Shown piece by piece: positions 1-23,247 of a stretch of 23,247 nucleotides of DNA. Origin of the DNA: a virus (Duplodnaviria > Heunggongvirae > Uroviricota > Caudoviricetes); IMG/VR virus record IMGVR_UViG_2713896770_000034; one strand, 5' to 3'. The notes beneath the pieces are model-generated. The model had not been told where the DNA came from and did no database searches. It saw only the letters and a program-made list of their open reading frames with translations. Positions within the stretch are counted from its first letter, which is position 1, and every line of letters begins with the position of its first letter. A program made the position numbers and the translations under genes.

Positions 1-1062
1 TTCTCCCAAACCAAGGTATGTGAGAAGACCAGCTACATCCTTTCCACTCAAATTAGTCAGCGTATTGTCCAGCGGTTGTTTACCTGCCAGTGCATTAAGC
101 ATTGTCGTGGCAAAGTTCGGGTCATTCCCCAGCGCCGCTGCCAGTTCGTTCAGTGTATCCAGTGCCGCAGGTGCAGAACCCACCATTGCCGCAATCGCCG
201 ATTTCACAAAAGCCGTAGTGGCAATCTGTGTATTGTTGACCGACTGCGCCGCCGTGGGGGCTGTTGGCGTTCCGGTGAGTGCCGGACTCGATAGCGGCGC
301 TTTCAGTGCCAGCGCATTGTTAATGGTGGTACTGAATTTCGGATCATTGTTAATGGCTACGGCTATTTCTTTCAGCGTGTCCAGCGTGGCTGGCGCACCA
401 TTAATAAGAGCCGTCAGTGCCGCCTGAACAAATGCGGTGGTCGCAACCTGCGTGGTATTATTCCCCGCCGCTGGCGTTGGCGCTTTGGGGGTTCCGGTAA
501 ACGTTGGACTTTCTTTGGGTGCATACTGTGAATGTGGGTCCGCTGCGGCAAGGTGTTTTGCCATTTGGTCATCCACATACACCTTCAGCTCCAGTGTCTT
601 ATCATCCACATACTTGCGAGTTGCCAGTACTACAGCAGGGTCGATTTTCAGGGTGATATTGTCCGTACTGCTGGTAATCAGCACCATGCGCACGGTCTGG
701 GTGCGCCCGCTGCCTTCAGCCAGTTGCGGCTTATAGCTTTCCGGGCAGTTGCCCACGGCAATCAATGCCCCGGACTCATCAAACAGGCCCACTTCACGTA
801 TCCACCAACCGCCCTCGTTTTCAGGGATCACCTGTTCAGCAATAATCTGGCTGCTGTTCTGCGGGTCGATGTACAGCATATTCAGCGCAGCCCGGCGTTT
901 CTCATTTACTAATGCTGTCTGCTTTGCGTCCGGCGTTGGCAATGTTCCGCCGCCATCGCCTACCGCCATATGGGTAATTTTTAAAGGCACACCGAGCGCG
1001 GCGGCGCTGGCAAGTTTCGCCGCGCCAATATCCGTCAGCAGGGTATAAAATTTTGTGCTCAT
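1..1062 (-). CDS. H: Tail fibre protein H, N-terminal part (partial; gene continues beyond window start)
   Basis: Reverse-complement translation from the ATG at 1062 reads MSTKFYTLLTDIGAAKLA, the conserved P2 gpH-type N-terminus. No minus-strand stop-bounded ORF is listed in 1..1058, consistent with an open frame running off the window. Start overlaps the stop of gene I (ATGA). Plus-strand ORFs 20..1048 are antisense shadows. Confidence 0.8.
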   Translation of the reverse strand, partial: MSTKFYTLLTDIGAAKLASAAALGVPLKITHMAVGDGGGTLPTPDAKQTALVNEKRRAALNMLYIDPQNSSQIIAEQVIPENEGGWWIREVGLFDESGALIAVGNCPESYKPQLAEGSGRTQTVRMVLITSSTDNITLKIDPAVVLATRKYVDDKTLELKVYVDDQMAKHLAAADPHSQYAPKESPTFTGTPKAPTPAAGNNTTQVATTAFVQAALTALINGAPATLDTLKEIAVAINNDPKFSTTINNALALKAPLSSPALTGTPTAPTAAQSVNNTQIATTAFVKSAIAAMVGSAPAALDTLNELAAALGNDPNFATTMLNALAGKQPLDNTLTNLSGKDVAGLLTYLGLGE

Positions 1063-1664
1063 GGATTCACTCTCATTGTGTCAATAACATGGACCGCCCC
1101 GCCTTCATGCGCGGTGCCGCCAGAAATAATTGTTTCGTTGATATACGGATAGATCGTGATTTCTTCGCCAAGATAGCTTGCAGCCCCCACCCAATATGGA
1201 CCGCTGGTCTGCAGGTTGATGGACATGCCGATCATGTGGCGGCTACATGGTTTGGCATCGCTTATCAGTCGCTCAAGTTCCAGATAGGTATCTTCAGTGA
1301 TGCCCTGGTCCTGCACGCCGATATCCAGACGAAACGTGCCCGGTGTTTCTCCGGTATGCCACCACTCAATAATGCGGATCAGAAAGCCGAACGGCTCCAC
1401 CACCCGCCGCACGGCACTGGTGGTCCCTTTATGCTGATGAATATAAAAAGCATCCTTCACCACCTGGCGCTTGACGCTTTCTGTCCAGCTCTCGTCCCAG
1501 CGATCCACAGAGAACGCCCAGGCGAGATAAGGCAGGAAACTGACCGGACAGGTTGCCGGATTCCACAAGTCACGCAGCGGCACCTGCAGATCAGAAATCC
1601 CACTGCAGGTTTGCGCCAGTCGTCGCTCCAGTGAAGTTGAACCCGGTGGCAGCAGACTATTCAT
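1059..1664 (-). CDS. I: Baseplate assembly protein I (P2 gpI-like)
   Basis: 201-aa ORF; GGAGGA Shine-Dalgarno upstream of ATG at 1664; position between J and H as in P2; sequence resembles gpI by recollection. Confidence 0.85.
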   Translation of the reverse strand: MNSLLPPGSTSLERRLAQTCSGISDLQVPLRDLWNPATCPVSFLPYLAWAFSVDRWDESWTESVKRQVVKDAFYIHQHKGTTSAVRRVVEPFGFLIRIIEWWHTGETPGTFRLDIGVQDQGITEDTYLELERLISDAKPCSRHMIGMSINLQTSGPYWVGAASYLGEEITIYPYINETIISGGTAHEGGAVHVIDTMRVNP

Positions 1665-2565
1665 CCGTTCCTCCGTTGGTCACGCTCCACTGCGTACATG
1701 ATGCCGCCTGTGTTTTGTTCAGGACCACATCCGCCAGTGGCGAAGCCAGCTCCACACGCTGCACTCCCTCAACATGCAGGGCGGCAAAGATGGCGCTACG
1801 GCGAATATCCCGACCAAGCCGCGTCTGACTGGCGATGTACTTCTGCAGGCTGGCTTTTGCCGCTGCCATTACCGGCTCTGCTTCCGGCCCCGGATAGAGA
1901 AAAATGGTGGCTTCCACTCGGTACGGGATGATTTCTGCGCTGCGAACCGTCAGACGGTCAGCCACCGGGCGGACGTTCTCACTGTTCAGAGCTTTTTCCA
2001 CCACATCCAGCAGGTCTTTTTCTGCAGTTCCATCGCCTTCGCGGCTAAGGACAGTCAGCACCACCTCTGCAGGTGCCGGGCTGGTTGCACTGGCATCCGC
2101 CACCCGACCGTCGGCGCTTCGGGCATGAAATTCATAAGCTGCAGTTGGCCCCGCAACAGAAAGCCCTTCAAAGGCTGCAGGCACACGCAGGCGTAACGCT
2201 TCATCACTTTCCATCACAGCCGCAACAGGCGGCACAGCATCATTATCAGCAGGCGTCACCGTCAGGCGTGTCACGTTGTAGTTGGCAGCGAGCTGGTCAA
2301 GATCGCCGCCCATCGCGTAAGCCACCATCACCGCCTGCGCGGCTTCGTTAATGCGCTGGCGCAGAAGCAACTCACGGTAAGCGTTCTCCTGCAACAATTT
2401 GGTAACGGGTTCAGATTCCAGTTCCAGCGTACGCATCACTGCTTCCTGCTCATCTTTCGGATGAAGCGCCACAAATTCTGCCTTGCGTTCGGCAAGCAGC
2501 GCCTCAAAGTCCGGCACATCCACAATCTGCGGCGCAGGTAACTGCGAAAGGTCAATCACTGCCAT
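1657..2565 (-). CDS. J: Baseplate protein J (P2 gpJ-like)
   Basis: Track ORF 1657..2604; likely true start is the internal ATG at 2565 (MAVIDLSQLPAP..., 302 aa), matching P2 gpJ length and N-terminus. Start overlaps W 3' end. Confidence 0.85.
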   Translation of the reverse strand: MAVIDLSQLPAPQIVDVPDFEALLAERKAEFVALHPKDEQEAVMRTLELESEPVTKLLQENAYRELLLRQRINEAAQAVMVAYAMGGDLDQLAANYNVTRLTVTPADNDAVPPVAAVMESDEALRLRVPAAFEGLSVAGPTAAYEFHARSADGRVADASATSPAPAEVVLTVLSREGDGTAEKDLLDVVEKALNSENVRPVADRLTVRSAEIIPYRVEATIFLYPGPEAEPVMAAAKASLQKYIASQTRLGRDIRRSAIFAALHVEGVQRVELASPLADVVLNKTQAASCTQWSVTNGGTDE

Positions 2566-2911
2566 TCTCTGCTCCTGTTGATACGGAAAGGGAAACAGGC
2601 ACACCGTTATTACGCCGCCCGGTCAGCCCCACCTCCATTGAACCGTCAAAATTGCTGTTAATGGTGATGGAATCCAGCGTCAGCCGTGGCTCCCAGCAAC
2701 TCAGCGCCACATACACTGCCGACATGACCTGCAGGCGTAATGCCGGATTTTGTGGCTGGTCTATTAGCGACGACAGCAGGGAACCATATTCACGACGGGC
2801 AATGCGGCTACCCTGCGGCGTCAGCAGAATGTCCCGCACCGACTGGCGCAGATGGTCAATATCAGTAATGACTTTGCCGCTGGTATTGTTCATCCCGCTA
2901 TAAAGCGTCAT
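2552..2911 (-). CDS. W: Baseplate wedge protein W (GPW/gp25 family)
   Basis: 119-aa ORF with gpW-like sequence (..GSRIARREYGSLLSSLIDQPQ..); synteny V-W-J. Confidence 0.85.
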   Translation of the reverse strand: MTLYSGMNNTSGKVITDIDHLRQSVRDILLTPQGSRIARREYGSLLSSLIDQPQNPALRLQVMSAVYVALSCWEPRLTLDSITINSNFDGSMEVGLTGRRNNGVPVSLSVSTGAENGSD

Positions 2912-3486
2912 ACCGGGCCTCCGGTTGTATCGCCGCCTTTCAGGACGCCAGTATGCTGATGCGCATCAACCACGATCCCGTTAGAACTCATCGCTCCGCC
3001 GCCCTGGGTAACGCCACCATTGATCACCACTTCGCTGTTAATGCGCGTGCGGTCAGCCTCCAGTACAAACTCACTGGTTTTCATGGTGATGTTGTCAGCG
3101 GCCTCAATGACCATTGATTTGATGCCCCTGACATACCAGCGCCCGGTGGCGGGTTCGTATTCAAACCAGCCACCGTCAGGATGTTCTGTCACGCAGGCGT
3201 CCGCCGACGTCGACGGTGGCGCGAACTGATTCGAATAGATGGCGGGTAACGCAAAGGCGGTTTCCAGATTGCCGCCCAGACTCAGCAGCACCACCTGCTC
3301 ACCTTCCGATGGTCGCCACCATGTGCGGGCATTCCCGGCACGCAGCGTCAGCCAGCTGATCCAGTTGGTTTCAAGCTCGCCCGTTTTCACCCGGCAAAGC
3401 CAGTTTTTCCTGTCCACTTCGGTGACTACCCCAGTGCGGATCAGGTTGGTGATAAGGCGCATGATTTCGGTTAATTGTGCGTTCAT
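2908..3486 (-). CDS. V: Baseplate spike/assembly protein V (gpV-like)
   Basis: 192-aa ORF; Gly-rich C-terminus typical of gpV spike; first gene after the S-V intergenic region as in P2. Confidence 0.85.
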   Translation of the reverse strand: MNAQLTEIMRLITNLIRTGVVTEVDRKNWLCRVKTGELETNWISWLTLRAGNARTWWRPSEGEQVVLLSLGGNLETAFALPAIYSNQFAPPSTSADACVTEHPDGGWFEYEPATGRWYVRGIKSMVIEAADNITMKTSEFVLEADRTRINSEVVINGGVTQGGGAMSSNGIVVDAHQHTGVLKGGDTTGGPV

Positions 3487-3531
3487 AGGGAAAGGTTGCC
3501 ATCAGGGGAAGAAAGGCGGCAGTGCTGCAAC

Positions 3532-3551
3532 TTGTATCAGTGCTGATACAA
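3532..3551. promoter_or_regulatory. Near-perfect 20-bp palindrome TTGTATCAGTGCTGATACAA with a TGT-N12-ACA core; candidate Ogr/Delta-type late activator site for the V operon
   Basis: Seen in sequence in the S-V intergenic gap, centred about 55 bp upstream of the V start codon. P2 late promoters are known to carry TGT-N12-ACA elements. Confidence 0.45.
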
Positions 3552-3554
3552 AGA

Positions 3555-4001
3555 TCACCCCGCCAGCCATTGCAGAATCATGTCGCGGGTCATTGCCTCA
3601 ACATCATCATTTACACCCAGCAGGCGGCGCTCTGCGTAACGGACCTCCGGTCCTTTGCGACTGACGCGATCACGCAGGCCGTAATGGTGAACACGGGCAA
3701 TACGCTGCACCTTGCCTTCAAACTGTACGCTGGCAGAGTCGGCGCTGGCGGCAGTTTTCAGGTATTTTGTGGTGCGCAGCTTTGCAAACATCTGACGTTT
3801 GATGCGGCCTTTTTTGCTACGTGCTGTTACCCTGCGCGGTTCATAACTGCTGCCATCTGGATTGCGCTGCATCCTGATATTCTGCTGCTGTGTCCGGCGC
3901 AGTTCCTGCGCCAGCTGGCGCATCATGCGGCTTCTCGTGGCTGGTTCCAGATTCGCCAGCAAGGCACTCAGCCAGTCGTCCACCTTCTGCAGTTCAGCCA
4001 C
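3555..4001 (-). CDS. S: Tail completion protein S (gpS-like)
   Basis: 148-aa ORF, GTG start by my reading; sequence resembles P2 gpS (..RQLAQELRRTQQQNIRMQRNPDGS..); synteny R-S-V. Confidence 0.8.
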   Translation of the reverse strand: MAELQKVDDWLSALLANLEPATRSRMMRQLAQELRRTQQQNIRMQRNPDGSSYEPRRVTARSKKGRIKRQMFAKLRTTKYLKTAASADSASVQFEGKVQRIARVHHYGLRDRVSRKGPEVRYAERRLLGVNDDVEAMTRDMILQWLAG

Positions 4002-4425
4002 GTTTCACCGTCCACATTTCTTCAGGTTCATCGGGTTCCGCTACCGCTTCAACGTTCGACACACTGCCGTCAGTGCTGACCAGCACACGCTCCGTCAGTT
4101 GCAGGTTAAGGCTGATATCACAGACATCATTGCGCAGAATATCCACCTCAAAGGTGAATAACTTTTCCCGTAACGCCGGGTTATTGATGGCATCGGGCTG
4201 GTTATCCCGCAGCCACAGCAAAACCGGGGCCATCAATAGATTCTGGTCGCCGCTGAAATCCTCAACCACCACGTTCAGGGTGTAACGATACTCCCATGAC
4301 ATGGAGCTGGCCCCTGTAGCAACCAGCGAACCGTTATCCACAAACAGATGCAGTTTGTCCGGGTTATTGCGGACATAAGGCACCGCTTTATTGAGGGCGT
4401 GGCGCAGGGATTGTGGTTTGTTCAC
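3994..4425 (-). CDS. R: Tail completion protein R (gpR-like)
   Basis: Track ORF 3994..4446 begins at TTG; a GTG at 4425 preceded by AGGAG gives VNKPQSLRHAL..., which resembles the P2 gpR N-terminus. Confidence 0.75.
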   Translation of the reverse strand: MNKPQSLRHALNKAVPYVRNNPDKLHLFVDNGSLVATGASSMSWEYRYTLNVVVEDFSGDQNLLMAPVLLWLRDNQPDAINNPALREKLFTFEVDILRNDVCDISLNLQLTERVLVSTDGSVSNVEAVAEPDEPEEMWTVKRG

Positions 4426-4678
4426 TGTTTCGCTCCTGACACGCAATAATCATGTCCACTTTATCTGCACAGACCGCCCAGGCGGCTTCCGTTTCATCCA
4501 GCAATGCGCTCAGATCACCGTTAGTGTGCGGCGCGGCCTGATCCAGCCGACACGGCGTCACTCGCGGACAACCACTGACGGTAAGCTGCACCTCCGGTGA
4601 ATGCCGGACGTTTTCGCAGCCGGATAATGTCAGCAGGCAAAGGAGTATCAGCCCAGCGGCGTAAATCCTCGTTCTCAC
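4388..4678 (-). CDS. Outer-membrane spanin lipoprotein (Rz1/LysC-like), overlapping lysB and R out of frame
   Basis: 96-aa ORF with signal peptide and lipobox LTLSGC, Pro-rich C-terminus; overlaps the 3' end of the i-spanin gene. Start codon uncertain (GTG). Confidence 0.5.
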   Translation of the reverse strand: MRTRIYAAGLILLCLLTLSGCENVRHSPEVQLTVSGCPRVTPCRLDQAAPHTNGDLSALLDETEAAWAVCADKVDMIIACQERNSEQTTIPAPRPQ

Positions 4679-4949
4679 GTTTCAGTTCCTCAATCCGGTG
4701 TTGTCGTTGTCTCAGCAGTGCACTGGTCTGTTCTGCTTCGGCATAGAGCCGCGCCTGCTCCCGGTTGTTAGTTTCAGTCAGAATGGACAGGCTGATAAGC
4801 TGGTTGTTGCTCTTTGCCAGCGCCTGGCTTTTGCTCTGCAGCTCGTCTGCCTGCGTGCTGATGGTCTGGCTGGCATCAGCCAGCCGCCACGTCTGCCAGC
4901 CCAGCGCCGCCAGTAATAACGCCAGCACACCCAGCAGCAACCGGTTCAT
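4521..4949 (-). CDS. lysB: Inner-membrane spanin (Rz/LysB-like)
   Basis: 142-aa ORF with N-terminal transmembrane segment then coiled-coil-like Q/E/R-rich region; start overlaps LysA stop. Confidence 0.7.
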   Translation of the reverse strand: MNRLLLGVLALLLAALGWQTWRLADASQTISTQADELQSKSQALAKSNNQLISLSILTETNNREQARLYAEAEQTSALLRQRQHRIEELKRENEDLRRWADTPLPADIIRLRKRPAFTGGAAYRQWLSASDAVSAGSGRAAH

Positions 4950-5323
4950 GCTGCTACCTGTTGCGCCATCTGATTACGGGTGATCCAGAAGGCAATAACG
5001 GTCAGTAGATAAAAGACCAGGGTAATAGCCCATTCCGTCCAGGCGAGACTTACGACAATCAGCAATCGCATCACCCAGCTGATAAATACGTTTTCTTTTC
5101 GGGTAATTGTCTTAAACAAAGATGCCCTCAACTCCTGCCAGAGCGGGTCATTCTTAATTAACGCAGCCTGTGCTACCGGAATTACCGCCCATGTCAGCAA
5201 ACAGGCTACCCAAACGCCGGACGCTGCCAGTACCGGAAAAATCCCCTGCGGATACACCATTGCGGCGATTAACAGCGCCATCCATAACATCAGAAACAGC
5301 CCGCTGATTAATTTCTTTTTCAT
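4946..5323 (-). CDS. lysA: LysA-like membrane protein (lysis timing)
   Basis: Track ORF 4946..5395; ATG at 5323 (MKKKLISGLF...) has an AGGGAG Shine-Dalgarno and sits just after the endolysin stop; multiple hydrophobic segments; position as P2 lysA. Confidence 0.65.
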   Translation of the reverse strand: MKKKLISGLFLMLWMALLIAAMVYPQGIFPVLAASGVWVACLLTWAVIPVAQAALIKNDPLWQELRASLFKTITRKENVFISWVMRLLIVVSLAWTEWAITLVFYLLTVIAFWITRNQMAQQVAA

Positions 5324-5324
5324 T

Positions 5325-5837
5325 TCAGTTTGCTCCCTGTAAACACCAGGCCATCTCCCGCGCACGGCGGTTATCCAGCCCCTGATTAAACACACCTTTT
5401 ACATAAACCCAGCGCGGCAACTGTCGGCACGCATCCGCCCAGCGCCGCTGATTGAGTAATTTCACCAGCGTGGAACTGCAGGCATTGCCCGTTCCCACGT
5501 TGAAGGCAAACGACACCACCGAGTCATACACCTTTTGTGGCGGCTGTTGCTTCACACATCTTTCCAGCGCCCGCTCCACACGTAGCACGTTGGAGATCAG
5601 CCCTTCCGCTGCCTGTCGTTCCGTAATGGTTTTGCCTGGAATGACGCCAGATGTATTACCAATGCCGTCGGTCCAGACACCCGCGCTGCACTGATACGGC
5701 TGCAGACGACAGCCTTCGTAATCGGCAATCAGTTTCAGCCCCTCCACGGAGGTGTGAAGCTGCTGAAAACCCGGCAGCGTGGCAGCAATAGCCAGCACGG
5801 CCCCGACAAGGCAGCGTTTAACGATTGATGGATTCAT
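5325..5837 (-). CDS. SAR-type endolysin, T4-lysozyme-like muramidase
   Basis: 170-aa ORF; Gly/Ala-rich weakly hydrophobic N-terminus (RCLVGAVLAIAATLPGF) typical of signal-anchor-release endolysins; E-x8-C-x5-T catalytic spacing in YEGCRLQPYQCSAGVWT. Not a P2 gpK homologue. Confidence 0.8.
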   Translation of the reverse strand: MNPSIVKRCLVGAVLAIAATLPGFQQLHTSVEGLKLIADYEGCRLQPYQCSAGVWTDGIGNTSGVIPGKTITERQAAEGLISNVLRVERALERCVKQQPPQKVYDSVVSFAFNVGTGNACSSTLVKLLNQRRWADACRQLPRWVYVKGVFNQGLDNRRAREMAWCLQGAN

Positions 5838-6033
5838 AGTCCTCCCGCGAGATCTGCCCGTCGCGCAGAAGCTGGTAGGCTTTGTGTTTGTAGTACCAGT
5901 TGATAGCCAGCATCAGCACACCAATCATCAGGCCGCCCAGCGTTGAGGCATCCTTGATGGACAAATCGCCCAGCCAGGCCAGCACAACGGCGATGCAGTA
6001 CGTGATAAAGGCGCTGATTCGCTCAAGCGTCAT
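5818..6033 (-). CDS. Small holin (pinholin-like, two predicted TM segments)
   Basis: 71-aa ORF with two hydrophobic helices and charged C-terminus, immediately upstream of the SAR endolysin. Confidence 0.65.
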   Translation of the reverse strand: MTLERISAFITYCIAVVLAWLGDLSIKDASTLGGLMIGVLMLAINWYYKHKAYQLLRDGQISREDYESINR

Positions 6034-6036
6034 AAT

Positions 6037-6240
6037 TCAGTCCCATAGCTGGACGGTCTGCACGGTGGTGGTGGTCGGAATGTCCGGCAGCTCCACCTGC
6101 AGCCCGTGAGGTAAAAAGGGGCCATATTCGGCAAGCCCCGGATTTGCCTTCAGTACCTGCTCCGTGACACCCTGCGTGCGCCCGTAATGACGCCAGCAAA
6201 GCGCGTCCACCGTGTCATACTGATGCGCACGCACTTTCAT
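6037..6240 (-). CDS. X: Tail protein X (gpX-like)
   Basis: 67-aa ORF, same length and position as P2 gpX, between L and the lysis genes. Confidence 0.8.
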   Translation of the reverse strand: MKVRAHQYDTVDALCWRHYGRTQGVTEQVLKANPGLAEYGPFLPHGLQVELPDIPTTTTVQTVQLWD

Positions 6241-6704
6241 CAGATAAGCTCCACTGTGCAGTGCGGCGCATCCTGTACCCGGCTGATGGCCCAGCGGGCG
6301 TCACGCCACAAATCACCGCTGGCTTCTGCCAGTTCCTCGCCTCGCTTCACACCCGATGCCGTGGCGTCATAGTCCTGGTATCGTTCGTTGAGCATGGCGC
6401 GTGCCCAACAATAAACCGCGTTGAAATAGTGCTGAATGCGCTCACTTTTGTCGTCCAGCTGTTCCGCCGGAACCTCTGCCAGCGAGGCATACCCCAGCAT
6501 CTGCTGGCGTCTGCGAAACTCATACAACTCTGCGTTGACCTCCGAAATTGCCGACAGGGCAACCTGCTTTAAACGCGGCTGCGTCACCGTGCCGTCAGTG
6601 CGCATGACACTGCGAAACTCCGACAGGTCCACATCAGGCCAGAACGGCGTATTTCTGATGATTTCCGCCTGTTCCGGTGCCTGTTCTGGCGCAACAAACT
6701 TCAT
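6240..6704 (-). CDS. L: Head completion/stabilisation protein L (gpL-like)
   Basis: Track ORF 6240..6767 begins at GTG; ATG at 6704 with AGGAGA Shine-Dalgarno gives a 154-aa product resembling P2 gpL. Confidence 0.8.
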   Translation of the reverse strand: MKFVAPEQAPEQAEIIRNTPFWPDVDLSEFRSVMRTDGTVTQPRLKQVALSAISEVNAELYEFRRRQQMLGYASLAEVPAEQLDDKSERIQHYFNAVYCWARAMLNERYQDYDATASGVKRGEELAEASGDLWRDARWAISRVQDAPHCTVELI

Positions 6705-6799
6705 GCTGCTTTCTCCTGAAATAGAGGGCGGTGGACGGGGTTTTGATGTGGCAGTGCCTTTCGCCACCCCGTGCCGCCCGTGCGCGGGGGCACGTTCTG

Positions 6800-7450
6800 T
6801 CAGCGGCTGTCATTGCGCAGTCTGCGCTCCAGCTGCTGTTTGTCTTTTTTCACGCCACAGCGGGGATCGAGCTGTAACGCATGGTTGAGATGATTAAGGG
6901 CGGAAGCCGGATTGCTTTCACTCAGGACAGCGCCAATCGCTTTATGCAGACGCGCCCGTGACTGGTCCGGCATATCCAGACCGTCTGTCAGCTCCAGCGT
7001 CTGCAACAACAGATCGGCATCAAAGCCGGTGGCGGCAAGCATTGCGCTCTGCGCGGCGTCTGCCATTTCCTCTGCCAGCACGGTCTGCACGTTGCGGTTA
7101 CCCAGCGGCATCACCCAGCCATGACGCAGGGCATGACGCCCGATCTCCAGCGCCCCGGCATAATCTCCGGCATCAATGCGCCACAGCATCACGTACATCA
7201 GCACGTCATCCTGTTGAGCGCCTCCGGCAGCCAGGACCCCCTCTGCCCAGGCGGCGTACTTCGGTAGCAGCTCCACCTTGATTTCCGCTTTTTTGACCGT
7301 GGACTGAACGCCCTTGAGACGGCGGCGGTCTTCCGCCAGTTGCAACAGCATCAGGTCATAGCCCGATGCGTGGCGAACACTGCCGCCCTCGCGGGCGGCC
7401 TGTTCAGCCTGAACGCGCAGGCGATGCTGCCGTGCGGGACTCAGGCTCAT
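6800..7450 (-). CDS. M: Terminase small (endonuclease) subunit M
   Basis: 216-aa ORF resembling P2 gpM; synteny O-N-M-L. Confidence 0.85.
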   Translation of the reverse strand: MSLSPARQHRLRVQAEQAAREGGSVRHASGYDLMLLQLAEDRRRLKGVQSTVKKAEIKVELLPKYAAWAEGVLAAGGAQQDDVLMYVMLWRIDAGDYAGALEIGRHALRHGWVMPLGNRNVQTVLAEEMADAAQSAMLAATGFDADLLLQTLELTDGLDMPDQSRARLHKAIGAVLSESNPASALNHLNHALQLDPRCGVKKDKQQLERRLRNDSR

Positions 7451-7453
7451 GGA

Positions 7454-8512
7454 TTACGCTCCGGTTTCGGCTGCGGCGGCGCTGAAATCACCAATCTGGA
7501 TGTTTTCCACCAGTGCGGCGCAGCGGTAGTCCTCAACCACATAGGCTTCATTAACGGATTCAAAGTTTTCAATCCGGTCACGTTTCGGGTTGTCGATAAC
7601 TGAACGGCGGCGGGTGTCTTCCTGCCAGTAGATGGACAAGTTATCCAGACGGGTGATCAGCAGCGCATTCGGCGGGAAGAACGGCGCACGCACGGCCTGC
7701 AGACCGCCCATGCGTTTCTGACTGATAATCATATCGGCTGCCAGTTTTTCACTGTTTTCCTGCTCTTTGTTGACCAGCGGGAAATACTTGTCAGACAGCA
7801 GTTCACGACCGCAAATCACCACCAGATCGTCATCGTCCTGGTAGACCACGTCGATAAGCTCATTGACCGCATCCATCACCACAGCGTCCAGGTTGGCATA
7901 TTCGCCACCTTTCCCGACTTTCACCGCACCCGGTGTGGTTTCACCACCCGTGGTGGTGCTGCCCATGACGTGATCCGGTGCATCCTCACGGATTTTCTGC
8001 AGCCAGCCTTTATTCACATCCTGCAGCAGCGGGTTTTCGCTACGGTTGGAGGTTTTCGCACGCTTCACGCCGTTAAAGCCGATCATGATGCGGTCCAGTG
8101 CCTGACGTTTCACGATGGCGTCACGGATACGCACCTGGAAATCCTGAAACTTCGCCCACAGGTCCAGCTTCGCGTAGGTCAGTACCGTGTCAAAGTTGGT
8201 CTGCTCGCATTTGTATTCCACATCGACCATCAGCGTAGGATCGACAGGTTCACGCTCTTTCGCGGTGGTGTCAGTGGTTCCGGCAATGGTGCTACCAACA
8301 CCCAACCCCAGCAGCTGACCGGACTGCTCAGTCACTGGCGTGACGTTAATCAGCGTCAGGAAAGCGGCGGACTGCTGGATCTGGTCTTCCAGCGTCTGCT
8401 GTACAGACGGCTCCACGGTGAACTTGCTGGACAGTTCTTCAACTGCCACACCGTTCAGACGCGCCAGCTGCTGCAGGTAAGCGTTAAAAGCAAAGCGGGT
8501 ATTCTTCTTCAT
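7454..8512 (-). CDS. N: Major capsid protein N
   Basis: 352-aa ORF closely resembling P2 gpN along its length. Confidence 0.9.
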   Translation of the reverse strand: MKKNTRFAFNAYLQQLARLNGVAVEELSSKFTVEPSVQQTLEDQIQQSAAFLTLINVTPVTEQSGQLLGLGVGSTIAGTTDTTAKEREPVDPTLMVDVEYKCEQTNFDTVLTYAKLDLWAKFQDFQVRIRDAIVKRQALDRIMIGFNGVKRAKTSNRSENPLLQDVNKGWLQKIREDAPDHVMGSTTTGGETTPGAVKVGKGGEYANLDAVVMDAVNELIDVVYQDDDDLVVICGRELLSDKYFPLVNKEQENSEKLAADMIISQKRMGGLQAVRAPFFPPNALLITRLDNLSIYWQEDTRRRSVIDNPKRDRIENFESVNEAYVVEDYRCAALVENIQIGDFSAAAAETGA

Positions 8513-8528
8513 CAGGTTTTGTGCTCCA

Positions 8529-9362
8529 TCAGCAATTGGTCAGAGTGTCAGCGGGGGCGTTACCGCCTGTTGCACGCTGGCGGTAGTCCTGGCGGCTGTC
8601 TTCATGACTCAGCTTATTCACCAGTTCTTTAAAGGCGGTTTGCTGCTCCTGCAGAGCAGTCTCCAGCTCAGACAGGCGTTCTTCCTGTTCAGCCAGGGAT
8701 TTTTCGGTGCGTGTGCTCAGGTTCTGCTGCTCAGTGGCGACCAGCTCCACGGCCTTATGCACATCAGAGAACCGGGCATCGTCTGACTGCTCTTTTTTGG
8801 TGAACAGCGCCGTGACGCGGGCAAACAGGGATGGTTTGTCATCCTGGACTTCTTCCAGTTCGATCACCGTTTCCTCTGCAGCGGTAAAAAGATTGGCGGG
8901 ATTCTGCTTGCGGTTTGCCAACGGGTTATGGGCTGCACTGGCGCTGAATGTCAGCATTTCCGTACCCAGACTGGCTGGATCATCAGTGGCAGCCAGGCCA
9001 ACCAGGTAGGCTTTGCCCGTATCAGCGAACTTCGGGCTGACTTCCATAGAGGTGAATAATTTCTGGCCTTTTTTCACCAGCTCCACCAGGGACTCCGTTG
9101 GCTCAACGTCGGCATACAGCGCCATCTTGCCTGCCAGCGGGCCTTCCGTGATTTCTTCAGCAAACAGCGCCGTCACCTTGCCGTAGCGGTTAAAGGTGCT
9201 GTCCGGCAGATAAGACTTGATGTGCTCAAGGTTAATCAGCGCGGTATACACTGCGGGGTTGTAGCTGGCTGCCATCTGTTCCAGCCATTCACGCTGGATT
9301 TCGCGTCCGTCGGTGGTGGCACCTTCCACCCCGATGCGAAAACGCTTTGCTTTCACTGTCAT
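8529..9362 (-). CDS. O: Capsid scaffolding protein O
   Basis: 277-aa ORF resembling P2 gpO, including the C-terminal ..TGGNAPADTLTNC; first gene of the late operon divergent from P. Confidence 0.9.
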   Translation of the reverse strand: MTVKAKRFRIGVEGATTDGREIQREWLEQMAASYNPAVYTALINLEHIKSYLPDSTFNRYGKVTALFAEEITEGPLAGKMALYADVEPTESLVELVKKGQKLFTSMEVSPKFADTGKAYLVGLAATDDPASLGTEMLTFSASAAHNPLANRKQNPANLFTAAEETVIELEEVQDDKPSLFARVTALFTKKEQSDDARFSDVHKAVELVATEQQNLSTRTEKSLAEQEERLSELETALQEQQTAFKELVNKLSHEDSRQDYRQRATGGNAPADTLTNC

Positions 9363-9440
9363 GAGCCGTGCTCCGTTAGAAAAAACTTACTGGAGCCTTA
9401 TGGTTGCGGTGATGAGGGCAGTGAAACAATGCGCGGTATT

Positions 9441-9458
9441 TGTACCGACAACCACACA
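9441..9458. promoter_or_regulatory. TGT-N12-ACA element in the divergent O/P late promoter region (candidate Ogr/Delta-type activator site)
   Basis: TGTACCGACAACCACACA seen in the 142-bp O-P intergenic region; only partial dyad symmetry. This motif also occurs by chance, so support is positional. Confidence 0.35.
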
Positions 9459-9504
9459 AACCGCAGGCGGGGAAAGCCTTCATTCAAGACTGTAGGTTTG
9501 TGCC

Positions 9505-11271
9505 ATGAACACCACACTGACACCCGCAGATCTCGATCCCCGTCGGCAGGCCATGCTGCTGTACTTTCAGGGATACCGCGTAGCCCGCATTGCTGAAATG
9601 CTGGGCGAGAAAGTTGCAACCGTTCACAGCTGGAAAAAACGCGACAAGTGGGGTGACTATGGGCCGCTGGATCAGATGCAGCTCACCACCGCCGCACGCT
9701 ACTGCCAGCTCATCATGAAGGAGCACAAAGAAGGGAAAGATTTCAAAGAGATTGACCTGCTAGCGCGCCAGTCTGAGCGCCACGCGCGGATCGGCAAGTT
9801 TAACAATGGCGGCAACGAAGCCGACTTAAACCCTAACGTCGCCAACCGCAACAAAGGCCCGCGCCGTCAGCCGGAAAAAAATGTCTTCACCGATGAACAG
9901 ATTGAGAAGCTGGAAGAAATCTTCCATTCCTCCATGTTCAACTACCAGCGCCACTGGTGGGAAGCCGGAAAAACCAACCGCATCCGCAACCTGCTGAAGT
10001 CACGCCAGATCGGCGCGACCTTTTACTTTGCCCGTGAAGCCCTGATTGACGCCCTGCTTACCGGGCGTAACCAGATTTTCCTTTCCGCCAGTAAGGCACA
10101 GGCCCACGTCTTTAAGCAGTACATCATCGACTTCGCCAAAGAAGTGGAGGTGGAGCTGAAAGGCGATCCGATGGTGCTTCCTAACGGGGCCACGCTTTAC
10201 TTCCTCGGCACCAATGCCCGCACGGCCCAGAGTTATCACGGCAACCTGTATCTGGATGAATATTTCTGGATACCGAAATTTCAGGAGCTACGCAAAGTGG
10301 CTTCCGGTATGGCTATTCACAAGAAATGGCGGCAGACCTATTTTTCCACACCATCCAGTCTGACCCACAGTGCTTATCCGTTCTGGTCCGGTGCGCTGTT
10401 CAACCGTGGGCGCAACAAAGCTGACAAGGTGGACATCGACCTGTCCCACAGCAATCTGGCCCCCGGCCTGCTGTGCGCAGACGGGCAATACCGCCAGATA
10501 GTCACCGTGGAAGATGCGGTGCGCGGCGGCTGTAACCTGTTCGACCTCGACCAGTTGCGCATGGAGTACAGCCCGGACGAATACCAGAACCTGCTGATGT
10601 GTGAGTTCGTAGACGATCTCGCGTCCGTGTTCCCGCTCAGCGAGCTGCAGGCGTGCATGGTGGACAGCTGGGAAGTCTGGACCGACTTTCATGCACTGGC
10701 CCTGCGCCCGTTTGGCTGGCGCGAGGTGTGGATCGGTTATGACCCGGCAAAAGGTACGCAGAACGGCGACAGTGCCGGATGCGTGGTGGTGGCACCGCCA
10801 GCCGTGCCGGGCGGCAAGTTCCGCATTCTTGAGCGTCACCAGTGGCGCGGGATGGACTTTCGCGCCCAAGCTGACGCCATCAAAAAACTGACCGAACAGT
10901 ACAACGTGACCTATATCGGCATCGACTCAACCGGCGTTGGTCACGGGGTTTATGAGAACGTGAAAGCGTTCTTTCCTGCCGTCCGGGAGTTTGTCTACAA
11001 CCCCAACGTTAAAAACGCCCTGGTACTCAAGGCCTACGACATTATCAGCCACCGCCGTCTGGAGTTTGACGCCGGGCACACCGACATTGCGCAGTCATTC
11101 ATGGCAATCCGTCGCGCCACCACCGCCAGTGGCAACCGCCCGACCTATGAAGCCAGCCGCAGCGAAGAAGCCAGCCACGCCGATCTGGCCTGGGCAACGA
11201 TGCACGCACTGTTTAACGAACCGCTGCAGGGCGAATCCGCCAATACCAGCAATATTGTGGAGATTTTTTGA
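9505..11271 (+). CDS. P: Terminase large (ATPase) subunit P
   Basis: 588-aa ORF (P2 gpP is about 590 aa), divergent from O; stop overlaps Q start (TGATG). Confidence 0.9.
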   Translation: MNTTLTPADLDPRRQAMLLYFQGYRVARIAEMLGEKVATVHSWKKRDKWGDYGPLDQMQLTTAARYCQLIMKEHKEGKDFKEIDLLARQSERHARIGKFNNGGNEADLNPNVANRNKGPRRQPEKNVFTDEQIEKLEEIFHSSMFNYQRHWWEAGKTNRIRNLLKSRQIGATFYFAREALIDALLTGRNQIFLSASKAQAHVFKQYIIDFAKEVEVELKGDPMVLPNGATLYFLGTNARTAQSYHGNLYLDEYFWIPKFQELRKVASGMAIHKKWRQTYFSTPSSLTHSAYPFWSGALFNRGRNKADKVDIDLSHSNLAPGLLCADGQYRQIVTVEDAVRGGCNLFDLDQLRMEYSPDEYQNLLMCEFVDDLASVFPLSELQACMVDSWEVWTDFHALALRPFGWREVWIGYDPAKGTQNGDSAGCVVVAPPAVPGGKFRILERHQWRGMDFRAQADAIKKLTEQYNVTYIGIDSTGVGHGVYENVKAFFPAVREFVYNPNVKNALVLKAYDIISHRRLEFDAGHTDIAQSFMAIRRATTASGNRPTYEASRSEEASHADLAWATMHALFNEPLQGESANTSNIVEIF

Positions 11272-12320
11272 TGGGAAAGAGTAAGAAGAACCGCGCTGCG
11301 GCGACGAACCAGATTCAGCATAAAAGCCAGACTTCAGCCGAAGCATTCAGCTTTGGCGATCCCATTCCAGTACTGGACCGCCGCGAACTGCTGGACTATG
11401 TGGAATGCGTACAGATGGACCGCTGGTATGAGCCGCCCGTCAGCTTTGACGGACTGGCACGAACCTTCCGCGCCGCCGTGCATCACAGCTCACCAATTGC
11501 GGTGAAATGCAACATTCTGACCAGTACCTACATCCCTCACCCGCTGCTCAGCCAGCAGGCTTTTTCACGTTTTGTGCAGGACTATCTGGTATTTGGTAAC
11601 GCCTACCTGGAGAAACGCACGAACCGCTTCGGTGAAGTTATCGCCCTTGAGCCTGCTCTGGCAAAATACACCCGACGCGGGTTAGACCTGGATACCTACT
11701 GGTTTGTGCAATACGGTATGACAACCCAGCCGTATCAGTTCACGAAAGGCAGCATTTTTCATCTGATGGAACCGGATATTAATCAGGAGATCTACGGCCT
11801 GCCCGGCTATCTTTCTGCCATTCCGTCCACCCTGCTCAATGAGTCCGCCACGCTGTTCCGTCGAAAGTATTACATTAACGGCAGTCATGCTGGCTTCATC
11901 ATGTACATGACCGACGCTGCGCAGAACCAGGAGGATGTGAACAACCTCCGCAACGCGATGAAAAGCGCCAAAGGTCCAGGCAACTTCCGCAACCTGTTTA
12001 TGTACTCGCCTAACGGCAAAAAGGACGGGCTTCAGATCATCCCGTTGTCAGAAGTCGCAGCGAAAGATGAATTTCTGAACATCAAGAACGTGAGTCGTGA
12101 TGACATGATGGCCGCGCATCGTGTTCCGCCACAGATGATGGGGATTATGCCGAATAATGTTGGGGGTTTTGGGGATGTGGAAAAAGCGAGCCGTGTCTTC
12201 GTCCGCAATGAACTGATGCCGCTGCAAAAGCGGCTGCAGGAGCTGAATTACTGGCTAGGTAAAGAGGTGATCCGCTTCGAGCCCTACACGCTGGGAATAG
12301 ACACAAACAACGATAGCTAA
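11271..12320 (+). CDS. Q: Portal vertex protein Q
   Basis: Track ORF starts at TTG 11268; ATG at 11271 gives 349 aa (P2 gpQ about 344 aa); follows P in one operon as in P2. Confidence 0.9.
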   Translation: MGKSKKNRAAATNQIQHKSQTSAEAFSFGDPIPVLDRRELLDYVECVQMDRWYEPPVSFDGLARTFRAAVHHSSPIAVKCNILTSTYIPHPLLSQQAFSRFVQDYLVFGNAYLEKRTNRFGEVIALEPALAKYTRRGLDLDTYWFVQYGMTTQPYQFTKGSIFHLMEPDINQEIYGLPGYLSAIPSTLLNESATLFRRKYYINGSHAGFIMYMTDAAQNQEDVNNLRNAMKSAKGPGNFRNLFMYSPNGKKDGLQIIPLSEVAAKDEFLNIKNVSRDDMMAAHRVPPQMMGIMPNNVGGFGDVEKASRVFVRNELMPLQKRLQELNYWLGKEVIRFEPYTLGIDTNNDS

Positions 12321-12324
12321 ATTT

Positions 12325-12361
12325 AAAAGCAGCGCCTCTGCTTGTTAAAGGCGCTGCTAAG
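12325..12361. terminator. Putative bidirectional stem-loop terminator between convergent Q and the 223-aa gene
   Basis: Perfect 9-bp inverted repeat AGCAGCGCC ... GGCGCTGCT about 12328..12358, flanked by A/T runs on both sides. Confidence 0.35.
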
Positions 12362-12371
12362 CCTCAAGAAA

Positions 12372-13043
12372 TTATCGCTCTTCCCCAAGAATTCCGGTCT
12401 TAATCAGCTGATTCCAGAAGTTTTTCATTTTCTGTCCTGTCTGCTGATTAACAAATAGAGATGATCTGGCACCGTGCGGATATCCCATCAACTGCCCGCG
12501 CATATCTTCCCAATTTTCACAATAAACTGCATGCCGCCAGTTAGGAACCTCGCTTTCAAGCATCAATCCAATTGCTGCTTTTGCTGGAATGGTGCCATCC
12601 TCTTCCATATCTTCCGAAATAAGCCAATGGCATTTTATTAACAACGGGACGGCGTTGTCATTATAAAGCACAACGTCATCAATCTTCTCAATAGAGAAAT
12701 GGGCATCCGTGTGCTTTAGACGTTTTATACCAGCTATAAATTCATCAACCCTATGACCATAAGGACAGGTAAGAATGCCGTTCCTGAAATAGACCGTGTG
12801 GTCCAGGTATTTAAAGCTAGGAGTATTATTGGGAGTCATAGGCGCCCAAATAGCTTTATCTCTTTCCAGCAAAAAAGGATGCCATGCTGGATACCCATCC
12901 ACTACTGGCCCACATTCTTCAACAATTTCTTTGAGCTTCGCCCTAACTTTCGAACGCATCTCCTGATTTGAACCTTGTGGAACTAGATATCTGTAAGCAT
13001 TTTCGAAATTCGATGCTGCTGCTTCTTCCGCTCTGAAAGCCAT
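12372..13043 (-). CDS. Hypothetical 223-aa accessory protein, no recognisable family
   Basis: ATG at 13043 preceded by GGGGTG; plausible sigma70 promoter (TTGATA-18 bp-TATATT) upstream; G+C visibly below the phage backbone; lies between portal Q and cos where P2 has no gene. Confidence 0.65.
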   Translation of the reverse strand: MAFRAEEAAASNFENAYRYLVPQGSNQEMRSKVRAKLKEIVEECGPVVDGYPAWHPFLLERDKAIWAPMTPNNTPSFKYLDHTVYFRNGILTCPYGHRVDEFIAGIKRLKHTDAHFSIEKIDDVVLYNDNAVPLLIKCHWLISEDMEEDGTIPAKAAIGLMLESEVPNWRHAVYCENWEDMRGQLMGYPHGARSSLFVNQQTGQKMKNFWNQLIKTGILGEER

Positions 13044-13263
13044 AAAACACCCCGCAATATAGATACATTACGCACAACGTATCAATTTCATGCACAAGTT
13101 GCAATGTTTGTGTTTTACCGCTTAAGCCAATTCCCTCAATAAACAACCTCAACAACTTCCTGTGGGGCGGTTTTTTTGCTGCTGCACCTCACCATTTCAA
13201 TTTGAAGCCGCTAGCGGGCCGTAGGCTGTGCCGAGTTTTTGCTATTTCACCTCGTTGCGCGCG

Positions 13264-13282
13264 CTCGTATCCCCGCCACGCC
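13264..13282 (-). other. cos site (P2/186-type cohesive end)
   Basis: Minus strand reads GGCGTGGCGGGG followed by ATACGAG; the first 12 nt match the 186 cos cohesive end as I recall it (GGCGTGGCGGGGAAAGCAT; P2 GGCGAGGCGGGGAAAGCAC). Located between Q and the replication side, as in P2. Confidence 0.55.
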
Positions 13283-13561
13283 TGCCCGCTTTATGTAGTG
13301 GTTTTCATGCACCTGCATGTTCTACGTAAAAGCCCGCTAGTTCTGGCGAGCCTTAGCAAAAACGATCCTTAAACGATCATGCGATTTCATGCAGCATAGT
13401 CATGCACTGTCTAAGAGAAGTGAAAGTCCGTATCTGAATGACCACTTGAAAAACGAAACATACAGACTTACAAAGATGAAGCTCTACTGTGAGCGAGGAA
13501 CATACATAGTTGCTCTGTAATAGCCAAATTTTAAGCAGGAAATCTCTTTTTTATGACAAAA

Positions 13562-13600
13562 CTATAAAGAAAAACAGACCGTTTCATCGCTCGATGAAAA
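13562..13600 (-). terminator. Possible intrinsic terminator downstream of the 525-aa gene
   Basis: Inverted repeat TTTCATCG/CGATGAAA right after the stop codon, followed on the minus strand by TGTTTTTCTTT. AT-rich stem, so weak. Confidence 0.3.
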
Positions 13601-13604
13601 TATA

Positions 13605-15182
13605 CTACAATACTTTTCTCTCGATGGTATTTTTAATGGTCAACATATCTTTAGGAATACTTTTTTTCCCCTCTATACGTATGGTAAACACAAAAAGAAT
13701 AACGGCTGATCTCACAATTTTCATGAGTTGTAAGAGCTGTTTCTCAAACTTTTCTTTCTCAATAAATCTCACCTCATCAAAAAATCCATAAGAATTATAT
13801 AAATCAACTAACATGTCTTTCTCGTGAATAACTAACAGTTTATGTTCTAAATCATTCCTCCATTCTTTAAAAAAAGCAAGCTCACCATTTTTATCATTCA
13901 AATCCATAGCAATACTAAACAAACCCAGCAATCCTTTATTATTTATTTTGTTTATTTTAAGCTTTCTTTTTTCATCACTAATCCGCCAGAAGTTATGAAA
14001 GTATATATGTCCTCTATCTGGTTTTAAATCAAATAATTGACACAGAGCAACTGCTATTTTATCCAAGATACCAAAGCAAGCTCTAAATGCAACCCTTAAC
14101 TTCTCAACATTTTCATACAATATTTCTCCATTATACAATTCAGAATAACATACCTCCGAATCCTCATCAAAAAACTCACTATCAACCTTATATTCAAAAA
14201 ACATTTTTCGTGCTAAGGAATACTCAGCTTTAAGTCTATTTAACACCATTTCCATTGGCACTATAAAATCACCAAACACACCTTCCTCGGTGGTAGCAAT
14301 AGTTATATTATCTTTAGATGACGCATAACAATTGCAATATAGCGAATGATCAGACAACATTAGATTATTATCTATACAAAACCTCTGGTAGTTTGATAAA
14401 GTATCATACTCCTCCTGCGTGAGCCTTTCATCTGTACTTATATCCTCTATGCCATATACACATGATTCACTCAATATACTTTCGTTGTACTTTATTTTTC
14501 TTTGAAGAGCAACCTTCCATGAAGGAAAACATTTCCCTGACTTTATTGCACACTCATAACCTCGAATAACTTCTTTAATCATTTTATATGTATATGTTGT
14601 AGATAATTCATTAAGCAATTCTAATGCCTCAGATCTGTTTACCCACGCCTGAGGAATTGAGTTATCAATAGATATTGCTTGTTCATAATAATCCATTGAT
14701 TCAGATATACGATATTGTTTTTTTAATACATTAGCTAGATTAACTATTAAATCAGGGGGCACCCATCCATCTTCTTGTGAAAGTTTAAACGCTTTCCAGT
14801 AATTATTTTTTACATCATTCAGCTTAATGAAACTATCAATATCTGCATTGTCATTAGGATTAAAATCAAGAACTGCGCTCATTCCATTTGCCAAGTTATA
14901 GTAATATAAGGATTCTTTCATTATAGTCAGAAATTCATTTTTATTGTTTATAAAGATATTTAAGCCTTCCTCCGCTATATTTTTTACATTACTAAAACTT
15001 CCGATATCAATAAGATTTCCGGCCAAATTAGATAATATAATTATTCTATTTTCTTTGATTGTATTTATCTCATCGATACCGTTAAGAATATCCTTTACAT
15101 TTTTATAGGCAGAATCAAATGAACCTGCATTAATAAGATCATCTACGAACCCCATTTTTGAAACAACATAGTTGATATCCAT
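13605..15182 (-). CDS. 525-aa AT-rich accessory protein; N-terminal TPR-like helical repeats, C-terminal HEPN-like region with one R-N-x-x-x-H motif; candidate abortive-infection/defence effector
   Basis: ATG at 15182 with AGAGGA Shine-Dalgarno; 1578-nt frame open in very AT-rich DNA; RNDLEH at residues 442-447 (nt about 13842..13859); no Walker A and no reverse-transcriptase YxDD motif seen. Occupies the P2 old/tin position next to cos. Confidence 0.8.
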   Translation of the reverse strand: MDINYVVSKMGFVDDLINAGSFDSAYKNVKDILNGIDEINTIKENRIIILSNLAGNLIDIGSFSNVKNIAEEGLNIFINNKNEFLTIMKESLYYYNLANGMSAVLDFNPNDNADIDSFIKLNDVKNNYWKAFKLSQEDGWVPPDLIVNLANVLKKQYRISESMDYYEQAISIDNSIPQAWVNRSEALELLNELSTTYTYKMIKEVIRGYECAIKSGKCFPSWKVALQRKIKYNESILSESCVYGIEDISTDERLTQEEYDTLSNYQRFCIDNNLMLSDHSLYCNCYASSKDNITIATTEEGVFGDFIVPMEMVLNRLKAEYSLARKMFFEYKVDSEFFDEDSEVCYSELYNGEILYENVEKLRVAFRACFGILDKIAVALCQLFDLKPDRGHIYFHNFWRISDEKRKLKINKINNKGLLGLFSIAMDLNDKNGELAFFKEWRNDLEHKLLVIHEKDMLVDLYNSYGFFDEVRFIEKEKFEKQLLQLMKIVRSAVILFVFTIRIEGKKSIPKDMLTIKNTIERKVL

Positions 15183-15432
15183 TCAATCCTCTTTAAACTA
15201 AGCTAATAATACCAATCATTATATGGATGAGATCAATATAGAACATGCCATCTCCGGCAAAAATCGTACTACATCAGACCAGTGCCCTTCAAATAATATA
15301 AATTGAACTTAGATACTTCTGCTTCAACCAGTGTGTTAAATCCATCGCTTGAACTCAGAACAAAAAGCGGACGATCACTTATCAAAATGGCCGTCCACCT
15401 AACGCCTCGTTTCACTCGTTGCCCAAAATAGT

Positions 15433-15460
15433 CCCCCATCAGAATGAATCCTCTTGGGGG
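15433..15460 (-). terminator. Possible terminator hairpin after the DinI-like gene
   Basis: Inverted repeat CCCCCA ... TGGGGG (16-nt loop) about 10 nt after the stop codon, followed on the minus strand by TATTTT. Weak T-tract. Confidence 0.3.
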
Positions 15461-15469
15461 CAACGTTTC

Positions 15470-15703
15470 TTAATGCAGCCAGCTGTCGTCTTCCCACACC
15501 TTCTGCATAATTTTCATCACTTGCTTCCTTTCTTCGTCCAGTTGCAGTCCGGTCAGTTCCACACCGTTAGAGCTACCTTTGCGAATGCGAATTACCGTTT
15601 TGGGATACAGGGGGCGCAGATTGCGGTAAAGCTCGGATTCAAGGGCGTCCAGGGTAGACTGGCTAATCTTCTGCTCTTTATCGATCATTATTTCAATGCG
15701 CAT
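15470..15703 (-). CDS. DinI-like protein
   Basis: Track ORF 15470..15775; ATG at 15703 with GAGGTG Shine-Dalgarno gives 77 aa MRIEIMIDKEQ...WEDDSWLH, which matches E. coli DinI (81 aa) in length and in conserved positions (MRIE start, DAL..EL, acidic W-containing C-terminus). Confidence 0.85.
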   Translation of the reverse strand: MRIEIMIDKEQKISQSTLDALESELYRNLRPLYPKTVIRIRKGSSNGVELTGLQLDEERKQVMKIMQKVWEDDSWLH

Positions 15704-15713
15704 AAAAGTCACC

Positions 15714-15902
15714 TCAGCTGATGACATCCATTGAGCGGTTGTATTCGTGGGTTCTGATTTTTGCCATGAGTTCATCTGTCAGTTCAGAAACCCACTGCAG
15801 GGCCAGCCCCTTCTCTTCATCACTACACTCACTAGCCGCTACAAGCTTAAGAAAAAAATCAATGCGCTGGAGCTTCAAAGACTCCAAAAAATAGTCCTGC
15901 AT
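15714..15902 (-). CDS. Small SOS-regulated protein, possible Tum-like antirepressor N-terminal part
   Basis: Track ORF 15714..16004; ATG at 15902 preceded by AGGAGG, 62 aa; sits directly downstream of the LexA box and upstream of the DinI-like gene. Function inferred from context only. Confidence 0.5.
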   Translation of the reverse strand: MQDYFLESLKLQRIDFFLKLVAASECSDEEKGLALQWVSELTDELMAKIRTHEYNRSMDVIS

Positions 15903-15945
15903 CTTTCCTCCTATGACACCACAAGCAATACTGTACGCATAACCA

Positions 15946-15961
15946 CTGTTTATATTTACAG
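15946..15961 (-). promoter_or_regulatory. LexA operator (SOS box) overlapping a sigma70-like promoter
   Basis: CTGTTTATATTTACAG is a perfect CTGT-N8-ACAG with an AT-rich spacer (20-mer CACTGTTTATATTTACAGTA); about 44 bp upstream of the small ORF start; candidate -35 TTTACA and -10 TATACT on the minus strand overlap it. Confidence 0.7.
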
Positions 15962-16055
15962 TATATAATAATCTTACTGATGTAAAACGTTTTTTTACGT
16001 TCATCAGCCTGATATACCTGGTATTATTAAGAGCACGAATTGTTAACCCGCGTAA

Positions 16056-18470
16056 TTAATACAGGTTCCGCCACTTATCATCTTCCTGCAAACGCTGGTT
16101 CCGATAGAAAATACGCAGGCCTGCTCCTGACGGAATGCTGCCGCCGCGAAGGAGTAAATCGACCTCTTTCTCGCTGCCATCAAATCCTCTGGACTTCAGT
16201 TCATAGACGAGCTGCTGTCGCTGATGATCTGTAATTCGCTGTTTGTAGTCTCTACGCCGTTTCGGTTTCACCAGGCGTAACCTTGCAGCCAGTTCCCGGC
16301 GCTCTTTTTTGTTCATACTGTGCAGGTAATCGTGCAATTCCTTGTCATCCATGCGGGTGATATCCGTTCTGGTATCCCCATCAGCTGATTTGTCTTTCCC
16401 TTGTTGGTACAAATTTTCAGCAAGGGGACAGTTATTGCCACGAGTCCAAGGGGCGCAAGCGCCCTGGTCGGCTGCCGCCTCCTGAACGTCAACGGCCTTA
16501 CGAACCATTTTCCACTTCACTGCATGAGTGCAAATCTTGCCCTGTACAATGGGTGACCAGATGCCATAAATACGAATACCGTGATCGCCATAAGCAGTCG
16601 GCTCTTCGTTAATTTCATAAGCTGTTCTGATAAGGTGATATTTGCGGGGAACCAGTACGCCGCCCTGCTTCATGATGTAGGTGGCAAAACAACCAGCATC
16701 AGCAGCAGCCAGGATGGCATCAAGGCGCGGGTTATCCAGTACCGGCGCACCTGCTTTTTTGTCCCCCTGTTGCCTTGCCGCCTGACCAGCCAGCAATCGC
16801 AGTTCACGGTAAGCCTGACGCCCCGGAATGCCAAAGAAGCGGAATTGCTGAACACGATGCAGAGACGCCCAGGCATTAACGTATTCAGCATTATCACGCA
16901 GGGATTTACCCGTTTCCTTGCTGATCTCGCCAGCCAGACCACGCCCGTCAATGTTCTTACTGATGTATTTCGCGATGTAGCTTGTCGGTGTTCCTTTGCG
17001 TGGGTTTATCAGCTCAGATTTAAAGCGTGGACCAGTGTTATTACCCAGTTCCTCGCGGTCTTCACGGATGGCAAACTTACGCAACAATGCAGTAATGGCG
17101 CGGCGGTCTTTTTTGCGCATGAAACACATGAGATGCCAGTGCACAGTACCGTCATGGTGCGGCTCAGCCACCCGCACGCCATACCAGCGCAACCCGGCTT
17201 TGTGCATAGCCTTACGAAATGCAGCAAACATGCCGACCAGATAATCGCTGCTTTGTCTTACCGTCGCATTTGTCCAGGTCGGGTTGGGTCTGCCGTTGTT
17301 GAGCGTGGAATGGAAACGTGACGGACAGGTGATAGTGTAGAAAACGGCGCAGTCACCACGCATTTCTGCGATAAGCTCCAGACCTTTAACACAGGCCATC
17401 ATCTCATTGCGGCGATGTGCCGGGTTGCTGCTGCTGGCGTTTACCACATCTTCCATATCCAGCGTGTCGCCGTCTTCGTTCACCAGTTCATGAGAACGGA
17501 AAAACTCCAGCGACTTACGGCGCTGCTCACGTTTATGCGTCACGGCTTCATAGCTGACATAGGGAGATGCTTTTTTGCTGACCAGGCAGACAGCACGCAA
17601 CTGCTCTTCCCGCCATTCGCAACGCATCTTCCACAATTTTCGATACCACCAGTCGGCGCAAAGCATACGTGCCAGCGAACCCGGTATGAGTTCATAGGGC
17701 ACGGGTTTGCGGCGGTTTCTTTTCCGGCGGAGTTGCTCAAACGCAGGCGGGATAACATCCAGTCGCAGGGTTTCCGCTGCCACCTTTTCCCATGTCTTGC
17801 GGATTTCTTCTGGCTTAACGTCATCGGTGGCATATAAATCGCCACAAGCGGCATCAAGGCACATGCTCATATGCGCAGCTACCAGGGTGGACAGGCGTTT
17901 TACCTGATCCTGACTCATTTCAGGCAGGATCAGCAGGCCCTCAAGCCCTTGATGGCTTGCCATAAAACGGAAAGAAGCGGATAGCTGACTGTCGCGTACA
18001 CAATCCAGTCGCTCCAGACATGGCTTAATCGTCTCACGCAAATAGCGGGAATAAGCCTTTGGCCTGCCCAGGCTGCTGAAGTATTCGATACGTTGCATCA
18101 GCGGCTTGCTGATGTGGGTAGGCTGGGCGCTGACATCTGCCAAAATGACCATGTCCGGGTTAAAAAGCTGCTGCTCATGCGCAAGCTTTGCGCGGCTAAT
18201 GAGCTTATCCTGCTCCATTTCGCGCTGGACAGGATCACGGGATTCATTAAAGAAATAACGCTCCCAGACCTGCTCACTCAGTGCCTCGCGGCGCAGTTGT
18301 TCCTGCTCGTTATCGGCAGCATACAGAGTGATCAGGTTTGAAAGTGCAGACTCCGGCGCAAATTCCGCCGGGTCCAGATAAGGGTTAATGGCCTTTTTCG
18401 GGCCGTTCCATGAAAATGATGCAGCGGCCTCGTTAAAGCCGCTAGAGTTGCTCATATCGTCATGACTCAT
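16056..18470 (-). CDS. A: Replication initiation protein A (P2 gpA-type rolling-circle endonuclease)
   Basis: 804-aa ORF containing TVHWHLMCF (HUH-like) and SYIAKYISK (paired tyrosine) motifs; start overlaps the Dam stop. Confidence 0.9.
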
Positions 18471-19324
18471 ACACGCACCTCGTACACAGCAGAACTATCT
18501 ACGCCACGCGAAGGATCAAATCCCACCCAGCAGCGCGCCCCGGAAACAGCAATGATTTCTGTTGCAGATTTACTATCACCAGCTGCCACACCGATGCTGC
18601 GTTTTGCCTTGATGTAGTGGTGAGTAAAATTGCGATACAGCGAACGGATCAGGGATGTGTCACTGTTAGAAACAATGACCGGATGTCCTTCTGATGACCG
18701 ATGTTCAAGAACAGATGCCAGGTGATACTGGTCATCTTCAGTGAAGCCGTCAGTGTGATAGCCGGAAAACGTACCGTCATACGGCGGATCGCAATACACC
18801 ACATCCCCCGCCTTCAACATCGCCAGCGTTTCATCAAAGCTGGCGCAGATAAACGTTGCTCGCTGGGCCTTTTCTGCAAATGCGCGAATTTCTTTTTCAG
18901 GGAAATACGGATTTTTATAATTACCGTAGGGAATGTTGAAATGCCCGCTCTTGTTATAGCGACATAAACCACGGTAACCGTGACGATTGAGATACAGGAA
19001 ATATACCGCTTTCATGAAATCAGTAATTTCAGTTGAGTAATTAAACTCCTGCCTTATGTTGTAATAAGCCACCTCCCTGTTTGCGATCTCAAATAAAACT
19101 CTGGCGCGAGATATAAACGATTCACAATCAGCGGCAACCTTTTTATAGAGGTTGATTAAATCAGGATTAATATCCGCAACCAGATAGCTGGGATAATCCG
19201 TCTCCATCATCACAGCACAGGACCCCGCGAAAGGTTCAACCAGTCGCGGGCCAGCAGGAAGATGTTTTTTCAGTTCGGACATAATGGCGGTTTTATTTCC
19301 CGCCCATTTCAGGATGGTGCTCAT
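18467..19324 (-). CDS. dam: DNA adenine methyltransferase (Dam family)
   Basis: Track ORF 18467..19384; ATG at 19324 ([11 protein letters not shown]...) with GGAGGTG Shine-Dalgarno, 285 aa; motifs FAGSCAV (AdoMet binding) and DPPY (catalytic). Confidence 0.9.
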
Positions 19325-19548
19325 ACAACACCTCCGTTGTAATGTTTGCCTTTCAGCTCTGCGATTTCCTGACAGGTAATGCAAAGCTGCACTCCAGGAA
19401 TGGCACGGCGGCGTGCTGGCGGAATTGGCGCTTCACATTCAATACAAAGCACGCGAGACACGCCCGGTGTTTTGGCACGGGCAGCACGGATATGGCGCTG
19501 GCGTTCTTCTTCAACGCGCTGCTGTACGAGATCCATTGCATCAGCCAT
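19321..19548 (-). CDS. TraR/DksA-family C4 zinc-finger protein
   Basis: 75-aa ORF with CIECEAPIP ... CITCQ (CxxC-N17-CxxC) and a basic N-terminus; stop overlaps the Dam start. Confidence 0.8.
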   Translation of the reverse strand: MADAMDLVQQRVEEERQRHIRAARAKTPGVSRVLCIECEAPIPPARRRAIPGVQLCITCQEIAELKGKHYNGGVV

Positions 19549-19781
19549 TAGTGGATCTCCTGCGCTTCGCTCTGGATTGCTTCAGCGGTCACACGCAGCA
19601 GTTCTGCTGCTTCGACGTGGTTTAGCTGGCGGGATGTGATATGACACGCCAGGCTATCAAGGCGAGCTGCCATTGCTTCAGCCCTTGCCCGGCGTTCTTC
19701 CAGACGAGCCTCTGTCAGTAAAATATTAAGCCCTGCGTCATCCGGTCCAGTTTTAGTCGTGAGGGTTTCAATATTACGCAT
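19548..19781 (-). CDS. Hypothetical early protein (possibly DUF2732-like)
   Basis: Track ORF starts at TTG 19787; ATG at 19781 with AGGAG Shine-Dalgarno, 77 aa; family assignment from memory only. Confidence 0.55.
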   Translation of the reverse strand: MRNIETLTTKTGPDDAGLNILLTEARLEERRARAEAMAARLDSLACHITSRQLNHVEAAELLRVTAEAIQSEAQEIH

Positions 19782-19848
19782 AATCAATTCTCCTGAATTT
19801 AGATAAAGGGATGCCCGGCGGGTTTACGCCATTAATTTCATTAGTTGG

Positions 19849-20190
19849 TTAATTCGGCATGGTTAGCCGTCTGGGAAATAAGCTCACCACTGCACGAAAA
19901 TGATTCATTGCTTTAATCAACTCCCGCTTTTCGTCAGTGGTCAGCTCATTAATGCTGATGCTATGACGTTCAGCTGGAATTTTTGCCATAAAGAATATGG
20001 CAGCCAGTGCCCTTTTATTTTGTTCATTATTGATATCCCATGGATCACGCATATCTTTAATAAACCGCTCAAGCTCTGACTCAATATTCAGGCCAAAAAC
20101 TTTCGCCCTTAATTCCGCAATGTGATTAAGTCCATTCAGGCGTTCACCGGGGCTTAATGGAACAGTCGCCGCAGTGCCTTCAATAGCCAT
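19849..20190 (-). CDS. Hypothetical early protein
   Basis: 113-aa ORF with GGGGGA Shine-Dalgarno before ATG 20190; no family recognised. Confidence 0.55.
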   Translation of the reverse strand: MAIEGTAATVPLSPGERLNGLNHIAELRAKVFGLNIESELERFIKDMRDPWDINNEQNKRALAAIFFMAKIPAERHSISINELTTDEKRELIKAMNHFRAVVSLFPRRLTMPN

Positions 20191-20354
20191 TTGTTCCCCC
20201 GTTTTTTCGTAGATAGTTCTGCCAGCAATTCATCTTGTGAACGGCACGGATGCCAGCGTTTACCATCCTCACCCATGATCCAGCCGTGACCGTAGTGCAT
20301 TGCCGGGCTTTGTTTTACCAGCAGCGATGCAAATGATGGTTCTTTCGTCAGCAT
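20154..20354 (-). CDS. Hypothetical small early protein (position of 186 fil)
   Basis: Track ORF 20154..20384; ATG at 20354 with GAGGTG Shine-Dalgarno sits just after the cII stop; 66 aa. Function not recognised. Confidence 0.45.
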   Translation of the reverse strand: MLTKEPSFASLLVKQSPAMHYGHGWIMGEDGKRWHPCRSQDELLAELSTKKRGNKWLLKALRRLFH

Positions 20355-20361
20355 AAGCACC

Positions 20362-20871
20362 TCACAGCAAACCGAATGAAGCACCGAGGCCAGTCACGGT
20401 ATCAACTGCACTCGCCATCGCAGGATTAGCCTGTAAACGGGCCTGCAATGAAACAGCCGCCAGCGCCATCAGTCGTGTTACAGAGTTAATGCTGCTGATA
20501 GCATCACGACGACCGGCACAGGTTTTTACATCGCCAGATACCGCACCTGCAGCAACACGCCCGATCTCTGCGGTTGCACTCATGACGTAATGTGGCAGTT
20601 TCTCTTTTGCCACCTCATTAATCGGTACACATGGCAGACAATGAATCTGTGCCAGAAAACCATCTACCAGCGTTGAATCTTCAGTCAGATCGGTAAGCAG
20701 CCAGATTTCTGGTGCGGTTAATAAATGAGGTTGAGCTGGGTTCAGCTTGTTCCGCAGAATCTGCACATTCATGCCAGCACGTTCTGCCAGTTGCACCAGG
20801 TTGTGGCGCAATGCGAATGCACGACAGGCTTCATCAAAATGTGGATGTTTGGAAACTTGGTAATCAAACAT
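20362..20871 (-). CDS. cII: 186-type CII transcriptional activator (lysogeny establishment)
   Basis: Track ORF begins at TTG 20877; ATG at 20871 gives 169 aa starting [19 protein letters not shown]..., matching my recollection of coliphage 186 CII (169 aa) at both termini (..GLGASFGLL). Confidence 0.85.
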
Positions 20872-20903
20872 GGTCAATGCCTCTGATGTATCTCAGAATC
20901 GAA

Positions 20904-21125
20904 CTAATTAAGGTTTAGATTGCATTCTGAAAGCGCATCAACGGTCATTGCTGCTATGTTGATCATCACTTTTTCGCGTTTTTTATCTTTGCGCAGACGG
21001 TGACGGATAAGGCGTCCATCAGCCAACATGTCATTGATGGTATCGATGGATAGCCCTGTCAGCTCGCTATAGCGTTCAATAGTCACATGAGGCGTGGTAA
21101 GAGTGATTGAAATGTTAGGTCTCAT
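20904..21125 (-). CDS. Apl/Cox-like small DNA-binding protein (excisionase/lytic-promoter regulator)
   Basis: 73-aa ORF with helix-turn-helix-like segment [24 protein letters not shown]; first gene of the early operon, divergent from cI as apl is in 186. Confidence 0.55.
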
Positions 21126-21250
21126 GATGCAACATTCCTCGTTTAATGATGATTAATCAGGACGAATACGGATCGTTTGTATTTTGTGAACACCATAAAC
21201 ATACGATCGCACAGTGAAATCGTCAAGATAAAAGTTCACTTGGAGTGACC
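21126..21250. promoter_or_regulatory. Immunity switch region between the Apl-like gene and cI (expected lytic/lysogenic promoters and operators)
   Basis: About 120-bp AT-rich intergenic region between divergent regulator genes; individual promoters and operators not resolved by eye. Confidence 0.4.
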
Positions 21251-21820
21251 ATGAATTTGGAGAAAGGCGGACGAGGCGCTATAGAGCGCATGGTAGAAGC
21301 TTATGGATTCAAGACTCGACAGGCGTTGTGCGATCATTTAGGAATCTCTAAAAGTACACTCGCCACACGCTACATGCGTGACTCATTCCCAGCAGAATGG
21401 GTAATCCAGTGCGCCCTTGAAACAGGCACCTCGCTTAATTGGCTCACAACCGGGCATGGTTCAAAGCAAACTTCAGGTAATACAAATACTATGGAAGTTG
21501 CTAAATATGTATTATCTGATGGGGCCTTGTGTGAAGACGGTTTTTATATTTTCGATAGAGAATTTCTACCGTCGGCATTCAAGAATCTTTTTGTAATCAC
21601 AGATAATAATTCTGAATTTATTTGTGATAAGGAATTTGATGATATACGTGATGGTAAATGGGTAATAAGTATTGATGGCGAAATAACGATCCGTGACATT
21701 ACTCGTTTACCCGGTGGAAGAATCTTCGTCGAGGGTGGAAACAGAGCCTTCGAATGCAAGATAGAAGACATTGAAATAATTGGTAAAATTATAAGTTTAA
21801 CAGTCAAGTATGTTAAATAG
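21251..21820 (+). CDS. cI: 186-type CI immunity repressor
   Basis: Track ORF begins at GTG 21245; ATG at 21251 with GGAG Shine-Dalgarno, 189 aa; N-terminal ..VEAYGF..HLGISKSTLATRY..CALETGTSLNWLTTG resembles 186 CI (192 aa). Confidence 0.8.
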   Translation: MNLEKGGRGAIERMVEAYGFKTRQALCDHLGISKSTLATRYMRDSFPAEWVIQCALETGTSLNWLTTGHGSKQTSGNTNTMEVAKYVLSDGALCEDGFYIFDREFLPSAFKNLFVITDNNSEFICDKEFDDIRDGKWVISIDGEITIRDITRLPGGRIFVEGGNRAFECKIEDIEIIGKIISLTVKYVK

Positions 21821-21835
21821 TACCGGGAGGAAATT

Positions 21836-22027
21836 ATGCTTGGTAAGGTATTTTTTGTGGTTTTGTCATGTTCTTTGTTATTAAACCCACTAGCTACCTA
21901 TGCTAGAAATTATCCCTGCTCAGGGAAAAAGGGAGGTGTTTCTCACTGTACCTCTGATGGCAAATTCGTTTGCAATGATGGAACTATTAGTAAATCCAAA
22001 AAAATCTGTACTAAAAACTCACGATAA
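21836..22027 (+). CDS. Small secreted cysteine-rich protein (63 aa), candidate lysogeny-expressed moron
   Basis: Strong GGGAGG Shine-Dalgarno 6 nt before ATG; N-terminal hydrophobic signal-like segment ([19 protein letters not shown]) then a Lys/Cys-rich mature part with 5 Cys; AT-rich; between cI and int. Confidence 0.55.
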
Positions 22028-22215
22028 CTTTTGCTTTTATATCTGCGCCTAAAATAAAAATGAGCCACAGGTTAACCGCAAAAGTTACATGCTCACATAG
22101 CAAAAAGAATAGCCTACTTCATTATGGCTTCAGTGAGATGTATGGTCGCAGGATTTCATACATTGACACTGGTTATACATACAGTAAAAATGCTCTCTAT
22201 TGGAGGGCATTTTTT

Positions 22216-23247
22216 ATGGCTGTACGAAAACTCACCACAGGAAAATGGCTTTGCGAATGTTACCCCGCCGGACGTAGTGGGCGTCGTGTGCGTAAACAAT
22301 TCGCCACCAAAGGCGAAGCACTGGCTTTTGAGCGTCACACGATGGAAGAAACCGAAGCAAAGCCCTGGCTGGGTGAATCAGTGGATCGTCGAACACTGAA
22401 AGACGTGGTTGAGCTATGGTTCAAACTACATGGTAAATCACTGACTGCTGGGCAGCATGTCTATGACAAATTGCTGCTGATGGTTGACGCTCTGGGCAAT
22501 CCCCTTGCAACTGATCTCACATCTAAAATGTTTGCCCACTATCGAGATAAACGCCTGACAGGTGAGATCTACTTCAGCGAGAAATGGAAGAAAGGAGCAA
22601 GCCCGGTCACCATTAACCTGGAGCAAAGCTATCTAAGTAGTGTTTTTAGCGAACTATCCCGCCTGGGCGAATGGTCGTATCCGAACCCACTGGAGAACAT
22701 GCGAAAATTCACCATCGCAGAAAAAGAGATGGCATGGCTTACCCATGAGCAGATTGTTGAATTGCTGGCTGATTGCAAACGTCAGGACCCAATTCTGGCA
22801 CTGGTAGTTAAGATATGCTTAAGCACAGGCGCACGTTGGCGTGAAGCCGTAAATCTTACCCGCTCACAGGTGACCAAATACCGAATTACCTTTGTAAGAA
22901 CGAAGGGGAAGAAAAACAGAAGCATCCCTATCAGTAAAGAGCTTTACGAAGAGATCATGGCGCTTGATGGGTTCAATTTCTTTACAGACTGCTATTTTCA
23001 ATTTTTATCCGTGATGGAAAAAACGTCTATCGTGCTCCCTCGCGGTCAACTGACACACGTTCTGCGCCATACGTTTGCGGCGCACTTCATGATGTCGGGT
23101 GGAAATATCCTGGCCTTACAAAAAATTCTCGGGCATCACGATATAAAAATGACTATGCGTTACGCACATCTGGCACCGGATCACCTGGAAACTGCATTAC
23201 GGTTTAATCCGCTGGCAACACTACCAACATCAATAGCAAGTTTTTGA
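22216..23247 (+). CDS. int: Tyrosine integrase (P2/186-type)
   Basis: Track ORF 22060..23247; ATG at 22216 preceded by GGAGGG gives 343 aa MAVRKLTTGKWLCECYP...; C-terminal catalytic signature HVLRHTFA ... MRYAHL (HxxR and Tyr nucleophile). Stop codon is the last 3 nt of the window, so attP/attL lies just outside. Confidence 0.9.
   Translation: MAVRKLTTGKWLCECYPAGRSGRRVRKQFATKGEALAFERHTMEETEAKPWLGESVDRRTLKDVVELWFKLHGKSLTAGQHVYDKLLLMVDALGNPLATDLTSKMFAHYRDKRLTGEIYFSEKWKKGASPVTINLEQSYLSSVFSELSRLGEWSYPNPLENMRKFTIAEKEMAWLTHEQIVELLADCKRQDPILALVVKICLSTGARWREAVNLTRSQVTKYRITFVRTKGKKNRSIPISKELYEEIMALDGFNFFTDCYFQFLSVMEKTSIVLPRGQLTHVLRHTFAAHFMMSGGNILALQKILGHHDIKMTMRYAHLAPDHLETALRFNPLATLPTSIASF

Follow-up and report, generated by a model that had tools for sequence, protein, structure and literature searches.

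We analyzed positions 12321 to 15469 of a 23,247-nucleotide stretch of Caudoviricetes DNA (IMG/VR record IMGVR_UViG_2713896770_000034; here, the window). This interval is very probably the cos-proximal accessory hotspot (gpA-gpQ, or "moron position 1") of a Fels-2/186-like prophage of the P2 family, with an independent single-gene module in each of two slots. The window has a P2-family backbone, comprising capsid N, scaffold O, terminase P and M, L, portal Q, gpA, CI, CII, and integrase. A preliminary description of the sequence had placed the interval in a known cargo hotspot of P2-like prophages, and the literature bears this out: the gpA-gpQ interval is described as a cos-proximal hotspot of P2-like phages in the P2 section of the main text of Rousset et al. 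2022 (PMC9122126), and the same interval was named "moron position 1" by Wiles et al. 2013 (PMC3573123). The window resembles the published hotspot in its position, including the presence of cos, and in the exchange of cargo between fixed flanks. It differs in that both papers treat A-Q as one hotspot "adjacent to cos," whereas the window has two independently assorting slots around a cos core of ~155 bp.

Two variable slots around a conserved cos block

The conserved left flank of the interval is the portal gene Q (11268 to 12320, plus strand; PF04860 Phage_portal). The conserved right flank is a DinI-like gene (15470 to 15703, minus strand; PF06183), and gpA (16056 to 18470, minus strand) lies beyond it. 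Hence, with Phage_portal on one side and Phage_GPA on the other, the interval is positioned between A and Q. DinI is annotated as a 234-bp gene in the relatives, and the 101-aa DinI ORF of the window is therefore over-extended. The preliminary description had reported two non-backbone genes on the same strand between Q and the DinI/gpA genes. We found both on the minus strand, at a location where relatives carry other genes: ORF223 (12372 to 13043) encodes a 223-aa cargo protein from a family without annotation, and ORF525 (13605 to 15182) encodes a 525-aa protein with TPRs and an LA2681-family HEPN domain (PF18733). The spacer between them, described earlier as ~560 bp long and containing cos, measures 561 bp (13044 to 13604) and does include the predicted cohesive end. 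A 64-aa ORF with a TTG start upstream of ORF525 (15269 to 15463, minus strand) had no family match and no PGAP annotation in ECONIH5 or EC100, and it is probably not a gene.

We located cos by comparison with annotated cohesive ends. The exact P2 cos 19-mer was not found in the window with up to 3 mismatches allowed. The 186/Fels-2-type cos core, GGCGTGGCGGGGA, had a single match, at 13270 to 13282 on the minus strand (0.01 expected by chance). The predicted 19-nt cohesive-end sequence around it, GGCGTGGCGGGGATACGAG (13264 to 13282, minus strand), can be aligned position by position with the cohesive ends annotated for P2 (GGCGAGGCGGGGAAAGCAC) and 186 (GGCGTGGCGGGGAAAGCAT). It lies in a conserved block of ~155 bp (13254 to 13408; 51.6% G+C) that is 91 to 95% identical to 7 phages across about 150 bp and is the only part of the Q-DinI interval common to all relatives. 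On the A side, the aligned block has GCATGA-type repeats that can be recognized in P2 too, and these repeats are probably terminase-binding sites. The block is made up of the 19-nt cohesive-end sequence and, on the A side, these repeats over about 125 bp. On the Q side, homology among relatives ends about 7 nt past the cohesive end, so that cargo can enter on the Q side or the A side of the block with packaging unharmed. In virion DNA, ORF223 and ORF525 would lie at opposite ends of the genome.

We compared the interval with 11 related P2-like phages and prophages and mapped homology against 7 related phages. Only three stretches are conserved between relatives: the end of Q, where homology extends to about 12230 to 12290; the cos block; and the sequence from DinI onward (from 15460), where the DinI-like flank is 96.5 to 98.3% identical. 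Hence, there are two variable slots, one on each side of cos. The left slot (12321 to 13253; 933 bp) holds the ORF223 module, and the 7 related phages have no homology to the window from the end of Q to 13254. The right slot (13409 to 15459; about 2.05 kb) holds the ORF525 module and is missing in the 7 phages, whose homology picks up again at 15460 or 15472. The left slot of relatives contains a TIR gene, a retron St85 reverse transcriptase plus effector, an AIPR gene, a Hypoth_Ymh (Ymh-HEPN) gene, STM2723.1 of Fels-2, a three-gene set, a 120-aa ORF, or a 554-aa ORF. The right slot is empty (68 bp) or contains either an 843-bp STM2726-type segment or a 630-aa protein with a P-loop NTPase fold, entered as KAP_NTPase in the table of Rousset et al. 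(PMC9122126). Across the 11 relatives, the cargo is swapped and the flanks and cos block stay fixed, as the preliminary description had anticipated for a comparison of this interval. These alignments demonstrate the anatomy and the variability of the locus directly.

In P2, the same neighborhood holds old and tin, as stated in the preliminary description; both are annotated on the A side of cos. Like the cargo of the window, they are nonessential genes beside cos, in the same gap between modules, with a presumed role in phage exclusion. However, old and tin are transcribed away from cos, whereas ORF525 points toward cos, in the same orientation as A. Neither P2 nor 186 has a gene between Q and cos (in P2, 168 bp separate the Q end from cosL; in 186, the distance is 177 bp), in contrast to the window with ORF223. 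A gene at this position was earlier considered foreign to the P2 layout, which is correct for P2 and 186, but it is not unusual outside them: each of the 11 Fels-2-like relatives sampled has one, among them the reference phages Fels-2 and RE-2010. Fels-2, RE-2010, and 4LV2017 (Felsduovirus and Elveevirus) match the window in backbone (flanks with 82 to 98% DNA identity), in the cos block, and in the two-slot layout. Their cargo differs, with STM2723.1, an AIPR protein, or retron St85 on the left and the 843-bp STM2726-type segment on the right.

We also searched for signals that might govern expression of the cargo genes. Q and ORF223 converge, and a G+C-rich hairpin (12328 to 12358) separates their stops. 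Its stem resembles that of a terminator, with G-C at 7 of the 12 pairs, and by analogy the hairpin is a probable bidirectional terminator and positional counterpart of P2 tQ; tQ and tW are annotated just downstream of the portal gene in P2 and 186. Apart from this strong hairpin, promoter- and terminator-like sites were about as numerous in the scan as expected by chance. Promoter-like hexamers 5′ of ORF223 (13056 to 13085, minus strand; TTGATA, an 18-nt spacer, and TATATT) match 10 of 12 consensus positions, but since such sites were not above chance in the region, we regard them only as a candidate promoter. The scan found no convincing promoter for ORF525. The expression pattern of the cargo genes is inferred. 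An Rfam scan of positions 12000 to 16200 and a tRNA scan of the window gave no matches, indicating that the spacer hides no retron noncoding RNA or tRNA.

The two cargo proteins

Nearly identical copies of both genes are present in E. coli. Copies of ORF525 have 99.6 to 99.9% DNA identity to the window and are annotated as WP_000354145, with the PGAP name "LA2681 family HEPN domain-containing protein." The protein matches PF18733 at an E value of 1.8e-38 and a score of 132.4 bits (gathering cutoff, 27), over profile positions 9 to 204 of 204, so that its domain content is a direct observation. The Rx4H motif is RNDLEH (R441-N-D-L-E-H446), and R441, N442, E445, and H446 are invariant across 30 homologues, down to 38% identity. 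Matches to Pfam TPR profiles were below threshold. In the AF2 model (pLDDT, 86.7), however, the N-terminal half is an all-helical repeat, and Foldseek matched the model with a probability of 1.0 to the TPR domains of OGT, CTPR, and LGN; the matches were mostly to TPRs, and the HEPN half was not resolved separately. We conclude that ORF525, as modeled, is an N-terminal TPR superhelix joined to a C-terminal LA2681-family HEPN domain. This agrees with Anantharaman et al. 2013 (PMC3710099), who described the LA2681 family as "fused to TPR," a trait that ORF525 carries.

The LA2681-family TPR-HEPN architecture and the invariant Rx4H motif make ORF525 a likely RNase of the abortive-infection type, as predicted from sequence. 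It shares a C-terminal HEPN domain with an Rx4H motif, and occurrence as a solitary gene in mobile elements and defense islands, with the HEPN RNases AbiD/F/J/U2/V, ApeA, RloC/PrrC, and Ymh (PMC3710099). Its homologues are solitary island genes beside Mrr and Cap4 nuclease genes in Vibrio, AbiEii in Yersinia, and integrase and transposase genes in Pseudomonas. We infer an RNase activity and an anti-phage role from these likenesses. ORF525 would most likely act as a stand-alone effector of abortive infection or superinfection exclusion, in which recognition of a phage-derived protein by the TPR array would release the HEPN RNase, which would then cut host or phage RNA. In the literature searched, a single paper names the LA2681 family; that paper is purely computational, and no experimental characterization was found. 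A "HEPN-TPR" protein of the P4 hotspot, among the additional tested systems of Rousset et al., was considered as a homologue of ORF525 and rejected (BLASTP E value, 2.1).

ORF223 copies in E. coli have 99.9% DNA identity to the window and are annotated as WP_000885505. Profile searches gave no family match for this protein, and there was no fold match, although the predicted model is confident (pLDDT, 90). Proteins of the ORF223 family have about 220 aa and share invariant H54, H81, C92, and C137 and a PHGARSSLFVNQ motif. Homologues are prophage cargo in four backbones (P2-like, HK97-like, lambda-like, and Mu-like). In the three cos-type backbones, they adjoin the packaging module or a genome end; in the Mu-like prophage, the homologue is in the head module. 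In an Acinetobacter island, a homologue occurs with an MmeI-type enzyme and a Ymh HEPN protein, and in Marinobacter one is beside a pyocin locus.

The preliminary description had proposed running defense-annotation tools on the interval, on the grounds that P2-like prophages carry anti-phage cargo there. Against PADLOC-DB v2, which includes Old and Tin, this gave zero matches for ORF223 and only a weak, generic TPR hit for ORF525 (E value, 3.5e-4). Hence, in contrast to P2 Old and Tin, which are catalogued, the genes of the window match no catalogued defense model. A tblastn search with both proteins against 50,697 phage records returned no match. In the P2 section of the main text of Rousset et al. 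(PMC9122126) and the part of its table of tested systems covered here, neither protein is among the cloned and tested systems. The same material reports non-defense cargo, including partition systems and toxins, in the A-Q hotspot, so location alone does not establish a defense function.

In the left slot, ORF223 would most likely be another prophage conversion gene, for defense or counter-defense. One alternative, which we consider possible but doubtful, is that ORF223 does not serve defense at all and is a counter-defense or host-physiology conversion gene used in the phage's own infection or lysogeny. A small, soluble, single-domain protein that matches no defense model, is carried by four phage backbones, adjoins the packaging module or genome end in the three cos-type ones and the head module in the Mu-like one, and sits in a hotspot known for non-defense cargo would fit this alternative. 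However, the homologues outside prophages, in Acinetobacter and Marinobacter, suit defense and conflict islands equally, and the sequence and model fit either reading alike. We tentatively suggest that ORF223 may represent a hitherto undescribed family of single proteins, with no relative discernible by fold and with a role in phage-phage or phage-host conflict, which hops among moron sites in four or more unrelated backbones of temperate phages and is cos-proximal in the three cos-type ones.

Independent assortment of ORF223 and ORF525

Composition sets the two genes apart from the backbone and from each other. ORF223 has 43.3% G+C (GC3, 39.7%) and ORF525 has 30.7% (GC3, 26.8%), compared with 56% for the structural backbone and 50% for the early-gene side; GC3 is 64 to 71% in the backbone versus ~40% and ~27% in the two genes. 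The cargo is thus compositionally foreign, contrary to the absence of any G+C deviation that would have counted against an accessory island, and the values of 43% and 31% versus 56% indicate that ORF223 and ORF525 have different origins.

Among 5,426 complete E. coli genomes, 1,277 have a match somewhere in the query interval, in most cases to the cos block. ORF223 is present in 24 and ORF525 in 11, with no overlap; that the two never occur together is a statement about these 5,426 complete genomes. These counts do not fit conserved core genes, and the idea that ORF223 is a core gene of the lineage was rejected because only 24 genomes carry it compared with 1,277 matching part of the interval. 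The left segment (12321 to 13459) moves as a unit, with 97.5 to 97.9% identity, in E. coli prophages with another right slot, and the right segment, from 13257 onward, is found with 99.5% identity in E. coli prophages with another left slot. The window is a mosaic of the two, with positions 11000 to 13459 of the ML35 type (97.7%) and positions 13257 to 17000 of the EC100 type (99.5%). The overlap between the types is the cos block, and the crossover maps inside it. Independent assortment and mosaic origin are therefore both directly demonstrated.

It is highly improbable that ORF223 and ORF525 form one two-component system (sensor/effector or toxin/antitoxin) that is split by cos and reunited only on circularization. 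The genes are adjacent on the same strand and both compositionally atypical, and the pair is present in three near-identical draft contigs with 99.5 to 100% identity to the window. However, no complete E. coli genome has both, each is found with varying partners, their G+C contents differ by 12 points, distant homologues of each are solitary in unrelated contexts, and the crossover in the mosaic separates one from the other. We therefore rejected a split two-gene system on co-occurrence, composition, and mosaic structure, and concluded that ORF223 and ORF525 are unrelated, independently assorting single-gene modules. The accessory island split by cos that was originally proposed stands insofar as there is cargo on both sides; it is not a single island.

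It is just as unlikely that the interval is decaying DNA of a defective prophage with nonfunctional ORFs, as low G+C, the lack of functional annotation for ORF223, and the absence of clear promoters in the scan might suggest, since neither ORF is disrupted, the copies in E. coli share 99.6 to 99.9% DNA identity with the window, full-length homologues with invariant motifs extend down to about 40% identity in several bacterial orders, both models are confident (pLDDT, 90 for ORF223 and 87 for ORF525), and the neighboring head, packaging, and replication genes are intact.

Implications for the gpA-gpQ hotspot

The locus itself is ordinary and already known. It is one more case of a hotspot already in the literature, and the proteins annotated for nearly identical gene copies of ORF525 and ORF223 are tabulated there: Table S5A of PMC9122126 includes WP_000354145 and WP_000885505, with varying partners. 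Two protein families merit attention nonetheless. The LA2681 TPR-HEPN family is flagged as a single-gene defense candidate with its catalytic motif intact, and the ORF223 family, which is small, well conserved, confidently modeled, and recurrent as prophage cargo, is a reasonable candidate for screening.

For Fels-2-like phages, the locus shows that the hotspot is in fact a pair of slots, one on each side of a cos core of ~155 bp, that exchange cargo independently. Surveys that treat the A-Q hotspot as one unit will over-count "systems" made up of unrelated neighbors. Cargo in the slots on either side of the cos block would be exchanged independently, and the shared block may act as an anchor for homologous recombination. 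The cos core may itself be what lets P2-like phages shuffle the cargo of their left and right genome ends independently.

Gene map of the window and the interval between Q and DinI

The window is a segment of a P2-family prophage. On the structural side, the minus strand encodes baseplate J, head completion L, small terminase M, P2-type capsid N, and scaffold O, and the plus strand encodes terminase P (9505-11271) and portal Q (11268-12320). To the right of Q, the minus strand carries DinI (15470-15703), a phrog_698 gene, replication protein A (16056-18470), and a Dam-type N6-adenine methyltransferase (18467-19384), which belongs to the early operon and lies directly upstream of gpA. CII, CI, and integrase are found beyond it. 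By Megablast, the window groups with Fels-2-like Peduoviridae from Klebsiella, Escherichia, and Salmonella, and a draft-genome contig (GCA_001039155.2) has 100% identity to the window across 10.7 kb.

DinI (101 aa, 15470-15775) and the phrog_698 gene (96 aa, 15714-16004), both on the minus strand, are over-extended in a mechanical ORF list. Annotation in relatives starts them at internal ATGs (77 and 62 aa, respectively), which removes their apparent overlap. The methyltransferase gene is kept in Fels-2 and E. coli relatives; the best PADLOC match of its product is "orphan methyltransferase" (1.4e-111), and a role in shielding the phage from restriction is possible. G+C drops a second time, to about 36%, at 21500-22250, between the genes for the CI repressor (21245-21820) and integrase (start, 22060). 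This dip contains a 63-aa ORF (21836-22027) and may be a further small moron site; a 2026 survey describes P2-like phages with minor defence hotspots near the integrase.

Between Q and DinI we mapped two ORFs, both on the minus strand: ORF223 (223 aa, 12372-13043) and ORF525 (525 aa, 13605-15182), separated by 561 bp. The preliminary description, which had proposed two same-strand non-backbone genes with a spacer of ~560 bp holding cos, was thus accurate in all particulars. Calculation of G+C for each gene, which it had also proposed, showed that both genes deviate from the structural backbone (56% overall, positions 1-12320; individual structural genes, 53-57%, with GC3 of 64-71%). The values are 43.3% for ORF223 (GC3, 39.7%) and 30.7% for ORF525 (GC3, 26.8%), and the composition of both is clearly foreign. 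A 64-aa ORF at 15269-15463 had no support from family matches or from annotation in relatives, and no Rfam families or tRNAs were found in the interval.

Q and ORF223 converge, and their stop codons are separated by a strong hairpin (12328-12358; 12 pairs, 7 of them G-C) at the same position as tQ/tW of P2 and 186. The promoter-like site directly upstream of ORF223 (13085-13056) matches at 10 of 12 positions, a level reached at chance frequency in this region. A promoter scan of the region found no convincing promoter for ORF525. This gene is co-oriented with the early operon, and read-through from DinI is a possible source of its transcription.

Two cargo slots around cos in a published hotspot

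We did not find the exact P2 cohesive-end 19-mer in the window. It has a single copy of the 186/Fels-2-type core GGCGTGGCGGGGA, on the minus strand at 13270-13282 (chance expectation, 0.01). When aligned with the cos ends annotated in P2 and 186, the 19-mer GGCGTGGCGGGGATACGAG (13264-13282) matches them exactly in position. We then compared positions 11800-16100 with seven related phages (500465-1, 4LV2017, RE-2010, 813R9, Fels-2, ST11-OXA245phi3.1, and KP12) using blastn. Exactly three blocks were conserved: the end of Q (to about 12230-12290), ~150 bp at 13254-13408, and everything from 15460/15472 on. Hence, a cos core divides the interval into a left slot (12321-13253) and a right slot (13409-15459). 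In a multiple alignment, homology among the relatives ended, in the direction of Q, about 7 nt past the cohesive end; toward gpA it reached about 125 bp, across repeated GCATGA-type motifs that are recognizable in P2 too and are probably terminase recognition elements. We consider it very likely that the interval is a hotspot with two slots.

The left slot of individual relatives holds a 103-aa ORF with a TIR protein, the retron St85 reverse transcriptase with its effector, an AIPR protein, a Hypoth_Ymh (HEPN) protein, Fels-2 STM2723.1, a 580-aa ORF, or a three-gene set; in E. coli prophages it holds a 120-aa or 554-aa ORF. The right slot is empty (68 bp) in two phages and contains an 843- to 844-bp STM2726-type segment in five. 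In E. coli ML35 and NGF1 it encodes a P-loop NTPase-fold protein of 630 aa (WP_000552033), entered as KAP_NTPase in Table S5A of Rousset et al. (PMC9122126). In this Q-to-A comparison, which the preliminary description had proposed as a check, the flanks are fixed and the cargo is swapped in both slots.

Two observations concern the records themselves (coordinates refer to our sequence extracts). Fels-2 (STM2726, L005 3202-3933) and two Klebsiella phages annotate a gene of 225 to 243 aa in the STM2726-type segment; the gene was probably missed in RE-2010 (L003 4030-4872), where the segment lacks annotation, and in 4LV2017 (L002 4241-5084), where it has only a 62-aa ORF. The record of Escherichia phage 500465-1 (L001 969-2007 and 5208-5904) resembles a degraded prophage more than a functional phage: its portal and large-terminase genes are each annotated as two pieces, and IS elements (DDE transposase and IS100kyp IstB) adjoin a truncated gpA.

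At least one gene lies between Q and cos in 11 of 11 sampled relatives. In contrast, old and tin of P2 are both on the A side of cos, and the terminator alone occupies the 168 bp from the end of Q to cosL, as it does the 177 bp from the portal gene to cos in 186. The preliminary description thus had the P2 layout right, but among Fels-2-like phages, the reference phages included, a gene between Q and cos is normal.

We searched 5,426 complete E. coli genomes for the cargo genes. Of these, 24 contained ORF223 DNA and 11 contained ORF525 DNA, in every case at ≥99.6% identity, with zero overlap between the accession lists; no genome covered at least 80% of the whole interval. Prophages with ORF223 carry the KAP_NTPase gene in the right slot, and those with ORF525 carry genes other than ORF223 in the left slot. 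The ML35-type prophage matches window positions 11000-13459 at 97.7%, and the EC100-type prophage matches 13257-17000 at 99.5%. The window is therefore a mosaic of an ML35-type left part and an EC100-type right part. Since the cos block is the only part covered by both matches, the crossover lies within 13257-13459, which suggests that cos is a recombination anchor that shuffles end-proximal cargo. The combination of ORF223 and ORF525 is real and persistent, being found in three draft assemblies (99.5 to 100% identity to the window). A single system split by cos is nonetheless rejected by the absence of a shared genome among the complete E. coli genomes, the varying partners, the mosaic crossover, and a GC gap of 12 points. 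We conclude that ORF223 and ORF525 are independent modules.

Rousset et al. (PMC9122126) describe the A-Q interval as a hotspot and count 1,650 arrangements of it in E. coli. The interval is moron position 1 of Wiles et al. 2013 (PMC3573123), and the 2026 survey names GpA-GpQ as the main P2 defence hotspot. The EC100 copy of ORF525 (PGAP protein WP_000354145) and the ML35 and NGF1 copies of ORF223 (WP_000885505) have 99.9% DNA identity to the window, and both accessions appear, each with different neighbors, in Table S5A of Rousset et al. (PMC9122126). The locus is thus already known, and the proposal of swappable cargo in a known P2 hotspot is supported. Neither gene was found among the tested systems in the P2 section and part of the table of Rousset et al., and two independently assorting slots around a minimal cos core are not spelled out in the portions of the hotspot papers compared. 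The feature is real but ordinary, one instance of a published hotspot.

ORF525, an LA2681-family TPR-HEPN protein

Pfam identified HEPN_LA2681 (PF18733) at residues 309-504 (1.8e-38) and below-threshold TPR matches near residues 145-174. The HEPN signature is R441-N-D-L-E-H446, and R441, N442, E445, and H446 are invariant across 30 homologues with identities as low as 38%. The AlphaFold model (pLDDT, 86.7) is all-helical, with an N-terminal half of repeats that Foldseek matched to TPR superhelices. Full-length homologues (about 525 aa) are known from Enterobacterales, Vibrio, Pseudomonas, Cellvibrio, and others; they are solitary island genes, adjoining Mrr and Cap4 nuclease in Vibrio, AbiEii and integrase in Yersinia, and integrase and transposase in Pseudomonas.

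In their survey of HEPN domains, Anantharaman et al. 2013 (PMC3710099) describe the LA2681 family as "fused to TPR" with a conserved motif; we found no other paper naming the family in the searchable literature, and PADLOC lacks a model of the family. ORF525 is unrelated to the "HEPN-TPR" protein of the P4 hotspot, which Rousset et al. list with their additional tested systems. An anti-phage function of ORF525 is plausible. By analogy with other HEPN defence proteins, we slightly favor a mechanism in which recognition of a phage component by the TPR array would lead to RNA cleavage by the predicted HEPN RNase and so abort infection.

ORF223, an unannotated family of mobile cargo

ORF223 had no match in Pfam, PADLOC, PHROGs, or NCBIfam. 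About 200 homologues were collected, nearly all of 219 to 228 aa. An exhaustive search of 1.84 billion representatives with the family profile returned only 293 members, with no informative fusions among them. Alignment revealed invariant H54, H81, C92 (within a TCPY motif), and C137 and an invariant PHGARSSLFVNQ motif; speculatively, these residues would suit a metal site or a Cys/His active site. AlphaFold gave a confident model (pLDDT, 90; pTM, 0.88), and neither Foldseek against BFVD nor the family profile against PDB sequences gave a match.

Homologues are cargo in four unrelated temperate-phage backbones. In Serratia P2-like prophages (L016-L018 5001-5669) the gene is portal-adjacent, at the same position within the A-Q interval. 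In a Klebsiella (K. quasipneumoniae) HK97-like prophage (L019 5001-5666) it lies between the lysis cassette and HNH/TerS genes, and in a Pectobacterium lambda-like prophage (L033 6001-6666) between the lysis cassette and a Nu1/gpA-type terminase; in both, the terminase neighbor is the small-subunit gene, so that the position is again beside the packaging site. The Roseibium Mu-like prophage (L036 6001-6666) has it within the head module. Other homologues adjoin an MmeI-type enzyme and Ymh HEPN in Acinetobacter and a pyocin S locus in Marinobacter. The distribution is that of a mobile conversion gene, whose role, as judged from sequence, may be defensive, counter-defensive, or other. The interest of the locus rests mainly on this uncharacterized family.

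Follow-up and report, generated by a model that had tools for sequence, protein, structure and literature searches.

A single-gene accessory cassette with a phased palindrome array in the portal-cos interval of a P2/186-like prophage

An 836-bp cassette between the portal gene and cos

The window analyzed here is a 23,247-nucleotide stretch of viral DNA (Caudoviricetes; IMG/VR record IMGVR_UViG_2713896770_000034) that corresponds to a P2/186-like prophage. At positions 12372..13043 on the minus strand it contains an ORF with an ATG start that encodes a 223-aa protein, here called X, and its coordinates and position between the portal gene and cos are exactly as given in an earlier note on this DNA. 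Portal gene Q (11268..12320, plus strand; Pfam Phage_portal) is convergent with X. On the other side of X lies the cohesive-end site, 13264..13282, with GGCGTGGCGGGGATACGAG on the minus strand, which we take to be cos from its consensus. This placement is supported by phage Cartapus, whose annotated cos shares 98% identity with the segment 13257-13314.

Comparison with Yersinia phage MLG42, in which the slot is empty, delimits an inserted cassette of 836 bp (12311..13146) that leaves cos outside. Homology to MLG42 ends at 12310 and restarts at 13147, and only ~51 bp lie between those points in MLG42, so that the insertion separates elements adjacent in a related phage. The cassette has space for one gene only. 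G+C is 0.42-0.43 across the X gene versus 0.52-0.62 in the structural genes, in agreement with the low value previously remarked on. Together with its own candidate promoter hexamers and a hairpin followed by a T tail, both read from the sequence, these features give the cassette all the defining anatomy of the morons of temperate phages (insertion, own promoter, terminator, and deviant G+C). X is the sole gene of a self-contained accessory cassette, a moron, between the portal gene and cos. The unit differs from other morons in that it also rides conjugative plasmids and ICEs and comes with its own operator array of several sites, a feature not known from classic morons.

The intrinsic-terminator-like hairpin lies between the stop codons of X and Q (12328..12358, minus strand), within the inserted segment. 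It has a 12-bp stem with 7 G-C pairs, a T-rich tail, and a folding energy of -20 kcal/mol, and it is kept in the closest relatives. The earlier note had described this palindrome as a terminator shared with the convergent Q gene. The hairpin itself is present, but its T-rich tail occurs only on the X (minus) strand, which makes it the terminator of X rather than one truly shared with Q.

For the proposed sigma70 promoter, a consensus scan performed at chance level, with 3 sites found versus 2.9 expected, and the scan site near X, TTGATA-18-TATATT (13085..13056), was set aside because it would leave almost no leader and its -10 is unconserved in Enterobacter cassettes. Support comes instead from a cassette alignment, which gives a candidate -35 hexamer, TTGCAA (13099..13104, minus strand), and a candidate -10 hexamer, TACGTT (13076..13081, minus strand), with a conserved TAnnnT position. 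Across seven P2-like cassettes, with identity to X from 100% to 62%, TTGCAA or TTGATN occupies the same alignment column, the spacing from -35 to TAnnnT is always 17 nt, and the -10 variants at the conserved position are TACGTT, TAAATT, TATTTT, TATTCT, and TATGTT. Transcription of X is predicted to start near 13069. The Shine-Dalgarno-like element noted earlier is GGGGTG at 13048..13053 (minus strand); a conserved GAGGT stands 5-8 nt upstream of the ATG in the aligned related cassettes.

The cos-flanking (gpA-gpQ) region is a published P2 anti-phage/defense hotspot (Rousset et al. 2022, PMC9122126). X lies within it, between gpA and gpQ beside cos, where contents vary among related prophages: in P2-like phages the slot is alternatively empty or filled by DUF4145 or Hypoth_Ymh. 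The earlier suggestion of an independent accessory function is borne out to the extent that X is a horizontally acquired moron with its own signals in this hotspot. Known hotspot cargo, such as old and tin of P2 (PMC9122126), shares with X the locus, variable slot content, low G+C, and own expression signals. X differs from such cargo in lying on the portal side of cos, in its long linkage to the structural arm where gpA-side cargo is swapped, and in having no homology to any cataloged defense protein. A moron-type element in the P2 cos hotspot slot is already known; the X protein family and its regulatory array are described in no library searched.

The X protein family and its carriers

X of the window is WP_048231591.1, and near-identical copies stand in RefSeq as WP_000885505.1, a "hypothetical protein". 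The start codon is backed by a family-wide conserved N-terminus, MAFRA(D/E)E, and Ka/Ks values are 0.04-0.15. X is a genuine protein-coding gene under purifying selection and belongs to an uncharacterized alpha/beta family. Its homologues fall into 203 clusters when grouped at 90% identity, and grouping at 50% leaves 293 representatives; almost all are ~220 aa long. The AlphaFold model is confident (pLDDT 92.4) and shows one compact domain. It begins with coil at residues 1-4 and helices at 5-20 and 27-44, has no N-terminal strand, and packs both helices within the single 223-aa domain. The first 45 aa are acidic, with a median pI of 4.9 across the family.

The earlier note had recognized no family and had proposed profile and structure-based searches, which bear out that reading. 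Neither X, nor 58 family members, nor the N-terminal 50 aa alone matched Pfam, NCBIfam, PHROG, or PADLOC, and the same queries matched no HTH or RHH family. In PADLOC-DB 2.0, no defense family matched X at E<=1. Sequence and profile searches of solved structures (PDB) returned nothing meaningful, and Foldseek comparison of the model with PDB and BFVD gave no match at E<=0.001. X has no recognizable effector motif and no nuclease motif or fold match. Relatives of 310-325 aa carry C-terminal extensions that are likewise without a Pfam match, and an outward search from a divergent plasmid subfamily reached no annotated relatives. The X family is therefore without a detectable relative or fold match in the libraries searched. 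In the literature, WP_000885505 is absent from the papers' main texts and from the DefensePredictor supplementary files. It is entered only as "hypothetical" in the Table S5 hotspot listing of PMC9122126, a paper that gives no indication that X was among the systems cloned and tested.

The scattered Cys and His residues of X had been thought capable of binding metal, an idea that family-wide alignment does not sustain. Of the four candidate ligands, H55 is the only invariant polar residue in the family. H82 and C93 (CPY motif) are kept in most members and replaced in divergent subfamilies, and C138 (KCHW) is missing from whole subfamilies, including the entire plasmid subfamily. The YCENW cysteine is also unconserved across the family. 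A zinc site formed by H55, H82, C93, and C138 was accordingly dropped as a family feature once the wider alignment showed ligands replaced. Conserved residues are mostly Trp, Pro, and Gly, plus H55, D81, E176, and S195.

The family is rare yet widespread and occurs as a stand-alone gene on varied mobile elements across several phyla. Members were found in 24 of 5,426 complete E. coli genomes, in 160 of 185,579 species genomes, and on 200 plasmids, of which 158 are conjugative. They also occur in ICEs, in genomic islands, some of which have no phage genes, and in P2-, HK97-, and Mu-like prophages; no homologue was found among 50,697 isolated phage records. The IncFII plasmids inspected hold X just after repA/oriV or beside parA, away from leading-region genes, and the neighbors of X in ICEs include ParB_N, DUF932, and DUF736. 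In several differently deleted P2 remnants of Serratia, X is intact while portal, terminase, and gpA genes are truncated or lost.

Within P2-like phages, X identity tracks the identity of portal Q and of the large terminase (P), with a Spearman coefficient of 0.87 between X and portal divergence. This co-divergence points to vertical inheritance rather than repeated invasion. In Enterobacter, an identical X-plus-portal arm is combined with six different cargo sets across cos, and in E. coli the gene across cos from X is a KAP-like NTPase or TPR-HEPN. The two arms of the P2 hotspot thus evolve differently, with portal-side cargo inherited with the structural genes and gpA-side cargo swapped. 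The long-term linkage of X to the portal arm had escaped the earlier note. A two-gene system of X with the TPR-HEPN or KAP NTPase gene was considered and dropped, because the partner across cos changes while X stays. A conserved partner gene or operon was dropped as well: the best co-occurring gene cluster appears in 8 of 80 loci, and no neighbor is conserved. X likewise has no conserved adjacent partner gene or partner toxin of the kind that defines a type II toxin-antitoxin system.

Its association with structural genes might suggest that X is a morphogenesis or packaging accessory factor acting with portal, terminase, or cos, as it adjoins portal, terminase, or head genes in P2-, HK97-, and Mu-like prophages and co-diverges with Q and P. 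This explanation is already close to refuted. Most P2-like phages do not have X, among them isolates whose slot is empty or occupied by something else, and X occurs on plasmids, ICEs, and islands without phage genes. In other prophages it lies close to integrase and repressor genes. The earlier note had named homology to a virion or packaging component as a finding that would count against an accessory role, and no such homology is seen in PHROG or Pfam. X is not a virion or packaging component. The generalization that X always lies beside packaging genes was dropped, as other prophages carry it near integrase, repressor, and SRAP genes.

We also considered a selfish element, that is, a free-standing homing-type nuclease or addiction gene kept by its own drive and not by carrier benefit. 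X is intergenic between conserved genes in three phage types (portal/cos, lysis/terminase, and G/scaffold), and it is a single gene with its own signals, a patchy distribution, and a G+C below that of its flanks in 49 of 77 loci. We regard this explanation as very improbable, given the lack of a nuclease motif or fold match in X, the vertical inheritance indicated by co-divergence with portal, and the presence of X in plasmid and chromosomal-island contexts without a conserved target gene.

A phased palindrome array at the X promoter

Upstream of X homologues across phyla, a 10-bp palindrome, TYRYGCRYRA, recurs in 2-4 copies at exactly 20-bp spacing. In the window, X-box A, TTGTGCGTAA (minus strand; 13068..13077), matches this motif exactly and overlaps the -10 box and the predicted transcription start. 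X-box B, TTGTGCATGA (minus strand; 13088..13097), also matches exactly and lies within the 17-nt spacer, at a distance of exactly 20 bp from X-box A. X-box C (13108..13117), read from the sequence as TAAAACACAA, is another 20 bp upstream and falls just 5' of the -35 box; it is a degenerate site that agrees with the motif at 7 of 10 positions and corresponds to site 1 of the three-site consensus array. The X-boxes therefore interleave with the -35 and -10 boxes. The window has 5 exact sites versus 2.8 expected, and only the two at the X promoter are phased. This array was not among the features described in the earlier note.

The density of exact sites is 9.4 per kb in the region upstream of X and 0.091 per kb in 1.77 Mb of flanking sequence, a ~100-fold enrichment. 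At least two sites are present in 106 of 124 distinct regions upstream of X, and 120 of ~150 adjacent site pairs are spaced by exactly 20 bp. All 95 spaced pairs fall within 250 bp of X, with none elsewhere in the flanking sequence examined. The array is found with X in alpha-, beta-, and gamma-proteobacteria, in Verrucomicrobia, and in Bacteroidota, on elements that are unrelated to one another. In IMG/VR, 7 of 12 matches to the two-site pattern lie directly upstream of an X homologue, with ~9 matches expected by chance (estimated at ~6e-11 per position per strand over ~8e10 bases). A strict three-site scan of IMG/VR gave no match, the pattern being too narrow.

An array placed around the promoter implies tight negative regulation and not simple constitutive expression. 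Negative autoregulation by X itself is the most economical reading. X most likely binds the sites, as we infer from co-occurrence alone, because the cassette carries nothing else and the hosts share no other plausible factor. An X dimer would contact the palindromes from one face of the DNA helix and repress its own promoter, and the near-invariant MAFRA(D/E)E segment, particularly R4, may help read the invariant central GC. An association between the N-terminal motif and operator presence gives a Fisher p of 0.04, with only 3 members lacking the motif and too few divergent members to convince. Two features of X speak against self-repression, namely, that it has no detectable DNA-binding domain and that its acidic N-terminus lies within a compact domain.

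A different possibility is that the palindromes are bound by another agent, for example a conserved factor of the host, or that they work in the RNA. X would then be a non-DNA-binding accessory protein that affects host physiology, in an ordinary case of lysogenic conversion. Such a role would fit a single compact acidic domain with no recognizable DNA-binding domain, and the conserved Trp, Pro, and Gly residues plus H55, D81, E176, and S195 are compatible with a small enzyme or ligand binder. We consider this improbable, as the array travels with X across phyla and unrelated elements and is absent from the 1.77 Mb of flanking DNA, and no global regulator is known to recognize TYRYGCRYRA. The sites also straddle the -35 and -10 hexamers, which suggests action on DNA rather than in the 5' UTR.

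Like the operators of RHH repressors and antitoxins (Arc, CopG, MetJ, and ParD-type), the array consists of short palindromic subsites that recur in phase and overlap the promoter. The N-terminal segment of X with its first two helices is approximately the size of an RHH module and contains an invariant Arg at position 4. In contrast to these proteins, X has no RHH family match, no N-terminal strand in the monomer model, helices that belong to a single 223-aa domain, and no partner toxin gene. We treat the resemblance as a lead only.

Candidate roles of X

The best overall explanation, which we hold tentatively, is that X is a self-repressing moron whose second activity is most likely exclusion or defense expressed in the lysogen. 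Following DNA entry into a naive cell, a burst of X would give way to low, constant amounts in the lysogen. A second, dose-sensitive activity, directed against other mobile elements, would reside in the body of the protein; autorepression would keep it low, and it might be triggered, or simply be present, when a competitor infects. Intact X in decayed remnants, the absence of isolated-phage homologues, the alternative occupants of the slot, the hotspot location, and defense-type neighbors suggest that X benefits the lysogen or host and not the virion. Elsewhere, the neighbors of X include Abi, RM, pAgo, toxin-antitoxin, and pyocin genes.

Several observations run against a defense reading. X has no PADLOC match, and defense-model matches account for only ~7% of its nearest neighbors in 79 genomes, a weak defense-island signal. 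Its co-divergence with portal is unlike the fast turnover of typical hotspot defense cargo. A burst followed by shut-off is the logic of establishment and anti-defense genes, which would also fit the Mu-like G-to-scaffold slot and the ICE neighbors ParB_N, DUF932, and DUF736.

These points lead to the main alternative, in which X is an anti-defense or establishment factor with built-in autorepression, similar to AcrIIA1. A burst of X on entry would neutralize a broadly conserved host barrier and then shut itself off. The operator-in-promoter layout resembles that of acr-aca operons and of bifunctional AcrIIA1 (PMC9410906), which are, like X, small accessory genes of mobile elements with a sigma-70 promoter overlapped by inverted repeats. 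As expected of an Acr-Aca fusion, the inverted repeats overlap the promoter of X itself, and X would by analogy merge repressor and effector in one protein. A Roseibium Mu-like prophage has X precisely in the interval from the Mu G homologue to the protease/scaffold gene, the slot that serves as the anti-CRISPR locus of Pseudomonas Mu-like phages (PMC3993853). X also occurs on every kind of incoming element (prophages, conjugative plasmids, and ICEs), and its stable vertical linkage to the structural arm suggests value to the phage itself.

Despite these parallels, we judge an anti-defense role unlikely and favor lysogen-expressed exclusion or defense over it, still tentatively. No isolated phage, virulent or temperate, has a homologue; decayed prophage remnants keep X intact although a function exerted during infection would be of no use there; and on the inspected IncFII plasmids the gene lies near repA/oriV or parA and not with leading-region genes. 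To work in so wide a range of hosts, X would need a target that is almost universal. X differs from AcrIIA1 and acr-aca proteins in having no HTH domain and no sequence or fold similarity to them, and its operators are 10-bp palindromes, as many as four, in strict 20-bp phase. No single CRISPR type comes near the host range of X, and what would point to an inhibitor of a defense system is positional, namely, the Mu-like G-to-scaffold slot.

If X binds the array, it would represent a new DNA-binding fold, in an expression unit that is portable and limits itself. With anti-phage or anti-defense activity in addition, it would add a family that homology- and island-based discovery pipelines have overlooked, because it has no conserved neighbors and only a weak defense-island signal. 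X could, in a broader proposal that we regard as rather doubtful, be the founder of a class of one-gene self-regulating conflict modules. Such a protein, with a new fold, would read a TTATGCGTAA-like palindrome at 20-bp phasing, throttle its own promoter, and exert a new immune or counter-immune activity, with the whole unit moving as a block between phages, plasmids, and ICEs across phyla. The 836-bp cassette is small, and binding of three phased palindromes by their own product is a precise hypothesis. The cassette is found in the well-studied strains NC101, ML35, and NGF1.

The X cassette and its position beside cos

The window is made up of a P2/186-like prophage with tail, lysis, and capsid genes, scaffold O, terminase P (9505-11271, plus strand), portal Q (11268-12320, plus strand), replication gene A, dam, CII/Fil-type early genes, and an integrase. 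Between portal Q and cos, an orphan ORF with an ATG start (12372..13043, minus strand) encodes a 223-aa protein, here called X, matching the earlier note exactly in coordinates and length. The exact sequence is WP_048231591.1, and near-identical RefSeq copies (WP_000885505.1) are annotated "hypothetical protein". The X start codon lies ~220 bp downstream of cos (GGCGTGGCGGGGATACGAG, 13282-13264, minus strand), in a stretch that matches the annotated Cartapus phage cos at 98% identity. As had been noticed from the sequence, the G+C content of the X gene (0.42-0.43) is below that of the structural genes (0.52-0.62). A terminator-like hairpin with a 12-bp stem (-20 kcal/mol) is present at 12328-12358, 3' of the X stop codon and in the X direction. 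It had been described as a terminator shared with convergent Q, but its T-rich tail occurs on the X strand alone.

Homology to Yersinia phage MLG42, a relative with an empty slot at the X position, ends at 12310 and restarts at 13147, with ~51 bp between. This break indicates an 836-bp insertion (12311-13146), the cassette, which contains the terminator, the X gene, and 103 bp of upstream DNA. Two Peduoviridae carry a different gene in the same slot and orientation, encoding a DUF4145 protein in Cartapus and a Hypoth_Ymh protein in vB_EcoM-813R9. This locus has been published as the gpA-gpQ hotspot that flanks cos in P2-like phages (PMC9122126), and the hotspot-content table of that study lists WP_000885505 as "hypothetical" beside a KAP NTPase. 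We found no sign in PMC9122126 or the DefensePredictor supplementary files that WP_000885505 had been tested. By its anatomy, the X cassette is a moron in this known hotspot, with the features of membership, and it is an autonomous unit.

A new protein family

X homologues fall into 203 clusters at a 90% identity level and 293 representatives at 50%, none of which has a name or domain, and nearly all are ~220 aa. Searches of Pfam, NCBIfam, PHROGs, and PADLOC with X, 58 relatives, and longer variants gave no match, nor did PDB sequence searches with X, in agreement with the earlier impression that X has no recognised family. Ka/Ks between P2-like copies is 0.04-0.15. A confident AlphaFold model based on 58 sequences (pLDDT 92.4, pTM 0.89) is a single alpha/beta domain with two long helices at its N-terminal start. 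X is a real protein of a new family, outside every catalogued defence, anti-defence, HTH, toxin-antitoxin, and structural family checked. That it is a selfish nuclease or addiction gene appears quite improbable. We consider a packaging accessory role highly improbable; PHROGs and Pfam yielded no homology to a virion or packaging component.

The scattered Cys and His residues had suggested a possible metal site. Residues H55, H82, C93, and C138 are invariant in the closer half of the family, but C138 is missing throughout the plasmid subfamily and C93 and H82 are missing in several divergent members, so a metal site does not characterise the family. Invariance across the wider alignment is confined to G45, P52, W54, H55, P56, W178, G187, and P189, while D81, E176, and S195 reach ≥90%.

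A phased palindrome array at the X promoter

Alignment of the regions upstream of P2-like X cassettes revealed a conserved -35 element (TTGCAA/TTGATN), a 17-nt spacer, a -10 element (TAnnnT), and a GAGGT-type Shine-Dalgarno sequence. The corresponding candidates in the window lie on the minus strand at 13104-13099 (-35), 13081-13076 (-10), and ~13053-13048 (Shine-Dalgarno). These conserved elements uphold the proposal that X has its own promoter and Shine-Dalgarno sequence; the promoter picked by a consensus scan (13085..13056) is not conserved and would leave almost no leader.

A 10-bp palindrome, TYRYGCRYRA (the X-box; consensus near TTATGCGTAA), surrounds these hexamers and occurs upstream of X homologues down to ~35% identity, in all kinds of element and host. 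Exact sites are found at 9.4/kb in the 130 nt upstream of X versus 0.091/kb in 1.77 Mb of flanks. At least two exact sites are present in 106 of 124 distinct upstream regions, and the start-to-start spacing is exactly 20 bp in 120 of ~150 pairs of adjacent sites. All distinct 20-bp-spaced pairs (95/95) lie within 250 bp of an X gene, with none further away in the flanking sequence scanned. A scan of all of IMG/VR with the two-site pattern gave 12 matches (~9 expected by chance by our estimate), 7 of them directly upstream of an X homologue; four of the others are in 240-354-kb contigs or giant-virus MAGs and one is in a 39-kb contig. In the flanking sequence covered, the array is exclusive to the X gene, and is operator-like and dedicated.

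The typical order at X promoters is site, -35, site, -10, site; with all sites occupied, RNA polymerase should be excluded. In the window (minus strand), X-box C (13117-13108) is degenerate, whereas X-box B (13097-13088), within the -35/-10 spacer, and X-box A (13077-13068), which overlaps the -10 element and predicted start, are exact. The five exact X-boxes in the window are not above chance (2.8 expected). A single, unphased, perfect consensus X-box (TTACGCATAA, 19774-19783) lies over the start codon of a DUF2732 early gene. Separately, three copies of the 9-mer TGCATGAAA (minus strand) cluster in 300 bp around cos (13086-13094, 13303-13311, and 13385-13393), and just one more is present elsewhere in the window. 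One cos-proximal copy belongs to X-box B; the other two are in cos-flanking backbone conserved in P2-like phages without X. This repeat may have arisen by chance, may serve packaging or bind a host factor, or may anchor the recombination that exchanges cassettes.

Because the cassette encodes only X and its carriers share no other plausible factor, X is the most economical candidate, and these comparisons suggest that it probably binds its own palindrome array. The N-terminal sequence MAFRA(D/E)E, nearly invariant in the protein while its codons vary, fits this assignment. Short phased palindromes are the kind of operator read by ribbon-helix-helix repressors, which also fits. X has no Pfam match to that family. 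It matches no DNA-binding family, even when its N-terminal 50 aa are searched alone, and its N-terminal segment is acidic and packed into one compact domain in the AlphaFold model. These features count against X as the array binder; that X is an accessory protein that does not bind DNA and is controlled by a foreign regulator seems unlikely.

Binding of X to the array would produce negative autoregulation, with a burst of X upon entry into a naive cell and then a low steady level. Such a protein would behave most like a single-gene conflict module that regulates itself; its closest functional analogue would be AcrIIA1, to which X has no homology. The burst-then-repress design is common to acr-aca operons and the AcrIIA1 fusion (PMC9410906) and speaks for an anti-defence or establishment role of X, a reading we hold only tentatively and consider rather doubtful. 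The X family, its fold, and its operator array are so far undescribed, and the central hypothesis of array binding by X is directly testable.

Distribution, neighbours, and candidate roles

X homologues are rare and patchy, occurring in 24 of 5,426 complete E. coli genomes, 160 of 185,579 species-representative genomes (alpha-, beta-, and gamma-proteobacteria, Verrucomicrobia, and others), 200 of 72,556 plasmids (158 conjugative), 47 IMG/VR contigs, and 0 of 50,697 isolated phage records. A copy identical to E. coli X on a 4.5-kb contig of a "Bacillota" MAG (locus L002) and a 42%-identical copy in a "Methanomassiliicoccaceae archaeon" MAG (L059) probably reflect binning contamination rather than true hosts. 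The 59-kb viral contig IMGVR_UViG_2565956658_000001 has a homologue near each end (L133, L134), which could be a terminal duplication or assembly concatemer. The G+C content of the X gene is below that of its flanks at 49 of 77 loci, and X has no conserved neighbour, the best co-occurring gene cluster being found at 8 of 80 loci.

The portal gene adjoins X in 18 P2-like viral contigs. In an HK97-like Klebsiella prophage, X separates the lysis cassette from HNH-TerS-TerL; other prophages have it near integrase, repressor, or SRAP genes or where lysis and terminase genes meet. In the IncF plasmids inspected, which also carry RM genes, X lies directly past repA/oriV or adjoins parA. On an Aeromonas phage-plasmid, X adjoins an Abi gene; on a P. 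syringae plasmid, its neighbour is a RelE-type toxin-antitoxin pair, and in Marinobacter it is a pyocin S-immunity pair. PADLOC models match ~7% of 149 nearest neighbours at 79 sampled genome loci (methyltransferases, pAgo, PbeA, and mad2), a weak defence-island signal. The autonomous cassette supports the accessory character proposed earlier, while the specific roles named with it stand as readings. A lysogen-expressed exclusion or defence role is a reasonable possibility, if short of probable; the hotspot location, the nature of the alternative slot occupants, the absence of X from all isolated phage records, and the Abi, RM, pAgo, toxin-antitoxin, and pyocin neighbours count for it.

An anti-defence role would agree with the carriage of X by every type of incoming element and with its ICE neighbours, DUF736 on one side of X and a ParB_N protein plus DUF932 on the other, in an element common to eight beta- and gamma-proteobacterial genera. 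It would also agree with a Roseibium Mu-like prophage in which X lies between a Mu G homologue and the protease/scaffold gene, the slot used for anti-CRISPR genes by Pseudomonas Mu-like phages (PMC3993853). The IncF copies, outside the leading-region genes, argue against it. This single ICE-like region consists of DUF736, X, a 680-760-aa ParB_N protein, and DUF932 (L013, L014, L019, L022, L027, L028, L036, and L037; Stenotrophomonas, Achromobacter, Paucibacter, Vogesella, Castellaniella, Xenophilus, Acidovorax, and Delftia). Gene coordinates coincide exactly between the loci of Stenotrophomonas and Achromobacter, down to an IS110-family gene missing at that position in the other six genera.

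Within P2-like phages, X identity (100% down to 41% over 20 distinct loci) tracks that of the portal (Spearman 0.87) and large terminase (0.90), which makes X a long-term resident of the structural arm rather than rapidly swapped cargo; this stable linkage is a further point for anti-defence. Six Enterobacter prophages (L085-L090) share one identical arm of X, portal, and terminase, joined to gpA of ~35% or ~83% identity to that of the window. Their cargo between DinI and cos is wholly different, with six sets that include GAPS4, GmrSD with HEPN, and Dcm plus an unknown gene, indicating that recombination at or near cos reshuffles the arms. On the far side of cos, X is partnered by a KAP-like P-loop NTPase in the complete E. 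coli genomes inspected and, in the window, by a 525-aa protein with TPR repeats and a C-terminal HEPN_LA2681 domain (13605-15182, minus strand; Pfam E=1.8e-38; G+C ~0.30), likely anti-phage cargo of the gpA-side hotspot arm.

Several P2 remnants in Serratia, each with its own deletions, retain one identical, intact X (63% identity to the query) despite truncation or loss of the portal, terminase, and gpA genes, and such survival in decayed prophages counts for an exclusion or defence role. The S. marcescens remnants (L101-L105) adjoin ybjM and grxA and keep an Eco57I-type gene, an HTH gene, HicB, and X, with the extent of truncation differing by strain; this region looks like a domesticated remnant island.

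Follow-up and report, generated by a model that had tools for sequence, protein, structure and literature searches.

The window, the whole 23,247-nucleotide stretch of Caudoviricetes DNA that was analysed, carries an ATG-initiated gene for a 525-residue protein in its cargo slot (Table 1). The gene lies between a cos-like site on one side and a DinI-like gene and gpA on the other, with the portal and terminase genes beyond cos. This gene order places it at the position equivalent to old/tin of P2, as the first-pass annotation had proposed, and the locus has the layout of a P2-like hotspot, which runs from the portal gene Q and cos to gene A and has variable contents between conserved flanks; the cargo differs among E. 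coli prophages that have these flanking genes in common. The cos-like stretch is also present in the P2-like clone pFR109 and is the positional homologue of P2 cos in the old-tin-orf91 clone (Rousset et al., 2022), which suggests that it functions as cos, and a search of the window for the exact P2 cos 19-mer with up to three mismatches returned no site. The gene had also been singled out as AT-rich and compositionally foreign, and its G+C content is indeed 30.7% (GC3 26.8%) against 50.7% for the whole window. Measured in 500-nt windows, the G+C minimum falls at positions 13501 to 15000 (0.298-0.328), followed by a value of 0.356 at 21501-22000. The E. coli protein WP_000354145.1 in RefSeq is near-identical (gene DNA 99.9% identical), and the copy in E. 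coli ECONIH5 gives a match one base shorter and has a shorter annotated CDS. No copies were found by tblastn in 50,697 GenBank phage records.

Table 1. Features of the cargo gene, its product and its surroundings, in window coordinates
Feature	Position	Strand	Evidence
CDS, 525 aa + stop, TPR-HEPN protein of the LA2681 family	13605..15182	-	ORF list, Pfam PF18733
N-terminal TPR-like alpha-solenoid, residues 1-240, proposed sensor/regulatory domain	14463..15182	-	AF2 model, Foldseek
Best canonical TPR unit, residues 145-183	14634..14750	-	Sub-threshold Pfam, profile vs PDB
Linker/cap, residues 241-306; H279, C283, C285 near-invariant	14265..14462	-	Homologue alignment
HEPN domain, residues 307-507	13662..14264	-	
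RNDLEH, residues 442-447, predicted catalytic motif	13842..13859	-	Translation, alignment
Conserved 5' flank of cassette	15183..15325	-	Alignment to L013, L008, L009
Conserved 3' flank, non-coding, possibly terminator	13482..13604	-	Alignment
cos-like site CTCGTATCCCCGCCACGCC, separates cargo slot from 223-aa gene beside portal	13264..13282	.	Clone comparison
Conserved P2/186-type neighbours bounding the hotspot	15470..18470	-	Pfam, PHROGs, RefSeq annotation
DinI-like gene	ORF 15470-15775	-	Pfam DinI E=1.3e-22
Small phrog_698 gene	ORF 15714-16004	-	phrog_698 E=1.5e-37
Replication gene A	16056-18470	-	Phage_GPA E=5.9e-128

The C-terminal part of the protein matches the Pfam family HEPN_LA2681 (PF18733) over profile positions 9-204 of 204, with 132.4 bits against a gathering cut-off of 27 (E=1.8e-38). 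A HEPN-type C terminus had been read from the RNDLEH motif, with a Pfam search suggested as a check, and the match substantiates that reading. R442, N443, E446 and H447 are invariant in 38/38 and in 56/56 homologues, across phyla, and the domain shows both hallmarks of the HEPN superfamily, namely a four-helix up-and-down bundle fold and an R-x4-6-H motif in which a polar residue follows the arginine. Whole-protein Foldseek searches returned mostly TPR matches, and the C-terminal half was therefore modelled on its own. The structural check thus came out in part: the TPR solenoid was recovered and the HEPN domain has the four-helix fold, with Foldseek support for the latter that is not significant alone.

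The AF2 model of the N-terminal part consists of helical hairpins throughout (pLDDT 86.7, pTM 0.89), and its best Foldseek matches are the OGT TPR domain, consensus TPR proteins and MamA. Pfam TPR_10, TPR_8 and TPR_2 match the best canonical unit below threshold (E=1e-3 to 7e-3), and the family profile matches TPR proteins in the PDB down to E=1e-13 over profile positions 127-197. Together with Foldseek, this profile match establishes the repeated TPR-like helices for which a segment, located at residues 165-192, had originally been cited. Both parts of the protein are under purifying selection. The TPR-like part is the least conserved domain of the family, with a mean pairwise identity of 37% compared with 57% for the HEPN part and a dN/dS of 0.20-0.21 compared with 0.115-0.118. 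Three residues of the intervening linker are retained in nearly all homologues (H279 in 54/56, C283 and C285 each in 55/56) and, with C369, which lies within the HEPN part and is present in 56/56, they could form a structural metal site. A motif search found no Walker A or P-loop in the protein, in agreement with the first reading, and a Pfam scan found no ATPase domain.

By its sequence, the protein is a direct member of the LA2681 HEPN family rather than the representative of a new one. The family was named in 2013, when its TPR fusion was noted (Anantharaman et al., 2013, Biol Direct 8:15), RefSeq gives the LA2681 name to WP_000354145.1, this protein is listed among the P2 hotspot loci (Rousset et al., 2022), and the machine-learning tool DefensePredictor predicted a defence role for a family member. 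The earlier suggestion of a possibly new defence family is thus not upheld and, because the gene's annotation, its presence at this locus and its predicted defensive role are all on record, the window itself offers modest discovery value. Tables S2A and S2B of Rousset et al. (2022), which give the cloned systems, do not include the gene, and a literature search for experimental work on LA2681 family members returned only the 2013 survey. PF18733 is carried by 120/120 homologues among the matches listed, and the full-length architecture of ~500-550 residues is kept throughout the family, which comprises about 245 clusters at 50% identity from many bacterial phyla. The TPR region is fused N-terminal to HEPN, and the protein shows no structural difference from the family as described in 2013; that description, however, includes neither P2/P4 hotspot cargo nor rtc-operon contexts.

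The gene behaves as a mobile, self-contained cassette of ~1.85 kb that consists of a promoter region, the gene and a 3' flank. The 5' flank aligns with the sequence preceding the homologues of a Salmonella prophage (L013) and of Yersinia islands (L008, L009), whose contexts are otherwise unrelated. An invariant TATAAT (15218-15223) and the ribosome-binding site AAGAGGA (15187-15193) lie within this flank, which is probably the gene's own promoter and leader. A consensus promoter scan called no site upstream of the gene because the -35 element is poor, and we therefore infer its promoter function. The 3' flank is ~80% identical to those of the same three loci; neither an Rfam match nor repeats were found in the flanks, and the consensus fold is weak. 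A divergent homologue occupies the psu-int hotspot of P4.

The first-pass annotation had described a single gene without a partner, and a comparison of 61 neighbourhoods agrees: no partner gene is common to these loci, no neighbour family recurs outside one clade, and the cassette contains no partner ORF. The 223-residue neighbour was considered as a partner and rejected, as it lies beyond the cos-like site and is absent from 11/11 E. coli genomes with the HEPN gene. Another 24 genomes have it, and in N64, the one of these inspected, it stands beside a P-loop NTPase that replaces the HEPN gene. A 64-residue ORF at 15269-15463 was likewise rejected as an antitoxin, as the conserved flank covers only about half of it and it has no RefSeq annotation.

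Comparison with the defence-system models of PADLOC-DB v2.0.0, a check proposed at the outset, gave no significant match for the protein, the only hits being generic TPR (E=3.5e-4) and Csx1/Csm6 (E=0.074), and NCBIfam and PHROGs yielded nothing significant. Pfam returned only HEPN_LA2681 and TPR at E<=1, which sets the protein apart from ApeA, AbiD-F, AbiJ, AbiU2 and AbiV. ApeA is reportedly a single-gene HEPN abortive-infection system (Gao et al., 2020). Together with pFR83 it represents the same design, one protein with HEPN and an accessory domain carried as P2/P4 hotspot cargo, but the 525-residue protein matches neither HEPN_Apea nor ApeA_NTD1 of Pfam. Two candidates from Rousset et al. 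(2022), the 'HEPN-TPR' clone pFR83 from the P4 hotspot (BLASTP E=2.1) and the 'putative HEPN' clone pFR103 from P2, were rejected as versions of this gene, neither having detectable similarity to it. In pFR83 an RSSFVH sequence (R-x4-H) lies upstream of the depositors' TPR region, whereas the order is reversed in the 525-residue protein, with TPR first; we infer from HEPN_Apea entries in the P4 hotspot table, not from its sequence, that pFR83 is of the ApeA type.

Other HEPN systems differ more in their organisation. HepT is a single domain of ~130 residues neutralised by an adjoining MNT nucleotidyltransferase in a type II/VII toxin-antitoxin pair, whereas the 525-residue protein has no MNT neighbour, possesses a TPR solenoid and shares only 8-11% sequence identity with it. 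PrrC/RloC and RnlA/LsoA are HEPN RNases that stay latent until phage infection and then cut tRNA or mRNA, and RNA ligases can repair their products, a parallel to the linkage of LA2681 members with rtcB/rtcA described below. PrrC/RloC, however, begin with an ABC-type ATPase that has a Walker A motif and are linked to restriction-modification systems, and RnlA/LsoA have a dedicated antitoxin, none of which accompanies the 525-residue protein. A repeat domain that senses a phage component and thereby activates a fused effector has also been proposed for Avs/NLR-like STAND proteins and for the TIR-NLR of the P4 hotspot; the central STAND NTPase that these proteins need for oligomerisation has no counterpart here. 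As a side observation, STM14_3211 of Gifsy-1 in S. Typhimurium 14028s is a HEPN hypothetical protein.

Members of the family also lie inside or beside rtcB/rtcA operons in Moraxellaceae, in one Bacteroidota genome and on one metagenomic contig, a linkage that appears to be first brought out in this analysis and is absent from the 2013 description. The gene stands between rtcB and rtcA in 10 Psychrobacter/Acinetobacter loci and in L037, mostly with a divergent rtcR upstream. It is directly upstream of rtcB in a Chitinophagaceae genome and sits within a Ro60...RtcB...RtcA cluster on the metagenomic contig (L077). The rtc-operon setting is thus complete for the Moraxellaceae homologues and partial for L056 (rtcB only) and L077, and no rtc genes lie within the 23-kb window, so that the copy studied here falls outside this setting. 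The rtc-linked copies keep the catalytic residues and trace back essentially to a single clade and one or two further independent events. Chromosomal rtc RNA-repair operons outside mobile elements make up about one fifth of the sampled loci; defence is therefore not the family's only context, and the sizeable rtcBA-operon clade opens a non-defence reading. The link to rtcB/rtcA is consistent with cleavage that would leave 2',3'-cyclic phosphate ends and is the one indirect sign of the predicted metal-independent endoribonuclease activity.

We judge with moderate confidence that this stand-alone LA2681 TPR-HEPN protein, carried as a cassette of a P2/186-type prophage, is most likely an anti-phage effector of the abortive-infection type. 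The fusion of a repeat domain to HEPN in a known phage-defence hotspot makes it a credible, though not new, antiviral candidate; the effector proposed in the first-pass annotation is thus matched in architecture and position, with its function still argued from position and domains. We envisage that small amounts of inactive protein would be present in the lysogen until the faster-evolving TPR solenoid detects a sign of infection, for which a phage protein or peptide is the most plausible candidate. This would turn the HEPN domain into an active, metal-independent endoribonuclease, in which, to judge from other HEPN enzymes, two R-x4-H motifs would probably be paired in a dimer. The cut tRNA, rRNA or mRNA would carry 2',3'-cyclic phosphate and 5'-OH ends, and translation would halt before the invading phage completes its cycle.

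It is tempting to speculate further that LA2681 TPR-HEPN proteins form a single-gene anti-phage family whose RNA damage is coupled to Rtc repair. Nicked tRNA or rRNA with 2',3'-cyclic phosphate ends would activate RtcR and be resealed by RtcB; in E. coli, whose chromosome encodes an rtcBA operon, cells would be able to recover from the arrest instead of dying; and Moraxellaceae would have domesticated the nuclease as part of the repair operon itself. Taken as a whole, this combined proposal is tentative and rather unlikely.

Alternatively, the protein could be an accessory nuclease of RNA repair or quality control, which would trim or re-cut damaged tRNA or rRNA to give RtcB clean 2',3'-cyclic phosphate and 5'-OH ends and, as the prophage copy, confer stress tolerance on the lysogen. 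The position of the gene beside rtc genes in Psychrobacter/Acinetobacter, L037, Chitinophagaceae and L077, and the retention of the catalytic residues in these copies, speak for such a role. The window copy and its closest relatives, however, reside on mobile elements that have no rtc genes close by, the confinement of rtc linkage to so few events also counts against it, and the patchy distribution, AT-rich gene and defence hotspots are typical traits of conflict genes. We regard this explanation as unlikely. Somewhat more doubtful again is an addiction or stabilisation toxin that retains the prophage or island, with an RNA from a flank, its own TPR domain or repair by host RtcB as antidote, given that the comparisons revealed neither an MNT nor any other conserved partner ORF, that the flanks show no repeats or Rfam match and their consensus fold is weak, and that a P2-like prophage has no obvious need for an addiction module.

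A benefit to the phage other than host defence, either remodelling of host RNA at induction or action only against P4 or a rival prophage, appears improbable. The gene follows gpA and the DinI-like gene on the minus strand and shares the orientation of the early and replication genes, and family members occur in both P2 and P4, which suggests helper-satellite conflict; against this, the conserved region of its own promoter argues for expression independent of the early operon, and the same cassette is found in non-P2 contexts. Finally, a non-functional relic, or a non-catalytic protein with a coincidental RNxxxH, is highly improbable: such a motif arises in 1.6% of shuffles of the 525-residue protein and the ECONIH5 copy has a match one base shorter and a shorter annotated CDS, but the sequence evidence argues strongly against this explanation, with a motif invariant in every aligned homologue, a dN/dS of 0.12-0.21 and a full-length architecture across the family's clusters.

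If the anti-phage role of the LA2681 TPR-HEPN protein is validated, a family described from sequence only would become a working defence system, and a very compact one, consisting of a single gene with neither an NTPase nor a partner. This compactness would make it a simple model of a TPR sensor gating a HEPN RNase, and the link to rtcB/rtcA provides testable predictions on the chemistry of cleavage and on whether host RNA repair may reset the arrest.

The window represents half of a P2/186-type prophage, and the 525-residue ORF, which opens with ATG, stands out from it in composition. Its G+C content is 30.7% (GC3 26.8%) compared with 50.7% for the window and 47-57% for the flanking phage genes, and the 500-nt windows spanning 13501-15000 are the lowest in G+C, bearing out the AT-rich, foreign character that the first-pass annotation had judged by eye. 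G+C falls a second time, to 0.356 at 21501-22000, in a stretch that overlaps the gene of the 186-type CI repressor (21245-21820) and the interval ahead of the integrase. The annotation had also placed the ORF where P2 carries old/tin. We located a cos-like stretch that separates it from a 223-aa gene on the other side and that is identical to the stretch in the P2-like clone pFR109 (E. coli E1114; Rousset et al., 2022). This stretch corresponds in position to P2 cos in the old-tin-orf91 clone of the same survey; therefore, and in agreement with the gene order, the 525-aa gene fills the slot of old/tin in P2. About five positions distinguish the site from the P2 19-mer; a search of the window for that 19-mer, allowing up to three mismatches, missed it.

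Features of the prophage and of the cargo region
Feature	Position (nt)	Strand	Remarks
Terminase	9505-11271		
Portal	11268-12320		
223-aa ORF	12372-13043	minus	between portal stop and cos-like site
cos-like site CTCGTATCCCCGCCACGCC	13264-13282		between portal and gpA
3' flank	13482-13604		about 123 nt; about 80% identity to Salmonella prophage and Yersinia islands
525-aa gene	13605-15182	minus	between cos-like site and DinI-like gene
5' flank	15183-15325		about 143 nt; invariant TATAAT at 15218-15223 and ribosome-binding site AAGAGGA
DinI-like gene			between portal and gpA
Small phrog_698 gene			between portal and gpA
gpA	16056-18470		Phage_GPA, E = 6e-128
Dam-type methylase			within the prophage
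CII-like regulator, 186-type CI repressor, integrase			within the prophage

The first-pass reading of a TPR-like N terminus and a HEPN-like C terminus proved correct. A Pfam search gave a single strong match, PF18733 (HEPN_LA2681), over residues 309-504 (132 bits, cut-off 27, E = 1.8e-38), and several TPR models matched residues 145-183 below their thresholds; the segment first described as TPR-like spans residues 165-192. A profile of 38 family members matched TPR proteins of solved structure (OGT, consensus TPRs) to E = 1e-13 at profile positions 127-197 and gave no sequence match to solved HEPN proteins. The AlphaFold2 model of the full protein was confident (pLDDT 86.7, pTM 0.89) and all-helical. 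In Foldseek, the N-terminal ~240 residues matched TPR superhelices. HEPN toxins also ranked first in Foldseek, although without significance; the matches further named Csm6, LsoA, RnlA and the integron-cassette HEPN 3jrt and included some generic four-helix bundles. The R-N-x-x-x-H motif lies, as first reported, at residues 442-447 (RNDLEH), and every homologue in sets of 38 and 56 (38/38 and 56/56) keeps R442, N443, E446 and H447. Such a motif arises in only 1.6% of shuffles of the protein, and its conservation, judged on the sequences, makes a chance origin irrelevant. A Walker A motif was sought in the protein and is absent, as the annotation had stated. We regard the assignment to the LA2681 family, with TPR and HEPN domains, as close to certain. 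Near-invariant H279, C283, C285 and C369 suggest a putative structural metal site.

For the prophage cassette we favor, as somewhat probable when taken as a whole chain, a mechanism of abortive infection. In the lysogen, low-level expression of the cassette would supply a TPR-HEPN protein that is latent until the TPR solenoid recognizes an infection cue. The HEPN domain would then become active, probably as a dimer in which two R-x4-H motifs are paired, like those of other HEPN RNases; it would cut tRNA, rRNA or mRNA, so that translation stops and the infection aborts. Domain identity, motif invariance, selection, mobility, location in the hotspot, the lack of a partner and the rtc linkage are established by the present analysis, whereas the activity, substrate, trigger, oligomeric state and phenotype are predictions.

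Homologues also occur in or next to rtc RNA-repair operons (L035-L045, L061, L037, L056 and L077, with rtcR or Ro60 in several). In 10 Psychrobacter and Acinetobacter loci and in L037, from an unclassified gammaproteobacterium, the gene is flanked by rtcB and rtcA, with rtcB usually at a distance of 63-114 bp on the upstream side, in the same orientation, and rtcA usually 20-144 bp downstream; most of these loci have a divergent rtcR further upstream, and Pfam confirmed RtcB (E = 2e-131), RTC (3e-70) and RtcR (6e-69). In a Chitinophagaceae locus (L056) the HEPN gene precedes rtcB by 41 bp, and a metagenomic cluster (L077) runs in the order Ro60, RtcB, HEPN, DUF6847, AAA and RtcA. A DUF6847 gene often accompanies rtc-linked LA2681 genes. 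In a neighbor-joining tree, the Moraxellaceae rtc-linked copies form essentially one clade, L056 falls separately among Bacteroidota sequences, and the window protein belongs to a distinct clade of Enterobacterales mobile-element copies. Published work describes RtcB as ligating 5'-OH ends to ends that bear a 2',3'-cyclic phosphate or a 3'-phosphate, 5' tRNA halves with a terminal cyclic phosphate activate RtcR (Hughes et al., 2020), and metal-independent RNases, most HEPN enzymes included, leave cyclic phosphate ends; together with this end chemistry, the rtc linkage thus lends independent genomic support to the predicted LA2681 chemistry. The same linkage raises a possible alternative role as an accessory nuclease of RNA repair, which the operons carrying homologues support but the mobile-element contexts of the window clade weaken, and which we consider unlikely. 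If the protein instead aborts infection, its cleavage ends would be RtcB substrates, so that the cell might be reset through repair by the Rtc proteins of the host. A hypothetical HEPN gene specific to the strain, STM14_3211, is present on Gifsy-1 of S. Typhimurium 14028s; deleting it left RtcR activation unchanged (PMC9879122).

A Salmonella lambdoid prophage, where the gene adjoins the Q antiterminator, and integrase-bearing islands of Yersinia carry homologues 81-83% identical to the window gene. The non-coding flanks are conserved together with the gene in both settings, thus defining a mobile unit of about 1.85 kb. When all ORFs within 4 kb of the HEPN gene were clustered across 61 loci, the largest neighbor family was present in no more than 11, which upholds the earlier claim of no partner gene and supports the HEPN gene acting alone. 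The data also support expression from its own predicted promoter, whose status stays that of a prediction because a consensus scan called no site upstream of the gene. An addiction toxin with an unrecognized antidote is improbable, being weakened by the missing partner ORF and by conserved flanks that offer only a weak consensus fold and no Rfam match. One Enterobacterales clade (L021, L022, L025, L027 and L058, from Citrobacter, Moellerella, Pantoea, Rahnella and Phytobacter, and also L079/L080) has, in front of the HEPN gene and in the same orientation, at a distance of 28-49 bp, a gene for a 1356-aa protein that combines a P-loop motif (GDPGAGKT) and a PD-(D/E)xK-like C terminus. A Pfam scan of this protein found no family, and the truncated upstream gene of L079 has a DUF8371 match on record; in this clade the system may take a two-gene form.

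Several contexts point to defense. In E. coli UTME-7 (L015, NZ_CP169029.1, 8772-10343), a divergent LA2681 homologue, with 66% nucleotide identity along part of the gene, occupies the psu-int interval of a P4-like satellite integrated next to ssrA; Rousset et al. (2022) described this interval as the P4 hotspot. The helper phage family and its satellite therefore captured the gene family independently. We give only a slim chance to a function that benefits the phage or is specific to P2-P4 conflict. The Cellvibrio japonicus copy belongs to an element with a relaxase and lies beside AbiEii/DUF6088, Fic, a Gp49/HTH pair and ArdA, and in Vibrio parahaemolyticus it adjoins Mrr_cat, with a Cap4-type nuclease ~4.4 kb downstream. 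Elsewhere it adjoins AbiTii, PRTase-CE, a TaqI_C/EAD9 protein, DUF6079 or DUF5677; several further loci have ordinary housekeeping neighbors.

Measured against the Salmonella and Yersinia copies, dN/dS is 0.115-0.118 for the HEPN domain and 0.20-0.21 for the TPR part, and mean pairwise identity family-wide is 57% and 37%, respectively, a pattern of a conserved, predicted catalytic module and a faster-evolving putative sensor. A relic or non-catalytic protein, contradicted by this conservation and dN/dS, is very improbable.

An exhaustive profile search recovered 245 clusters (50% identity, E <= 1e-30) among 1.84 billion representatives. Full-length homologues (~500-550 aa), all with the TPR plus HEPN architecture, occur in Enterobacterales, Vibrio, Pseudomonas, Cellvibrio, Moraxellaceae, Campylobacterota, Betaproteobacteria, Desulfobacterota, Bacteroidota, Ignavibacteria, Chlorobiota, Calditrichota and Acidobacteriota. 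The exact gene, by contrast, is seldom met: of 5426 complete E. coli genomes, 11 carry it (>=99% identity), in every case at the same P2 site. Three IMG/VR viral contigs have it at 99-100% identity, and it is absent from the GenBank phage records searched. In ECONIH5 (L002, 4497-6038) the matching copy lacks one base (1577 nt) and its annotated CDS begins later (1542 nt), which suggests that this strain has a frameshift close to the 5' end. The portal-side neighbor varies among E. coli prophages with the HEPN gene, encoding 223 aa in the window, 554 aa in EC100 and 120 aa in ECONIH5. The 223-aa protein, without a match in Pfam, PADLOC, PHROG or NCBIfam, belongs to a widespread uncharacterized ~222-aa family in Gammaproteobacteria. 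Its gene is found in 24 of the 5426 genomes, none of which has it together with the HEPN gene as in the window; in N64, the sole such genome inspected, a P-loop NTPase replaces the HEPN gene across cos.

The first-pass annotation is partly supported, since it was right on structure and context and overstated novelty. Its possibly new defense system belongs to the LA2681 family, which Anantharaman et al. named in 2013 and described with its TPR fusion, and RefSeq gives this name to the near-identical protein WP_000354145.1. Neither the family nor the locus is new for this gene: in their supplementary table of hotspots, Rousset et al. (2022) have at least 14 entries for 'HEPN_LA2681 WP_000354145' in P2 loci. 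The DefensePredictor tables give one LA2681 family protein a log-odds of 9.1 (cut-off 4) and the label 'Predicted novel defense gene'. The systems that Rousset et al. (2022) cloned do not include the gene; we rejected their pFR83 'HEPN-TPR' and pFR103 'putative HEPN' as candidates for it, since neither shows detectable similarity. None of the PADLOC v2 models matched the protein, and a full-text literature search on LA2681, PF18733 and TPR-HEPN returned the 2013 survey (Anantharaman et al.) only and no experiment. Altogether, the 525-aa gene is already catalogued, belongs to a HEPN family that is named but uncharacterized, and lies in a well-described defense hotspot; the present work adds the association with rtc operons and defined boundaries for the cassette.
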